NCBI GenBank assembly: GCA_965203355.1
Contig: OZ241889.1
Span: forward strand, 256,001-320,000
Length of the DNA stretch: 64,000 nt
Direction: 5' to 3'
Source of the DNA: Candidatus Latescibacterota bacterium
Lineage (GTDB): Bacteria > Latescibacterota > UBA2968 > UBA8231
This document shows positions 1 through 64,000 of this stretch, one piece after another. Position 1 is the stretch's first letter. Each line of letters opens with the position of its first letter. Both the position numbers and the translations under genes were made by a program. The notes under the pieces are model-generated. The model had not been told where the DNA came from. It did no database searches and saw nothing but the letters and a program-made list of their open reading frames with translations.

Positions 1-664
1 ACATCAGCCCCCAAGCCGCCACCGACCCAATCACCGCCAGCGCGAAATCCGCCTGCCGCGCAATCTCCCGCAGCGGACGTCCGCCCGCCCGTTGCTCCTC
101 GACACTCGGCGCGGAAAAGGAGACAAAACAGAGCACTGGTAAAACCAGCGCATGAACGGCGGCAATCCCCAAAAAAGAGCCAGCGAACAAATGGTCGGGA
201 AACCACGCCCGCGACCACGCCGCCAGATTGGAGCCCGACACCGCGGCCACAACGCCTCCGGCCATCACCAGCGAAATGGCGCGACTGCGAAAATCCTCGG
301 CGACCACCTCGGCAGCAGCAAAGCGATAATAGGTGGCAAAGCCATTGACCGCGCCAATGCCCAACCCACCCAAACAAAGCAGCGCAAAATGGCCTTGGTA
401 CACGGCCAAGCACCCCATCACACCCCCGACGACGCCCAGCGCAGCACCCAGCGCAAAACCCAACTTGCGGCCCCGCCGCTGCATTAGCTGCGCCGCGGGC
501 ACCGTCATTATCATCGTGGCCATTGGTGCCAGTGCCAGCGGCAGGGTAGCAAGCGCGGGATTGGGGGTCAACCGCTGGCCGATGAGCGCCATGCTCGAAA
601 GCATGACAAGGCTGGCGGTACGCGAGAGGGCCTCGCACAAAAAGAGCAGCGAAAGATTTTTCAC
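1..664 (-). CDS. MFS transporter, N-terminal part (runs off the window start)
   Basis: Manual translation from GTG at 664: MKNLSLLFLCEALSRTASLVML...QLMQRRGRKLGFALG...YYRFAAAEVV...RSRAISLVMAGG. Multiple hydrophobic helices and an MFS motif-A-like RRGRK. Not in the ORF track because it is truncated. Confidence 0.85.
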   Translation of the reverse strand, partial: MKNLSLLFLCEALSRTASLVMLSSMALIGQRLTPNPALATLPLALAPMATMIMTVPAAQLMQRRGRKLGFALGAALGVVGGVMGCLAVYQGHFALLCLGGLGIGAVNGFATYYRFAAAEVVAEDFRSRAISLVMAGGVVAAVSGSNLAAWSRAWFPDHLFAGSFLGIAAVHALVLPVLCFVSFSAPSVEEQRAGGRPLREIARQADFALAVIGSVAAWGLM

Positions 665-694
665 GCTGGCTAAACCGGTCGGCCCCGTCGCTGA

Positions 695-1756
695 TTAATT
701 TTTTTCTCGCCGCGTCTTTACCGCCGCAGCCAATTCCTCCAACACCGCCACCGTATCCTCCCACCCCATACAGGCATCGGTAATGCTCTGCCCATACACC
801 AACTCCGCACCCGCCCGCTGTTTCTGGTTGCCCTCGATCAGGTGGCTCTCCAGCATCACCCCGAAAACATCCTGCGTCCCGCCCGCCACCTGTGCGGCGA
901 CCGCGTGTGCAACCGTCGGCTGGCGTTTGTGATCCTTGTCGCTGTTGCCGTGGCTGCAATCGATCATCACGCGATGCGGCAAATCCGCCTCCTTGAGCCG
1001 GGCCGCGGCCGCGCCAACGCTGGCGTGATCGTAGTTGGCCCCGTCGCGGCCGCCGCGCAAAATCAAATGGCAACTCGCATTGCCCGAAGTCCCGACGATC
1101 GCCGCAATGCCTTGCTTGGTCACCGAGAGAAAGTGATGCGGGTGCCGGGCCGCGCCAATGGCGTCGAGCGCAATCTGCACATTGCCCGCGGTCCCGTTCT
1201 TGAAGCCAACCGGCATCGACAGGCCCGAAGCCAATTCGCGGTGGACCTGACTCTCGGTAGTGCGCGCGCCAATGGCACCCCAAGCAATCAGGTCCGCGAT
1301 AAATTGCGGCGTGATGGTGTCGAGGAACTCCGAAGCGGCTGGCAAGCCCATATCTCCCAACTGCACCAACAGGCCGCGTGCGGCACGCAAGCCGCTGTTG
1401 ATCGCGAAGCTGTCGTCCAAGTGCGGGTCGTTGATCAAGCCCTTCCAGCCGACGGTCGTGCGCGGCTTCTCAAAATACACGCGCATCACCACAAACAGCT
1501 CGTCGCTTAGGGCCGCCGCTTTTTCCCGCAGCCGTGCGGCGTATTCGAGTGCGGCTTGGGGATCGTGAATAGAACACGGCCCGACCACCACCGCCAGCCG
1601 GTCGTCCGCTCCGGCCAGTATGGCGTCCAATGTGCGCCGGGCCGCAACCACCGTGTGAGAAGCCGCCTCCGAAATGGGCAACTCTTCCATCAGAATCGCT
1701 GGCGGAATGAGCGGTTTAAGTTGAGCAATGCGTAGATCGTCCGTTGATTCGAGCAA
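695..1756 (-). CDS. aroG: 3-deoxy-7-phosphoheptulonate (DAHP) synthase, class I alpha
   Basis: GPCSIHD, RVYFEKPRTTVGWKG, IGARTTESQVHRE, DCSHGNS and YGQSITDAC motifs. The isozyme (aroF/G/H) cannot be resolved. Confidence 0.95.
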   Translation of the reverse strand: MLESTDDLRIAQLKPLIPPAILMEELPISEAASHTVVAARRTLDAILAGADDRLAVVVGPCSIHDPQAALEYAARLREKAAALSDELFVVMRVYFEKPRTTVGWKGLINDPHLDDSFAINSGLRAARGLLVQLGDMGLPAASEFLDTITPQFIADLIAWGAIGARTTESQVHRELASGLSMPVGFKNGTAGNVQIALDAIGAARHPHHFLSVTKQGIAAIVGTSGNASCHLILRGGRDGANYDHASVGAAAARLKEADLPHRVMIDCSHGNSDKDHKRQPTVAHAVAAQVAGGTQDVFGVMLESHLIEGNQKQRAGAELVYGQSITDACMGWEDTVAVLEELAAAVKTRREKN

Positions 1757-1863
1757 GTCTTTCCACTCCTTTAGTAAGTTAGGTTAAGCCGTTGCGGCGG
1801 CTTGACACGCCTAGTCCCAAACCCGTATATAAGGCGCTTTTTCACCTCAACCAGTGCGCTATC

Positions 1864-2865
1864 ATGGGAAATACTCCACCGGCCGAAGGCATCCGCGTCC
1901 CCGCGGCTGCTTTGCGCCAACTTGCCGCCGACTGCTTCCAGCAAGCTGGCACCAACTCGGCAGACGCCCAACTCCTCGCCGACCTGTTGACGGCCACCGA
2001 CCTGCGCGGCGTCAATAGTCACGGTACTTGGCAACTGCCCGGGTACGTGCATATGATGCTCAAAGGCCGCGTCAATCCCCGCCCTAATATACAGGTGACC
2101 CGTTCGACCACCACTGCCCGCGTCTATGACGGCGATGGCGGCATGGGGCACTTTCCCTGCCACCAAGCCATGACTTGGGTCGCTGAGACAGCGGCGGCAT
2201 ACGGCACGGCGGCGGCGACCACCCGCAACCACTTCCACTTTGGCAGTGCCGGCAAGTACTCGCGGATAGCGGCGGCGGCGGGCTGCGTGGGGATCGCCAT
2301 TTCCTCGCATCGCTACGATTTGCCGCCGGACTCGCTAGTCAAAGGCGTCAACGCCACGTCGCCGATCAGCATCGCCTTCCCCAACCGGGAGCAACCCCCC
2401 CTCGTGCTCGACATGGGCGCACACATGCTACCGTGGAGCGAGGAACTCTTCGCGCAGGTTCCCTTCGCTTTCTTCAAGGAACTGGGCATCGGCGCGGTAA
2501 ACCGGGCGCTGGGCGGCGTACTGGCCGGGATTTACTTGCCGCAATTTATCCCGCCGACATCGCCGTGGGAATCCAACCAAGGGTCTTTTCTCGCGGCCTT
2601 TGACGTGCGCGCTTTTATGCCTTTAGAAGAATTCCAAGCGCAGATGGACGCATTCGTTGCCGCCGCCCGCAACATGCAGCCCTTCCCCGGGCTCGACCGC
2701 GCCGAACTGCCCGGCAATCTGGAGTGGCACCAAGAGCGCGAGTACGGCCGCGACGGCGTGCCCATCGGCCCCCAGCACCAACAGCGTCTTCAGAAACTAG
2801 CCGACGAGCTGGGCCTGGCCCCTCCCTTCGCGGCCTACGAACACACCCGCTTTACGACCGAATAA
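1864..2865 (+). CDS. Ldh_2 family (malate/L-lactate/ureidoglycolate dehydrogenase-like) oxidoreductase
   Basis: DLRGVNSHG, DGDGGMG, NHFHFG, PLVLDM and LPG motifs. ATG at 1864 preferred over the upstream TTG. Confidence 0.88.
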   Translation: MGNTPPAEGIRVPAAALRQLAADCFQQAGTNSADAQLLADLLTATDLRGVNSHGTWQLPGYVHMMLKGRVNPRPNIQVTRSTTTARVYDGDGGMGHFPCHQAMTWVAETAAAYGTAAATTRNHFHFGSAGKYSRIAAAAGCVGIAISSHRYDLPPDSLVKGVNATSPISIAFPNREQPPLVLDMGAHMLPWSEELFAQVPFAFFKELGIGAVNRALGGVLAGIYLPQFIPPTSPWESNQGSFLAAFDVRAFMPLEEFQAQMDAFVAAARNMQPFPGLDRAELPGNLEWHQEREYGRDGVPIGPQHQQRLQKLADELGLAPPFAAYEHTRFTTE

Positions 2866-2875
2866 AGAGGAACAG

Positions 2876-3874
2876 ATGGTTCAACCCCGCATCCTGTCCA
2901 GCGTCGAGATCGAGTTTCAAGGCCAAAGCCAAGCCCGTGCGCTTATTGAGCACGCCGGCTTCGCCATCGAGATCCGGCATCCCGAACCCGGCTGGCCCGA
3001 CGAAGAAACGCGCGCCAAGCTAAACGGCTTCGACGCCCTGCTGGCTGGCGGCGAAAACCTCAACGCCGCCACCATGGACCAAGCGGCCAACCTCAAGATC
3101 ATCGCCCGCAACGGCGTCGGTTTCGACAAAGTTGACCTCGATTACTGCACACAGCGCGGCATCGTCGTCACCAATACCCCGGGTGCCATGGCCGACGCCG
3201 TGGCCGACCTGACCTTCGCCCTGCTCCTTGGGATGGTGCGCTCGCTCAGGTTAGGCGACCAGCGGGTCAAGACGGCAGACATCTACGACGTTCCGGTCGG
3301 CCAAGACCTCTGCGCCATGACCTTGGGGCTGGTCGGCTGTGGCCGCATCGGTGCCGAAGTCGTGCGCCGCGCCCGCGGCTTCAAGATGCGAGTCCTCGTC
3401 CACGATCCCCATATCGACGACGCGCAAATCCGCGCCCTCGGGGCCGATCCTGCCGACCGCGCTGCCCTCTTGTCCCAAGCCGACGCCGTTACCTTGCACC
3501 TGCCGCTGACCGAGAACAACCGCCACCTCGTCAATGCCGAGTTTATCGGCCTTATGAAAGAGGGCGCCTACCTGATCAACACCGCCCGCGGCGGTTTGGT
3601 TGACGAAGCCGCCCTGATCGCCGCGCTCGACAGCGGCCACCTAGCCGGCGCCGGCCTCGACTGCCAAGCCACCGAGCCGCCGCAAGGCCAATCCCTCGAA
3701 CTGGTCCGCCGCGACCAGGTGCTGGCCTTACCCCACACCGGCTCCAGGACCCTAAGTGCCCGCCAGCGCATGGCCTTCGTCGCCGCGCAGAGCATCGTCG
3801 CACTATTGCAGGGCAGAGTCCCCGATCACGTGGTCAACAAAGAAGTGCTGGATCGGTTGGATTTGGCGGGGTAG
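2876..3874 (+). CDS. D-isomer-specific 2-hydroxyacid dehydrogenase (SerA-like)
   Basis: ARNGVGFDKVD, TNTPG, GxGxxG (GCGRIG), INTARGGLVDE and LPHTG motifs. RBS AGAGGA. Confidence 0.92.
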   Translation: MVQPRILSSVEIEFQGQSQARALIEHAGFAIEIRHPEPGWPDEETRAKLNGFDALLAGGENLNAATMDQAANLKIIARNGVGFDKVDLDYCTQRGIVVTNTPGAMADAVADLTFALLLGMVRSLRLGDQRVKTADIYDVPVGQDLCAMTLGLVGCGRIGAEVVRRARGFKMRVLVHDPHIDDAQIRALGADPADRAALLSQADAVTLHLPLTENNRHLVNAEFIGLMKEGAYLINTARGGLVDEAALIAALDSGHLAGAGLDCQATEPPQGQSLELVRRDQVLALPHTGSRTLSARQRMAFVAAQSIVALLQGRVPDHVVNKEVLDRLDLAG

Positions 3875-3896
3875 CGGTGAGGACGCGGCGCGAGGA

Positions 3897-4160
3897 TTAC
3901 CACCCGCTGGCCGCGTAAATCGTCAGCAGCAATTCTGCATCGTCGAGCAATCGGTATTCCGGTTTCTTGCCGGACAGTCTTTCGCTGTTGCCCAAGATAA
4001 TAGGCACTCCCTCGCCGCGTTTGTCCATCAGAGTCCGGCGCTCTGTCGTCAGCCAAGGCGCGTCGGGCACCGCACACTTGGCCAGCAAGCTGCAAACCGC
4101 CTCATTCCGCACGGACTGGCGAGTGCTCTGGCGATAAATCATCCAGCCCGGCCATTGATA
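3897..4160 (-). pseudogene. C-terminal remnant of an AlbA_2/HATPase_c_4-type ATP-binding regulator
   Basis: RQSVRNEAVCSLLAKC...MDKRGEGVPIILGNSERLSGKKPEYRLLDDAELLLTIYAA resembles, from recall, the C-terminus of that family. The upstream part of the ORF is not protein-like. It lies at the island edge. Confidence 0.55.
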
Positions 4161-4430
4161 CGGGTTGTTCGTCAAAGCGAATAAGGCGCGTCTGACTGCG
4201 CTGCTGGAACAGGCGGGCGAGAGGTTCTTTCGGGTTGTCGAACATGATTTATGCCGCTTTATAGACATCATAGACATCGATATTCAACGAGTCATAGTAT
4301 ATACCTAAAAAATAAACTTAAACAATAATATATGTATTAGTAGCGAGACATAGTATGCAGCACTTGACGTAGGATCCATTTTAATCTAAATATTACCCGC
4401 TATGTTATCACAATTGGTAGAAAGTCGTCA

Positions 4431-6071
4431 ATGGGAATATTCTATGGTAGTGGTCCTGGACAGGATCTAGCTGAAGTCGTGGATCGTCTGAGCACGGACG
4501 AGTTGCACACTATATTGGGAAAAGACACCGTTTCGCTTATCGAAGCACTCGCTGGTGTCGAGGACAAAAGCGCAATGCTTCGCCGAATCACGACTGAAAT
4601 ACTACGCGATCGGGCAAACGATCTAATGGTGCGCAGCGATATCCGAGAGACTTGTTTCAACGCTATATCACCCGAAAAGCGAATCGAGCTAGCAAATCGA
4701 TTAGGTATTACGGATGTCGATACGCTTCGCACCATGAACCCGACCCAAGATGCCAAGACTTGGCAAGCCTTTCTAGGATTCTTCGGGATTGATGCACACG
4801 ACGCAGCTCCTTTTGCGATTGCCCCCCAACAAGAAACTATTCGGCCCGAATTTGGGTTGTTTCCTCATCAGCGGCTTATGGCCGACCATGTCTACGATGC
4901 CATTCAGGGAGGGCACGGGCGGGTTGTTCTCCACATGCCAACCGGTGCAGGTAAGACTAGAACAGCGATGCATATCGTTAGCCGATTTATGACTGCCTCG
5001 GAGCCGTCCGTTGTCGTTTGGTTAGCCACTAGCGCGGAGTTGCTTGATCAGGCGGCCGACGCCTTCCAAAGCACTTGGTCTCGGCTCGGCAACCGCGAGA
5101 TCGACATCCTGCGTTTCTGGGGAGATTATACCCCAAACCTGTCTAGAACTTCGGACGGCCTAATAATTGCCGGACTACAAAAAATGTATGCACTCAAGAC
5201 GAGGGACCATATCGATATTTTGCGGCTCGCGAAGTCGGTTAAGCTCGTCATTGTCGATGAGGCCCATCAAGCAATTGCGCCAAGCTATCGGGAAGTAATC
5301 GATATCTTGGCCGAAACTGGTAAAAATAATGCTCTCTTGGGTTTGACAGCGACACCGGGGCGTACATACTCAGATATTGAGGCCGACGAGCGGCTGTCTG
5401 ATTTTTTCGACGGACGAAAGGTCATGCTCAAAGTGGAGGGTCGGGACGACCCGATTTCTTTTCTTATAGAACAGGGGTATTTAGCGCATCCAACGTTCCG
5501 ACTCCTTGAGATCCAATCACCCTCTGAACTTAAGTCTCGTCTGAACAAAGTAAATGAAGGAGACGATTACGATTCGACATTACTAGAATTGCTCGCAGGA
5601 CAAGTAGGCCGAAATATCACCATTGTCGATGAAGTACGCCGCTTGATAGCAAAGGGGCACAAGAGGATAATACTGTTCGGTGCTTCCGTACGACACGCTG
5701 AGCTGTTAGCTATGGCTCTATTAGCGGTAGGAATTGATGGACGTGTTGTGACTGCAAACACAGGATCGACCGCCCGTACGCGAATCATCAGAGCATTTCG
5801 AGAATCTTCCGCAAAGCCTATCGTCCTGTGTAACTTCGGCGTCCTGACGACCGGATTTGACGCGCCGAACACAAGCGCAGCCGTGATTGCCCGACCAACT
5901 AAGTCTCTCGTGTTGTTCAGTCAGATGGTAGGCCGTGCGACACGGGGCCCCAAGGCCGGCGGCAACGAAACCTGCGAAATCTCCACTGTAATTGACACCG
6001 ACTTACCTGGATTCGGCGATATAGCCGAGGCTTTTACCAATTGGGAGGATGTGTGGCATGCCCCACGCTGA
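4431..6071 (+). CDS. SF2 (DEAH/ResIII-like) helicase
   Basis: Q-motif LFPHQ, Walker A HMPTGAGKT, IVDEAHQ, motif III LTATPGR, motif V LTTGFDAP, motif VI QMVGRATR. Confidence 0.93.
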   Translation: MGIFYGSGPGQDLAEVVDRLSTDELHTILGKDTVSLIEALAGVEDKSAMLRRITTEILRDRANDLMVRSDIRETCFNAISPEKRIELANRLGITDVDTLRTMNPTQDAKTWQAFLGFFGIDAHDAAPFAIAPQQETIRPEFGLFPHQRLMADHVYDAIQGGHGRVVLHMPTGAGKTRTAMHIVSRFMTASEPSVVVWLATSAELLDQAADAFQSTWSRLGNREIDILRFWGDYTPNLSRTSDGLIIAGLQKMYALKTRDHIDILRLAKSVKLVIVDEAHQAIAPSYREVIDILAETGKNNALLGLTATPGRTYSDIEADERLSDFFDGRKVMLKVEGRDDPISFLIEQGYLAHPTFRLLEIQSPSELKSRLNKVNEGDDYDSTLLELLAGQVGRNITIVDEVRRLIAKGHKRIILFGASVRHAELLAMALLAVGIDGRVVTANTGSTARTRIIRAFRESSAKPIVLCNFGVLTTGFDAPNTSAAVIARPTKSLVLFSQMVGRATRGPKAGGNETCEISTVIDTDLPGFGDIAEAFTNWEDVWHAPR

Positions 6072-7917
6072 AGAAGCAGTTGACCAAGGAGATCTATTCG
6101 ACGCCCAGATCATTCCCGTGCGTCTAGCTATAACTGCGATGCGCGACTCTGGATATAAGAATACGGCCTATGCACTCGCGGAGTTGATCGACAATGCAGT
6201 GCAAGCCAATGCCTCAATGATTGAGGTATTCTGTATCGAAAAACGTGAGCCTCTTCAGACCCGTACACGCTCAAGGCTTTGGGAAATCGCAGTGCTCGAC
6301 AATGGATCGGGTATGGATCTCCAAGCGTTGTGGATGGCACTCCAGTTTGGTAACGGTACCCGCCTTAGTGATCGAACCGGTATTGGTCGCTTCGGCATGG
6401 GCTTACCGAATGCGTCAATCTCGCAAGCTAGGAGGGTGGACGTTTGGAGTTGGCAGAATGGGACGGCCAACGCGATAAAATCTTTCATTGACCTAGCGGA
6501 GATCGATAGGGGAGACATGAGCGATGTACCAAAGCCTGTGCATGACCCCGTGCCCGAGCGATGGAGGATGCTTTCCGATCACATCGGACAATGTGGGACC
6601 TTGGTGGTGTGGTCAAATCTAGACTTTGAAAGGCTAACTTGGAAGAGTAGTAAAAGTGCTCTAAGGCACACCGAAAGAATCGTAGGCCGTGTATATAGAC
6701 GCTTCATATCAGATAAAAAAGTAACAATTAGGCTATATGCGATGGAGGATGGTGCCGATGATAAGCCGATTTTCGATCGGGAAACCTCAGTAAATGATCC
6801 ACTTTACCTTGTTCCTGTGGAAGAATTACCCTCCCCATTCAGTAAGCAACCGATGTTCACGCATGTTTTTGATGATCCTTATGATATAGAGTATGATGGG
6901 AAGGTGCATACGGTAAAGACTCGCTATTCAGTAGCGTCTGAGGATACAATAACCGAAGCTGGAGTTGGTGATCGTGGACAAACGAAATATGGGAAACATG
7001 CCCAAGGAAACATGGGCGTTTCGGTCCTCCGTGCAGGGCGTGAGATCATGATCGACCATGGGTGGTGTATCGGTTATGATCCGAGAGAACGTTGGTGGGG
7101 TGCAGAAGTGGAATTCCCTCCCCAACTCGACGAGGTATTTGGAGTGACAAACAATAAACAAGCAGCGACCCACTTTGCCGAGTTGGCTACGATGGAATGG
7201 CAAGAACTCGCGGAAGAAGGTGAACAATTCATTGATGTCGTGAAACGCCTGAAAGAGGATAGAGACCCCCGTGGATGGTTACTCGGCCTGAGCGATAGCA
7301 TTAAGCGGAATCTCAAGAGATTGCGCGGGATAGTCAACGGACAAGGCGCGGGAAGACGGTCAAGCGGACGGACACGTCATGCCGTCGATGATGCCACGAA
7401 GACTGTCAATGAGAGATGGAAGGAGCGATCCAAGGAACAGCCTTTAGAAGAGGACAAAAAATCGCCAACGGAAAACGACCTTAACTATATTCGTACCGAT
7501 CTTACTAAAAATAAGAAGTACAGTGACTCGGATGCAGAAGAACTCGTATCTCTGATCAGAGATACGGAGCTGAAGGTGGTATTTCTCGAAGCAGACTTTC
7601 CCGATCCTTTTAATCTCTTTAATGTAGAGATGAAAGGAAATATTACAGAAATAACATTCAATAGGAAGCATCCTGCTTTTGACTATATCTTTGGTACGAT
7701 CAAGACCGCCGACGAGGACGTACGTAATCTTTCTCAAGAAGAAGTAATAGAACGCTTAACAAGAGCTGTCAACGCCGGAAAGATCATCTTCGCAGCGTGG
7801 GGACGTTATGAAAGAGAAGCAGGGGTTGATCGCGTTAAAGCTCTTCAGAAGGTTCGACTTGAATGGGGACAAATCGCGGCACAGTTTCTAGATCAGGACG
7901 ACAATCTCTCGCTATAG
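6058..7917 (+). CDS. GHKL (MORC/MutL-like, HATPase_c_3) ATPase
   Basis: RDSGY...LAELIDNA, VLDNGSGM, GIGRFGMGL, GTLV, and later FGVTNNKQ. ATG at 6058 follows GGAGG and overlaps the end of the helicase gene. Confidence 0.9.
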   Translation: MPHAEEAVDQGDLFDAQIIPVRLAITAMRDSGYKNTAYALAELIDNAVQANASMIEVFCIEKREPLQTRTRSRLWEIAVLDNGSGMDLQALWMALQFGNGTRLSDRTGIGRFGMGLPNASISQARRVDVWSWQNGTANAIKSFIDLAEIDRGDMSDVPKPVHDPVPERWRMLSDHIGQCGTLVVWSNLDFERLTWKSSKSALRHTERIVGRVYRRFISDKKVTIRLYAMEDGADDKPIFDRETSVNDPLYLVPVEELPSPFSKQPMFTHVFDDPYDIEYDGKVHTVKTRYSVASEDTITEAGVGDRGQTKYGKHAQGNMGVSVLRAGREIMIDHGWCIGYDPRERWWGAEVEFPPQLDEVFGVTNNKQAATHFAELATMEWQELAEEGEQFIDVVKRLKEDRDPRGWLLGLSDSIKRNLKRLRGIVNGQGAGRRSSGRTRHAVDDATKTVNERWKERSKEQPLEEDKKSPTENDLNYIRTDLTKNKKYSDSDAEELVSLIRDTELKVVFLEADFPDPFNLFNVEMKGNITEITFNRKHPAFDYIFGTIKTADEDVRNLSQEEVIERLTRAVNAGKIIFAAWGRYEREAGVDRVKALQKVRLEWGQIAAQFLDQDDNLSL

Positions 7918-7935
7918 GATTTGGAGAAGTAGGTT

Positions 7936-8844
7936 ATGATCGCGGACGGCGAGCGCCTGAAGGAGCTCTTAGAGAAAGCTGAGCACCGAGTAATTTTGTG
8001 CGCTCCATTCATTAAAGCGGCAGTGCTACGGACTATTCTATTAGTCGTGCCCGAGACAGTACCAGTAAAGATTGTCACGAGGTGGCGAGCAACCGAAATC
8101 GCTGTAGGAATAAGCGACCTTGAGGTGCTACAGATTGCGACCGACAGGCCGCACACTGAGCTTTGGCTATTGGATGATCTCCATGCCAAACTCTACATTG
8201 CAGATGATAAGTGCCTTGTGGGATCTGCCAATTTGACGGCGAGTGCTTTAGGCTGGTCAAAAAACAGCAATATAGAACTTCTGATTTCAGCAAAGTCAAC
8301 TGATTCTGATATCGCCTTTCTTTTAGAGCAACTTGAAGCAGCGGAGCTTGCAACTGTCGCGACTCGTGCAAAAATTGAGGCAATGGTAGCTAATCTCAAA
8401 GAGACAAGACTCGAAGAAGGGGAAGACATGACGGATGAAAGTTCAGTCCGTCAATTGGCTTGGCTGCCCCGTTGTGCAGCCCCAGACAAGCTCTATGAGA
8501 TTTATCGAAACTCGGAGACAACAGTTGTAGTGGAGGGCACTAAGGAGGATGGCCTTGCAGATCTAAGGGATCTGCAGATTCGACCTGGGCTCCCGGCAAT
8601 GACTTTCAAAGACAACGTACGGAACACCCTTCTCTTGATGCCTGCATTCGCTCGAATCATTGAGGATGTGCCCCAAAGTCTTACGGATGCCGAAGGAACT
8701 GCACGGGTCGAGGAAGCTCGTCCTGACTTGGATGAGCAAGATGCGAGAGAACAATGGCGTATTGTACGGGACTGGATTGAGAGCTTCTTTGGAGACATGT
8801 TTGAGGTAGCTCCAGCATCGTTTGTCACTCGTCTGAGATCATGA
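7936..8844 (+). CDS. PLD-superfamily (single HKD) nuclease-domain protein with uncharacterised C-terminal domain
   Basis: LCAPFI, LHAKLYIADD (HxKxxxxD), VGSANLT and NxE motifs. Confidence 0.88.
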   Translation: MIADGERLKELLEKAEHRVILCAPFIKAAVLRTILLVVPETVPVKIVTRWRATEIAVGISDLEVLQIATDRPHTELWLLDDLHAKLYIADDKCLVGSANLTASALGWSKNSNIELLISAKSTDSDIAFLLEQLEAAELATVATRAKIEAMVANLKETRLEEGEDMTDESSVRQLAWLPRCAAPDKLYEIYRNSETTVVVEGTKEDGLADLRDLQIRPGLPAMTFKDNVRNTLLLMPAFARIIEDVPQSLTDAEGTARVEEARPDLDEQDAREQWRIVRDWIESFFGDMFEVAPASFVTRLRS

Positions 8845-8972
8845 TATTAATATCAAAAAAAAGTATCTAGTTGTCTTCGAGTACCGAACTGTCCTACCCA
8901 TCATCTAAATCCCCTCGTAGTCCAATTGTGTTTATAGCTTATAGCCTCCGTCAAATTCAAAGGCCCCTTCTC

Positions 8973-9776
8973 TCAAAGATGACAAATAGCGCACCCGTCC
9001 AAGTCCTCCCCAGCGGGCACCTCATAGCGCTTTTCTAACTTTTCGACGTCCTCTAGGGAGCGTCCATTTACCCAAGTATACTTTCTTCCACTCTCCTCTT
9101 TCTCGTAGTCCTTGGCCTTCTCAAACAATTCGGGATGGTTCTCCTTGAGTCCCTGCCACTCTCCAATCTGTTGATAGAAGCAAAAATAACACCCCGATCT
9201 TGAACGCCAGCGATAGTAAGGGGGGAGTCCGAGACCTGATTGATCGAGTAGTCCCTTCACTTCTTCTAAGCCGATACCATCCTCTTTGAACGGATATATA
9301 GGAATGATATTATTCGCCTCAGAGAGCATAACTGGTTTGCGCTGCTGATAACCTGTGCGCTGCTCGTCTGCCCGAATGCCTATATAGGTATAGGCGCGAT
9401 CATTTCCTATTTCTCGCTCAAAGGGTTTAATCTTCAACACACGCGTACACCAACGGGCCTGTGGGCTAGGGAGAAAGCCGCCGTAGTACTCCTTGAGATA
9501 AACATCGAACGGCTTGCGATCTTCCTTTTCTCGGATACCCAACATCCCAAGAACGTTTAAGCGCTTGACCTCAACACTAAAAATCGCCTCAAATCGTTCA
9601 ATGTATTCGTAGGTCTCCTTCAGTTCCGCTCCCGTATCGCAGAATATGAACTCAAGGTCTAGCTGCGGATAGTTTTCCAAGAGGTAAATGCCGAGCGCGG
9701 TGGAATCTTTACCGCCCGAAAATGAAACCACATGGCGAGCATCGGTATCCTGAAGCGCATCCTTCATCAGAGTCAT
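8973..9776 (-). CDS. sspD: PAPS-reductase-family PT modification protein, SspD-like
   Basis: PP-loop SFSGGKDS, CDTGAE, RWCT, GIRADE, RSGCYFC and C-terminal CAICHL, in operon context with DUF4007 and a cysteine desulfurase. Confidence 0.85.
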   Translation of the reverse strand: MTLMKDALQDTDARHVVSFSGGKDSTALGIYLLENYPQLDLEFIFCDTGAELKETYEYIERFEAIFSVEVKRLNVLGMLGIREKEDRKPFDVYLKEYYGGFLPSPQARWCTRVLKIKPFEREIGNDRAYTYIGIRADEQRTGYQQRKPVMLSEANNIIPIYPFKEDGIGLEEVKGLLDQSGLGLPPYYRWRSRSGCYFCFYQQIGEWQGLKENHPELFEKAKDYEKEESGRKYTWVNGRSLEDVEKLEKRYEVPAGEDLDGCAICHL

Positions 9777-9782
9777 GGCCTG

Positions 9783-12700
9783 CTAACCTCCTGCCAATTC
9801 GGAAATCCCGTCCCGCTCGTTGGTCCGGGATTGAAGTTGGTCAATCAACTCGGCGCGAGCATCCGGCGCAAGCATCCGGTCGAGCTTGCTGAACAGATAC
9901 TTAATGCGGCGTTCGAGAAGGGGAGCCGCCGAGGGGCTTATTATTTCTGCCTCAAGGAGTCCCTGTTCTGCTCTCGTGACGACCTCTCGAAGGCGATCTG
10001 CAAATTCTCGCAGGCTCGCATCATCCCAACGATCAAGCCCTTTCCCAAGCAAGATCATACTCAACGCACGTGCAAAAGAAGCCTCCGTATAACGGCCATT
10101 TGTTGCTTCAGCCGCACGGGTAAGAATGGCACGAGAGGTGGCGTCAAGATCAGACGAGGAAATCGCTTCATCACTGAAACATGCCGACCACTCTTTTGCC
10201 CGGTGTAGCGCATTGCCGGGAGAATTAGGAGCAAGAGCTAAGAAGTCGTGGATTATGGCGATGGCCTTTGCAGTATAACCATCAACGATGCCTTCTAATT
10301 CTTGGCGAAGAGCGGCCACGCCCTCTAAAGTGTCGTCATCCGGCAAAAGAGTACCCGTCAGTTTGGGAAACTTCTCCAAGGCCAAGACAGCGGGATCGTT
10401 TGTTGTGCGAAGAACGGCTTGGAAGGAACGAGCCTCGGGGCCGACTTCGCGAGTGGTTAGTGCTGGAGTAGGTAACTGGGCCTTCCAGCTTTCAAGAGCA
10501 TCATAGAATTGGCGGATCAAGTCGCCATGATGAGGCGGCATCCCACCGAACTGTTCAATTAAGTCTCGTAAGTACCTAGTTTGGAACGCATCAACCTCCA
10601 GAACATCAACTGAGAATTCGTCTGGAGTCGAGCAGAAATCTTCAATCTCACTAGCGAGGATGTCGGCGAGATATGAACCATGACGTCGAATGACAACAGC
10701 CCGACCAAAGGCTTGTAGCCCCGCCGCAACTAGGATGGGCAGTGTGGCTTTACGGGTTCCATGCGGTGGTCTTTCAAGTGATTCAAGAAAAGCTGCCGGT
10801 GATTTCTCGGAGCTAGGCGTAGTAAAAAAATCTTTAAGCTGCTGCCAAAGCTCCGCTAGGCCACGCTCTCCGATCTCGGCTGGTGCCGCCCAACCCCAGC
10901 CCGTGTCTTTCGTCCGGTACAGTCCTGTGCGCTCTAGCACCGTTCGGTACAAAGCAACATCCGGTGTCGTAGCTTCTATATCAAAACCAAGATGTGGTTT
11001 CCCAGATCGTTCCAGAATTCCTAGGATCAGCTTTTTGCGTGCATTCACCATTGGTCGGCTGATTTTTTCCCTAACGATGAGTTCGTTGTTTATGCGGGGA
11101 GTACTTGGGAACCGTTCATCGGCGAGTTCGGACAACCTCTCGCGCAACTCGCCTTCGTTGCGGACCGATAACTCTTGTCCTTTAGAAAACCAAGTGAGGC
11201 CGTTCGAGCTAGGGCTGACAATCCGCGACACAATGTGCGCTAAGTGTTCTTGGGCAGCATCAATCATGTACTTAATCTCAGGCTCTATGAAGGGATCAGT
11301 CGCAATAAGCTCGTAATTTTGTCCCAAGCTCCTTAATGCCATAATCTCTAATGCAATATCCAGCGTTTGCGTCGGATGCTCTGGGACTACAAGAATAACC
11401 CCTGAGTCAAGCGAAGATAGCTCCCGCACGAAAGAGCGTAGCTCAAGGATTTCTTCGCTCGTCTCGACAAGGCAATAAACAACGCGCCCGTCTTCACCAG
11501 CCCCCAACTGCAACAGTGGATGCCCTACACCTTCTCGCAGCAGATCGTTTGCAGATGCGTATGCACCGGCGAAAAAACGTCGAATGCGGTTCTTCACGTT
11601 ATGGGCAACGGGTCGCCAATAAGGTGGCGGATGCTCTTTTGACAGAATCTCAACAATGTTGAGTTCCAAGCTAATGCGGAGCTTTTCTTCCTCCAAATGG
11701 GCGCGTAGATCAACATCGGTTCCATGCCAAACCGAGATGTCGTCGTTGCGTTGTCGGTAGAGCAGTAGGTTTCGGTCGATCAGGCCATCAATGGTTTGCT
11801 CAATAACAGCATGGGAGGAATCATTGAACTCAGTGACAGCAAACCTGAGAACATCTTTGCGGACGCGCACACGTTCACCAGAAATGCCAAGCCCAAGAAG
11901 GGCCGCCGCCGCTATGATTTCGCTTTCTTCCTTAGTAGCTGCCTTTGAGAGAGCACTTTCGCTTTCAAGCCATCTACGATGTGTCCCGCCGATTCCCGTA
12001 TCGGCTTCCATTGCCTCTGAAAAATATCGGTACAGATCATGCAGAGTTTGCGACTGACCTAGATCGGCCTCTCGCAAGAAGGAAAAGACCGTTCGCTCAT
12101 TTTGTGCGAGCCGAGCCGCTACCCGAGGTAGCATGTGAAGAGCGGCCGGATGCAAAGGGTAAGCACTTCTTAGAGTTTGTGTGAGCTTCCCCTTATTTCC
12201 AAACGACTCAAACAAGCCCAATTCCAGCGCTCTTTCCGCTATCTTCTCACTAGCTTTAAGGGTCAGAGGCCGACGAATATCGCGCGATTGTTCGATCACT
12301 GAGGCGATCAATTCGTACATCTCCCGACTGTCTTCGACATAGCGGACCAATCCGAAGCGGCCCTCAATTTTCCGCCAACTGTTGCGTGCGGCTTGGCTCA
12401 GATTGCCAACATAGTGAAAGAAGGTCTGGTGTAATAGGATAGTGAATGTCGCGGTAGGTTCATCCTGTCGAGAAGCCCATTCAGCGATCTGTTGGACTTC
12501 GGAAAGAACTTCCGCATGTCCAGAAGAAGCAAGGGTTTCAAGATGCCGACCAAACTCATCCCATATTATTGAAATACGGTCGCGGCCTTGTGTATGTGCC
12601 CTTTGAGAGATTGCGTCTAAAATGTGAAGAATCTCGCCGTTGTGCCGACGTGGCTTCCGAAAATATCTGAGTTGCTGTTTCGCCTGCTCAATAATAGCAC

Positions 12701-13064
12701 CAGCAAGATCAGGTTGGTACCCTTCAAGGACGATAGTTAGCCCTTGGGTGCGACTTTTTATGCGAGTTTTAACAATAGCGCTAAGTTGTTTATCAACAGC
12801 GGCGAGACGTTCGCTAATTACGGAGAGCACCTTTCGCGCTGAGGGTGAGTTCTCGACCGCCATGGTCGCTATTCCGGTAGCCAGCGATTTCCCAGAACCA
12901 TACGCAGCGACTACCATCGAAGCGGCAGCAGGCTTTCCATCAAGTACCGCTTGGATGACTTGGGTACTCTTCTTAGTGGGATAGAAATGTGAAAATCGCT
13001 CGGGATGGTCCCTGTCGAGGAGCAGACTGATCGACTTAAAAAAACGGTCTGTTGTACCTATCAT
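9783..13064 (-). CDS. sspC: Large P-loop ATPase, SspC-like (BrxC-related)
   Basis: Walker A AAYGSGKS, Walker B IIWDEFG, WRKIEGRF, YPLHP and QNERTVFSFL. The ATG at 13064 overlaps the sspB stop (ATGA). Confidence 0.82.
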   Translation of the reverse strand: MIGTTDRFFKSISLLLDRDHPERFSHFYPTKKSTQVIQAVLDGKPAAASMVVAAYGSGKSLATGIATMAVENSPSARKVLSVISERLAAVDKQLSAIVKTRIKSRTQGLTIVLEGYQPDLAGAIIEQAKQQLRYFRKPRRHNGEILHILDAISQRAHTQGRDRISIIWDEFGRHLETLASSGHAEVLSEVQQIAEWASRQDEPTATFTILLHQTFFHYVGNLSQAARNSWRKIEGRFGLVRYVEDSREMYELIASVIEQSRDIRRPLTLKASEKIAERALELGLFESFGNKGKLTQTLRSAYPLHPAALHMLPRVAARLAQNERTVFSFLREADLGQSQTLHDLYRYFSEAMEADTGIGGTHRRWLESESALSKAATKEESEIIAAAALLGLGISGERVRVRKDVLRFAVTEFNDSSHAVIEQTIDGLIDRNLLLYRQRNDDISVWHGTDVDLRAHLEEEKLRISLELNIVEILSKEHPPPYWRPVAHNVKNRIRRFFAGAYASANDLLREGVGHPLLQLGAGEDGRVVYCLVETSEEILELRSFVRELSSLDSGVILVVPEHPTQTLDIALEIMALRSLGQNYELIATDPFIEPEIKYMIDAAQEHLAHIVSRIVSPSSNGLTWFSKGQELSVRNEGELRERLSELADERFPSTPRINNELIVREKISRPMVNARKKLILGILERSGKPHLGFDIEATTPDVALYRTVLERTGLYRTKDTGWGWAAPAEIGERGLAELWQQLKDFFTTPSSEKSPAAFLESLERPPHGTRKATLPILVAAGLQAFGRAVVIRRHGSYLADILASEIEDFCSTPDEFSVDVLEVDAFQTRYLRDLIEQFGGMPPHHGDLIRQFYDALESWKAQLPTPALTTREVGPEARSFQAVLRTTNDPAVLALEKFPKLTGTLLPDDDTLEGVAALRQELEGIVDGYTAKAIAIIHDFLALAPNSPGNALHRAKEWSACFSDEAISSSDLDATSRAILTRAAEATNGRYTEASFARALSMILLGKGLDRWDDASLREFADRLREVVTRAEQGLLEAEIISPSAAPLLERRIKYLFSKLDRMLAPDARAELIDQLQSRTNERDGISELAGG

Positions 13065-13951
13065 CGTCCTGCTCCAAGGTAGTACTTCTTCAGCCAACCA
13101 GACAGCGACAACCCTCTTACTCTGACGAAGCGTTCACCTCCAAGAGTATGCGTGTGAATCAGCTCTGTCCCGAGTGCTTCTTCAGCCTCACCTAGGAGAT
13201 TAATCAACGCATCCGCATCTAAGGCCAATGTTCTTCCTGGACATTTAGGCTTGGCTATAGCTTCCGATAAATTGAGATCAAAAGAGTCGCCGCTATCTTC
13301 GTCTTCTGGCAATGCTTTAGCGAAGGCGTATCCAATGATCTCGAACGGAATAGCTTTTTTGCGGCGATTTAGCTGATAAGTGTCTGACTCACGCAGATAC
13401 GTGATCAGCCCTAGTAACCGGAACGGACACTCATGGCCGTCTTCGGGATCCTCCTGAGTGGGAGGGATCGGTGTCGCGTAACTTGACAATAGACACGCTA
13501 TATCCCGTGAGATCGTCTTTGGACTAGGGAGGCGTTGTCCCTGGACAACAAGTTGCCGCCGGAGGTCTTCCGAACAGCGGATACGGTCGAAGCGCCCATG
13601 CGAGAACTGATTAAAGAACCAATACCATGCAACGGCATCGATCCCACATGTTACCAAATTGACGTGTAACACCCACCAAGTGCCGAGGCGCAAGAAATAG
13701 GGGTCGTATTGCTGAATGGTTCTGCCGATAGGGGTGATGGCCGATGAACCACTGCGACCGTTTTTCGTTGTTTCTACAAGACCTGTTACCTGTAGCCAAT
13801 GCCGAATCGACTTGGCCATATTGCGACCAACGCCTAGGTAATCGGATACGAATGGGTCCTTAAAAGCGTCCGCGTCTTCCTTGAGAAGCTCGAGGCCCTT
13901 AACGAGCCAATCTTCTCGCACCGCGAAAGTTTCGTGTCCGCCAAATCTCAC
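13061..13951 (-). CDS. sspB: DUF4007 family protein, SspB-like nickase
   Basis: Family signature FGGHETFAVREDWLVKG...LGVGRNMAKSIRHWL...DPYF...WWVLH...ECPFRLLGL. Confidence 0.88.
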   Translation of the reverse strand: MRFGGHETFAVREDWLVKGLELLKEDADAFKDPFVSDYLGVGRNMAKSIRHWLQVTGLVETTKNGRSGSSAITPIGRTIQQYDPYFLRLGTWWVLHVNLVTCGIDAVAWYWFFNQFSHGRFDRIRCSEDLRRQLVVQGQRLPSPKTISRDIACLLSSYATPIPPTQEDPEDGHECPFRLLGLITYLRESDTYQLNRRKKAIPFEIIGYAFAKALPEDEDSGDSFDLNLSEAIAKPKCPGRTLALDADALINLLGEAEEALGTELIHTHTLGGERFVRVRGLSLSGWLKKYYLGAGR

Positions 13952-13957
13952 AGTTGC

Positions 13958-15103
13958 TTACCCAGTCAGCCGTTCCAGTGCAAGTAAGCGTTGATAGACT
14001 AAACAGACCGCTTCTGCGGCCTGCTTGGCTTCTTCAAGCGAGTTGAGCACCGAAAAAGAGAACCGAACGCTTGCGAAGGCTTGATCTTCTGTTAGTCCCA
14101 TGGCAAGCAATACATGAGAAGGTTCGGGGCGCTGGCTCACGCAGGCAGAGGTCTGCGAGCAAATGATACCCACCTGATCAAGTTGGGCCATAAGAGCCAT
14201 GCCTTCTACGGACGAAAAATGAATGTTAGAGGTATTGGGAACGCGATTACTGCGATCTCCATTAATATGAAGCCCTAGCGCAGACCCTGCAAGATGGTCC
14301 TCAAATACTCCTCTTAGGGTCTCAAGATGTGTTATCGCCTCGTTTAGCTGGCGAGAGCGGACATCGGCAGCTATACCGAAACCAATGATCCCTGGCAGAT
14401 TTTCGGTGCCTGGGCGCATCCCACTTTCCTGATCTCCGCCGAAGAGCAAGGGAGAGAGTAGGTTTTCTTGCTTGCTGCAAATCGCGCCAATTCCCTTCGG
14501 ACCGTGAATCTTGTGTGCGGTGAACGTCATAAAATCAATGGGAAGATCGGGCAACGAGATTGGAACGCGACCAATTGCTTGCGCCGCATCGACATGAAAC
14601 GGCACTAGACGCCGGCGGCAAATTTCACCTAGTGCCTCAATCGGTTGTACGGTGCCGGTTTCGCTATTTGCCCACTGAACGGACACAAGGGTCGCTGGCT
14701 CCTCTAGAGCAACTTCAAGGCTATGTGGACTGACCCGACCAAGCTGATCTACTGGTAGAATAGTGACCTCTACGTCCGCATCTTGCAGAGCTTGGGCCGT
14801 CTTCAAGACAGACGAGTGTTCAATCTCCGTCGTGACGAGCCGGGTTCCCTGCTTATGTGAACAGATGCTTTGAAGAACGAGGTTATTGGCCTCCGTTCCC
14901 CCCGAAGTGAACAGAATCTGTTCCGACTCTGAACCAACGAGACTAGCGACGCGATGGCGGGCCTCGGACAGGGCCTCGCGAGCATCCGCGCCAAGTTGAT
15001 GCGGACTCGATGGATTCCCGTACCTAGTCGTCATCAACTCGACGACCGCATCGACCACTTCCGGCAAGGAGCGCGTCGTGGCGTTGTTGTCCAAGTAAAT
15101 CAC
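13958..15103 (-). CDS. sspA: Cysteine desulfurase (IscS/DndA/SspA)
   Basis: IYLDNNATT, GNPSS, FTSGGTEANN, HVDAAQ, PLP lysine TAHKIHGPKG and catalytic Cys in SQTSAC. First gene of the ssp operon. Confidence 0.9.
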   Translation of the reverse strand: MIYLDNNATTRSLPEVVDAVVELMTTRYGNPSSPHQLGADAREALSEARHRVASLVGSESEQILFTSGGTEANNLVLQSICSHKQGTRLVTTEIEHSSVLKTAQALQDADVEVTILPVDQLGRVSPHSLEVALEEPATLVSVQWANSETGTVQPIEALGEICRRRLVPFHVDAAQAIGRVPISLPDLPIDFMTFTAHKIHGPKGIGAICSKQENLLSPLLFGGDQESGMRPGTENLPGIIGFGIAADVRSRQLNEAITHLETLRGVFEDHLAGSALGLHINGDRSNRVPNTSNIHFSSVEGMALMAQLDQVGIICSQTSACVSQRPEPSHVLLAMGLTEDQAFASVRFSFSVLNSLEEAKQAAEAVCLVYQRLLALERLTG

Positions 15104-15882
15104 TTCAGCTTTCCTCTAGCCCTCACCCCCGGCGGCATAAAAAACTCGTACTGCTCCGGCGTGCCGTAGCCTTCCATCTCCGTCAGCCGCACCCCGGTGC
15201 TGTTGAGCGCCGCCTCGACGATCCGCTTGTTAAAGGTGCTGACGTTTTCCTCGGCCAGATAGTCGCCCACCGGCATCCACAGACACTCGGCAATCTCGTC
15301 CTCTTGGATGCTAATCTCCGTGCTCAGAGGGCGCAGGCGGCAGACGAAGTAAATATCCGACTTGCCATAGCGGTAGCCGTGCCAGTGGCGAAAGCAGACC
15401 AGCGCGTCGAACTCGGTCTCGACTCCGGTCTCTTCGGAGACTTCGCGCACCACGGCTTCGGCCAAGTGCTCGCCCGCGTGGAGCGCACCCCCGGGCAACT
15501 TGTAGCGCGGCGGGCCGGGCGCACGTCGATGGTACTTTTCGCTGACCACTAGCAGTTCCCGCGCCTCGTTGAGCACCACGCCGCCCGCGCCGATATAGTG
15601 CGAAGCGTGGGCCGGCACATAAGCACCTTCTTCGAGTTGCAAGGTCATCATTAGATAGCCATCGCCGCTGTGGTGGAATGTAAAACCGACTTCCGCCGCT
15701 ACCGGGATCAACGCCGCCTTGGCAATCGGCACTTCCAGCCAGACGACCCGGTAGCCTTCGCCTGCCCAAGCCGCCAGCGAAACGCGCAGCCGCTCGGCAA
15801 ACGCCGCCGGGTTTGGGTCGAGAGCCTCTGGTTTGGGAATGATGCCGCCGAATGGATTGGTTGTTGCCGCAATAGGTTCCAT
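15100..15882 (-). CDS. NUDIX hydrolase (NUDT6-like, with N-terminal pre-NUDIX domain)
   Basis: Nudix box KLPGG...GEHLAEAVVREVSEETGV, plus GFTFHH and KSDIYFVCRL. Start at MEPIAAT. Confidence 0.9.
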   Translation of the reverse strand: MEPIAATTNPFGGIIPKPEALDPNPAAFAERLRVSLAAWAGEGYRVVWLEVPIAKAALIPVAAEVGFTFHHSGDGYLMMTLQLEEGAYVPAHASHYIGAGGVVLNEARELLVVSEKYHRRAPGPPRYKLPGGALHAGEHLAEAVVREVSEETGVETEFDALVCFRHWHGYRYGKSDIYFVCRLRPLSTEISIQEDEIAECLWMPVGDYLAEENVSTFNKRIVEAALNSTGVRLTEMEGYGTPEQYEFFMPPGVRARGKLK

Positions 15883-16030
15883 AGCCCGCCTTCCGCAATG
15901 GCCGCTAGTGATAGCAAACCCCACTTGGCGTGTCAACCCGCCCAGCTTGGCCCGCTGCCAAACCGTACCCTCGGTGGAGAGCACCGCCTTAGCACCTTAT
16001 ATTGAGATATTCCACATAGAAAGGATCAAC

Positions 16031-17302
16031 ATGTCCGCAAAACTACCCCTCGCCATCGTCGGCTGCGGCGGCATGGGCCACCGCCATCTCTACGGCCTCG
16101 CCGAGTTGCAAAGTGCCGGCCTGTCGCCCTTTGAACTGGTGGGGGCCTGCGACCCCAATCTCGGCAATGCCCACTCGCTCGCCGACCAAGCCGAGGAGCG
16201 GCTGGGGACGCGACCCAAACCCGTCAAAGACCTCGCCGAATTGGCCGCGGTCGCCCCGGTCCAAGCCGTCGACATCACCACCCTACCAGCCCATCACCAC
16301 ACCGTGGCCATCGAGGCCATGGAGCGCGGCTGGCACGCGATGTGCGAAAAACCCATGGGACTTACGGCCCGCGCCTGCAAACAGATGATCGCCAAGACCC
16401 AAGAGACCGGATGCGTCCTCTCGGTAGCTGAAAACTACCGCCGCGACCCAGTAAACCGCCTCGCCAAGGCCCTGCTCAACGCGGGCGTCATTGGGCGTCC
16501 GCGCCTGATGCAGCAAATTGCCATAGGCGGCGGCGACCGCATGCTCATTTCCGTGTGGCGGCACCAGAAAAATGCCAGCGGGGTCCTGCTCGACGTGGGC
16601 GTTCACTTTGCCGACATCATGGAGTACTTCCTCGGGGCAGCCGACACAGCCTACGCCCAGACGCGCCTGCATGAGCCGATCCGCAAAAACCCCCTCGCGG
16701 GCCGCGCCAGCACCGGCAGCGGTTCGCCGGGCGGCGTCTATGAACGTTGGCAAAAAGACATGCCAGCCGAGTTTGAGGCCACCGCAGACGACGCGGCCTA
16801 CGCCACCATCCTCTTCAAAAGCGGCGCGGTCGCCCAGTACATCGAAGACCACGCCGCCCACGGCCAAAACCAGCAACAACGCTCCATCCACGGCAGCCTC
16901 GGCTCGCTGGACCTGCCCGGCGATCGCTCGGGCAACCGCCTCACACTCCATCTTGACGGCGCAGACCCCATCAGCGACCAAGCACTCCTCGATCTCGTGC
17001 CCGACCACCGCCTCGACGAAGTCACGGCCGCGCTCTTCGGCGGCGACCGGCTCTTCGAGTACCACCTTCCCTTTCCCGAGACCGACCGCAAGCTAATCGC
17101 CATCGAATACCACGAACTGGGCACCTGCATCCAGCAGGGGCGACAGCCCGAAGTCGACGCCCAGCAAGGCGCGCGCTCCGTGGGCCTGTCCTACAGCCTG
17201 ATGGAGTCGCAAGTCGCCGGCCGCGCGCTCTCGGTCGATGCGGTCTGCGACGACCAGATCAACGCTTACCAAGCCGAGATCAACGAGCATCTGGGGCTAT
17301 AG
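16031..17302 (+). CDS. Gfo/Idh/MocA family oxidoreductase
   Basis: IVGCGGMG, CEKPMG, AENYRR and LLDVGVH motifs. RBS AAGGA before the ATG at 16031. Confidence 0.92.
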   Translation: MSAKLPLAIVGCGGMGHRHLYGLAELQSAGLSPFELVGACDPNLGNAHSLADQAEERLGTRPKPVKDLAELAAVAPVQAVDITTLPAHHHTVAIEAMERGWHAMCEKPMGLTARACKQMIAKTQETGCVLSVAENYRRDPVNRLAKALLNAGVIGRPRLMQQIAIGGGDRMLISVWRHQKNASGVLLDVGVHFADIMEYFLGAADTAYAQTRLHEPIRKNPLAGRASTGSGSPGGVYERWQKDMPAEFEATADDAAYATILFKSGAVAQYIEDHAAHGQNQQQRSIHGSLGSLDLPGDRSGNRLTLHLDGADPISDQALLDLVPDHRLDEVTAALFGGDRLFEYHLPFPETDRKLIAIEYHELGTCIQQGRQPEVDAQQGARSVGLSYSLMESQVAGRALSVDAVCDDQINAYQAEINEHLGL

Positions 17303-17306
17303 GACG

Positions 17307-18107
17307 ATGGTCGCCATCCTCTGCCCTCGCTGCCACAAAATCGTCAGTGCCGAAGCCGAAACCTGCCCCCATTGCGGCCAGCGCAAACCCGGGCTGTGGG
17401 GCGCGACAGCTACCATGCGCAAGCTCGGCCTACAGTTAAACTTTCCGCACTTAATCACCGTGTTCTGCGGCGTGCTCTACCTGCTCGCGTTGGCCCTAGA
17501 TCCATCGGCGATTTTCCAGACGCAGGGCCTGATGCAGATTCTCGCGCCCAGCATCCAAGCCAGCTTCAAACTCGGCGTCACCGGCACCGTACCCATTTTC
17601 GCCTACAAATTCTGGTGGACGCCGATCACCGCCATCTACCTGCACGGCGGCCTGCTGCACATCTTCTTCAACATGATGTGGGTGCGCCAGCTCGGGCCGG
17701 TCGTGGAAGAGCTCTTCGGCCCCTTTCGCCTCTTTGCGATCTTTACGGTCGCCGGCATCACCGGCTTTATAGCCTCGACGCTAGCGGGCCACGAACTCAC
17801 GCTGGGAGCCTCCGGCTCGATCTTCGGCCTCTTGGCCGCGGCCATCGCCTACGGGCGGCGCGTCGGCTCTCAGCTTTTTACCCGGCAATTTCTCCAGTGG
17901 GCGGCCTTGCTTTTCGTCATGGGCTTTGTCATGCCCGGCGTCGATAACTGGGCGCACGGCGGCGGCTTCGTCGGCGGTTACGCAGTAGCGTATGTGTTCA
18001 GCCGCCACTCGGAGCGCGAGGGCTTGGGAGCCTATCTGATCGGCGGTTTGTGTATCCTGGGCACGGTCGGCGCGTTCGTCTTGCAGTTTATCGCCGTATT
18101 GCTGTAG
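17307..18107 (+). CDS. Rhomboid intramembrane serine protease with N-terminal zinc ribbon
   Basis: CPRC...CPHCG, HGGLLHIFFNM, catalytic GASG and NWAHGGG. Confidence 0.92.
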   Translation: MVAILCPRCHKIVSAEAETCPHCGQRKPGLWGATATMRKLGLQLNFPHLITVFCGVLYLLALALDPSAIFQTQGLMQILAPSIQASFKLGVTGTVPIFAYKFWWTPITAIYLHGGLLHIFFNMMWVRQLGPVVEELFGPFRLFAIFTVAGITGFIASTLAGHELTLGASGSIFGLLAAAIAYGRRVGSQLFTRQFLQWAALLFVMGFVMPGVDNWAHGGGFVGGYAVAYVFSRHSEREGLGAYLIGGLCILGTVGAFVLQFIAVLL

Positions 18108-18115
18108 CCGGCCTC

Positions 18116-18775
18116 ATGCCCGACGAACTCATCGCGCTCTTCGATGAGCAAGGCCGTCCCAGCGGCAGCAAAAGTCGCGCGGCTGTCAATGGAGACAGCG
18201 ACCGCGTCGGCTTGGTGTTCGTCTGGGCGGCTTGGCGCACGTCCGCCGGCATGGCCCGCACCCTATTGCAGACGCGCTCGCGCCCCGGCGACCCCTATCT
18301 CGGCAGCCTCGACGCGCCAGCCGGCGGCCACATCCGGGCCGGAGAAACGCCCACCGCAGCGGCCCACCGCGAATTCGCCGAAGAAGTCGGCATCGCGCTG
18401 ACGCCCGCCGAATTGGTTCTCCTCGGACAGCAACCACTTCAAGGCACCGGGCCCTCGGCCATGCAGTTTTTCTACCTCTGCACGCGGCCCATCTTGCTGG
18501 GAGAAACCGCATTCAACGAAGAAGTGGGGGCCTTCGTCGAAGTCGGGCTCGACGATTTCGCCGCTTTGATCGGCAAGCGAGTCGCGTCAATCCAAGGCCA
18601 AGCCCGCTACAAGGAAGCACCAAACGAAACAAGGCCCCGGGAAATTGCGCCCGCCGCCTTTGCCGCCTATTCCGCCCCGATCATGGACGCCTTCCGCCGT
18701 TCAGTCGGCGCAATCCGCGCCTATCTCGACGCCGGACCAGCCAACGCTACTACCTGGCCGCCTGCGACTGATTGA
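18116..18775 (+). CDS. NUDIX-fold protein (IPP isomerase-like)
   Basis: LLQTRS...LDAPAGGHIRAGETPTAAAHREFAEEVGI Nudix box. Confidence 0.8.
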   Translation: MPDELIALFDEQGRPSGSKSRAAVNGDSDRVGLVFVWAAWRTSAGMARTLLQTRSRPGDPYLGSLDAPAGGHIRAGETPTAAAHREFAEEVGIALTPAELVLLGQQPLQGTGPSAMQFFYLCTRPILLGETAFNEEVGAFVEVGLDDFAALIGKRVASIQGQARYKEAPNETRPREIAPAAFAAYSAPIMDAFRRSVGAIRAYLDAGPANATTWPPATD

Positions 18776-20198
18776 CGTAGCGCTCCAGACGCGCCAGCGC
18801 CTCGCCGCTATCCAGCGCCTCCCGCGCTTCGGCCAACCCCTCTTCCGCACTCGCACTTAGACCCAGATAGTAGTCGGTCAGGCCAGCGTTGAGTACTATG
18901 CGATCGCAAACAGGCCCGGGTTCGCCCTTGAGGGCCGCCACGCCCATAGCGGCAAAAGCCTGCGCACTCACCTCCGCCGGACGCGGACTTTGCTCGTAGC
19001 GAAAGCCGTAAGCCGCCGGATCCACATCGCAGCTAACCATCTCCCGCTGGCTCCCAACCCGGCGGAATCCCTGCACGTAATTGATCGCCTTGCGCCGAGC
19101 GTCCGAGGGCTTGCCCAATCGCAACCCATAGTGGCTGCTCCCCTCCTCGCCCTTGATCACCAACCCCGCGTCCAAGCCGCGTTCCTGCATCAGCCCCAAC
19201 AGTTTGTCCTCGTAGCCGGTGTGGTAAAAGCCCGCGACCATGCCGTTCCAAGCCGCGCCGGAAAACAACTGCTGTGCCTTCTCGGTGGTGGCCCAAGGCG
19301 GACGCTTGGCAATGTGGGTACGCAAATGGCGCAACGCGTACGCACGGGGAGCGTACTCGCGCTGACTCACATACGCGAACCCAATGGACGGGTCTTCAAT
19401 GCAGCGGGCCGCTGTCGCCAGCGGCAGATCGACCCGCGCCCCCAAGGCCGCTAGCACCCCCTCCTCGGTGACTCCGCGCTTGGGCGGCATTTCGGCGACG
19501 CTGTGCAGCACAGTCGCCCGGCCCAAGGCCGCGCGCACGGCCGCAACGAAAAGCGTCGGGCGAAAATAGCGGGCGGCGCCGTCAAAAGGCTGGCCAAAAT
19601 GCAGCAGCGAATCGACTTGGACCCGTGGCGATTCTTCCGGGCGATGCACCGCGTCGAGATGAGCGCGAACTTCTTCTTCATTTTCGATGTTCATCCGCTG
19701 GCCGATCAAGAACGCGGCCATCAGCGAGGGGCGCACTTGGCCTGCTAGCATGGCTTCGAGCGCACCGCGCACTTCTTCGTAGCGCAAGTGCCCACCCTGC
19801 AAAACCGGGCGCAGGGCCGCAACCACCTGCGCTTCACCCGCGTCGCAAGCCGCGAAATCAGGTGCTATCCCCAATAGGAAGCGCAAATCCTCGGGCATCT
19901 GCGCCAGCGCATCTCCGTAGCGGTCAAACGCCTCGATCTCGGCTGCGCTCCAACCGGTCTGTGCGCCGAAGGTGCGGCGGATGGACATGGCCGCGAAAAA
20001 CGAGCCCATCTGGGCCGGGGAAACCTGCTCTGCGCCAGGTAAGGCCCCCTTGAGGGAGGCAAAAATCAGCTCCAGAATCCGCTTAGGGTCTGGGTCGCCT
20101 TCTTTTTTGCCCAGCGGGCGACTCTGATGCGGCCCAGTACAGACGCGCACCTGCGCGTCCAACACTTCCTCGTTGGGGCCGGGATAGGGGTCGGGCAT
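18750..20198 (-). CDS. Anthranilate phosphoribosyltransferase-like (glycosyltransferase family 3, YbiB-like) protein
   Basis: AAFLIGQRM, FDGAARYF, LRTHIAKRPPWATTEK, IKGEEG and AREALDSGEA. Lacks the canonical TrpD GTGGD motif. Confidence 0.75.
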   Translation of the reverse strand: MPDPYPGPNEEVLDAQVRVCTGPHQSRPLGKKEGDPDPKRILELIFASLKGALPGAEQVSPAQMGSFFAAMSIRRTFGAQTGWSAAEIEAFDRYGDALAQMPEDLRFLLGIAPDFAACDAGEAQVVAALRPVLQGGHLRYEEVRGALEAMLAGQVRPSLMAAFLIGQRMNIENEEEVRAHLDAVHRPEESPRVQVDSLLHFGQPFDGAARYFRPTLFVAAVRAALGRATVLHSVAEMPPKRGVTEEGVLAALGARVDLPLATAARCIEDPSIGFAYVSQREYAPRAYALRHLRTHIAKRPPWATTEKAQQLFSGAAWNGMVAGFYHTGYEDKLLGLMQERGLDAGLVIKGEEGSSHYGLRLGKPSDARRKAINYVQGFRRVGSQREMVSCDVDPAAYGFRYEQSPRPAEVSAQAFAAMGVAALKGEPGPVCDRIVLNAGLTDYYLGLSASAEEGLAEAREALDSGEALARLERYVNQSQAAR

Positions 20199-20257
20199 GG
20201 GTTTTTAGGCTCCTGTCCGAGTCGAGCAATTCAACGCAGGCATTCGGGAATCGGCAA

Positions 20258-20316
20258 TCTTGGAAATTATTCCATGCCATATATGCGATATATAGCCGTC
20301 TTGGAAATTATTCCAT
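20258..20316. promoter_or_regulatory. Twin palindromic operator-like sites TCTTGGAAATTATTCCAT (core TGGAA-N4-TTCCA)
   Basis: Perfect 18-bp direct repeat at 20258-20275 and 20299-20316, 41 bp apart, in an AT-rich divergent intergenic region. Confidence 0.65.
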
Positions 20317-20411
20317 ATATTTTTTGAGAGAAAGCCCGCTATACAACTTTTGGCGATTAGCATTCCGATCTGCAAAGACAACATTTTTCTTTCATAAAAA
20401 GAGAGACGCCC

Positions 20412-20618
20412 ATGAGTCTTATGCGATTTATCCGGTTGGCGTTGCACAGTCCCAAGGTTACAACTCGCACCGAGGAGGACAAACGCCTAGCCGACCGACG
20501 CATCGTTAGTCGCCTATCGAATGGCAATATTCGCTTGCAGCGCGGCGAGTACGTCACGCGAGAAGACATCGAGGAACAATATGAGCGTGTCAAGTCCTTC
20601 AACTTCGACGGAGAATGA
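20412..20618 (+). CDS. Small hypothetical protein (68 aa)
   Basis: ATG preceded by a purine-rich GAGAGA; charged, protein-like composition; overlaps the next ORF. Confidence 0.55.
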   Translation: MSLMRFIRLALHSPKVTTRTEEDKRLADRRIVSRLSNGNIRLQRGEYVTREDIEEQYERVKSFNFDGE

Positions 20619-21201
20619 TGCTCCTTATCGCATTGGCGACCTTCGCGCCCGATACGATACCGCAGATAAATTCGCACGCGAGGTCGCCGAGTTTCGATTC
20701 GAGATACCGATTCCCGCGTACAACGAGCTTCGATACGCAGGCTACCACCTTCTACAATCACTAGACGACAGCGGAGCCATTTCCAGCAACGAGCAATTAC
20801 GCAGAGCTATTTCTCATTGTGAAAGAGCGATGTACGAAGCCGCAGAGGCCGGCATAATCTCGGTGCTAGATTCGATAGATCAATTCCGAAAGGACTACAA
20901 GAATATCGTCGTCAAAGATGTCGTTGATAACTATGCCAGTATCGTCGTGCAGGCTCGAGATGCACAAGACCTACTCGCTCGTGGGCGGTCGGATCGACTA
21001 TCGTCGTCAGAGCGGGTTTCTTGTTACATGGAAACGTTTCGACAACTGCGTACCGCCAGCGCAACGCTCGAGGCTAGTCGCGACGATCTTAACGCCAAGC
21101 TATCCGAACAAGTAAGAGACAAAAGGCGATTCATTGTTCGCTGCCTGCTGATTCTGCTCGGAATTGCCGTTGCGGCAGCGGGTGTAGCGATCGGCGTGTA
21201 A
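20581..21201 (+). CDS. Hypothetical helical protein with C-terminal membrane anchor
   Basis: Long ORF with NELRYAGYHL and a C-terminal hydrophobic segment FIVRCLLILLGIAVAAAGVAIGV. Start uncertain (20521 or 20581). Confidence 0.7.
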   Translation: MSVSSPSTSTENDAPYRIGDLRARYDTADKFAREVAEFRFEIPIPAYNELRYAGYHLLQSLDDSGAISSNEQLRRAISHCERAMYEAAEAGIISVLDSIDQFRKDYKNIVVKDVVDNYASIVVQARDAQDLLARGRSDRLSSSERVSCYMETFRQLRTASATLEASRDDLNAKLSEQVRDKRRFIVRCLLILLGIAVAAAGVAIGV

Positions 21202-21285
21202 ATGGCCCTGAAGCCCGTGTTTTGAAACCGGCTGGCAGCCAACTTCCATCTCGAGCATCTACTCCCCCCTTACCCCTAGGAAATT

Positions 21286-21693
21286 ATGCGCTACTTGTCT
21301 TTTCTGTTTCCCATTGCAATCGCAGCTTGCGGCTCGCCTGAGCCAGTACCTCCGGCACTGCTCCACTACGTCGCGGCCCAAGAGGCTTTGGCCGCCGACG
21401 ATCTAGACCGAGCGCGCCAGGCCCTGCAAGACTTGGTGCAAAGCGCCAGCCCAACGCTCAAACCGCTGGCGGAAAAAGCCGCAAGGTCCGCCGATATTGC
21501 CGCAGTGCGCAGTGCGTTCAAGCCGCTGTCCGAACAAGTGCGAAAGGGTCAAATTCCCGAGGGCTACGTCGTGGCGTATTGCCCGATGGCCGACGAAAAT
21601 AAAGGGGCGCACTGGGTGCAGAAGGACCAGCCTCAAATCGCCAATCCATATTTCGGTGCTTCCATGCTCCGCTGCGGCGTCTTCAAGGAGTAG
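21286..21693 (+). CDS. DUF3347-like lipoprotein (putative metal binding)
   Basis: Lipobox IAAC and YCPMA...W...IANPYFGASMLRCG signature. Confidence 0.8.
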   Translation: MRYLSFLFPIAIAACGSPEPVPPALLHYVAAQEALAADDLDRARQALQDLVQSASPTLKPLAEKAARSADIAAVRSAFKPLSEQVRKGQIPEGYVVAYCPMADENKGAHWVQKDQPQIANPYFGASMLRCGVFKE

Positions 21694-21705
21694 CCCGGCC
21701 CGCAC

Positions 21706-22443
21706 ATGATCCGCGTAGAATCCGTCACCCGCCGCTACGGCGTTTTGACCGCCGTCGACGAGGTCAGCTTTGCCGTTGACCAAGGCGAAATCGTCGGCTT
21801 CGTCGGCCCTAATGGCGCTGGCAAGAGCACCATGCTCAAAATGCTCTCCACCTTTATCCACCCCACGGCCGGCACCATCGCCATCGACGGACTTGACGTG
21901 GTGAAACATTCGCTCGCCGTGCGCCGCCGCATTGGCTACCTTTCGGGCGACACCCCGCTCTATCAAGAAATGCGCGTTGATAAGTTCCTCCACTTCATCG
22001 CTCGGGCCCGCGGACTCGAAGGCGACGCCTTGCAACAGGGTCTGGCGCACGCGGTCGAACTCTGCGGGATCAAAGACGTACTCACCCAGCGCGTCAAGGA
22101 GTGCTCCACCGGGTTCCGCCAGCGCATCGGCCTAGCGACCGCCATGGTCCACGATCCGCCGGTCTTGCTCCTCGACGAGCCAACGCACGGCTTCGACCCC
22201 TTGCAGGTCCTAGCGTTCCGCGATACCTTGCGCGGCCTCAGCTCAGACCGGGCGATCCTCTTTAGCACCCACATCATCGGCGATATCGAAGCCATTGCCG
22301 ACCGCGTGTTGATCATCCACCAAGGGCGCCTGCTCGGCGATGGGCGCGTTGAACAGTTGGCCGACGACGCTGGCATTCCCGGGGCTGGTCTCGAAGCCGT
22401 CTTCGCCCACCTAGTCCGCACCACGACCCCGGCCCATGCCTGA
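21706..22443 (+). CDS. ABC transporter ATP-binding subunit, GldA-like
   Basis: GPNGAGKST, signature CSTGFRQR, LLLDEP and STH. Confidence 0.92.
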   Translation: MIRVESVTRRYGVLTAVDEVSFAVDQGEIVGFVGPNGAGKSTMLKMLSTFIHPTAGTIAIDGLDVVKHSLAVRRRIGYLSGDTPLYQEMRVDKFLHFIARARGLEGDALQQGLAHAVELCGIKDVLTQRVKECSTGFRQRIGLATAMVHDPPVLLLDEPTHGFDPLQVLAFRDTLRGLSSDRAILFSTHIIGDIEAIADRVLIIHQGRLLGDGRVEQLADDAGIPGAGLEAVFAHLVRTTTPAHA

Positions 22444-23203
22444 CGCGCAACGCCTTTCTACTGCCGAGTGCCTGCGCGGCGCCCGCATTGTCTTCGACCG
22501 CGAGCTAGAGGCATACTTCGACTCGCCTATTGCCTATGCGTACGCCGCGGTCTTCTTGGTGCTGTCTTGCACCACTTTTATGAACTCCTTTTTTCTCGAT
22601 GGGGTCGTCGATATGGGGCCGTACTTCACCGCGCTGCCCTTCCTGCTGATTCCCTTCGTCCCAGCTATCACCATGCGCGCTTGGGCCGAGGAACATGCCC
22701 AGCACACCTTTGAACTGCTGATGACCTTGCCGCTGCACTCCTTGCAGGTCGTGCTGGGCAAATATGTCGCGGCCCTCTGCTTCTACGCGATCGTCCTCGT
22801 TGGTAGCCTACCTATCGTGCTGATGCTCCTCTTCCTCGGCGATCCCGATCTCGGACGCATCTGCGCCAGCTATCTCGGCGCCCTGCTGTTGGGTGCTTTC
22901 TTCCTGTCCTTCGGCCTGTTTGCCTCCGGCCTGACTCGCGACCAAATCGTGGCCTTTGTGATCGCCGCGCTCTTCGGCTTCTTCTTCGTGCTCAGCGGGC
23001 ACGAGAAAGTAGTAGAGGTCCTCGACGGACTCGCGCCGGCCTATCAGCCGGGCACCTATCTGTACGAGACCATCTCGGTCTTGCCCCACTACGAGGCTTT
23101 TGGCCGCGGCGTAATCGCGCTCGCCGACCTGCTGTACTTCGCATTGATGAGCGGGTTTTTCGTCTCGATGAACTATCTCAGCCTCCAGCGGTCCAAGTAT
23201 TGA
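22436..23203 (+). CDS. ABC-2 permease, GldF-like
   Basis: RELEAYFDSPIAY, PAITMRAWAEE, FELLMTLP and VVLGKY; six hydrophobic segments. Confidence 0.9.
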   Translation: MPDAQRLSTAECLRGARIVFDRELEAYFDSPIAYAYAAVFLVLSCTTFMNSFFLDGVVDMGPYFTALPFLLIPFVPAITMRAWAEEHAQHTFELLMTLPLHSLQVVLGKYVAALCFYAIVLVGSLPIVLMLLFLGDPDLGRICASYLGALLLGAFFLSFGLFASGLTRDQIVAFVIAALFGFFFVLSGHEKVVEVLDGLAPAYQPGTYLYETISVLPHYEAFGRGVIALADLLYFALMSGFFVSMNYLSLQRSKY

Positions 23204-26200
23204 AGCGGCACTTCTTGCTCCAAATCGCGCTGGCTTTTGCGCTGCTGTTGGGCATCGTCGCGTACGCCAGTCGCCTCCTGAATCTGACGGGCAGTTGGAC
23301 GCTAGACCTAACCGGGGACGATATCGCCACGCTCTCGCCGACGACCCAGCACTACCTCCGCTCCTTAGACGCCCCGCTCTCCATCACCTACTTTGCCACC
23401 GCCCGCGAAAACACACCGGCGCACCTCAAAGAACTAGATCCCCAAGTCCGGCGCCTCCTGTCGGCTCTGCGCGATCAAGCACCCGACCGCATCGACTATC
23501 GAGTCATCGACCCCGATCAAAGCGGGCGCGCTGGCATCGGCTATGCCGCCAGCAAAGGGGCCTCCTCCTTCAGCGTACGGCGGGTGTTGCACGACGAGCA
23601 TTCCGAGCAAAAAATCTGGTCCTCGCTGGTCATCGCGCGCCCCGACGCACCCCAAGTGCTCGTCCAAAGCATCGAGCCAGAGCACCTGCCTTATCTAGAA
23701 GAGTATCTCATTGCCCAACTACAAGCCGGGCGCGCACCGCCGCAACCGACCTTTGGCGTCTCGGCACCGCCGCCCTTCCAACTGCTGGCGGCCTTTCTCA
23801 ACGAGGCCGGGCCCGTCGTCGAGCTAGACCTCAACAGCAATCCCATCATCCCCCCGGAAATCGACGTGCTGTTCTGGATCCAGCCAGAAGTCGCCACGCC
23901 CGAGCACGTGCGGCAGTTGCTTGCCTTCTTGGAATCTGGCCGTAGTGCCGTGCTCGCCGGCAGCACCTATCAGATCGGCTACGCCCCGCAAGAGGACCCC
24001 ATTTCCTATTGGATCCACCACGCGCCCCCGGCTTGGGGGCAACTGCTCCAGCCCTTTGGCATCCGGCCAGTGCCGGACCTGCTCGTCGATAAAAACACCG
24101 GGCCGATCATCCTCGACTCGGGCGAAGTCGTCGCACCTTTTCACCTGCGGGTGCTGCCGGCTTTTTACAATATGAAGAGCTTTGCCGCACCAGGTCGCGG
24201 CGGGCTTAACTTCGTCGCCGCCAGCGCACTTGAAGTCGATCCGCAGGCCGTACAAGCCAAGGGCTTCCACGCAGAAATCGTCGGCACCACCACCGAAAGT
24301 CCCCGCGTCTTGCCCCTGCCCACCGGCCCCTTCACCGACGCTGATTTAACCGGCGGTTTGCCCCTGCCCAAGCAAAATCTGCTGGTCTTGCTCAAGCCAG
24401 ACGATCCTTGGCAGGGGCAGCTATTCGTCTTGGCCAGCGCGTCGCCCTTTCAAGACGGCATCATCAACCAGCCCGGCTACGCCCATCGCGTCTTCCTGAA
24501 AAACCTCACCCGCACCTACGGCCAAGCCGAGCGCGTATTGCGGGGGCGCGTGGAAAAGGGCGGGCCGCAGCGGCTGGTCCCGCCCGGCGCCGGGGCGCGT
24601 TTCTTCTGGCGTTTCTTTGCTGTCTTTTTGGTACCGCTGGCGTTTGTAGGTCTCGGCGTTAGGCACTATCTGCGCTACGGCAACCCGAGCTGGCCGGCTG
24701 GTCGTTGGGGCCGACAACTCGGCCTCGCCTGCTTGGTCCTCCTCGTCGGTGCGCTCGTCTGGCGCGGCCGCGGCCCCTATCTCGACCTGACAGCCGATCG
24801 GCTCAACACCCCCTCGCCGCTTTTGGACCGTTTGTTACAGGGCACATCTTTGGCCGCCGAGTTGATCGCCACGCACCGGGCCTCCATGCCCCGACAACTC
24901 AAACGCGCCGAAGACCGCATCCGCACCTTGCTCGCCGACTGCAACATTCCCCTGCGAGTGATCCGGCCCGACGCGCTGACCCCAGATCAGCAGCAGGCAC
25001 TCGCGGCCGCCGGGCTGGTGCCCTTCCCCGCTGAAAGAGTCCTCAACGACACCCTCGCCACCCAATACATATGGAGCGGCCTGCGTCTGCTTGGCAATGG
25101 GCAGAGCATGGTCGTGCCGCGACTCGACCCATACACCCTGCCCCACTTCGAATTCCTCTTGGCCGCAGCCGCCCACAACTTGCAACAAGGGCGCAAGATG
25201 CGCGTGGCCGTCATCTCCGACTTACCGCGCCTCTCGCCGGCCGAAGCCCTCGAAGACTACCAGAAGAAGGGCCTCATCGCCCCGGGCGGCACCGACGTGT
25301 ACAGCGACTTAAAAGCCTTACTCGCCGACTATCTCTACGACGTTCACTACATCAACCCCCGCACACCGAGTATGCCCACAGACGTGGATGTCTTGTTGTG
25401 GATGCAGCCGCGCCGCGACTCGGGTCCGATCCTGCTGCTGCTGAGCCAGCACCTCGCACGAGGCGGCAAGGCCATTGTCGCCATGCAGCACTTCAACATC
25501 CAGCAGCGTCAGTACCGCGGAGCGGGCTTTCAGACCGTGTACTGGCCTCAGCCCCAGTTCCAGGACCTCGACCGTTACCTCCAGATCTTTGGCGTCGAAC
25601 AGATCCGCGAGGTGCTCTTCGACCGCACCCAGTCGCACCTCGACCTAGAGACCCAAGTCAACCGCACGGCCGTGCGCGAATACGACCCGCAAAAGGTCGC
25701 CCTGCCTTTCTTGATCCGCGCCGTCGGCCAGCACTACGACCTAGCCTCGGCGATCACCCGGCATCTCGGCGACTTGCTGTTTATCTGGGGGAATCGCTTT
25801 GCCCTGCGCCCGGCAGCGCTAGGCCGTGCGGGCATAACGGCCCGTACTCTGATAGCCACCTCGCCCCAAGCTTGGGCGTACCCCTGGCAGGGCGGTTGGC
25901 TACCGCCCGAGGTCTTCGCCCCGCAGACCTACCTGCCCGGCCCCCAACCCCTAGTCGTGTTGCTTACCGGACCTTTTCCCGAGGTCGCTTTTACCGAAAG
26001 TGAGGATGGACGCGCCGCGCTCCAGCCCGTAGGAGAACACCCCCAGCAGGCTGGTGCCCTACTCCTGATCGGCTCTTCGGAAATGTTCAAAAACGAGCAC
26101 CTGTTGGCCCCGGGCTTTCAGCACGATCAATTCCTGCTCAATGCCGTGGCGTACAACGCTTACGGCGAAGATCTAGCGACCGTACAGGCGCGGCGTCCAA

Positions 26201-26322
26201 CTCGGCGCGGCTTTCCCTTCCAGAGCGCCGAGGCCAAGCACCTATGGCGCGTGTTCGTGGTGGGCGCGGGACCGCTGCTGTTTTTGGGCTATGCCCTCTA
26301 TCGCCGCACGAGGCTAACGTGA
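23200..26322 (+). CDS. GldG-like ABC auxiliary protein with two tandem GldG modules
   Basis: Two homologous halves (TM-LDLT...SP...SITYF/ELIAT...IWSSL/IWSGL...DVLFWIQP/DVLLWMQP...TM). Confidence 0.8.
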   Translation: MKRHFLLQIALAFALLLGIVAYASRLLNLTGSWTLDLTGDDIATLSPTTQHYLRSLDAPLSITYFATARENTPAHLKELDPQVRRLLSALRDQAPDRIDYRVIDPDQSGRAGIGYAASKGASSFSVRRVLHDEHSEQKIWSSLVIARPDAPQVLVQSIEPEHLPYLEEYLIAQLQAGRAPPQPTFGVSAPPPFQLLAAFLNEAGPVVELDLNSNPIIPPEIDVLFWIQPEVATPEHVRQLLAFLESGRSAVLAGSTYQIGYAPQEDPISYWIHHAPPAWGQLLQPFGIRPVPDLLVDKNTGPIILDSGEVVAPFHLRVLPAFYNMKSFAAPGRGGLNFVAASALEVDPQAVQAKGFHAEIVGTTTESPRVLPLPTGPFTDADLTGGLPLPKQNLLVLLKPDDPWQGQLFVLASASPFQDGIINQPGYAHRVFLKNLTRTYGQAERVLRGRVEKGGPQRLVPPGAGARFFWRFFAVFLVPLAFVGLGVRHYLRYGNPSWPAGRWGRQLGLACLVLLVGALVWRGRGPYLDLTADRLNTPSPLLDRLLQGTSLAAELIATHRASMPRQLKRAEDRIRTLLADCNIPLRVIRPDALTPDQQQALAAAGLVPFPAERVLNDTLATQYIWSGLRLLGNGQSMVVPRLDPYTLPHFEFLLAAAAHNLQQGRKMRVAVISDLPRLSPAEALEDYQKKGLIAPGGTDVYSDLKALLADYLYDVHYINPRTPSMPTDVDVLLWMQPRRDSGPILLLLSQHLARGGKAIVAMQHFNIQQRQYRGAGFQTVYWPQPQFQDLDRYLQIFGVEQIREVLFDRTQSHLDLETQVNRTAVREYDPQKVALPFLIRAVGQHYDLASAITRHLGDLLFIWGNRFALRPAALGRAGITARTLIATSPQAWAYPWQGGWLPPEVFAPQTYLPGPQPLVVLLTGPFPEVAFTESEDGRAALQPVGEHPQQAGALLLIGSSEMFKNEHLLAPGFQHDQFLLNAVAYNAYGEDLATVQARRPTRRGFPFQSAEAKHLWRVFVVGAGPLLFLGYALYRRTRLT

Positions 26323-27326
26323 TCCGCTTGCTCGGTGTGCTGGGGGCCCTGTTGGTCCTGCTCATTCTCGGGGAGAGTGCGCTGCGCGGACACCAGCGCG
26401 ACGTGCGCCGCACGGCCGGGGCCTTGCGCCTCTTGACGCCCGAACCAAGCTCAGCCATTGCTCAGATCGAGATTCGCGCCGCCGGACGCCGCTGGCACTA
26501 TGTCCAGCGCGGGAACACTTGGCGTTTCCCAGCGTACCACCACGCCTTTGTCCTCAATCGCCGCGTCGATCACCTACTCCAAAGCCTGCTCGCGACCCCA
26601 GCTACCTTCGTCTCAGCCGAGCCTGGGGATTTGGCGCGCTATGGCCTCGGCCCAAGTAGCGTCCGCATCTATCTGCTCGACCAACAAGGGCGTCCCTTAC
26701 TGGAAGTGCTCCAAGGTCGCGGGGGGCCCGGGACCCGCGCCGGGGAATCGTATGTCCAGCGCGTTGGTGCCGACAGCATCTTTCACCTCCACGCCCACCC
26801 CGTCCACGCCCTCGACGCCGCCCTGCCCGCTCCCATGCTCGACCGCCGAGTCCTGCCCCAAGCCTTACAGCGCAAAGGCTTACGGCGCATCGCCTTCGCT
26901 GGCGACCCTTCCTACCCGGTGCAATCCATTGGCCGCCAGCTAAAGGCCGCAACGGCAGCGGGTCCCATAATGCCCACCCACGAGTGGATCGTCCTCTCGG
27001 CGGCGGGCCCGGAAACTTGCCTCTCCGCGAGTGCCGAAGCCTACGCCGACTTCCTCAAACGCCTGACGTGGTCGGCTCTGCACGATCCGAGCCGCACCGA
27101 TGCCTTTGCCCACGCCCACTACCTCTATCTCGAAGACGAAGAGGGCGCAATAGACACCCTCGCCATTGGCGCAGCCGACGACCGCGGCCGCTACCTCCGC
27201 CTCCACACCACTGGCCACGTCAGCTCCATAACGCCGACAAAAGCCCAACTCCTCTTTCCCACTCGCTCCGCTCTCCTCGACACGCTCCCCCAACCTTCAC
27301 CCTACCGCCAAGCCGAGCCGTTCTAG
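26319..27326 (+). CDS. DUF4340-like protein (fourth component of GldAFG-like systems)
   Basis: N-terminal TM anchor and DLARYGL...YVQR motif. GTG at 26319 overlaps the upstream stop. Confidence 0.7.
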   Translation: MIRLLGVLGALLVLLILGESALRGHQRDVRRTAGALRLLTPEPSSAIAQIEIRAAGRRWHYVQRGNTWRFPAYHHAFVLNRRVDHLLQSLLATPATFVSAEPGDLARYGLGPSSVRIYLLDQQGRPLLEVLQGRGGPGTRAGESYVQRVGADSIFHLHAHPVHALDAALPAPMLDRRVLPQALQRKGLRRIAFAGDPSYPVQSIGRQLKAATAAGPIMPTHEWIVLSAAGPETCLSASAEAYADFLKRLTWSALHDPSRTDAFAHAHYLYLEDEEGAIDTLAIGAADDRGRYLRLHTTGHVSSITPTKAQLLFPTRSALLDTLPQPSPYRQAEPF

Positions 27327-27371
27327 CCATCGATCATCTTGGCCTGAGCGTCGCCTAATCGCATTGGACTG

Positions 27372-27663
27372 TTAGAAGCGTTTTTAAAATTCCTCTTATG
27401 GCCCTTTGCGTTAAAAAAAGAACCTAGTAGCAATGGAGTCTCGCCCGCGGAAAACGCCCGACCTGAGAGCCGCTCGACGGCCTTTGCAGCGGTCGACGAG
27501 AATTTTAAAAACGCTTCTTAGAAGCCTTTTTATTATTGTTTTTAAGCCCCAAAAAAGCTTAGTAGTAATGGAATCTCGCCCTTGGAAAACGTCCGATCCA
27601 GGACCTTTTCGACGGCCAGTTGAAGGAGTCCAACGAGAATTTTAAAAAGGCTTCTTAGAAGCC
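27372..27663. mobile_element. Tandem pair of MITE-like elements with terminal inverted repeats and TTA junctions
   Basis: TTA|GAAGCGTTTTTAAAATTC...GAATTTTAAAAACGCTTC|TTA|GAAGCCTTTTTA...TAAAAAGGCTTC|TTA|GAAGCC. Copies at 27375-27517 and 27521-27654 have clearly homologous interiors. Confidence 0.75.
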
Positions 27664-27672
27664 AGACAGCAA

Positions 27673-27699
27673 AATGGGACCTCAAATTGAGGTCCCATT
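27673..27699 (-). terminator. Stem-loop downstream of surface protein gene 4 (probable intrinsic terminator)
   Basis: AATGGGACCTCAA-A-TTGAGGTCCCATT perfect inverted repeat, followed by a T-run on the minus strand. Confidence 0.7.
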
Positions 27700-27724
27700 C
27701 TACTAAACTGCTTTGCCGCGAATG

Positions 27725-30700
27725 CTACTTAAGCAGCAGCATCCTCTTGGCTTGGCGGAACGCACCACCGGCCTGCAAGTGGTAGAAGTACAGCCCCGAC
27801 GACACGCTGTGCCCGCTGTCATCGGTCGCGTCCCACTCCACGGCGTAGCGACCGGCACGCTGGTGCTCAGCCACCAGCGTCCGCACCGGCTGACCTACCA
27901 CATTATACACGGTCAACTCCACGTCCGCCGCCTGCGGCAACGCATACTGGATCGCGGTCGTCGGGTTGAACGGGTTCGGGAAGTTGTCGGCCAAGGAAAA
28001 CGCTTCCGGCCGCGCCGGCCCTACTGCCTTCGCCGCCGGATCCGCGCCCGAGTCGCTCAGCGAGATCGCGACCTCGTCGCCCTTTAGCCCGGCAATCGTA
28101 CCGATCAGCCTGATGGTCTCGTCGCCCTCAGTCAAGCCGTCCGCTCTTGGGTCGACGTAAAATTTCACCGTCCCTGTTACCGAGCCGGCCAGAATCTCAA
28201 TCCTAGGAATAAATAGCGCGGAGTAATCCAAATCGCGCGTCGCAGTCGAAGCATCGTCAATGGCCAAATGCACGGTCGCGTCCTCTGCCAACGCCTTGCC
28301 GTCCAACGTGGCGGTCACCACGACAACGGTCAAAGCAGCATTCTCGCTCAACGTGTTCGGATCCGCCGATAGCGCGATGGACGTACTCGGCCCGTCGTCA
28401 TCTCTGATCTCGATGTCTGTCAATCGGGTCTCGCCTGTTGATACGAGCGTAGCCTGCACACCCAAAGCCTTCAGGACCTCTTCGTCATCGTCGTCAATAG
28501 GCGTGAGGGTTAGTGTCGTCATCGCCTCGGTATCACCGGCTGGAATGGTCATAAACACTTCTAGCTCGGCCGTGTAGTCCACATCCCGCACCGCTGCGGG
28601 ACCGTCGCTTGGAGCCACCAGGGCAAACCGCACCATTTCGTCAGCCGCCGAGGCGGTCGCCAAGGTAAAGTTTAGCGCTACTACCGTAGCCTCAGCGTCC
28701 TCGCGGATCGCCGAAGGCTCTGCCGTTAGTCCCGCAATCGCAACCCTAGGCGTTTCCTCCTCAGCCGGGTTGACCTCAATGGCGAAGGTCAGAGTGGCCG
28801 TGTCGCCGTCCGCGTCCACCGCCGAGTAGGTGACTTCAACCGCACCGTCGGTCGCGGACACCGGCACACCAGAAAGCGTCCGCGTGGCCGCAGCAAAGGA
28901 CAAGCCCGCCGGCAGAGACGAGACCCGATACGTCAATGCACCATCGCCGCCCGAAGCGGCCGGAAGAATCAACGCAGCAATCGCCATGTCAACCACATAG
29001 CTCTGATCGTCAATGGCAGCGGTCGCCGCAAAGGACGGCACCCCGCCCTTGCCGGCGTCTTTCAGCGTTATATCCACCGTGCCGACAGTCACCTTGGCGT
29101 CGTTTCCTTCCGCATCTCGGACGGTGATTTGCTTGTTGGGATACGGCACTGTCAGCCTGATTTTCTCGTTGGTCTCTACGCTCTCGTCGTTAGTGGGGGT
29201 GATGCGGATGGTCGTCGTCCCCGACACCGAGCCAGCCGGAATCCTCAGCGGACGCAGGACTGCCCGGTAATCTATATCGCGCGTCGCCTCAACAACATCG
29301 ACGACAGCACCGTTGGCATCCCTATCCTTGGGATCGGGGTCAATGGTCAAAAACACGAACACGTCATCATCGAACACCTTCCCGTCCAAAGTTCCAGTCA
29401 CCGCAACATCAGTCTGACCGGCCCCTTCGCTTATCTCGGTCGGATTCACCGTCAGCGAGATCTTCGTACTCGGCGCGTCGTCATCGGCGATCGCTATGGT
29501 CTTAATCACCGACACGTCGCCTATCGTAACCTTTATGTATATCGGCCCTTGCGAAATCACAGCGGTGTCGTCGATGGGAGTGAGCGTGATCGTCGTCGTC
29601 CCCTCGGTAGAGCCGGCCCGAATGATGAGCGGCGCATCAAAGGTCAGCGTGTAATGCACGTCGCGTATCGGAGTGGACGCTACAACATCACCAGACGGCA
29701 AAACCGCGCCGTTCGACAAAATAACGAGCCGCACCGGCTCGTCCCCGACCAAGGTATCCGTCAAGGTGACTTTCAGATCGATCGTCGTCTGACCGGCGTC
29801 CTCGCGGACACTCTCTTGACTAAGCGTAATGGCTTCGGCTGTAGCCGTGATTTCTTTCTTTATTTTTATATCCACCGGATGGATCGTCAGCCCATTCTCT
29901 TTAATCTGTACCCCAGCTACAGCCGCATCGCTATCAAGCGATGCCACTCGGATCGTGCCAGGCAATTGGTTCCTAGGGGTAATGGTAATAGTCGCCGTCC
30001 CGGACACCGAATTTCGCGGAATCGTCAGCGTCGTCAGCCGCACAGTGTAGTCCACGTCGCGCTGCGCCTCGCGATTATCCTTCGTCGCATCGGTATAGTC
30101 AATCGCGCCGCTGCCATCCGTATCAGAGTTGGGATTCCCCGTCAATGCGGGATGATCGACAATAGTCAAGACGAAACTCGTCGCCTCTTTTATCACCTTT
30201 CCATCCAAGGTGGCCGTTACTACGATATCGGTCGCTCCATCGAACCTATTTAGCTCGGCAATGTCCGCGGACAAATGGATGTTTTTGCTGTCCTTATCGT
30301 CGTCAATAAGGGTAATCGTCGTCGACTCAACCTCCTCCCTACCAGCGTTGCCGCGAATCTCAATAGGCATATCTCCGTTGGCGACATCATCATTGATAGG
30401 GATGAGGGTAATCGTCCCCTCGGCCTTCTTTTGGCCAGCCGGAATCATGAGAACGGTCAGTCTTATGTAGAACCGACTGTTAAGCCCCTCATGGGAAACC
30501 CCCAAGAGCACATATCTATCCGCATCCACCGCTATGTCATCAGTGACTTCAACGGATACATCAATATCGGTCGAACCGGCGTCCTCGCGGACACTGTCAG
30601 TACTTATCGATAGCGCAAACTTGGCTGTCTCCGTCTGTGCCGTAGCCTCTCCGACCCATCCCAACACCAAACTGGCGACCAACAGCCAAGCTGCATGGGC

Positions 30701-30733
30701 CAGACATTGCAGCAAAAACCTCGTATGCGTCAT
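27725..30733 (-). CDS. Secreted Ig/Calx-beta-like repeat surface protein with He_PIG domain and FlgD-Ig/T9SS-like C-terminal domain (1002 aa)
   Basis: Start MTHTRF after GGGGAGG; signal peptide ...EATA|Q; five RD[VIL][DH]Y repeats; LPAGLSF; CTD NFPNPFNPTT...RMLLLK. Confidence 0.85.
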   Translation of the reverse strand: MTHTRFLLQCLAHAAWLLVASLVLGWVGEATAQTETAKFALSISTDSVREDAGSTDIDVSVEVTDDIAVDADRYVLLGVSHEGLNSRFYIRLTVLMIPAGQKKAEGTITLIPINDDVANGDMPIEIRGNAGREEVESTTITLIDDDKDSKNIHLSADIAELNRFDGATDIVVTATLDGKVIKEATSFVLTIVDHPALTGNPNSDTDGSGAIDYTDATKDNREAQRDVDYTVRLTTLTIPRNSVSGTATITITPRNQLPGTIRVASLDSDAAVAGVQIKENGLTIHPVDIKIKKEITATAEAITLSQESVREDAGQTTIDLKVTLTDTLVGDEPVRLVILSNGAVLPSGDVVASTPIRDVHYTLTFDAPLIIRAGSTEGTTTITLTPIDDTAVISQGPIYIKVTIGDVSVIKTIAIADDDAPSTKISLTVNPTEISEGAGQTDVAVTGTLDGKVFDDDVFVFLTIDPDPKDRDANGAVVDVVEATRDIDYRAVLRPLRIPAGSVSGTTTIRITPTNDESVETNEKIRLTVPYPNKQITVRDAEGNDAKVTVGTVDITLKDAGKGGVPSFAATAAIDDQSYVVDMAIAALILPAASGGDGALTYRVSSLPAGLSFAAATRTLSGVPVSATDGAVEVTYSAVDADGDTATLTFAIEVNPAEEETPRVAIAGLTAEPSAIREDAEATVVALNFTLATASAADEMVRFALVAPSDGPAAVRDVDYTAELEVFMTIPAGDTEAMTTLTLTPIDDDDEEVLKALGVQATLVSTGETRLTDIEIRDDDGPSTSIALSADPNTLSENAALTVVVVTATLDGKALAEDATVHLAIDDASTATRDLDYSALFIPRIEILAGSVTGTVKFYVDPRADGLTEGDETIRLIGTIAGLKGDEVAISLSDSGADPAAKAVGPARPEAFSLADNFPNPFNPTTAIQYALPQAADVELTVYNVVGQPVRTLVAEHQRAGRYAVEWDATDDSGHSVSSGLYFYHLQAGGAFRQAKRMLLLK

Positions 30734-30766
30734 TTCAACCTCCCCAGGAAACGCATTCCTAATTAA

Positions 30767-30802
30767 AAATGGGGCCTCAAATCGAGTTTTGAGACCCCAT
30801 TT
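30767..30802 (-). terminator. Intergenic stem-loop homologous to those at 27673 and 34760
   Basis: AAATGGGGCCTCAAA-tcgagt-TTTGAGACCCCATTT. The one mismatch becomes a G-U pair in the minus-strand transcript, which continues into a T-run. Confidence 0.65.
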
Positions 30803-30827
30803 CGCTGAACCTGCCATACCGCGAGTG

Positions 30828-33800
30828 CTACTTGAGCAGCAGCATCTTCTCGACTTTTTGGAACTGTCCACCGGCCTGCAAGCGATATAAATACAGCCCC
30901 GACGACACGCTGTGCCCGCTATCGTCGGTCGCGTCCCACTCCACGGCGTAGCGACCCGCGCTCTGGTGCTCAGCCACCAGCGTCCGCACCGGCTGACCTA
31001 CCACATTATGCACGGTCAATTCCACAGCCGCCGCCTGCGGCAACGCATACTGAATCGTGGTCGTTGGGTTGAACGGGTTCGGATAGTTGGCCGCCAAGGA
31101 GAATGCGGTCGGCAGCGTCTGCAATAATAGCAACGCACGTGCGCCGTTGGCGTCCGTAACCATGTACGTGTATTCCGCGTGTTCGGCCTCCACGCTCGGC
31201 GTACCCGCAATGGTCCGCGTCGCGGCATCAAAAACCAAACCCGGCGGCAGGGGCGGCGAAAGACGGTACGTCAGCGGTGTAGTGCCGCCCGAAGCCTCCG
31301 GGAGCGCGAGGCCCTCCACGTGCTCGCCAACGATGAATTCGCGGATTTCAGCCAAGCCGGACGAGGCTGTTGGAACGACCTTGCCAGACCCACTGCGGAA
31401 CAATTCGAAAAATGATTCAAAACTCAGTTCGGTGTTGACCGTGATGGTAAAAAACAACGCAGCGGTTTCCCCTTTGCCGTTGGTCGCGACGTAGATGATG
31501 TTGACCGCGCCGTCGGTCGCTGCCGTCGGTGTGCCCGAAATCGTCCGCGTGGCCGCGTCAAACGCCAAACCCGCCGGCAAGGCCGAGACACTGTACTTCA
31601 GGTCGCCCTTGTCGTCTAAAGCGGCCGGTAGGACGAGAGGACTAATCGCCTGTCCAGCGGTGTATTCTTGGTCATTAATCGAAACGCCAGCGCCGAAGAC
31701 AAAGGGCGACTTTTTCTTTTCGTCGCTCAGCGCGATCTCGGCCTCGGCTCCCGCCAGCCCGTCAATCACACCGACCAGCTTTATGATCTCGCGGCTCTCC
31801 AATAAAACGTCGTCAATGGGGCGAACCACAAATAGGCTTGACCCCGTTAGCGAGCCGGCCGGAATTACAAGCAGCGGATTGAACTCCGCGGCGTAGTCCA
31901 AATCGCGCTTGGCTGTTGACGCCTCGTCAATAGACAGGGTCACTATTGCGTCCTTGGACAACGCCTTTCCGTCTAACGTAGCGGTCACCGTAACAGAGGT
32001 CGCATCGTCTTCCTCGCTTATCGTTTGCGGATCCACCGACAACTCAATGGACGTACTAGGGGCGTCGTCGTCGGAGATCTCAATGTTCTTCAATAGCTTC
32101 GCACCGGATGCAAACCCAGCCTGCACACCTAACACTCTCGAGCCATCTACCTGGGTGTTGTTAAGGGGAGTGATCGTGAGCCTCGCGGTCCCAACGGTAG
32201 CCCCGGCCGGAATGGTGATGACCGCCTCCAGTTCCGCCGCGTAGTCTATATCGCGCACGGCCAGCTTGCCTTCGCTTGGACCTACAATCGCGATTCTCAC
32301 GTGCTCGGTCGTAGCCTTAGCAGCGGCCAAGGTCAAGGTCAGCAAAACCTGCGTCGCCCCGGCGTCTTCGCGGACGGACGAAGGAGCCGCCGTCAGTTCA
32401 GCGTCCACCGTCTGGGACGGCAGATCGACCCCGGTAACTTTGATGGAGAAGAGCAACGTGGCCGAGTCATTGTCTCTGTCAATTACCGCGTAGACCATGT
32501 TGACCGCGCCCTCGGTCGCTACCGAAGGCGTACCCGAAATCGTGCGTGTTGAATCGTCAAACGCCAAGCCGGCTGGCAGAGTCGAAATGCTGTACGTCAG
32601 GTCGCCATCGCCGCCCGTCGCTTTCGGCAGTACGAGCGAGTCAATCGCCGTTCCAACCACGTACTCTTGGTCGGCAATCGTATCGTTAGCGGCAAAAACA
32701 GGGGAACCCGGATCCCGCGGCTTGGGCGGCGTACTTCCCGCTTTAGTATCTTTCAGCATTATCGTCGCGGAATTGACCGTCAGCACCCGGATGTTCCCGT
32801 CGTCGTCTTTGGCTTTGGGCGGGTTATTCGTCGTACTCACCAAGTGGATCTTCTCGTCGTCTTCCTCGTCGCTGTCGGCAAAAGGGGTGATGGTGAGCGT
32901 CGTCGTCCCGGTTGTCGAGCCGCCCGGAATCACCAAAGCGGACAAGGAGGCTTTGTAATCTACATCGCGCGTCGCCGCCTTATCGTCATCGTTCACCTCA
33001 CCATCGCCATTAATGTCTTCATCAATGGTCAAGGCCACGACCAGGTTACCGGCGAACTCCTTACCATTCAAGGTCCCGGTCACCGTAACCTCGCTTGTAC
33101 CCGCCCCCTCGGCAATCTCGGTAGTGCTCACTTCTAACGTGACCACATCGCTCGGCGTGTCGTCGTCGGTAATCAGGATTCCGGCGACAAAGGGAGGGTT
33201 GTCTCGCACCTTGGCATTCACCTTGAAAGCCCGCGTAATGTTCTTTTTTGTGTTGTTTATGGGCGTGACCGTGATCGTCGTCGTCCCTTTTGTCTTGCCC
33301 TTCGGGATGCGGATTGTCTGCACTTGTACCCTGTAATCCACATCGCGCGTTGCATCCACCGCGCCCGCAAACGGACAATCGGACGTCGATGCCTCATCCT
33401 CACACAGGCCATCGCTGTCGTCCGTAACCGTGATCTGCACCGTCTCGTCAGTCGACAAGGCGTTCTGTAGGGAAAGATTCAGCGTGACCTCCTTTGGCCC
33501 GGCGTCCTCGCGTATCGAGAAAGGAGCCGCTGTCAGCCCTTCAATCACTGTGGTAGGAACGGTCGTTATCTCGATTGAGTTAGGAATAACTGGTATGGTA
33601 TTTCCCTCTCCATCAGTCGGGTCGCTATTAGCTTTCAACCAAATCTTGCCGGTTCCTGCGTTCTTGGGGACGATGGTAATCGTCGCCCTCCCCGACACCC
33701 TGCGGTCTGGAATAGTTATCGTGGCCAGTGCCGCAGTATAGTCTGCGTCGCGATCCGCGCTATCTTCACCATCCTTATCAACAACTAAAGAAAAACGCAG

Positions 33801-34721
33801 GTCTCTTGTTAGCGTCCTTCCGTTTAGGGTAGCCGTCACGACGATATTGGTCGCCCGATCGTTCTTGCTTACATCGGCATCCGAAAACGAGAGGGTGATC
33901 TGGGTGCTTTTCTTATCGTTGTCCGTTAGCGTAATATCAGCACTCTTGACACTCTTACCACTACCGACGATACCCGTGATCGTAATCGTAAGATCCGTTG
34001 TGATGGTGTTGTCTTCAATGGGGGTGAAGGTGATCGTCCCGCTCGCCTCTTTCTGGTTTTTCGGAATCCTGAGCGTGGGCAGTTCTATTCTATAGCGGCT
34101 ATTGAGCAAAGCCGAATCTTGGAGCTGCAAATTCACCTGCGTTTCGGACGTTCGCGCCTCCTTAGCTTGGACCCTCACCGTGATCTTGGTCTTCCCAGCG
34201 TCCTCGCGCACACTATTAGGATTCACCGACAGCGTGTAATCATACGCATACGGTACCGTCATCTCCACGGAGAAGGAGCTTTTATTGTCAAACGTCATAA
34301 CCTCACCACCTTGAAGCGTGTGCCCCGTGCCCAACGGCAGCACGAAAGTCTCGCTAGCGTCGAGGGAGCCGCTGGTGAAGTTGAACCTCCAGAAGTCGTT
34401 GGCTTTGTTTGTGTTAAAATTCGCGGTAGAGGCACCATTATCCCACTTAAGCGGGCCAGGATTCGTCCCGAGACTCTCACTTCTATAATCCGGTTTGAAC
34501 TTGAACTTCAAACGATTTTTTGCACTTCCTGAGAGGCCTGCGGGGATACCTTCAAGCGTAAAAGTCAGGGTATCCTTATTACTGCTCAGTTCAATGCTCT
34601 TCACTGTCACCGCCGCTTCCGCCGCGCCACTCGTCATCAGGAGGCCGACTGCCAACAAGATAACACGCAGGCTACCTCTATCAGGCAGCATCGACATGGG
34701 TGAAAGAAGGTTCGCGTTCAT
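30828..34721 (-). CDS. Secreted Ig/Calx-beta-like repeat surface protein with three He_PIG domains and CTD (1297 aa)
   Basis: Signal peptide ...AAEA; unique N-terminal domain; five RDxDY repeats; LPAGLAFD/LPPGLVFD; CTD NYPNPFNP...KMLLLK. Confidence 0.85.
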   Translation of the reverse strand: MNANLLSPMSMLPDRGSLRVILLAVGLLMTSGAAEAAVTVKSIELSSNKDTLTFTLEGIPAGLSGSAKNRLKFKFKPDYRSESLGTNPGPLKWDNGASTANFNTNKANDFWRFNFTSGSLDASETFVLPLGTGHTLQGGEVMTFDNKSSFSVEMTVPYAYDYTLSVNPNSVREDAGKTKITVRVQAKEARTSETQVNLQLQDSALLNSRYRIELPTLRIPKNQKEASGTITFTPIEDNTITTDLTITITGIVGSGKSVKSADITLTDNDKKSTQITLSFSDADVSKNDRATNIVVTATLNGRTLTRDLRFSLVVDKDGEDSADRDADYTAALATITIPDRRVSGRATITIVPKNAGTGKIWLKANSDPTDGEGNTIPVIPNSIEITTVPTTVIEGLTAAPFSIREDAGPKEVTLNLSLQNALSTDETVQITVTDDSDGLCEDEASTSDCPFAGAVDATRDVDYRVQVQTIRIPKGKTKGTTTITVTPINNTKKNITRAFKVNAKVRDNPPFVAGILITDDDTPSDVVTLEVSTTEIAEGAGTSEVTVTGTLNGKEFAGNLVVALTIDEDINGDGEVNDDDKAATRDVDYKASLSALVIPGGSTTGTTTLTITPFADSDEEDDEKIHLVSTTNNPPKAKDDDGNIRVLTVNSATIMLKDTKAGSTPPKPRDPGSPVFAANDTIADQEYVVGTAIDSLVLPKATGGDGDLTYSISTLPAGLAFDDSTRTISGTPSVATEGAVNMVYAVIDRDNDSATLLFSIKVTGVDLPSQTVDAELTAAPSSVREDAGATQVLLTLTLAAAKATTEHVRIAIVGPSEGKLAVRDIDYAAELEAVITIPAGATVGTARLTITPLNNTQVDGSRVLGVQAGFASGAKLLKNIEISDDDAPSTSIELSVDPQTISEEDDATSVTVTATLDGKALSKDAIVTLSIDEASTAKRDLDYAAEFNPLLVIPAGSLTGSSLFVVRPIDDVLLESREIIKLVGVIDGLAGAEAEIALSDEKKKSPFVFGAGVSINDQEYTAGQAISPLVLPAALDDKGDLKYSVSALPAGLAFDAATRTISGTPTAATDGAVNIIYVATNGKGETAALFFTITVNTELSFESFFELFRSGSGKVVPTASSGLAEIREFIVGEHVEGLALPEASGGTTPLTYRLSPPLPPGLVFDAATRTIAGTPSVEAEHAEYTYMVTDANGARALLLLQTLPTAFSLAANYPNPFNPTTTIQYALPQAAAVELTVHNVVGQPVRTLVAEHQSAGRYAVEWDATDDSGHSVSSGLYLYRLQAGGQFQKVEKMLLLK

Positions 34722-34759
34722 AATAAGTCCTCCTTCGGGACAGTACCGCTTAAATTAGA

Positions 34760-34789
34760 AATGGGACCCCAATGTTCTGGGGTCCCATT
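34760..34789 (-). terminator. Intergenic stem-loop homologous to those at 27673 and 30767
   Basis: AATGGGACCCCA-atgttc-TGGGGTCCCATT perfect 12-bp stem. Confidence 0.65.
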
Positions 34790-34820
34790 CCCTAGCTCGC
34801 TGTACGCTGTATCGCGGATG

Positions 34821-37800
34821 CTACTTGAGCAGCAACATCTTCTTGATGTCGAGGAAATCGCCGCCCGCCTGCAAGCGGTAGAAGTACATCCCCGACGACA
34901 CGCTCTGGCCGCTGTCGTTGGTCGCGTCCCACTCCACCGCGTAGCGACCGGCACTCTGATGCTCGGCGACCAGCGTCCGAATCGGCTGACCCAACACGTT
35001 ATACACGGTCAGCCCCACGTCCGCCGCCTGCGGCAACGCATACTGAATCGTCGTCTGCGGGTTGAACGGGTTGGGATAGTTGGCTGCCAGCGAGAACACG
35101 GCCGGGCGCGTCTGCACCGAAATCGGCGCGGGCAATGCCAGCCGGTTGAAGCCCAACGCCCGGTCATACGTCTGGCTGTCGGTGATTTCGAGCGTCGTGT
35201 GCTCGATCTCGGTCGTCGGCCGGAAGACTAAGCGCAATATCAACTCGCCGTCCGAAACGACATCGCCGTGAGCCGCTACCGTCAACACGCCCGCTTGGTC
35301 GGCCAGCACCTGCGGCGTAGCGAATGCGCTGCCACCCAGCGGCTGATCGGTCCGCGCTTCAACGAAGGTTAGCTGGTCAGCGTCGTAGGCCACCTGCAAG
35401 CCGTAGCCCTTGACCGCCACGAAGTCGGCCAGTCGCACATTAACGACGAACTCTTCTCCCACGCTCGGCAGGGCGGCTGGCGCGTCCAGATACAGTCGCG
35501 CGTCCCCGTTCAACCCGGTCCGCAGTGGCACCGGCTTGCCCGCCGCAGCCACGCTGCGACCGAAATGGTCGGCCAACACGAAGAAATCGTCGAAGTCAAT
35601 CGTCCCATTCGGGGCCAAGTCAAACGCTGGATCAAAACCAGCGTCGCCCGCCGTCAAACCGAAGCGGTCCGCCAATACGAAGAAATCGTCGAACCCAATG
35701 CGCGCGTCCGCACCGAACAGCCCCAACAGAGCCTGCCCTTGGCTATCGGTCACCCGATTGCGCACGGCCAATGCGGTATGCTCGACCGAACCGGTCTCGT
35801 TGTCTAAGTCGAAAGCCCGCACCTGATAGGTGTAATGTACGCCATGCTGCGCGGTCTCATCGACAAAGGACGCGACCCCGGCCTCCACCTCGGCGACCAC
35901 GGAGAACGTTTCGTCTCCCACGGCGCGGCGATAGATGCGGTAGCCATGTACGCCCACGACCGGCTCGACCGGCGCCGGGCCTAGTGCGCCGGCCACGACC
36001 CCTTGCAGCACCTGATCCGACGGCGACAGCGTCCACGTCAGCGCGATGCGACCGCCTTGATCGTCCGGCGCATCCAACACCTGCAACGCCGACACGGCCA
36101 ACGGCGCGATGTCGTCAGTCGCCCGCACGGCCTCAGCCGTCCAAGTAATCGACGAACTCAGTACGCTACTGACGACATTCAACTTCGGCGCCACGCCGCG
36201 AGCGTAGGCTAACGCTTCCGGCAGCAACGACGCCAGCACTGGTCCTTCCTGCGCGGCAGCGCGGCTGGCTTGCAGCGTCGCCGCCATCTGCGCGTAAGGC
36301 GCGGTCAAATCACCCGCCTCGACGAACACGGCTTTGGCCATCTCGTGCGTGGTGCGCCCATCTTTTTCGGCGGCAATGCCCCAGCGCGTCGAGACGTTGT
36401 CCAGCGTCGCCACGATGGCGCGGCCCATCGCCACGCCGGGCACGGCATCCACTCGCGCCCACGGCACCATCTCATTTTCCAGCACCGGCAACGCGCGGAA
36501 GATGCGATAGCCGTCCAGCGACTTATGATCCGCCGATAGCTCCCAAGACAGCATTACGAAACCGCCTTGGTCGCCTTGGCCGTCCGCGCCTTTGTAGTCT
36601 TCGGCGACCAGGTTGGTCGGTGCCGACAGCGGCGGCTCCACCACCGCCATGCTCAACGGCAGCGATTGACTCGCGCCGCTAGCATCCATGACCGTGTAGG
36701 TCGCGACTGTCTCGCCCATCGTCGTCGGCGTCCCGGAAATCGTCCGGGTGGCCGGGTCAAACGACAGCCCGGTCGGCAAACCCGACACGCTGTACGTCAG
36801 CGGCGGAGTGCCCCCGGAGACGGCCGGCAACGTCAGGTTTGCCGGCACACCCACGGTGAATTGAATCATACTGTTGTCGTGCGAATCGGCCGGATTGGCT
36901 TTGCCGGCTCCGCCGCCGCCGAACAACGAACCCAGGTCGCCCCAGTCCAGCATCGCGTTGATGGTAATCGTGAACGTCAGCGAGACGCTTTCGGCGCCAG
37001 CCATCGCCGTGTAAGTGACTTCCGTGCTGCCCTCGGCTTCCGGCGTCCCGGAAATCGTCCGGGTGGCCGCGTCAAACGACAGCCCCGCCGGCAGACCCGA
37101 CACGCTATACGTGATGGCCCCCTCGCCGCCCAACGCCACCGGCAGGACCAACGGCGTAATCGCCGTGCCCGCCGTATAGGCATGTGCGTCGATCGAAGTG
37201 CCCTCGACGAAAGACAAGGGGATCATCATCTTCTCATCGCCGTCATTATCGTCCGTCATGCCGCTGTCCGTGTCCGTCAGCACCAGCGTCGCCGAACCCG
37301 CCGTCAAGCCGGGCAGCATCGCGTTGAGCATGATCGTCTCGTCGCCCTCGGCCATGCCGTCGGCCGTCGGATCGATCAACAGGCGGGTCGAACCCATAAT
37401 CGAACCGGCGGCAATGGTAATGGTCGGATTGAACAGGGCCGAGTAGTCCAAATCGCGCGCGGCACTCGAAGCCGCGTCAATCGAAACGGAGACCGTCGCG
37501 TTCTCGGCCAACGGCTTGCCGTCCAGCGCGGCCATGATCATCACTTCCGTCAATTCCGCCGACTCGCTGAGCGCACTCGGCCGCACCGACAGCACCAAAG
37601 ACGTGCTTGGCGTCTCGTCGTCGGAAATGCGGATGTCCACCTGCCCCCAACCGCCCGAAGCCGCCGCCCGAACCCCCAAGTGTTTATGGCCGTCCGCCGA
37701 AGCGTTGTCAATCGGCGACAGGAAAAGCGTCGTCCAACCTGCCTTTTCCCCGGCCGCAATCGTGATCGTCCCCGCTAATGTCGCGGTGTAATCCACGTCG

Positions 37801-40496
37801 CGGGTGGCCGCCGCTCCGCTAGTCGGCGGCACAATCGTAAAGCGGACCCGCTCCGCCGCCGGAGCCGCCTCCGACAGAGTCGCCGTAACTCGGATTTCAG
37901 CGGTCTCGCCGTTTTCGCGCACCGCCGATTGCGAAGCTATCACGCTCGCGATGCCGACCGTCACCGGCGCGGCTTCACCCACCGTGATGGTGAAGGTCTT
38001 TGCGCCGCTGTCGCCATCGCTATCGAGCGCCGTATAGACGACCGAGGCCATGCCCGCCAGCGTCGGCGTCCCGGAAATCGTCCGCGTTCCCGCGTCGAAC
38101 GACAGACCCAGCGGCAAGGTCGACGAAACGCTGTACGAGAGCGTTCCTTGGCCGCCCGTGGCCGCGGGCAAAACCTCGCTGAACGCTTGGCCAACCGTCG
38201 CTTCAAAGGCTAACGCCCCAGCACCAAAGTTCGGTCGGCCCGTGTCCGCGGTCGTATCCGAAGAACCAGAATCGTCCATCTTCGCCGCGTCTTTCAGCGT
38301 GATCGTCACGGAGCCGACCGTGATCTTGTCGTCGTCTTGATTCTTGAGATTGTCCGTGAGCTGCTTGATCGTGATCGTCTTGTCGTTGGCGGGTTTGCCA
38401 TCGTTGATCGGCGTGATCGTGATCGTCGTCGAGCCGGTGATCTCGCCGCGCGGAATCGTCAGCGAGCCAAGCACCGCCGTGTATTCTATATCCCGCGTCG
38501 CCTTCTTGTCCGGCGTCCGATCTACGACCAGCGTGATCGTCGCCGCCGCGTCCAGCACCTTGCCGTCCAACGTGCCGGTCACCGTCACCGTCGTCGCCCC
38601 GGCGTCCTTTTTGATTTCGCTCGGATTGACCGACAGCGTGATGTCATCGCTCAGCGTCTCATCGTCCGTGATCTTGAACTCCACCGTATCCATCTGAGAC
38701 GCTTCGGTGCCGACCTTCGCTATCACCTCGAACGTCCGCGCCCCATTCTTAACGCTGTTGTCCACCGGCGTGACGCGCAGCGTCGCCGTGCCCTTCGTAT
38801 CACCCGCCGGAATCGTCAACCCCTCAGTCACCTCCACCTCGTAATGCACGTCGCGCGTCCCCGTGCTATTCGTAAGAATCTGAAAGTCCACCGCCTTCGC
38901 GCCGGTTAAGGCTTTCTTCAATTCAACGTTCATCGCAATGTCGGTCGCCCCGGCGGCCTCGCGGATCATCTTCGGACTCAGCGTAAAGTCCTTGATCTCC
39001 GCCACCGCAACGTCCTCAACCGTGATGGTGCCCCGGTTGACCTTAATATCAGGCAAGATAAAAGATTCCACGTACTTAATGGTGTCCCCAACACCGAACG
39101 TATCATCAAAGTCGCCATCGCCGTTAAGGTCGATACGGGCATGCCAGAGATATGAAGGTACGGCTCGAAAACCCACTTCACTTATCGCCGCTTCGGGCAC
39201 AAGGGTGTCCAAATAATCACCATCATGCTTGCGATCCTGACCGTCATTTCGACCTGAAAGGACGATACGCTGCTGAAGGTCGACCCCCAACTCGCTTTCT
39301 ACCAAGGCGGGGCTGCCCACAGGTATGGAGTCGACTCGATCCAAAGTTGCAAGATTTCCCAAAACGTAGGATATAGTACCTCCAAGGGAAAAATCACCAT
39401 CGCCGTTGAGGTCAAAGCAGATCCAGGCATCTCGCCTATTAACGCCATCACCGGTTTCGTTCGTTTCTTTGACACTTGATCTGGAACCGGCAGGTATGAC
39501 AAAATTATCGGAGTCCCACGTACCATCGCAGTTGATGTCTAGCCGGAGCTGCTTACCATTATACATCCGTTTCTTGACCTGCCCCTTCAGCAACGTATCC
39601 CTGGCCCCCACCACGATCTTGCCCGCCTTATTATTCGGATCGACGGTGAACGTCGTCGTCCCTTCGATCTTCCGCTTTGGAATGCTCAACTTCCCCAGCC
39701 CCCTAAGCGAGTAATCCACATCGCGCGTCAACGTATCGGCAGCACCGCTAACAACAACCAACTGGGTTTCAAGCTTTTTGCTCGTCAACGCGGGGCCATC
39801 CAACGTGCCTGTCACTTCAATTGAAGTCTCATCCGCCTGCTTGCTGAGCTTGGACGGCTTAAAAGAAAGGTCAATCTCCTGCGGATACTGATCGCCGTCA
39901 ATCAGCTCCACATACAGGTACTTCAAATTACTGCCGCTCTCCTTTACATATCTTTGCTGAGGACGATATGTTATGTCTGCATTACCCAGCGTAAAACGAA
40001 TAGGGACAAGAATATTAGGGAGTACACGCAGCAAATCTTGAGAAACCGCCTTTTCCGTTTCCGGCGTACTCCAGAGGTCGTTTCGATCAAGATCAACGGG
40101 CGCCGTCGGGCTGGCTGGGGTAGGTCCGATCCGATCGTTGGGAATCGGAGTTATGGTGATAGTCCCAGTCGCCTTTTTCTCCCCCGCCTTAATCACGAGA
40201 CTGGAGGGGAAGGATACTCTGAATAAGTCATTGAGATACTTTGCGGAGGCACTTGCTACGGGGACACCCATTGCAATCTGAATGTCTTCGTCCGCCGCCT
40301 CGTCGTCTTCCACGACGGCTTCGACCGTAATATCTTGCGCTCCACCGTCCTCGTGGACGAAAAGCGGGTCAAGGGTAACATGAACATTCTTCTTCTGCTG
40401 ACCCTTGGCCTCCCCGGCCCAGCCCAACACCAAAATGGCCGCCAGCAAACAAGGCACAAAAGCCAACCTCGACAGGAACAACTTCGCGTTTGTCAT
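34821..40496 (-). CDS. Large secreted multidomain surface protein: Ig/Calx-beta-like repeats, DxNGDG loops, He_PIG, FN3-like, dockerin-like, cohesin-like and CTD (1891 aa)
   Basis: Signal peptide ...EAKG|QQ; RDxxY repeats; DLNGDGDF twice; GYRIYR...YTYQVRA; FDDFFVLADxFG twice; VGEEFVVNV...GYGLQVAYDADQLTFV; CTD. Confidence 0.85.
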   Translation of the reverse strand: MTNAKLFLSRLAFVPCLLAAILVLGWAGEAKGQQKKNVHVTLDPLFVHEDGGAQDITVEAVVEDDEAADEDIQIAMGVPVASASAKYLNDLFRVSFPSSLVIKAGEKKATGTITITPIPNDRIGPTPASPTAPVDLDRNDLWSTPETEKAVSQDLLRVLPNILVPIRFTLGNADITYRPQQRYVKESGSNLKYLYVELIDGDQYPQEIDLSFKPSKLSKQADETSIEVTGTLDGPALTSKKLETQLVVVSGAADTLTRDVDYSLRGLGKLSIPKRKIEGTTTFTVDPNNKAGKIVVGARDTLLKGQVKKRMYNGKQLRLDINCDGTWDSDNFVIPAGSRSSVKETNETGDGVNRRDAWICFDLNGDGDFSLGGTISYVLGNLATLDRVDSIPVGSPALVESELGVDLQQRIVLSGRNDGQDRKHDGDYLDTLVPEAAISEVGFRAVPSYLWHARIDLNGDGDFDDTFGVGDTIKYVESFILPDIKVNRGTITVEDVAVAEIKDFTLSPKMIREAAGATDIAMNVELKKALTGAKAVDFQILTNSTGTRDVHYEVEVTEGLTIPAGDTKGTATLRVTPVDNSVKNGARTFEVIAKVGTEASQMDTVEFKITDDETLSDDITLSVNPSEIKKDAGATTVTVTGTLDGKVLDAAATITLVVDRTPDKKATRDIEYTAVLGSLTIPRGEITGSTTITITPINDGKPANDKTITIKQLTDNLKNQDDDKITVGSVTITLKDAAKMDDSGSSDTTADTGRPNFGAGALAFEATVGQAFSEVLPAATGGQGTLSYSVSSTLPLGLSFDAGTRTISGTPTLAGMASVVYTALDSDGDSGAKTFTITVGEAAPVTVGIASVIASQSAVRENGETAEIRVTATLSEAAPAAERVRFTIVPPTSGAAATRDVDYTATLAGTITIAAGEKAGWTTLFLSPIDNASADGHKHLGVRAAASGGWGQVDIRISDDETPSTSLVLSVRPSALSESAELTEVMIMAALDGKPLAENATVSVSIDAASSAARDLDYSALFNPTITIAAGSIMGSTRLLIDPTADGMAEGDETIMLNAMLPGLTAGSATLVLTDTDSGMTDDNDGDEKMMIPLSFVEGTSIDAHAYTAGTAITPLVLPVALGGEGAITYSVSGLPAGLSFDAATRTISGTPEAEGSTEVTYTAMAGAESVSLTFTITINAMLDWGDLGSLFGGGGAGKANPADSHDNSMIQFTVGVPANLTLPAVSGGTPPLTYSVSGLPTGLSFDPATRTISGTPTTMGETVATYTVMDASGASQSLPLSMAVVEPPLSAPTNLVAEDYKGADGQGDQGGFVMLSWELSADHKSLDGYRIFRALPVLENEMVPWARVDAVPGVAMGRAIVATLDNVSTRWGIAAEKDGRTTHEMAKAVFVEAGDLTAPYAQMAATLQASRAAAQEGPVLASLLPEALAYARGVAPKLNVVSSVLSSSITWTAEAVRATDDIAPLAVSALQVLDAPDDQGGRIALTWTLSPSDQVLQGVVAGALGPAPVEPVVGVHGYRIYRRAVGDETFSVVAEVEAGVASFVDETAQHGVHYTYQVRAFDLDNETGSVEHTALAVRNRVTDSQGQALLGLFGADARIGFDDFFVLADRFGLTAGDAGFDPAFDLAPNGTIDFDDFFVLADHFGRSVAAAGKPVPLRTGLNGDARLYLDAPAALPSVGEEFVVNVRLADFVAVKGYGLQVAYDADQLTFVEARTDQPLGGSAFATPQVLADQAGVLTVAAHGDVVSDGELILRLVFRPTTEIEHTTLEITDSQTYDRALGFNRLALPAPISVQTRPAVFSLAANYPNPFNPQTTIQYALPQAADVGLTVYNVLGQPIRTLVAEHQSAGRYAVEWDATNDSGQSVSSGMYFYRLQAGGDFLDIKKMLLLK

Positions 40497-40608
40497 TACT
40501 TAACTCCTTGGGGAAGCACCCCCAGTGATGAAAGTGAAAGTGAGAAAAAGAACGAATGAAAGATCGGATTTACCACAATAGGTACTCCGTAATCGTCGTG
40601 ATTGAAGG

Positions 40609-41250
40609 CTACTTGAGCAGCAGCATCTTCTTGATGTCGAGGAAATCGCCGCCCGCTTGCAAGCGGTAGAAGTACATCCCGGACGACACACTGTGGCCGC
40701 TGTCATTGGTCGCGTCCCACTCCACCGCGTAGCGACCCGCCGCCTGATGCTCGGCCACCAACGTCCGCACTGGCTGGCCGACCACGTTATACACCGTCAG
40801 CATCACATCCGCCGCCTGCGGCAACGCATACTGAATCGTCGTCTGCGGGTTAAACGGGTTCGGATAGTTGTCCGCCAGCGAGAACACGACCGGCTGCGGC
40901 GGCAGAACCACCGACACCGTAAAAGGCACCGACCGACTCGCGCCGTTGGCGTCCGTAACCGTGTACACGACCTCCGACAGACCAACCGCCATCGGCATAC
41001 CCGAAATCGTCCGTATGTCCGCGTCAAAAGACAGCCCCTCCGGCAAACCCGAGACGCTATACGTCAACGGCGGGGTACCCCCATTGGCCACCGGCAACAC
41101 GAGGGCGGCGAGGGGATCACCCACCACCACCTCGCGCACCCGGCTATTTTCGCCGTCGCGCTCAGTCGCCAAGGCGGCGTGAGCACCGGGAAAGAGGAAA
41201 CTCGCCCCAAAAAGGGCCAGCAAGGTAACGATCGAAAACTTTTGCTTCAT
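40609..41250 (-). CDS. Small secreted protein: signal peptide, one He_PIG domain and CTD (213 aa)
   Basis: MKQKFSIVTLLALFG...AHA; GGTPPLTYSVSGLPEGLSFD; CTD nearly identical to that of 34821-40496; RBS GAAGGA. Confidence 0.85.
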   Translation of the reverse strand: MKQKFSIVTLLALFGASFLFPGAHAALATERDGENSRVREVVVGDPLAALVLPVANGGTPPLTYSVSGLPEGLSFDADIRTISGMPMAVGLSEVVYTVTDANGASRSVPFTVSVVLPPQPVVFSLADNYPNPFNPQTTIQYALPQAADVMLTVYNVVGQPVRTLVAEHQAAGRYAVEWDATNDSGHSVSSGMYFYRLQAGGDFLDIKKMLLLK

Positions 41251-41406
41251 AATTCCTTCTCTCTAGCCTTAACTGCTAAAATTTAGCGGACACTTGCTCG
41301 CCGAGGAGCAAATTGACTATTTAAAATAAAGCACACCGCAATCATATAAGCAAATACATTTTTCGGAAGTGGGTAGTGGTGCGTTTTGAAATCTAGATCT
41401 ATCACC

Positions 41407-41419
41407 GGGGGGGGGGGGG
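41407..41419. repeat. G13 homopolymer tract in a divergent promoter region
   Basis: Thirteen consecutive G within an otherwise AT-rich intergenic region. Confidence 0.85.
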
Positions 41420-41476
41420 TAAATCATTGTTTTTTTAACGACTTACGGCAATAAAGATTTGCAGTCTGGCGACCGC

Positions 41477-42322
41477 ATGATCATCGATATCCACAGCCAC
41501 GCTTGGCAATACCCCGAGCACTTCACCGACCCATTTCGCCAACAAGCGGCCCAAGTGGCCAAACCCGACGAATCCCTCGACCTAACCGTGAACTATGCCG
41601 CCTATCGGGCGGGAGCGCAAAACTGCGACAAAACCATCGTTTTCGGCGGCAAGGCCCGGCGCGCTGGCCTGTGGGTAGAAGACCGCTATGTCGCCGATTA
41701 TGTCGCCGCTCACCCAGAGGCACTAATCGGCTTCCTCTCGCTCGACCCGACCCAAGACGGCTGGGAGCAAGAAATGGCTTACGGGCACCAACAGCTCGGC
41801 CTCAAAGGCATCAAGCTACTCTCCATGTACGCCGGCTTCTATCCACACGACCAACGCCTCGACCCGCTGTGGCACTACGCGGCCGAGCACGGCCTACCCG
41901 TGCTACTACACACCGGCACCACTTTCGTCGCCCAAGCCCCGCTTGACTGCACCTTGCCGCGCCATCTCGATCCGGTAGCCATTCGCTTCCCGGAGGTCAA
42001 AATCATCATGGCCCACCTAGCGCATCCCTACGAAGGCGAGTGCGTAGCCGTCATTCGCAAACATCCCAACGTGTACGCCGATGTCAGTGCCCTCCACTAT
42101 CGGCCGTTCCAGCTCTACCACAGCTTGATGCTGGTGCAAGAATACGGAGTCTGGCACAAGTTGCTCTTTGGCAGCGACTATCCCTTTACCACTATGGACG
42201 CCTCGATTGAGGGCCTGTACGGATTGAACAAGATGCTTGATGGCACGGCACTACCGCGCTTGAACGAGCGCGAAATCCACGCCTTAATTCACCGCGACAG
42301 CCTCGGCATCTTGGGGCTTTAA
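41477..42322 (+). CDS. Amidohydrolase_2 family metal-dependent hydrolase
   Basis: IIDIHSH, LKGIKL, PVLLHTG, IMAHLA, NVYADVS and LFGSDYPF. Confidence 0.92.
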   Translation: MIIDIHSHAWQYPEHFTDPFRQQAAQVAKPDESLDLTVNYAAYRAGAQNCDKTIVFGGKARRAGLWVEDRYVADYVAAHPEALIGFLSLDPTQDGWEQEMAYGHQQLGLKGIKLLSMYAGFYPHDQRLDPLWHYAAEHGLPVLLHTGTTFVAQAPLDCTLPRHLDPVAIRFPEVKIIMAHLAHPYEGECVAVIRKHPNVYADVSALHYRPFQLYHSLMLVQEYGVWHKLLFGSDYPFTTMDASIEGLYGLNKMLDGTALPRLNEREIHALIHRDSLGILGL

Positions 42323-42374
42323 TCTGCCGCCCTCGCGCTGGCCGCTGGATTCAGCGGCTACCCCCGCAAGCAGG

Positions 42375-43949
42375 CTACTGCAGCAGCAATTCCACCGCTT
42401 CCTCGCGGTTTGACATCCTCGAGAATTGGCGCAAAACGTCGCGGCGATCTGGCTCGGACAACTTCAGTAGCTCCTCCCGAAAGAGCGCGACCGCATCCAA
42501 CCGACCGCTATCAGACGAGAACGCCCCGAGCAATCGCGCCGCACTTTGCTTCGTGAACCCGCCTTTGAAGTGCGGCGCGACCAGTTTGAGCGTCTCGCTC
42601 CGACCCGCATCATACGAGTTCATCCGCACCAAAGAGAGCAGCGCATCCGCGTCAATCCCATTCAGCTTGGGCAGCAACACCTCCAGCATCTCGTTCCGCC
42701 CCGAATCATACGAGTTCATTCGCACCAAAGAGAGCAGCGCATCCGCGTCTATCGCATCCAACTTGGGCAACAACGCCTCCAGCATCGCTTCTCGACCCGC
42801 ATCATACGAATTCATCCGCACCAAAGAGAGCAACGCATCTGCGTCAATCGCATCCAACTTGGGCAGCAACATCTCCAGCATCTCGTTCCGGCCCGTATCA
42901 TACGAGTTCATCCGCACCAAAGCCAGCAGCGCATCCGCGTCAATCGAGTTCAACTTGGGCAGCAATATCTCCAGCATCGCTTCCCGACCCGAATCAAAAC
43001 CCGCCATCTCCACTAACTCCACCGCGATCATCCCGTCAATCGCCTTCAGCTTGGGCAGCAACGCCTCCAGCATCGCTTCCCGACCCGAATCAAAACCCGC
43101 CGTCTCCACTAACTTCACCGCCAACGATCCAGCTATGCTGTCAATCACGGCGACGCCTTCCTCAACTACATCAATCCTACCGCTATCGAAGCCCTGCAAG
43201 CGCACGTGCCGCAGGAAGGTCTCGGCGTCCAACTCGTCAAGGGATGGGTAGATGGCGCCGATTAGAGCCGTGCGGCCCGAATCAAAACTCATGGACTCAA
43301 TTGCAATGTTGGCACGCTCGTCCTTTAGGTGGCCGCGGGGAATCAGAACCTCAATGCAGAGTTCTCGCCGTACCTCATCCCAAGGGATCTCGCGGAGCAT
43401 CGCCTCTAGGTCGCTCGTGGACCCGGAGTCCGATCGCGCTAGCAGAATATCGCTCAGCGCGACAATGGCCTCCGGTGTCTGCGTAACGGCTACGAGGCGA
43501 CCAAAACTTTGCGGACCGACATCGCTCAGCTTTTTGGCCCCGGCGAGGAGGAGGTCGTCAATGACGTGGGAGAATTCGCCTTCCCCTCGGCTATATACGA
43601 GTTCTCGACCCCCAATCACGGCCTTGAGGATCGACGTTATCGTAGTCTTGACCTCCGTTAGCCGCGGCGGAATAGCAACCGCTTCGGTCAGCAACACAAG
43701 ATGCTCACTGTCTATCGCTTCTACATCGCCGAGTGCCTTCAGCAGCGCGTCGTGGTGTGCATCCGTCTCGGGGAGTTGCACCGTATGGAGCAACGCCCGC
43801 GTTTCCTCAACGTCAGGGGTCGTAATGAGCATCGCCGGATCGGTAAAAACCTCCGCGAAATCCGGGCCGCTCCTCGCACTCGCGATCTCGACCCCATAGC
43901 CGAGAAGGAAGCAGGCGAGGCAGGTGAAAAAGGGAGAGGCGTGGTACAT
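42375..43949 (-). CDS. Secreted protein with about ten 32-aa helical repeats (DUF4476-like)
   Basis: Signal-like N-terminus; repeated xx[SG][FY]D[SAT]GRxxxLxxLLPKL...; 96-bp DNA period (GAATCAAAACCCGCC at 42991 and 43087). Confidence 0.8.
   Translation of the reverse strand: MYHASPFFTCLACFLLGYGVEIASARSGPDFAEVFTDPAMLITTPDVEETRALLHTVQLPETDAHHDALLKALGDVEAIDSEHLVLLTEAVAIPPRLTEVKTTITSILKAVIGGRELVYSRGEGEFSHVIDDLLLAGAKKLSDVGPQSFGRLVAVTQTPEAIVALSDILLARSDSGSTSDLEAMLREIPWDEVRRELCIEVLIPRGHLKDERANIAIESMSFDSGRTALIGAIYPSLDELDAETFLRHVRLQGFDSGRIDVVEEGVAVIDSIAGSLAVKLVETAGFDSGREAMLEALLPKLKAIDGMIAVELVEMAGFDSGREAMLEILLPKLNSIDADALLALVRMNSYDTGRNEMLEMLLPKLDAIDADALLSLVRMNSYDAGREAMLEALLPKLDAIDADALLSLVRMNSYDSGRNEMLEVLLPKLNGIDADALLSLVRMNSYDAGRSETLKLVAPHFKGGFTKQSAARLLGAFSSDSGRLDAVALFREELLKLSEPDRRDVLRQFSRMSNREEAVELLLQ
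42590..43110. repeat. 96-bp tandem coding repeats, most similar block (about 5.5 copies)
   Basis: Recurring CATACGAGTTCATCCGCACCAAAGAGAGCAGCGCATCCGCGTC and TTGGGCAGCAAC..CTCCAGCATC at 96-bp spacing. Confidence 0.85.
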
Positions 43950-43994
43950 GTGGATACCTCCGATTTTGAGATGTGAAACTTCGCCGCGACTCGT

Positions 43995-45488
43995 TCAGGG
44001 TAGCTGCGTACTGCCCATCAGATAGCGGTCCACTTCGCGGGCAGCACCCCGGCCTTCGTTGATCGCCCACACGACCAAGCTCTGACCGCGCCGCATGTCG
44101 CCAGCGGCAAAAACGCCCTCGACGCTGGTGGCGTACTGCTCGTGCTCAGCACGGGCGTTGGAGCGTTCATCGCGCTCGACCCCTAGCTGATCGAACATGG
44201 CGTCCTCTGGCCCGCGAAACCCCATCGCCAACAGCACCAAATCGGCCGGCCAGACCTTCTCAGTGCCCTCAATCGGCACGGGCGTAAAGCGACCGTTTTC
44301 ATCTCTATCCCACTCAATATTGACCGTATGTAGCTCTTTGACGCGGCCCTCGTCGTCGCCGACGAATCGCTGGGTCATAATCAGATACGTGCGCGGATCG
44401 TCGCCGAAGCGGGCTTTGGCCTCCTCCTGACCGTAGTCGAGCTTATAGACATTGGGCCACTGGGGCCAAGGATTGTCGGGCGCACGCTCGTCTGGCGGTC
44501 GCGGCATGATCTCGAATTGCGCCAGCGTCTTGCAACCGTGGCGCATCGACGTGCCAACGCAGTCGGTGCCGGTATCGCCGCCGCCGATGACGATCACGTG
44601 CTTGTCCTGGGCCGAAATGTAGTGGCCGTCCGCATGATTGGAATCGAGCAGGCTCTTGGTGTTGGCGCGCAAAAAGTCCATCGCAAAGTAGATGCCCTGC
44701 ATATTCCGCCCCTCAATCGGCAAATCGTTGGGCTTGGTGGCCCCACCGCAGAGCACGAGCGCGTCGTTTTCTGCCACGAGTTGCGTCGCCGGAAGATCCA
44801 CGCCGATCTCCGTGCGGGTGACAAACTGGACGCCCTCGGCCTCCATCAGGTCAATCCGGCGCTGCACCACCTTTTTCTTGTCGAGCTTCATGTTGGGAAT
44901 CCCATACATCAATAGGCCGCCGATGCGATCCGCTCGCTCGTACACAGTCACCCAGTGGCCGGCGCGATTGAGCTGGGCGGCACAGGCCAAGCCCGCAGGG
45001 CCAGAGCCGACGACGGCGACCTTCTTGCCGGTGCGCTTGTCGGGCGGCTCGGGCACAATCCAACCCATCTCAAATCCCTTATCGACAATCGCACACTCGA
45101 CGCTCTTGATCGTCACCGGCGGAGCGTTGATTCCCACCACGCAGGCCCCCTCGCAGGGTGCCGGGCAGACCCGGCCAGTAAACTCGGGGAAATTGTTGGT
45201 CTTGTGCAATCGCTCCAACGCTTCCTGCCACAACCCGCGATAGACTAAGTCGTTCCATTCGGGGATTAGGTTGTTGATCGGGCAACCAGAGCCTTTGTCG
45301 CCCGGACTGACGATGTCGCCCAAATGGCAGAAGGGAATGCCGCAATCCATGCAGCGCGCACCCTGATCGCGCAGGCGATCGTCGGGGAAATGCTCGTGGA
45401 ACTCGTCCCAGTCCACGACGCGCTCTAACGGGTCGCGGTCTTGTGGTAACTCGCGTGCAAATTCGATGAATCCAGTGGGTTTACCCAT
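43995..45488 (-). CDS. gltD: Glutamate synthase small subunit
   Basis: [49 protein letters not shown] and [11 protein letters not shown]. Confidence 0.97.
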
Positions 45489-45502
45489 TGATTTCTTTCC
45501 TA

Positions 45503-48500
45503 TTAGGACGCTTCGGCCATGGCCTCGCGGAAGGCGACTAGCGCGGCTTCGTCGCCGGTCAGTCCGCGTTCCTCAACGCACTTGAAGGCGTTGAGCATTT
45601 TGCGGTAATCGCGCGGCATGACCTTGACGAACCGGGGCCGTGCCGCGCTCCATTGGTCCAAGACCCACTGACCGCGTGCGCTGTGCGTGTGCTGCACGTG
45701 GCGCTCGATCATGGACCGCAACTCGGCGACATCCTCGGCGTCTTCTACCGGCTCCATATCGGCCAACTCGTCGTTAAAGCGGAGCGCAAAGTCGCCCTCT
45801 TCGTCGAACACGTAGGCAATACCGCCCGACATTCCAGCGCCAAAATTGCGGCCCGTGCGGCCCAGCACCACGACCCGCCCGCCCGTCATGTACTCGCAGC
45901 CGTGGTCGCCCACGCCTTCCACTACGGCGTGGACGCCGCTGTTGCGTACGCAAAAGCGTTCGCCAGCAATACCGTGGATATACGCCTCGCCAGCGGTGGC
46001 ACCATAGAAGGCTACGTTGCCGCAAATGATGTTCTCCCACGGCACAAAAGTAGAGCCTTTGGGCGGATAGAGCACCAGCTTGGCACCTGAAAGCCCCTTG
46101 CCGAAGTAGTCGTTGGCATCGCCTTCCACTTCCATGGTCAGGCCCTTGGGCGTGAAGGCGGCAAAGCTCTGGCCAGCGGCACCGGAGAACTTGAGATGAA
46201 TGGTGTCCTCGGGCAGGCCCTCGGGACCGTAACGCCGCGTCACCTCGCTACCGAGAATCGTGCCGGTCACTCGGTTGGTATTTTCGATTGGCAACTCGGC
46301 CGCGACCGGCTCGCCGCTTTCAAGCGCCGGTTTGCACAGCGCCAGCAAGGTGGTGTTGTCGAGGGCCTCGTCCAGCCCGTGATCCTGCGGAATCTGACAG
46401 TAGCGCCCCACTTGCGGGCCGACCTCGGGCTGGTGCAAAATCGGCGTTAAGTCAATGCCGGCTGCCTTCCACAACGCAATGGCCTTCTTCGGCTCGAGCC
46501 GGTCCGTGCGGCCAATCATTTCATCGACCGTGCGGAACCCGAGCGCGGCCATGATCTCGCGCAGGTCCTCGGCGACAAAGCGCAGAAAGTTGACCACGTG
46601 ATCCGGGGTGCCGGTGAATTTGTCGCGCAGGTCGGGGTTTTGAGTCGCCACGCCCACCGGACAGGTGTCGAGGTGGCAGACCCGCATCATAATGCAACCC
46701 ATCGCAACCAGCGCCGTGGTGGCAAAACCGAACTCCTCCGCGCCCAGCAACGCCGCGATAGCCACGTCGCGCCCGGTCTTGAGCTGGCCGTCGGTCTCGA
46801 CGACGATGCGGCTGCGCAAGTCGTTGAGCACCAGCGTCTGATGCGTCTCGGCCAGCCCCAACTCCCAAGGCAGGCCAGCGTGCTTGATCGAAGTCTGCGG
46901 CGAGGCGCCGGTGCCGCCGTCGTGGCCCGAAATCAGCACCACATCCGCGTGGCCTTTCGCCACCCCAGCGGCGACAGTACCGACCCCGAACTCGGAGACC
47001 AGCTTGACGTTGATCCGCGCATGGACGTTTGAATTTTTGAGATCGTGGATTAGCTGCGCCAAGTCTTCAATCGAGTAAATGTCGTGGTGCGGCGGCGGCG
47101 AGATTAGCTCGACGCCTGGGGTTGAGTGGCGCACCTTGGCGATCCAAGGATAGACTTTGGTGCCGGGCAACTCGCCACCCTCGCCCGGCTTGGCACCCTG
47201 CGCCATCTTGATTTGCAGTTCTTTGGCTTGGGTCAGATAGTGGCTCGTCACGCCAAAGCGCCCGGAGGCCACTTGCTTAATCGCGCTATTTTTGGAGTCG
47301 CCGTTAGGCTCCATTACATAGCGGGCCGGGTCTTCGCCGCCTTCGCCGGTATTGCTCTTGCCGCCGAGGCGGTTCATGGCGATGGCCAAGCCTTCGTGCG
47401 CTTCCTTGCTAATCGAGCCGTAGGACATCGCCCCGCTTTTGAAGCGCCGGGTGATCTCCTCGACCGGCTCGACCTCTTCAATGGACACCGGCTCGGCCCC
47501 ACCCTTGAACTCCAACAAGCTCCGCAAGGTCGCCAAGCGCTCGGATTGGTCGTTGATCAATTCGGCGTACTGCTTGTACACCGCGTAGTCATTGGTGCGC
47601 GACGCCCGCTGTAGCAGGTGAATCGTCTTGGGGTTGAAGAGGTGGTGCTCGCCGCCCTTGCGCCATTGATAGTGTCCACCCACATCGAGCGTGCGGCCGT
47701 TGGTCGGGATCCGGGGAAAGGCCGCCTCGTGGCGCGCTAGGGCCTCGCGGGCAATGTCCTCAATGCCCATGCCCTTCACTTGGGTCGTGGTCCAAGTGAA
47801 GTACTGATCTACCACTTCTTGACTGAGCCCCACGGTCTCAAAAATCTGCGCCCCCCGATACGACTTGATCGTCGATATGCCCATCTTGGCCATCACCTTG
47901 ACCGTGCCTTTGATCGCCGCGTAGATGTAGCGCTCCTCGGCCTCCGCATAGGTATAGCCTTCGAGCATGTTTTCGCGGATCATGTCGTTGAGGCTCTCAA
48001 AGGCCATGTAGGGGTTGATCGCCTGTGCGCCGTAGCCCAGCAGCAGGCAGAAGTGATGCACCTCGCGCGGCTCGCCCGACTCGAGCGCCAAGCCAATGCG
48101 CGTACGCGTCTCCAGCCGCACTAAGTGGTGATGCACCCCGGATACGGCCAACAGCGCCGGAATCGGCACGTGGTCGGCATCTACGCCCCGATCGGAGAGG
48201 ATAATCAGGTTGCACCCTTCGGCGATGGCGGCATCGACTTTGGCACACAGCGCGTTCATGGCCTTGGCAAGGCCGGCCTCGCCATCGGCGCGCTCGAACA
48301 GAATCGGGATCGTCTCGGCCTTGTGGCCAAAGAGGTCAACCTGCCGGAGCTTTTCCAACTCGTCGTTTTTGAGGATCGGCCGTTGCAAGGTGATCTGGCG
48401 GCAGCTTGCTGGCTCGGGCACCAGCAAATTGCGCTCGGGGCCGATCTTGGTCTCGGCCGAGGTAATCAATTCCTCGCGCAGCGGGTCAAGCGGCGGATTC

Positions 48501-50089
48501 GTAACTTGGGCGAAGTGCTGCTTGAAGTAGCTGTAGAGAAGCTGCGGTCGCTCCGACAGGGCCGCCAGCGCCGCGTCGTTGCCCATGGAGCCGACTGGAT
48601 CCTTGAGCACCTGGACCATCGGCTTGAGGAAGACGCGCAGGTCCTCAAACGTATAGCCGAAGGCCTGCTGCCAGTGGAGCACGTCCTCGCGACGGTCCAA
48701 CAGGGGCACCCCCTCAACCTCGGGCAGGTCCTCAAGCGCGACTAGGTTGGCGTCGAGCCACGCCTGATAGGGATGCTCGGTGGCGACCTGGTGCTTGATC
48801 TCCTCATCGCTGATGATCCGGCCCTCCGCCGTATCGATCAAGAGCATTCGGCCCGGTTCCAGCCGACCTTTGAAAACCACGTCTTCCGGCGGCATACTCA
48901 GCACACCCGTTTCCGAAGCGAGCACCAGCGTATCGTCTTTGGCAATGTAGTAACGCGAGGGCCGAAAGCCGTTGCGGTCGAGCATGCCGCCGACGACAGT
49001 GCCGTCGGTAAAGGCCACCGAGGCCGGCCCGTCCCACGGCTCCATCAGACAGCTATGATACTCGTAAAAAGCCCGCTTCTCGGCGCTCATGGTCTCGTGG
49101 TTTTCCCACGGCTCGGGAATCATCATCATCACCGCGTGCGCCAACGAGCGCCCCCCCAAAGTCAACAGTTCGAGCACATTGTCGAACTTGGCCGAATCAG
49201 AGCCGTCTTCGTGGATGATGGGGAAGAGCTTGTCGATATCATCGCCGAAGTACTCAGACGCCAGCATCCCCTCGCGCGCGCGCATCCAGTTGCCGTTGCC
49301 GCGCACGGTGTTTATCTCGCCGTTGTGGATGATGTAGCGATAGGGATGCGCCCGCTCCCAGCTCGGGAAGGTGTTGGTGCTAAAGCGCGAATGCACCAGC
49401 GCGAGGGCCGCCTCAAATCGCTCGTCGCTCAAATCGGGAAAGTAGTCCGCGACTTGGTCGGAGATCAGCATGCCCTTATAGACGATGGTGCGGCAAGAGA
49501 GACTAGCCGGATAGAAGAAGTCGCCGCCCAAGACCTCGCCACTGTAGCGAATCGCGTTTTCGGCGCGCTTGCGGATGACGTAGAGCTTGCGCTCAAAGGC
49601 CAGCGCGTCGTCGCCTGGCCCCTGGCCGCGGCCAATAAATACCTGGCGTTGGAACGGCTCGCGCAGCTTGGCGGTGTGGCCCAAGGCCGCATTGTCGGTG
49701 GGCACGTCCCGCCAGCCGAGCAAGTGCTGGCCCTCTTCTGCGACGATGCGGGCGAAGCGTTCCTCGCAAACTTGGCGCTGAGCGGAATCGGGCGGCAAAA
49801 ACAACATACCTACTCCGTACTCGCCTGCTGAGGGCAAGGCAAAGTCGCAGATGGCGCGAAAGAACTTGTGGGGCAACTGCACCAACACACCGGCACCATC
49901 GCCCGTGTTGGCTTCGCAACCGCAGGCACCTCGGTGCTTGAGATGTTCCAAGACCTCTAAGGATTGGCGCACCAACTTGTGCGACTTGTGGCCCTTGATG
50001 TTGACGACAAAACCGATCCCGCAGGCGTCGCTTTCGCGGGCTGGATCATAAAGCCCCTGCTTATGCGGGTATCCGGGTATCCGGGTCAT
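45503..50089 (-). CDS. gltB: Glutamate synthase large subunit
   Basis: DACGIGF (N-terminal catalytic Cys), [41 protein letters not shown] and GXGXG C-terminal repeats. Start at MTRIPG. Confidence 0.97.
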
Positions 50090-50264
50090 TTTAATTTTCC
50101 TTGCTCGATCGGCTAAAAAAAGAAGGGTTAATATATGAACTGCGGCTATGTTGTCAAACGCCCTTACGCCAATTTCCACAATTTTCTTGAAACATCCCTT
50201 GACAGCATGGCCGTGTATGGCCTAAATTGCGCCAACTTTTACCTTTCAAGGGATAATTTAGGCC

Positions 50265-50840
50265 ATGAGATATTTTGACGAACAAGAGCGGCAGATCGTC
50301 CGCACCCTCATCCGCAACCCCCGCTGCTCGGACAACCGCATCAGCACCTTGACTGGCGTGCCCGTGCGCACCGTCAGCCGCAAGCGCACACGCCTCGAAC
50401 AGGAGAACATCCTCTTCTACTACGCGGCGGTCGATATGCAGGCCCAAGGCACGGGCCGTTTCGCGACCCAGCACATGCTCACCATCAAGTTCAAATTGGG
50501 CATCACCCACAGCCAGATCGTGCGGGAAATCCGCTCTGAACCCAATGTTGCCAATGTATTCAGCGAGCTAATCCGCGACAGCTATATCGCCGAAGTAGAT
50601 GGCCACATCGCGTTGGTGATGGTCGTCGAAGGCGAGTCCGACAGCGATGTGGCCGAAAGTGTCCAGGGCAAGATCATTCCCTCGCTACAGAAAAACCACG
50701 GCGAGGACTCGATCCAAGAGCTACAAACCATCCGCCTGTTGGCCCCCATCAGGCGGCTACACAACTATTTGCCCATGGTAAATACGAAGGCGGGTTTCAT
50801 CGTGGAATCTTGGCCGGACGACGCCATTTTCGTCGAGTAA
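50265..50840 (+). CDS. Lrp/AsnC-like winged-HTH transcriptional regulator
   Basis: DEQERQIVRTLIRNPRCSDNRISTLTGVPVRTVSRKRTRLE HTH pattern; divergent from gltBD. Confidence 0.75.
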   Translation: MRYFDEQERQIVRTLIRNPRCSDNRISTLTGVPVRTVSRKRTRLEQENILFYYAAVDMQAQGTGRFATQHMLTIKFKLGITHSQIVREIRSEPNVANVFSELIRDSYIAEVDGHIALVMVVEGESDSDVAESVQGKIIPSLQKNHGEDSIQELQTIRLLAPIRRLHNYLPMVNTKAGFIVESWPDDAIFVE

Positions 50841-50845
50841 CGGTG

Positions 50846-52219
50846 TTATCCACTTTCCTTTACCGCGGCCACCAAATCCAACACGGCCTCCTTGGCACTG
50901 CCGAAAAACATCAGTGTATTCTCTGCGGCAAAGAGCGGATTGGGCAGACCGGCAAATCCCGGGCTCAGGCTCCGCTTAATCACCACCACGGTGCGTGCAT
51001 GATCCACGTCGAGGATCGGCATCCCGGCAATAGGCCCGGAATCAGCGTCGCGGGCGAGGGGGTTGACCACGTCGTTGGCACCGATGATCAGGGCCACATC
51101 GGTCTGCTGGAAGGTCGGGTTGATCCGGTCCATCTCCACTAGCTTGTCGTAGGGCACTTCGGCCTCGGCCAACAGCACGTTCATGTGGCCCGGCATCCGG
51201 CCAGCCACCGGATGGATGGCGTATTCGACCTCGACGCCGCGCTCTTCGAGCAAATTGGCCAAATCCCGCACGGCGTGCTGCGCTTGAGCCACGGCCATGC
51301 CGTAGCCAGGGACTACCACCACGCGCCGGGCCGTGTCAAACAGCAGCGCGACTTCCTCGGCCGAAGTCGACTTGATCTTACCGGCATAGACCTCGTCATC
51401 GCTGGTTCCGCTTGCGACCTCGGCACCAACGCCGCCGAAGAATACGTTGCCCAGCGAGCGGTTCATGGCCCGGCACATGATCTGCGTCAAAATCAGCCCC
51501 GAGGCCCCTACCAGCGACCCGGCGATAATCAGCACGTTGTTGTCGAGCACAAAGCCGGTAGCTGCTGCCGCCAGACCCGAGCACGAATTGAGCAAGGCAA
51601 TCACCACCGGCATATCGGCTCCGCCTATGGGCAATACGAGCAACAAGCCCAACAGGGACGCCACGCCGACCATGAGCCAGAAGGCGTCCGGCTCGCCCAG
51701 AACCAACCAAGCACCCAAACCCGCACTGCCGAGGGCCAGCACCCCGTTGCAAAACGGCTGGCCGGGAAACCGCACCAAACCCTTTAACACTTCCATCAGC
51801 TTGAGAAAAGCCACGATACTGCCCCAGAAGGTCACCGCGCCGATGATCCCAGAAGCCGCCGTGGCGGCTGTGAATTGGTAGGAAGGAGCCTGCGCCTCAA
51901 TCAGCGCCGCGCCGGCTACCAGCGCGGAGGCACCGCCGCCCAAGCCGTTAAAAACCGCCACCAACTCGGGCATGGAGGTTATGGGAATTTTTACCGCGAG
52001 GACCATGCCAATCAACGCACCGACTACGACCCCGAGCAAAATGTATTCGCCGGCGAGAATCCGCTGATCCAGCAAGGTGGTGACGACGGCCAACAGCATC
52101 CCCAAGGCCCCCAGCAAATTGCCGCGCACAGCCGTGCGCGGGTGCGTCAATCCCTTGAGGCCGAGAATGAAGAGGACCGAAGCGACCAAATAGGCGAAAT
52201 TAATCAGGGTCGCGCTCAT
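50846..52219 (-). CDS. pntB: NAD(P) transhydrogenase subunit beta
   Basis: PIGGADMPVVI, VVPGYGMAVAQAQH, IHPVAGRMPGHMNVLLAEA and GANDVVNP. Confidence 0.97.
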   Translation of the reverse strand: MSATLINFAYLVASVLFILGLKGLTHPRTAVRGNLLGALGMLLAVVTTLLDQRILAGEYILLGVVVGALIGMVLAVKIPITSMPELVAVFNGLGGGASALVAGAALIEAQAPSYQFTAATAASGIIGAVTFWGSIVAFLKLMEVLKGLVRFPGQPFCNGVLALGSAGLGAWLVLGEPDAFWLMVGVASLLGLLLVLPIGGADMPVVIALLNSCSGLAAAATGFVLDNNVLIIAGSLVGASGLILTQIMCRAMNRSLGNVFFGGVGAEVASGTSDDEVYAGKIKSTSAEEVALLFDTARRVVVVPGYGMAVAQAQHAVRDLANLLEERGVEVEYAIHPVAGRMPGHMNVLLAEAEVPYDKLVEMDRINPTFQQTDVALIIGANDVVNPLARDADSGPIAGMPILDVDHARTVVVIKRSLSPGFAGLPNPLFAAENTLMFFGSAKEAVLDLVAAVKESG

Positions 52220-52222
52220 GCG

Positions 52223-52504
52223 CTAGTCCCGCCTCCTAAACATCCCCAACATGCGGTGCGTCACCATGAATCCACCTACCACGTTGATGGTGGCGAAGAT
52301 GACAGCCGCCACCCCCAAATAGGTCGCCAAGGCTGAGTGCTCAGAACCAGCCGAGAGCAGCGCGCCGATCAGGGTGATACCGGAGATGGCGTTGGAGCCG
52401 GACATCAGCGGCGTGTGCAGAGTCGGCGGGATCTTGGTGATGATTTCAAAACCGACGAAGACAGCGAGTGCAAATACCGTCAGCGCGGCCACTAAGACAT
52501 CCAC
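52223..52504 (-). CDS. pntA: NAD(P) transhydrogenase subunit alpha, membrane part (PntA2)
   Basis: LHTPLMSGSNAISG and INVVGGFMVTHRMLGMF. Confidence 0.95.
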   Translation of the reverse strand: MDVLVAALTVFALAVFVGFEIITKIPPTLHTPLMSGSNAISGITLIGALLSAGSEHSALATYLGVAAVIFATINVVGGFMVTHRMLGMFRRRD

Positions 52505-53652
52505 TATGAGCTTCCTTTGCGAATGCGCGGATGGACGATCTCACCGTCGCGCAACACCAAGGTTTCGCGCGTGATTTCGTCCTCCATGTCAAATTGCAAC
52601 GCCCCCTCGCCCGCCAAGTGGCGGAGAAAGGTCGCGATATTGTGCGAGTACATTTGGCTGGCGTGGTGCGGCACCGTGGCTGGCAGATTGAGCGGCCCCA
52701 TGATCTGCACTCCGTCCTCGACGATCGTCTCCCCCAGGCGCGTCAACTCGCAGTTGCCACCGCGCTCAGCGGCCAAATCGACGATGACCGACCCCGGCCC
52801 CATGCTCTGCACGGCATCCGCCGTAATCAACAAAGGGGCTGGTTGCCCCGGGATGGCGGCCGTAGTGATAATTACGTCGCTCTGACCAGCGACCTTGGCC
52901 AGTTCCTCGCGCTGGCGGCGGTAGAACACCTCGTCCTGCGCCCGTGCGTATCCGCCGGCGTCCTCGGAGTCGCCGGTGTCAATGTCCAATTCCACGAATT
53001 CAGCCCCCAGGCTCTCGACCTGTTCTTTGACCGCTGGTCGCACGTCGTACGCCCGGATAACCGCCCCCAGGCGGCGGGCCGTGGCAATGGCTTGGAGACC
53101 AGCGACCCCAGCACCGATGACCAGCACCCGAGACGGAGTCAACGTGCCAGCGGCTGTCATTAAGAGGGGGAACATGCGCGGCAGAGCCGCAGCGGCCAAG
53201 AGCACCGCTTTGTAGCCGGCGATCGTGGCCATGGACGAGAGCACATCCATACTCTGGGCGCGGGTGATGCGCGGCATCAATTCCATGGCGAACAGCGTCG
53301 CTCCGACACCGGCCAGCGCACCCAACTCCGAGCCAGCAGTCAGCGGGTCTGAGGCTCCGATGAGGACTTGACCGGATCGAATCCGGGTCAAGTCGGCGCG
53401 ACCCGCCTCCGGGTTCGCGCCGAGCGTACGCACCTGAAGCATCACCTCGGCACGGGCGAACACCTCGTCGCGATCCGCCGCGATTGCTGCGCCGCGCTCG
53501 GCATAGGCCGCATCGGCATAGCCGGCGGCGGCACCCGCGCCCGACTCTATTAGGATGTCCGCATTGCAGGCCGACAACCCGGACACAGCCTCCGGGACCA
53601 AGGCGACCCGCTGCTCACCCGGGAAGGTCTCTCGTGCGATACCAACGATCAT
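52504..53652 (-). CDS. pntA: NAD(P) transhydrogenase subunit alpha, NAD-binding part (PntA1)
   Basis: EQRVALVP, PRITRAQSMDVLSS, GAGVAGLQA, GGYA and VDLAAERGGNCE. Confidence 0.95.
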   Translation of the reverse strand: MIVGIARETFPGEQRVALVPEAVSGLSACNADILIESGAGAAAGYADAAYAERGAAIAADRDEVFARAEVMLQVRTLGANPEAGRADLTRIRSGQVLIGASDPLTAGSELGALAGVGATLFAMELMPRITRAQSMDVLSSMATIAGYKAVLLAAAALPRMFPLLMTAAGTLTPSRVLVIGAGVAGLQAIATARRLGAVIRAYDVRPAVKEQVESLGAEFVELDIDTGDSEDAGGYARAQDEVFYRRQREELAKVAGQSDVIITTAAIPGQPAPLLITADAVQSMGPGSVIVDLAAERGGNCELTRLGETIVEDGVQIMGPLNLPATVPHHASQMYSHNIATFLRHLAGEGALQFDMEDEITRETLVLRDGEIVHPRIRKGSS

Positions 53653-53655
53653 TGC

Positions 53656-53946
53656 TCAGTGGTGGGACACCAGTTTGTCGTGGTGCTTCTTGAGCTGAAT
53701 CTCGATCTTGGACTCGGCTTCGGCGAGGGCCTTGTAGAGATTGTCCGCCGCCCCGGTCGCCGCAAACGTGCGCTGCGGCACCTTGACGATAATTTCCACT
53801 TTGTCGTCGTGCTTTTCCTTGTCGAGGACGACTTCGCAATCCACGATGCGGTCGAAGTAGTTTTCGAATTTAGTACAAGAATTGGCAATGTGCGCTTTGG
53901 TTTCTTCTGAGATCTTTCCTTGACGCACACTGATTTTGGGCTGCAT
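53656..53946 (-). CDS. hpf: Ribosome hibernation promoting factor (short HPF/RaiA)
   Basis: 96 aa with NLYKALAEAESKIEIQLKKHHDK pattern; RBS AAAGGA. Confidence 0.88.
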   Translation of the reverse strand: MQPKISVRQGKISEETKAHIANSCTKFENYFDRIVDCEVVLDKEKHDDKVEIIVKVPQRTFAATGAADNLYKALAEAESKIEIQLKKHHDKLVSHH

Positions 53947-53994
53947 CTCCTAGTCCTTTCTGTTGACAAAATTTAATCGCTGGCCCGCGCTTAG

Positions 53995-55278
53995 TCAGGG
54001 CCGCTCGGCAAGCGGCTGATAGGTCCGCTGCACTGAGCCGGTGTAAATCTGGCGTGGGCGGCTGATTTTGGTGGCCTTGCTCTCCTCGTACCAATGCGCG
54101 ATCCAGCCCGGCATGCGGCCGATGGCGAAGATCACGGTGAACATCTCCTTGGGAATGCCAAGGGCGCGGAGAATGACGCCGCTGTAGAAATCCACGTTGG
54201 GATAGAGCTTGCGCTGGATAAAGTACTCGTCCCCCAGCGCCGCGGTTTCCAGTTCTTTGGCTAGGTCCAGCAGCGGATCGTCAATGTGGAGCTTGGCCAA
54301 TACTTTCTCGCAGCTTCTTCTGATGATCTTGGCGCGCGGGTCAAAATTCTTGTACACCCGATGCCCAAACCCCATCAAGCGAATCCCGGCCTTCTTGTCT
54401 TTGACCTGCGCCACGTAATCGCCGACCGAGATGTTTTCGTCGCGGATTTTTTCCAGCATATCGACCACCGCCACATTGGCCCCACCGTGCAGCGGCCCCC
54501 ACAAGGCAGAGACGCCCGCCGCCATCGAAGCGAAGAGATTGGCTTCGCTACTGCCGACCATCCGCACCGTAGAGGTGCTGCAATTCTGCTCGTGGTCGGC
54601 GTGGAGGAGGAAAATCAAATCCAGCGCATCGACCAGCACCGGGTCGGCCTCAAACTCGTTGTGCGGCTGGCTGAACATCATGTGCAGAAAATTCTCGGCG
54701 TACCGTTTCTTGGGATGCGGGTACTCGATGTGGTGGCCCTGCTGCTGGCGATAGGAATAGGCGGCAATGGTGCGGACCTTGGACATGATGCGCGCGGCCG
54801 CTTCGATGAAGGTCTCTTCGTCCTGAATTTCCAACAGTTCGGGATAGTAGCAACTCAAGGCGTTGAGCACCGAGGACAACACGGCCATCGGCGGCGAGTT
54901 GGGCGGGAAGAGGCTGAAGTGTTGCTTGAGCTCCTCGCGCAACATCTGGTGCTTGGTCAACAGCGCACTAAATTCGTCTAGCTGGGCGGCGTTAGGCAAC
55001 TCGCCCCAGATCAGCAAATAGGCTACCTCAATGAAGCGGCTGTACTCGGCCAAATCCTCGATCGCGTAACCTCGGTAGCGCAGGATGCCCGCATCGCCAT
55101 CGATAAAGGTGATATCGCTCTGACAAGATCCCGTATTGCCGTAGCCAGGGTCTAGGGCGATATACCCGGTCTCGGCACGCAATCTGGCAATGTCGACCGC
55201 CTTTTCGCCCTCGCTGCCGACGACAACGGGTAACTCGACGCGCTGGTCCCCAACCTGCAAGCGGGCAGTTTCCGCCAT
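53995..55278 (-). CDS. gltA: Citrate synthase (type II)
   Basis: DPGYGNTGSC, LRYRGY, HADHEQNCSTS, LWGPLHGGAN, LMGFGHRVYK and YPNVDFYSG. Confidence 0.97.
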   Translation of the reverse strand: MAETARLQVGDQRVELPVVVGSEGEKAVDIARLRAETGYIALDPGYGNTGSCQSDITFIDGDAGILRYRGYAIEDLAEYSRFIEVAYLLIWGELPNAAQLDEFSALLTKHQMLREELKQHFSLFPPNSPPMAVLSSVLNALSCYYPELLEIQDEETFIEAAARIMSKVRTIAAYSYRQQQGHHIEYPHPKKRYAENFLHMMFSQPHNEFEADPVLVDALDLIFLLHADHEQNCSTSTVRMVGSSEANLFASMAAGVSALWGPLHGGANVAVVDMLEKIRDENISVGDYVAQVKDKKAGIRLMGFGHRVYKNFDPRAKIIRRSCEKVLAKLHIDDPLLDLAKELETAALGDEYFIQRKLYPNVDFYSGVILRALGIPKEMFTVIFAIGRMPGWIAHWYEESKATKISRPRQIYTGSVQRTYQPLAERP

Positions 55279-55442
55279 GTTTCGCTCTCCTATAACTCGG
55301 TCGCCGAGGGCACTGAATCGCGCCCAAGCGAAGTGTGCTGTTTTTATCAGATAGTAGGCCCTAAAATTTGCACTGTCAATTGTCGCCGATACGCGCTGGT
55401 AGGTACTCGATACCCGTGAATTGAACGGCGACGACTAGCTGG

Positions 55443-57122
55443 CTACTGGCGCGGAATCACCGGCAAAAGTACGTGAGACGGATGCGCTCTAGCGTGTTGC
55501 ACCGTCTGTTGGGCGCGGCGCATCTCCGCGTCCGTACCGAGGTCGTTGCCGGTGTTGTGGTTTCTGTCGAAGCGCGGAAAATTGGACGAGGATACTTCGA
55601 CTCTGATCCTGTGCCCCTTCTTAAAGACATTGCCGGTGACGGCGAGATCGATCTCGTACTGGTACACTTGCCCCGGCTGGAGCAACTTGGGGGAAGTAAA
55701 TCCTTCGCGATAGCGTGCCCGGACGATGCCGTCGCAGAGATTCTTGGCGTACCCGCTGGTCGACACATCTACCAGCTTGGCGGTCCAGTCGGTATCTAGC
55801 CCGTCTGTAGCCGCATATAGAACGACCTTGATCGGCCCGGTCACCTCGAGATCGGCTACCAAAGGCTCGCTGGTGTAACAGAGCACGTCGGACCGCATCT
55901 CCACGTCGCGCTGGTCGTACGGCCCCCAAGGCACAATATGGGGCGAGCAACAGTTGTTGCCGCCCACAGTCTGCACGGGAAAATCGGGATCGTACGAGAA
56001 GTGATCGGCCGGCTCGTCGCCCGGCTCAACCGGCGACAAGCTACCATCGCCCAACAGCGTGTTGGCATGGCCCGATGAGTGTAGATACCACTTTTGCCAG
56101 TCGGTTCTAGCCAGCGGCCATTCGCGCTCGTCTCTCCATTCATTGATCCCCATGATGAAGAGCCGCAGTGGGGCCTCGCCGACGATGCCGTTGTCCATGC
56201 CCTTCAGCCAATAATCAAACCAGCGCGCCTCCAACGCCTCCAAGTCGTACAGCGAGTTCGCTCCAAAGTCGATGTCGCCCGTCTTAGTAGAAGCGCTGAG
56301 CGCGTGCGGCCAAGGACCGACGATGAGTTGACTTTGCCTAGCTTCGGGCGTCCGCCCGTGCAGCCTTAGACCGTTGAAGTTGATGAAGGTGTTGTGAGCG
56401 TAGAGGTCGTACCAGCCTCCCATCACTAGCGCGGGGGCTGCGATTTCGCCCCACTTGTTTTCGACGTTGACCGCGTCCCAATAGGAATCGTACTCGGTGT
56501 GCGTCACCCAATCCTGCCAAAACTGTAGCGTGCGGCCCGCCTGTCGGTCCATGTCGAGGAGCGGGACCAAGCGGAAAGCCTCGGTCCAGTCGTGGTATTC
56601 AATGCTCTGAGCGGTGCGGCCATTAGTCCGCATTCCCCACGTGAGGGCGACGTTGAGTTGGAACGCCCCGCCGGGGTGGATGAGACCCGAATATAGATCA
56701 CCGCACATGACCCTTGGCGCCATGCACGTCAGGTACTGGCTGCGGTGTGGCGCACTCTGCCACTGCACCCAGCCGAGGTAGGAGCCACCTGCCATGCCGA
56801 TCTTGCCGTCGCTCCACTCCTGCTGGCCAATCCATTCCTGCGTATCAAAACCGTCCGGGCCGTGGCCGAACAGCGCGTAGTGAACGCCGTCGGAGTCCCA
56901 GCGCCCCCGCACGTCTTGGATGACGCAGGCATAGCCGTTGTTGGCCAGCCGCATGGCCTTCTCGATCATCGGCGGCGCGTTGTTGTCGTACGGTGTGCGC
57001 ATCAACACGGTCGGGAACTTGCCCGATGCCTTCGGCAGATAGATGTCGGCAGAAAGATCGACGCCGTCCCGCATAGGCGTTCGGACGTTCAACCTCATAT
57101 CGACTGCGTAGTTTGGCTGCAT
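55443..57122 (-). CDS. CocE/NonD family hydrolase (peptidase S15-like)
   Basis: MRDGVDLSADIYLP, RTPY, QDVRGR, GGSYLG, GWYD, GPWPH and SSNFPRFDRN. Confidence 0.93.
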   Translation of the reverse strand: MQPNYAVDMRLNVRTPMRDGVDLSADIYLPKASGKFPTVLMRTPYDNNAPPMIEKAMRLANNGYACVIQDVRGRWDSDGVHYALFGHGPDGFDTQEWIGQQEWSDGKIGMAGGSYLGWVQWQSAPHRSQYLTCMAPRVMCGDLYSGLIHPGGAFQLNVALTWGMRTNGRTAQSIEYHDWTEAFRLVPLLDMDRQAGRTLQFWQDWVTHTEYDSYWDAVNVENKWGEIAAPALVMGGWYDLYAHNTFINFNGLRLHGRTPEARQSQLIVGPWPHALSASTKTGDIDFGANSLYDLEALEARWFDYWLKGMDNGIVGEAPLRLFIMGINEWRDEREWPLARTDWQKWYLHSSGHANTLLGDGSLSPVEPGDEPADHFSYDPDFPVQTVGGNNCCSPHIVPWGPYDQRDVEMRSDVLCYTSEPLVADLEVTGPIKVVLYAATDGLDTDWTAKLVDVSTSGYAKNLCDGIVRARYREGFTSPKLLQPGQVYQYEIDLAVTGNVFKKGHRIRVEVSSSNFPRFDRNHNTGNDLGTDAEMRRAQQTVQHARAHPSHVLLPVIPRQ

Positions 57123-57137
57123 AGTTGGTAGCCGCTC

Positions 57138-57431
57138 CTATTGATTGCGAATCGCCTCGATTTTGGCGTCGCGCTCGGCAAAGAGTTCGTTGCGGACCTG
57201 GCTCATTTGCTCCTGCACTTGGCGACGCGCCTCGACGAGGGCCTGCGGGTCCGCCCCCGCGGCCTGCGCTAGCTGCCCCTTGAGCGCGATCTCTTGCTCG
57301 GCCCACTTGGCCTCGTACTGCTTGCGCACCTCGTCAATGGCCTCTTTCTGCTCATCCGTCAGCTTAATCCCGGCGGCGCTCCCGACCGCGGCGTCGGCCT
57401 TTTCCATGGCCAGTTCAAGTGCCGATTTCAT
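57138..57431 (-). CDS. Small conserved hypothetical helical protein
   Basis: MKSALELAMEK...LTDEQKEAIDEVR; strong RBS AGGAGG. Confidence 0.8.
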   Translation of the reverse strand: MKSALELAMEKADAAVGSAAGIKLTDEQKEAIDEVRKQYEAKWAEQEIALKGQLAQAAGADPQALVEARRQVQEQMSQVRNELFAERDAKIEAIRNQ

Positions 57432-57608
57432 GGCAAACCTCCTGTTGTCAGTTGGGAATCAAAGGCAACGACGTTGATTAGCCTTAATTTTTGATTCTTC
57501 ATTACCTTAACATCTTAACATCGCAAAAAAGATAGCGGCTGGCCGCAATCGCGACAAACGGCGGCGTCCGCCCTCTACTATCCCACTCACCACGCCAAAA
57601 GGAACCCC

Positions 57609-58052
57609 ATGTCCAAACAGTGGAAGGTCTATCTATCCGGCGAGATCCACAGCGACTGGCGCGAGCGCATCGTCCAAACGGCGCGCGACTTGCCGATCGA
57701 GTTCACCGCTCCGGTCGCGGATCACGCGGCCAGCGACAACTGCGGCATCGACATTCTCGGGCCGGAGGAAAGTAGCTTTTGGCAGGATCGCAAAGGCGCA
57801 CAGCTCAACGCCATCCGCACCCGCACCCTAATCCGCGACGCCGACGTAGTGGTGGTGCGCTTCGGCGACCAATATCGCCAGTGGAACGCGGCTTTTGACG
57901 CGGGGTTTGCCGCCGCCTGCAACAAACCGCTAATCGTCCTCCACCCACCCGAGTTGCAACACGCGCTCAAGGAGGTGGACGCGGCCGCGCTCGCCGTAGC
58001 CAGCGAGCCCGCACAGGTCGCGGCCATCCTGCGCTATGTCATCGAAAAGTAG
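57609..58052 (+). CDS. YtoQ family protein (nucleoside 2-deoxyribosyltransferase-like fold)
   Basis: VYLSGEIHSDWRE, NAIRTRTLI, RFGDQYRQWNAAFDAG and HALKEVD. Confidence 0.9.
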   Translation: MSKQWKVYLSGEIHSDWRERIVQTARDLPIEFTAPVADHAASDNCGIDILGPEESSFWQDRKGAQLNAIRTRTLIRDADVVVVRFGDQYRQWNAAFDAGFAAACNKPLIVLHPPELQHALKEVDAAALAVASEPAQVAAILRYVIEK

Positions 58053-60590
58053 TCAGCGCAGCAGGAGCATCTTGTGCTGTGCGCGGTAGGAATCGGCTTT
58101 GAGCACGTAGAAGTAGAGACCGCTCCGGTGGCCGAGCGCGTCCCATTCCACCTCGTGTCGTCCCGGCGGCATCCGCCTCGCCACCAGCCGCTCGATCTCC
58201 TGCCCCAGCACATTGTACACCGTTAGTTGCACCAAGCTAGCAGTGGGCAAATCGAAGCGGATTTTGGTCGTCGAATTGAACGGGTTGGGCGCGTTGGGGT
58301 GCAAAGTGTAGCGGGCGGGACGCGGCCGCGCGGCGACGCGCTGGTCAGTGCCCAATTCCAGCGTCCCCTCGCCCGCTAGCTCCAGCGCGATCATCTCACC
58401 GTCAACAACTATATCCAGCCACGCGCCGCCGAGGAAGCGCGCCGCGGTCCACTCGTTCCCGGCGTGGGGCATCCTCAACTGATAGCCCGCGTCGGGGCCG
58501 CGCACGAAGCCCATAGCGTCGCCTCGCTCCATGCTCACGTCTATCACTTCACTGGCGCGGAACACCGGCTCTCCGTCGGCCAAAAGATAGGTCGCGTCTT
58601 GCGCCACAAAGCGGGTGAGTTGTCCGGCGACATAGCGGACATAGCCAAAGCGGGCGTCGCTGACCAAGTGCGCCGCCGGCCCGGACACAGCCGCCTCAGC
58701 CGCCTTGCCATTGCGCAGCCAAGCCAAATCCCGCACGCCAGCCAACGATACTAAAATCGCCTCGGCTCCTTGTGCGAATACAGTCTCAAACGCTGGCTCG
58801 TCGCCGCCCATCGCCCGCGGGTACAACGCCGCTAGGTATCTCCCGTTGACGCCCTCTTGCTGTACTCGCAACACCGCGTGGGTCTGCTCTTGGCGATAGT
58901 CAAAGGAGTGGAGCGCCTCGCTCTCGAGCGCGACCCGCCCGGGCTGATCGGGCAAAAACGCCAGCAACTCGGCCTTCGCCCGCGTCCACCGCGCCAAATT
59001 GCCGGTGCGCGCATACGTGCCCCCACTGGTGCCGCCCCCGTTGCCGTGCAGCCGCCACTCGTAGGCGTGGCGACGGCCCGGATCGTCGATTTCGTCGGCT
59101 ACGAAGAAATAGCTATGGTCGGCAAAAAAGACCCGCCGCCTCAGCTCGACACCCCGGTAGGCCGTGCGAACTTCCGCGTAGTCGCCAGCGGTACTCGCGA
59201 AGAATCCCTCGATAAAAGCATCATTGCGGTCGCCGATGGTCCCTATTACAGGCAAGATCCGGCGCGACGGCCCTTTGCCATTGACCAGCACCACGTTGTG
59301 ATTGCGGCCTTTGTTGACCTTGTCGCGGTTGTCAAAATTGATGTAACCTGCATCTAGGGCCAGCATTTCGCCGCCAGCGTAAAGCACAAAGCTGGTCCCG
59401 TCCGGGTGTTCGTGCGCCAACCCGTGCGCGCGAGCCGGGCCGTTTTCGCCGCGCAAGAGCATGTAGGTAGCCGCGGCCGACCAGTTGCTGCGGAAGACGG
59501 CGTCTCCAGCACCCGGCATAAAAACCGACGGGCCGTGCGTTGGCTCTTGCGCGGGCACGCTGTCGTCGTATAGGGCAATGGCATCCATCTCGGAAAACTG
59601 GCGCACGTACAGGCCGCGCTCGTTGTGCTCCCAGTCCCAGCGATGGACTCCGCCGTTGGCTTGCACGGCCGCTAGGTAATGCCCGTAGAAATCGTCTAAG
59701 TGGCCGTCGTCGATGTTGGGCCGCCGGCCATTGGGCAGCCGCAGATTCAGGGACCACTCGTGCATTTTCTCGATCTTGGGATCGGCAAACAGGTCCAAGC
59801 CGGTGCGGTTCTTGAGCGCGAACAAGTAGGGTAAATAGACATCTGCAGCATAGCGGCTATAGAACGGCCCCTCCGCGTACCCCCCGTCCCTTGCTTCGAT
59901 CTGGAAGTCGAGGCTGCTGGTTACCATTTCCAAGGCGCGATCCGCCCATTCCTGCGGCGTGCCTTCGCCGCTGGTGTATTCGCTCAAGGCCATGGCCGCC
60001 AGCCCAAGCCCACCGTACGCGCGGATGTGCCAATTGCCGAGATTCGGAGTCTCGTGCAAGCGAATTTTGACCGGGAATAGCCCAAACCCTACCTCGCCAA
60101 TCACAATGCCCTTCCACAGCCGGTCGGCTTCCTCGCCGAGGATCGACCGCATCGCCTGTAGGGCCTGGGGGTCGTTGGCCGCAGCATAGGGGTGCAGGAT
60201 GTCGTACGCCACGGCGTACTGGGCCACGACCTCGCCCTCGTTGTGCGGCTCGCCCAAGTCGCCTCCTCGCGGCGGGAACGCCACCCCCTGCATCACCGCC
60301 AACGCACGCTCGGCAAACGCGGCATCGTCGGTCATCTGCCAAGCGAAGGCCAAGGATTTGGCGTAGCGGACCTCGGCGCGCTCGTCGACAAAGGTCGCCG
60401 GGGGGTTCCGCGCCCGCTGCAATACAACCTGCCACCACGTGGCATACGGTTCGCGCTGGATGCGCTCTTTGAGTAGGGGAATATCTGCGGCGGAAAAAAG
60501 CAGGCCCGGATGCACTTCAGCAGACAGCGTCTGCGCGGCAGCACCCACAGGCGCGAGGGCCAAGGCGGCGCAAAAGGCCAACGCGATCAT
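58053..60590 (-). CDS. Heparinase II/III-like polysaccharide lyase with FlgD-Ig/T9SS-like CTD
   Basis: Signal peptide ...AAA|Q; HPGLLFS; GNW; DGGYAEGPFY; HEHPD..SFVLY; HNVVLVNG; CTD NAPNPFNST...KMLLLR. Confidence 0.82.
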   Translation of the reverse strand: MIALAFCAALALAPVGAAAQTLSAEVHPGLLFSAADIPLLKERIQREPYATWWQVVLQRARNPPATFVDERAEVRYAKSLAFAWQMTDDAAFAERALAVMQGVAFPPRGGDLGEPHNEGEVVAQYAVAYDILHPYAAANDPQALQAMRSILGEEADRLWKGIVIGEVGFGLFPVKIRLHETPNLGNWHIRAYGGLGLAAMALSEYTSGEGTPQEWADRALEMVTSSLDFQIEARDGGYAEGPFYSRYAADVYLPYLFALKNRTGLDLFADPKIEKMHEWSLNLRLPNGRRPNIDDGHLDDFYGHYLAAVQANGGVHRWDWEHNERGLYVRQFSEMDAIALYDDSVPAQEPTHGPSVFMPGAGDAVFRSNWSAAATYMLLRGENGPARAHGLAHEHPDGTSFVLYAGGEMLALDAGYINFDNRDKVNKGRNHNVVLVNGKGPSRRILPVIGTIGDRNDAFIEGFFASTAGDYAEVRTAYRGVELRRRVFFADHSYFFVADEIDDPGRRHAYEWRLHGNGGGTSGGTYARTGNLARWTRAKAELLAFLPDQPGRVALESEALHSFDYRQEQTHAVLRVQQEGVNGRYLAALYPRAMGGDEPAFETVFAQGAEAILVSLAGVRDLAWLRNGKAAEAAVSGPAAHLVSDARFGYVRYVAGQLTRFVAQDATYLLADGEPVFRASEVIDVSMERGDAMGFVRGPDAGYQLRMPHAGNEWTAARFLGGAWLDIVVDGEMIALELAGEGTLELGTDQRVAARPRPARYTLHPNAPNPFNSTTKIRFDLPTASLVQLTVYNVLGQEIERLVARRMPPGRHEVEWDALGHRSGLYFYVLKADSYRAQHKMLLLR

Positions 60591-60598
60591 GCGGCCCG

Positions 60599-61294
60599 CT
60601 AAAAGACGCGGCGCAAGTCAAAGCCCCACACCAGCCCCAAGGTGACGTACCCCTTGCCGACTAGAATCTTGAAACTGCTGACGGTTCGGCCTGGCGCGTC
60701 GAAAAACAGCCCCAAAGTGCCATACACCGTCGCTGGGCCTAGATGGCGGTAGCCCAACCCGGCAAACAGTTTGCCCGGTCGGCCGGTGATCCACACCTCC
60801 TCGAGGACAATATAGGCCAGATCCGCACTGAGCGAGCGCAGCCAATCCGTGCCGCCCGAGCAGCGGTAGTCCGCCACGCGGTATCCAGTCCGCGTCTCAA
60901 GGCAGTAACTGCGAGTGGGATAGGGCCGGAAGTAACGCGGGTCGCGATCGTCGCCTTCGTGAAAGCTCACATCGAGCACATTGGCCGAGCCGATCAAGCG
61001 CAAGCGGTTGAAGACCGCCCTAAACCCCAAGGGGACGCGCACCCCGGCGCCGCGATGATCTAAGTTGATAAAACCCAAGCCGACCGCAGCATAGTAGCCA
61101 TCGCGCTGCCGCTTGGGCACCTCTTCGAGCACGGCGTCTTGGATGCGCACGGCCTCGGCCCCGCTCGCCAACAGCAAGCCCATCCAGATGAGGTGTATAT
61201 ATGCGCGCTGTATCACCCGTTCACTCTCTAGTTTATAACGACAGATGCTGTTCTTTAACAGTATATGAATGAGACGATTGATGTCCAACGTCAC
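60599..61294 (-). CDS. Hypothetical outer-membrane-like protein (true start probably downstream of 61294)
   Basis: Signal-like LIWMGLLLASGAEA, amphipathic beta segments and C-terminal Phe; co-oriented with the lyase gene. Confidence 0.6.
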   Translation of the reverse strand: MTLDINRLIHILLKNSICRYKLESERVIQRAYIHLIWMGLLLASGAEAVRIQDAVLEEVPKRQRDGYYAAVGLGFINLDHRGAGVRVPLGFRAVFNRLRLIGSANVLDVSFHEGDDRDPRYFRPYPTRSYCLETRTGYRVADYRCSGGTDWLRSLSADLAYIVLEEVWITGRPGKLFAGLGYRHLGPATVYGTLGLFFDAPGRTVSSFKILVGKGYVTLGLVWGFDLRRVF

Positions 61295-61448
61295 GGCATC
61301 AGGGCGAGAGCATAGGATTAAAGAAATTCCCCAATCTCAGCTTGCTCAATGCCGCCACAAATTGCCCCGGGCCCATGATCTATTCTCCATTCAAAAGCGC
61401 CGTCTCCCCTACCTTGCCCTCTCTTCTCCGCCCCGTATTTTACCCTAC

Positions 61449-62285
61449 ATGATCCGCAGAGTACAATCCACGGCCATCGCCCTGCTCTTGGCGACCCATG
61501 CCAGTTGTCTAGCCCCATCGAACGACAGCCCTGAATCTACCGCTCTCCAGCCGCAACAGCCCCCTGAAATACCCACGTATTCTTACCGAATCGTCCACTC
61601 CTTCCCCCACGACCCCACAGCCTTCACCCAAGGGCTGCTCTACGACGACGGCTTTCTCTACGAAAGCACCGGCCAGTATGGCCAGTCGTCCCTGCGCAAG
61701 GTCGAGCTCGAAACAGGAGCCGTTGTGCAGTTCCACCCGCTAGACGCCCGCTTCTTCGCCGAGGGACTCGCCCTGTTCGGCAATCGCCTGCTCCAGCTAA
61801 CTTGGCGGGCCAACAAGGGCTTTGCCTATCGCCTCGATTCTTTTGAGCAGCTAGCCGAGTTCGCCTATCCCACCGAGGGCTGGGGGCTGACGTGCGACGG
61901 CGAGCTACTCATTATGAGCGACGGCAGTTCGACGCTGTACTTCCACGACCCATTTACCTTTGCCGAAGTGAGCCGGGTCGCCGTGGTGGCCCAAGGCAGC
62001 CCGGTATTGCATCTCAATGAACTCGAATGGATCGGCGGCGAAATTTTTGCCAATATCTGGCAGACTGACACCATCGCCCGCATTGACCCGGCGAGCGGCC
62101 AAGTCGTGGGGTGGATCGACCTGACCGGGCTGTTGAGCGACGCAGACCGCCGCGGCTCTAACGCCGAAGTGCTCAATGGCATTGCCTACGACCCCGAGGG
62201 CGAGCGGCTCTTCGTCACCGGCAAGTGGTGGCCCAAGCTCTACCAAATCGAACTCGTATTCCCTTCACCGAAAGGTACCCCATGA
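61449..62285 (+). CDS. Glutaminyl-peptide cyclotransferase (type I, beta-propeller), probable lipoprotein
   Basis: HDPTAFTQGL, YESTGQYG, FFAEGL, QLTW, EGWGL, LNELE, VLNGIAY and TGKWW; signal LLLATHASC. Confidence 0.93.
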   Translation: MIRRVQSTAIALLLATHASCLAPSNDSPESTALQPQQPPEIPTYSYRIVHSFPHDPTAFTQGLLYDDGFLYESTGQYGQSSLRKVELETGAVVQFHPLDARFFAEGLALFGNRLLQLTWRANKGFAYRLDSFEQLAEFAYPTEGWGLTCDGELLIMSDGSSTLYFHDPFTFAEVSRVAVVAQGSPVLHLNELEWIGGEIFANIWQTDTIARIDPASGQVVGWIDLTGLLSDADRRGSNAEVLNGIAYDPEGERLFVTGKWWPKLYQIELVFPSPKGTP

Positions 62286-62797
62286 CCCAAGACCGCGTCC
62301 CCGTGTGCATCGCCGTGCTCACGGTATCCGACACCCGAGACGAATCAACCGACAAGTCCGGCAAGCTGCTAGTCGAGCGTCTCGAAGCGGCCGGCCACAT
62401 CCTGTACGAAAAGCAAATCCTGCCCGATGACATCTATCCGCTCCGCGCCCAAGTCTCGCAGTGGATCGCCGAGCCTCGCGTCCAAGCCATCATCACCACC
62501 GGCGGCACCGGCCTCACCGGCCGCGACGGCACACCCGAGGCCGTCCGCGTCCTCTTCGACAAGGAAATCGAGGGCTTTGGCGAGGTCTTTCGCGTGCTCT
62601 CCTATGAAGAAATCGGCACGGCGACCGTGCAATCGCGCTGCATAGCCGGCGTCGCCAACAGCACCTACATCTTCTGCTTGCCTGGCTCCTCCGGGGCTTG
62701 CGCCACCGGCTGGGACAAGCTCATCGGGCCGCAGCTAGATTCCACCAACCAGCCCTGCAACCTCGTCGATCTGATGCCGAGATTGTCCGAAACTTGA
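62282..62797 (+). CDS. moaB: Molybdenum cofactor biosynthesis protein B
   Basis: LTVSDTR...DKSG, TTGGTGLTGRDGTPEA, GFGEVFR, LPGS and PCNL. Confidence 0.93.
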   Translation: MTQDRVPVCIAVLTVSDTRDESTDKSGKLLVERLEAAGHILYEKQILPDDIYPLRAQVSQWIAEPRVQAIITTGGTGLTGRDGTPEAVRVLFDKEIEGFGEVFRVLSYEEIGTATVQSRCIAGVANSTYIFCLPGSSGACATGWDKLIGPQLDSTNQPCNLVDLMPRLSET

Positions 62798-62848
62798 CGA
62801 TTGGTGTTGGCGCACCGACTGCGTTCAGTGTGTCAGTATGACAGATGT

Positions 62849-64000
62849 TCAGGCTAGGTAGTTCTTGAGGAATTGCCCGGTGTACGACTCGCTCACTTGG
62901 GCGAGCTCCTCTGGAGTGCCCTGCCCGACGATCTGACCACCGTTGTGGCCGCCTTCGGGACCTAAGTCAATGATGTAGTCCGCGGTCTTGATGACGTCGA
63001 GGTGGTGTTCAATGACCAAGACCGTATGGCCGGCCTCGACTAGGCGGTTGAGGCTGTCGAGCAGGCGCTGAATGTCGGCCAAGTGCAGCCCGGTGGTAGG
63101 CTCGTCAAGCAGGTAGAGGTTGCTCTTGCCGCGCTTGAGCTTGCCCAGCTCGTCGGCCAGCTTGACGCGCTGGGCCTCGCCACCCGACAGCAGCGGAGCC
63201 GGGTGGCCAATTTGCAAATAACCCAGCCCCAAATCGTCAAGCACACCCAATTTGTGGGCGATGAGCCGCTGGTTGGCGAAAAAGTCCACCCCTTCCTCTA
63301 TGGTCATCGCCAAAACCTCGGCGATATTCTTGCCTTGATAGGTAACGTCGAGCGTGTCCTGATTGTAGCGCGCCCCCTTGCAGGTGGGGCAGGACACCTC
63401 CACATCGGCCATCAGATGCAGCTTGGTGGTGACCGCGCCCTCGCCGCCGCACTCCTCGCAGCGGCCTCCCTTGACATTGAAGCTAAAGCGCGAGGCCGTA
63501 TAGCCGCGTTTCTCGGCTTCGGGCGTCCCGGCAAAGAGGCGGCGGATGTTGTCGTAGAAACCGATGTACGTGGCTGGGTTGGAGCGGGGCGAGCGACCGA
63601 TGGGGGATTGGTCAATGTTGATCACATCGCTTATGTGCTCGATCCCGTCGAGGCGGTCGTGCGCGCCCGACAGCACGCGGCTGTCGTGGAAGATGGAGTA
63701 GAGCTTCTTGTAGAGAATGTCGTGGACGAGGGAGCTCTTGCCCGAGCCAGAAGCCCCACTGACGCAGACGAAGCCCCCCAAGGGGATCTTGACGTCGAGG
63801 TCGTCGAGATTGTTGGCGCGGGCACCACAAACGCGCAAGCTGTGGCCGTTGAGCGGGCGGCGCTCGGCCGGCACGCTAATGCGCTGGCGACCGGTGAGAA
63901 ACTGGCCGGTCAGGGAGTCGGGATTTTTCAATATCTGGCCAATGGGGCCCTCGGCGGCGATGCGGCCACCGTGTACGCCCGGCCCGGGGCCGAGCTCAAT
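62849..64000 (-). CDS. uvrA: Excinuclease ABC subunit A, C-terminal part (continues beyond the window)
   Basis: [59 protein letters not shown] and IDLGPEGG. The frame is open to the window end. Confidence 0.95.

Follow-up and report, generated by a model that had tools for sequence, protein, structure and literature searches.

A low-GC island at about positions 4,400-15,100 of the window, by which we mean the whole 64-kb stretch of DNA analyzed here, carries two operons that face each other: the minus-strand genes sspDCBA converge on a plus-strand trio of genes encoding an SF2 helicase, a MORC-class GHKL ATPase, and a single-HKD PLD nuclease (Table 1). The GC content is 0.46-0.53 across positions 4001-14500 as opposed to 0.62-0.65 in the flanks. 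Within each operon, the genes are densely packed, with an overlap of 23 nt between the helicase and GHKL genes, a gap of 18 nt between the GHKL and PLD genes, and, on the minus strand, a 6-nt gap between sspD and sspC, a 37-nt overlap of sspC and sspB, and a 6-nt gap between sspB and sspA. The true start of the GHKL protein is probably Met4 (position 6058), as its homologues are about 618 aa long, and its overlap with the helicase gene would then shrink to 14 nt. In the spacer between the two operons, we looked for terminator-like sites and none were called. Given their length and the E-values of their matches, the seven open reading frames are not chance occurrences, and the initial annotation, which had described them as two convergent operons in a low-GC island, agrees with our analysis in all positions as well as in the GC contrast.

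Table 1. Features of the island, with positions counted from the first letter of the window.
Feature	Position	Strand	Remarks
SF2 helicase/translocase	4431-6071	+	546 aa
MORC-class GHKL ATPase	6049-7917	+	622 aa
Single-HKD PLD nuclease subunit	7936-8844	+	302 aa
Convergent intergenic spacer between operons	8845-8972	.	IS site in closest relative genome
SspD, PAPS-reductase-like ATP pyrophosphatase	8973-9776	-	267 aa; PADLOC + Pfam
SspC, large ATPase related to BrxC/PglY	9783-13097	-	1104 aa; PADLOC
SspB (DUF4007)	13061-13951	-	296 aa; PADLOC + Pfam
SspA, NifS/IscS-type cysteine desulfurase	13958-15103	-	381 aa; PADLOC + Pfam

The four contiguous minus-strand genes had been assigned to SspA-B-C-D by the initial annotation, and PADLOC models bear this out with matches of 2.9e-89 or better that are nearly full length in each case. 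SspA was matched by the SspA model at 2.9e-127 (DndA at 8.6e-126; Pfam Aminotran_5 at 3.4e-73), SspB at 4.2e-112 (Pfam DUF4007 at 1.3e-59), and SspD at 2.9e-89 (Pfam PAPS_reduct at 3e-13). For SspC, Pfam and NCBIfam profile searches gave no match, and the PADLOC SspC model aligned over its full length at 1.9e-145, with BrxC at 2e-56. Phosphorothioate (PT) modification by Ssp systems affects a single DNA strand and has the motif 5'-CpsCA-3' in characterized systems. This first module would be expected to write PT marks onto the host chromosome.

The helicase of the second module combines a motor of the RadD or type I-III R-subunit kind (residues about 140-510) with a family-specific N-terminal region (residues 1-135) that matches no known fold. 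Pfam detected ResIII (1.3e-25) as well as DEAD and Helicase_C, while the NCBIfam matches, RadD at 5e-31 and TIGR04095 (dnd_restrict_1) at 3.8e-14, both remain far under their cut-offs. Among PADLOC models, PbeA matched at 3.1e-21 with its helicase part (model positions 246-616 of 672) and mREase_IV at 5.6e-18; sequence matches in the PDB were RadD (6jde, 4e-18) and, weakly, SauUSI (7clg, 1.5e-5). The helicase motifs I, II, III, and VI read GAGKT (172), DEAH (276), TATP (306), and QMVGRATR (498).

The central protein of the trio consists of a GHKL domain and an S5 transducer domain (together about residues 19-432) followed by a family-specific C-terminal domain (433-622) to which no fold was assigned. 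Besides a Pfam match to HATPase_c_3 (1.5e-19), its best sequence match in the PDB is human MORC2 (1.8e-6), and VIA-align comparison of residues 19-432 of a predicted model (pLDDT 83.9) retrieved SMCHD1 (Z 20.0), MORC3 (Z 19.0), MutL (Z 17.9), and MORC2 (Z 17.2). The GHKL motifs ELIDN (45), DNGSG (84), and GRFGMG (113) are accompanied by the MORC-type S5 motif GVSVLRAGR (323; followed by EI), so that the protein shows the GHKL motifs and the S5 signature GhXhhpXXRhl that define prokaryotic MORCs, with the qualification that the tenth position of this signature is a glutamate where the consensus is hydrophobic.

The third protein begins with a PLD-fold domain (1-150), which a disordered linker (158-173) connects to a helical/winged-helix module at the C-terminus (172-302). 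Pfam matched PLDc_2 (7.8e-08) and PLDc (4.2e-05), and a single HxK(x)4D...GSxN unit is found from residue 83 on. In VIA-align comparisons of the predicted model (pLDDT 89.1), the N-terminal domain was closest to SauUSI (Z 15.8, rmsd 2.1 over 140 aligned residues), ahead of Nuc (Z 13.2), NucT (Z 12.7), and BfiI (Z 12.6). With a single HKD motif per chain and a PLD fold in the model, the protein fits the Nuc/BfiI type of nucleases and is predicted to act as a dimer. Matches of the C-terminal module were moderate and all lie under the caution line of Z 8, namely 3bhw (Z 7.9), N.BspD6I (Z 7.5), BrxA (Z 6.9), SspB (Z 5.7), and FokI (Z 5.6). Across the trio, the catalytic motifs that the initial annotation had called intact are not only present but invariant among homologues (alignments of 52-53 homologues for the helicase and GHKL motifs; H83, K85, G96, S97, and N99 of the PLD subunit in 53 sequences), and its MORC/GHKL label holds up in light of the MORC2 match, the S5 motif, and the MORC/SMCHD1/MutL fold.

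We then surveyed contigs from one genome per species and confirmed 289 relatives of the GHKL protein by tblastn, i.e., 289 species-level loci of the trio family whose record titles span 10 phyla or more, of which the best 80 were kept. Helicase, GHKL, and PLD genes are all retained in 71 of these best 80 loci, again spanning at least 10 phyla, and SspB, C, or D is encoded within 10 kb of the GHKL relative in 69 of the 80 on the flanks that were fetched. Where at least 8 kb were available on both sides, SspC and SspD were found together in 55 of 59 loci. The arrangement is a one-strand array in the order sspBCD, helicase, GHKL, PLD in 40 of the best 80 loci, usually with a gap of 160-350 bp, and a pair of convergent operons as in the window in 25. 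For the 11 loci lacking ssp genes, DUF4007 was detected elsewhere in 7 genomes (5/5 and 2/6 in two sets). In total, 76 of the best 80 genomes encode the SspB family at some location, and the 4 in which it was not found comprise 3 fragmented metagenome-assembled genomes and 1 Fischerella variant without the PLD gene. As background, 400 genomes from one class were scanned for DUF4007, and 8 of them (about 2%) had it; none of 14 control genomes did. In the same class sample, 2 of 401 genomes encode a GHKL relative at E ≤ 1e-30. Both are SspB-positive, and the GHKL family was absent from all SspB-negative genomes of the 400-genome sample.

Clustering of the 1,210 open reading frames from the 80 loci left the trio and SspA-D as the only widely recurrent families. 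The next most recurrent neighbor families occur in at most 12 loci each; one of them is DndB-like and lies between sspD and the helicase gene in 12 loci as well as on Trichormus variabilis plasmid A. The same linkage of trio and ssp genes was seen in all 7 plasmid records inspected (of 13 matches), which shows the system on plasmids from cultured bacteria as well, with GHKL identity to the window protein down to 32% and hosts that include Cyanobacteriota, Bacteroidota, and Spirochaetota; in the annotation of these records, the genes of trio loci carry generic names only. The co-occurrence with sspBCD across phyla that the initial annotation had proposed to check is thus clearly seen. Its companion idea of mutual exclusivity with sspE does not hold in a strict sense: SspE co-occurs with the trio in 3 of 55 trio genomes and shares its cluster in 2 of these, which means that the trio does not just stand in for SspE.

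The closest relative genome (G001) illustrates how the two operons can part. Its island is split exactly at the convergent spacer, and the operons now lie 1.87 Mb apart. In blastn comparisons, the match of the window to locus L001 stops at position 8845 and the match to L088 begins at 8843. A 1,231-bp IS is found at each breakpoint in 99.9% identical copies of inverted orientation, and the separation of the operons is an IS-mediated inversion. All seven genes are intact in this genome with dN/dS values of 0.05-0.23, and because the trio is kept 1.87 Mb away from ssp, linkage of the operons is not required. On a broader scale, pairwise distances among the trio proteins gave Spearman correlations of 0.60-0.75 and those among SspB, C, and D gave 0.80-0.94, but between the modules the values were only -0.00 to 0.28. 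Trio and SspBCD are each a cohesive evolutionary unit, and these units re-assort against each other. Since the modules evolve separately, this suggests that they communicate via a mark on DNA and not through co-adapted protein contacts. The nuclease slot itself is exchangeable: a 359-360-aa non-PLD protein occupies it in locus L091, on Aminobacter pUSP2, and on an A. tumefaciens plasmid, and the L091 protein matches a PADLOC model labeled "Effector/Endonuclease". Such swapping is typical of effector modules.

Based on the near-constant linkage to ssp operons across phyla, the trio probably acts as a restriction partner not described before, for which the sulfur mark would separate the cell's own DNA from that of invaders, in line with the earlier reading of these genes as an alternative PT-linked module. 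We therefore favor, as the probable explanation, that the island is a two-module PT-based restriction-modification (R-M) system, with the trio as a third PT-coupled restriction module that has no name yet. In this reading, the trio would restrict DNA, read PT, and be a functional equivalent of SspE, SspFGH, DndFGH, and PbeA.

The same trio could instead be an autonomous MORC-type ATP-dependent restriction system, either type IV-like with modified phage DNA as its target or a modification-independent DNA sensor, which would not read PT and to which Ssp would be just a neighbor in a defense island. Operons of MORC, SF2 helicase, and nuclease genes have been predicted to form self-contained R-M-like systems (PMC2292703), and an autonomous system would fit with the match of the helicase to mREase_IV, with SauUSI, a modification-dependent type IV enzyme, as closest structural relative of the PLD domain, with the nearly uncorrelated phylogenies of trio and Ssp, and with the persistence of an unlinked trio in G001. 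But neighbors in defense islands normally vary, whereas the trio has one partner in 69 of the 80 loci and 76 of the 80 genomes surveyed against a background of about 2%, with no other family recurring beyond a dozen loci. The closely spaced co-directional arrays in 40 loci and the lack of the GHKL family in SspB-negative genomes of the class sample also argue against mere neighborhood, so that we consider an autonomous system unlikely.

The strict coupling to sspBCD, often in the same transcriptional direction, could also mean that the trio is an accessory of the PT pathway that serves DNA remodeling, loading of the modification complex, target selection, or turnover and repair of PT sites rather than restriction; backbone lesions linked to PT might then be the substrate of the PLD domain. 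MutL and MORC relatives do work in DNA repair and chromatin remodeling, the modeled C-terminal module of the PLD protein appears to resemble DNA-binding modules of SspB and BrxA (Z under 8), and the DndB-like gene between sspD and helicase is that of a regulator. Yet IscS-SspBCD alone suffices for PT modification in E. coli (PMC8092258), and the trio is missing from most sspBCD loci, being present in only 1 of the 7 SspB-positive genomes of the class sample other than the genome at the center of that sample. The PLD domain groups with the nucleases Nuc, BfiI, and SauUSI, variant systems place other nucleases in its slot, and a single integrated enzyme complex would not be expected from the weak co-evolution with SspBCD, all of which makes an accessory role rather improbable. 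Least probable of all, in our view, is an abortive-infection or suicide effector that would turn on the host's DNA once PT homeostasis or the Ssp proteins are disturbed by a phage, sacrificing the cell instead of cutting the invader selectively: self-targeting suicide has been proposed for HKD and SF2 effectors beside Dnd genes (PMC10853773), and known systems are reported to modify only a minority of PT sites (PMC12914056), which makes strict self/non-self restriction hard to explain, but no result here points specifically to suicide, and the proteins are built like ATP-dependent restriction enzymes.

For the favored two-module R-M system, the second module resembles in its anatomy a PbeA/SauUSI-type enzyme, in which an HKD nuclease is fused to an SF2 translocase, as though the two parts had been separated into genes on either side of a MORC ATPase gene, and a working sequence of events can be envisaged. 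The PLD subunit would first bind DNA through its C-terminal winged-helix module (BrxA, SspB, and FokI-like), ATP binding would close the MORC dimer on the DNA, and the SF2 motor would translocate along it. Host PT marks would then act in one of two ways, by stopping the complex or taking it apart, as has been proposed for DndFGH, or by licensing it, as happens with SspE, while on PT-free DNA two single-HKD subunits may form a composite active site that nicks or cuts. No recognized sulfur-binding domain was seen in the trio. One possibility, which we put forward tentatively, is that the bacterial MORC protein is itself a reader, or a reader-coupled clamp, of the DNA-backbone mark, and that the MORC dimer senses PT status and gates a split helicase-HKD nuclease; the trio would then be a third class of Ssp restriction module with a wide distribution.

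Of 2,678 sspBCD loci, 2,211 (about 84%) were reported to lack both sspE and sspFGH, and further restriction partners have been proposed (PMC8092258). Characterized Ssp effectors have so far been limited to these two, and the trio is a conserved and broadly distributed candidate for filling part of the gap. Given the generic gene names and the lack of a PADLOC-DB v2.0.0 model with more than weak domain-level similarity, trio loci have probably been scored as modification-only Ssp. The trio would link research on PT epigenetics, on ATP-dependent restriction enzymes of the HKD/helicase kind, and on the prokaryotic roots of MORC ATPases, and it would be a tractable system for studying how a protein machine reads backbone sulfur. 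If the MORC protein were indeed the reader, prokaryotic MORCs would gain a role in epigenetic surveillance directly parallel to that of eukaryotic MORCs, and a share of the roughly 84% orphan sspBCD loci would be explained.

Among known systems, SspABCD-SspE and SspABCD-SspFGH are closest in organization, with the same modification module and a restriction cassette that abuts sspBCD. The SspFGH and SspE cassettes are also, like the trio, distributed independently of SspBCD phylogeny (PMC8092258). Their effectors are unrelated to the trio by domain content, with SspFGH compared by description. The trio gave no match to the SspE model, and named systems of PADLOC-DB v2.0.0 matched only at the level of weak domain similarity. 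SspE (DUF262/GmrSD_N plus DUF1524, about 700-800 aa) was rejected as the identity of the trio because no match to SspE, DUF262, or DUF1524 was found in the seven proteins or in the other 38 open reading frames of at least 90 aa in the 64-kb window. SspFGH is described as free of recognizable domains except for a Walker A motif in SspF and an FtsK/SpoIIIE-like C-terminus of SspH (PMC8092258), and was rejected since the trio has ResIII/Helicase_C, HATPase_c_3, and PLDc_2 domains and no FtsK_SpoIIIE; the initial impression that the trio resembles neither effector was thus correct. Two further candidates were rejected on similar grounds: The MzaB model matched the GHKL protein at 8.4e-15 over the N-terminal GHKL region only (residues 26-193; 66.7 bits vs. 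a cut-off of 850) and no Mza partners were found, and DrmC of DISARM matched the HKD region of the PLD protein only (30.1 bits vs. a cut-off of 133), with no matches to DrmA or DrmB.

PbeA shares helicase similarity, an HKD nuclease, and an association with PT genes with the trio. It is a fused HKD-SF2 protein beside Dnd, whereas the trio has split genes with MORC between them and Ssp as its partner. Identity with this fusion (TIGR04095) was rejected, as the helicase scored 52.5 bits vs. a cut-off of 600 and the HKD motif is on a separate 302-aa protein, which, unlike PbeA, has a winged-helix C-terminal domain of its own; PbeB, C, and D are missing here. SauUSI is the best structural match of the PLD domain, has weak helicase similarity, and likewise combines nuclease and motor with a domain that reads DNA, but it is a single polypeptide without MORC that cuts modified (5mC/5hmC) DNA. 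The trio lies beside a modification system and should therefore, unlike SauUSI, spare modified DNA. DndFGH is a PT-dependent restriction system with translocase and nickase activities. The predicted role of the trio, ATP-driven DNA scanning and nicking governed by PT marks, would be the same, whereas the proteins are different (none of the seven matched the PADLOC models of DndF, G, or H at E ≤ 0.001) and the modification is Dnd in one case and Ssp in the other.

The closest precedent for the trio itself are the MORC-SF2 helicase-nuclease operons that were predicted as R-M systems in 2008 (Iyer, Abhiman & Aravind; PMC2292703). They share the GHKL and MORC S5 ATPase, a neighboring Rad25/ResIII-like helicase, and the option of an HKD nuclease. 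Nitrococcus mobilis, Marinobacter sp., Erythrobacter sp., and Anabaena variabilis, which are named in the legends of figures 1 and 2 of that study, bear the trio in our data (loci L034, L015, and L022/L032 and plasmid match H8). The 2008 operons differ in that their partner is usually a DNA methylase; no DNA methylase was found in the island, where helicase and HKD nuclease neighbors are present and SspABCD, as in the relatives of the window, takes the methylase's place. A term search of PMC2292703 gave no occurrence of PAPS, Dnd, or cysteine desulfurase, and PT goes unmentioned there. The trio type itself was already predicted as a restriction system in 2008, though with no connection to PT.

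Two convergent gene arrays with operon-like spacing occupy the whole of a low-GC interval at around 4,400-15,100 of the window, where GC content is 0.46-0.53 compared with 0.62-0.65 on either side. ORF positions and GC profile thus agree with the island of two convergent operons described in the initial annotation, and its assignment of the minus-strand genes to SspA-B-C-D, the DNA phosphorothioation (PT) operon, is borne out by near full-length PADLOC matches (2.9e-89 or better) with which Pfam agrees. The plus strand carries a trio of genes for a helicase, a GHKL ATPase and a PLD nuclease. Housekeeping genes flank the island (DAHP synthase, Ldh_2 dehydrogenase and 2-hydroxyacid dehydrogenase on the left, a Nudix hydrolase and a GFO/IDH oxidoreductase on the right), and neither an integrase nor a transposase turned up in window ORFs of at least 90 aa.

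Positions of the island genes and of inserted elements at related loci (window coordinates unless a fetched locus, L, is named)
Feature	Position	Strand	Support or remark
SF2 helicase, 546 aa	4431-6071	+	ORF
MORC-class GHKL ATPase, 622 aa	6049-7917	+	ORF
PLD nuclease, 302 aa	7936-8844	+	ORF
SspD, 267 aa	8973-9776	-	PADLOC 2.9e-89, near full-length; Pfam PAPS_reduct
SspC, 1104 aa	9783-13097	-	PADLOC 1.9e-145, near full-length
SspB, 296 aa	13061-13951	-	PADLOC 4.2e-112, near full-length; Pfam DUF4007
SspA, 381 aa	13958-15103	-	PADLOC 2.9e-127, near full-length; Pfam Aminotran_5
DndB-like insertion	L004 6557-8331		
DndB-like insertion	L098 7333-10154		Trichormus variabilis ATCC 29413 plasmid A
IS copy, 1,231 bp	L001 12788-14018		rve-family transposase; site = window 8843-8845
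IS copy, 1,231 bp	L088 14427-15657		rve-family transposase; site = window 8843-8845

At the island's right edge, the stop codon of the Nudix hydrolase gene (15100-15984, minus strand, host GC) overlaps the sspA start by 4 nt, which is probably incidental because about 1.9 kb are inserted between both genes in the closest relative's genome, G001. At the left edge, a 126-aa ORF without family match (3897-4277, minus strand) may not be a gene since blastn found no match for the surrounding 3878-4360 in locus L001, which is syntenic otherwise. Scanning 3800-16200 for promoters and terminators was not informative: 11 terminator-like sites were observed versus 12.1 expected and none was called in the spacer between the convergent operons, while the excess of promoter-like sites (20 observed, 10.5 expected) is likely a composition effect. 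Elsewhere in the window, a second, smaller low-GC patch (20000-21700, GC 0.52-0.54) immediately precedes an ABC transporter operon and contains two ORFs without Pfam match (20521-21201 and 21286-21693). At 27725-41250, the products of four consecutive minus-strand genes combine He_PIG Ig-like repeats with a FlgD_ig domain at the C-terminus. Three are giants (1,048, 1,297 and 1,891 aa), the fourth has 213 aa and a further match to Por_Secre_tail, and together they look like a secreted or surface protein family.

Pfam domains, folds and intact motifs of the three plus-strand products agree with their initial description as an SF2 helicase, a GHKL ATPase and an HKD nuclease. The helicase carries ResIII and Helicase_C domains with intact motifs I, II, III and VI, and its closest relatives (RadD, type I R subunits, the helicase portion of PbeA and TIGR04095) all score far under the family cut-offs; a protein-atlas search with residues 1-140 gave no lead, every score being below 0.8. 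The second protein is a MORC-class GHKL ATPase: it carries HATPase_c_3 and has human MORC2 as its top PDB sequence match, its model (pLDDT 83.9) superposes over residues 19-432 on SMCHD1, MORC3, MutL and MORC2 with Z scores of 17-20, and it contains the S5-domain motif that Iyer et al. used as their MORC criterion (PMC2292703). A structure search with this whole model yielded no meaningful match for the C-domain (433-622) because the GHKL and S5 part took up the match list, and a predicted complex of the helicase with residues 394-622 scored 0.00, which is uninformative either way. The third protein combines a single HKD motif with a PLD nuclease fold (SauUSI, Z 15.8; Nuc, 13.2; NucT, 12.7; BfiI, 12.6), followed by a disordered linker and a C-terminal module predicted to be helical/winged-helix. 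The best structural matches of this module are BrxA-like 3bhw (Z 7.9) and the DNA-recognition domain of N.BspD6I (7.5), next to BrxA (6.9), SspB (5.7) and the DNA-recognition domain of FokI (5.6). These scores are moderate, but the list of BrxA, SspB, FokI and N.BspD6I is coherent, and the literature already groups the DNA-binding modules of BrxA, FokI/BpuJI and SspB together (PMC12839542, PMC10853773).

Relatives of the GHKL protein form a large and well-conserved family, with 4,381 proteins at E<=1e-3 among 8,000 candidates scored and 63-100% identity to the window protein for the 120 top relatives. For a survey of gene neighborhoods with one genome per species, the best 80 loci of 289 confirmed GHKL relatives were kept and queried by tblastn with the seven window proteins. 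Judged by their record titles, these best 80 of 289 come from Latescibacterota, Gamma-, Alpha- and Betaproteobacteria, Acidobacteriota, Chloroflexota, Bdellovibrionota, Rhodothermales, Planctomycetota, Binatia, Thermodesulfobacteriota and Cyanobacteriota. Among the same best 80, the GHKL gene is flanked by helicase and PLD genes in 71, and the fetched flanks contain SspC together with SspD in 67 and all of SspB, SspC and SspD in 59; where at least 8 kb were available on each side, SspC and SspD were found in 55 of 59 loci. As 69/80 of these best loci have SspB, SspC or SspD in the fetched flanks, the expectation that trio homologues co-occur with sspBCD across phyla was confirmed. The commonest order, sspBCD, helicase, GHKL and PLD on one strand with gaps of mostly 160-350 bp, was seen at 40 of the 80 loci, and a convergent arrangement like that of the window at 25. 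Unsupervised clustering of 1,210 ORFs from the 80 loci returned the trio and SspA-D as the sole widely recurrent families, the next ranking ones being found at 12 loci or fewer each. At 12/80 loci, a DndB-like protein (PF14072) and a family-less protein of about 173 aa are encoded between sspD and the helicase gene, suggestive of a regulatory add-on taken over from Dnd systems.

Eleven loci lacked an ssp match, and DUF4007 was found elsewhere in seven of these genomes (5/5 and 2/6 in two batches); the four genomes without it are three fragmented MAGs and one Fischerella variant. In the latter (Fischerella sp. CENA71, L079 7766-13801), genes for an HNH protein, a shortened helicase of 360 aa, the GHKL protein, two small ORFs and a cysteine desulfurase are present, no PLD gene was found at the locus, and DUF4007 was not found anywhere in the genome. 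DUF4007 was detected in 0/14 control genomes and had a background rate of 8/400 in an even, if small, draw of genomes from the class of one carrier. Across 401 genomes of this background sample, two had a GHKL relative at E<=1e-30, both SspB-positive and the one that was not the sample's center with both genes on one contig, and the family was absent at this threshold from every SspB-negative genome. A plasmid collection contained 13 records with a GHKL relative, and Ssp-type genes lie beside it in 7/7 records inspected. Cultured, non-pathogenic carriers include Pannonibacter phragmitetus BB (plasmid p.BB_2) and Roseobacter litoralis (pROLI83). The inspected records include a Hymenobacter plasmid and Treponema saccharophilum pTS1 (just 32% identity), while Trichormus variabilis ATCC 29413 plasmid A also has a DndB gene and a [quoted passage not shown]; annotations of the trio are generic ("DEAD/DEAH box helicase", "ATP-binding protein", "phospholipase D family protein"). 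Next to such linkage, an autonomous MORC restriction system seems an improbable reading of the trio.

The complete Latescibacterota chromosome G001 provides a natural separation of the two arrays. Its trio occupies the same chromosomal site as that of the window, with a syntenic left flank and 86.5% nucleotide identity over window positions 4361-8845, and the match extends as far as the stop codon of the PLD gene; there, an IS of 1,231 bp starts. Its sspABCD orthologues, with 90-97% protein identity and 90.8% nucleotide identity over window positions 8843-15260, lie 1.87 Mb away and adjoin a 99.9% identical inverted IS copy. Such an arrangement is the hallmark of an IS-mediated inversion, here with a breakpoint precisely between both operons. 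All seven genes are intact and under purifying selection in G001 (dN/dS 0.05-0.23). This chromosome also carries a second, divergent sspABCD set (L087 8902-17731) followed by the gene of a 708-aa PbeC/DndD-like ABC ATPase (PADLOC 4.5e-52), another unusual Ssp partner.

The two modules also differ in their histories. Pairwise protein distances across 56 loci and the window correlate at 0.60-0.75 within the trio and at 0.80-0.94 within SspBCD, compared to -0.00 to 0.28 between trio and SspBCD. Closely related trios therefore stand beside very different Ssp lineages: the window trio is 68-76% identical to those of loci L002-L004, and SspC just around 23%. Such modularity is what would be expected if trio and SspBCD were linked by a DNA mark and not by protein contacts, and it agrees with the experimental interchangeability of SspBCD sources for SspFGH (PMC8092258, Table 1). 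Alongside this loose coupling, a role of the trio as a mere accessory of the PT pathway appears less probable still than an autonomous system.

None of the known systems compared accounts for the trio. It is set apart from the effector SspE, as initially noted, by the lack of any SspE profile match or DUF262/DUF1524 protein within the window. SspFGH was rejected on domain content, in line with the first reading: the published description reports no recognizable domains except a Walker A motif in SspF and an FtsK-like C-terminus in SspH (PMC8092258), from which the domains of the trio differ. Mza, DISARM, Zorya/Azaca, Mokosh and Hachiman were dismissed as well, since the trio had weak domain-level matches alone; those to MzaB, DrmC, ZacB, MkoB and PbeA in PADLOC/NCBIfam are partial and far below cut-offs, so that the claimed distinctness from named independent systems stands.

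The idea that the trio and SspE exclude each other held for most genomes only. The SspE model PDLC02783 had strong matches in three of 55 trio genomes, in two of which SspE is encoded inside the trio cluster (directly after the PLD gene at L010, after sspD at L008). The trio is thus usually the sole candidate effector yet can be stacked with SspE, as has been reported for SspFGH too (PMC8092258). A divergent trio variant was found at L091 (10242-14797, genome G003), L102 (Aminobacter sp. MSH1 pUSP2) and L099 (Agrobacterium tumefaciens pAtCFBP7129b), with a helicase around 24% and a GHKL protein 37-39% identical to those of the window and Ssp genes still adjoining. Its third gene encodes a 359-360-aa non-PLD protein, of which the L091 copy matches a PADLOC "Effector/Endonuclease" model, suggesting that the third trio gene can be replaced by another predicted nuclease. 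At L099, genes for three hypothetical proteins and a 1,836-aa FtsK/SpoIIIE-domain protein (10384-20612) are placed between the variant trio and a PAPS-reductase gene, and the trio may here be stacked with a cassette of the SspFGH kind.

Beyond the parts list, intact active sites, predicted folds, linkage and modularity documented here, we regard the trio as a probable PT-coupled restriction or defense module; as far as comparative genomics goes, the initial interpretation is supported. We infer an ATP-dependent restriction complex by analogy with PbeA and SauUSI, in which HKD is fused to SF2, with DndFGH as a translocase/nickase under PT control, and with MORC/MutL ATPases as ATP-driven dimeric DNA clamps. 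DNA would be engaged in this model by both the MORC clamp and the winged-helix domain of the nuclease subunit, and the helicase would translocate on it. A composite site, built from two single-HKD subunits, would then nick or cut DNA without the resident PT pattern. That the trio is instead an abortive-infection effector is the least likely of the alternatives.

Targeted literature searches for this architecture found no paper that ties Ssp to a helicase-GHKL-PLD cassette, though supplementary tables might already list the neighborhood. The main text of a Dnd reappraisal by related authors does not contain the words MORC or GHKL (PMC10853773), nor that of their BREX counterpart the word MORC (PMC12839542), and the trio was not turned up in the helicase, HATPase and PLD passages of PMC12914056 or the helicase, ATPase and nuclease passages of PMC8569181. 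Operons of MORC, SF2 helicase and nuclease (sometimes HKD) genes were, however, predicted to be restriction-modification systems by Iyer, Abhiman and Aravind in 2008 (PMC2292703). This type of trio has almost certainly been seen before, because that work describes such operons and taxa in its figure legends include carriers of this same locus type; a term search of the paper found no PT-related terms. Rated from the MORC operons known since 2008 and a literature in which no PT link was found, the window would encode a PT-based restriction-modification system whose restriction module belongs to a third class that has no name yet, and Ssp would be a new modification partner for MORC-type restriction systems.
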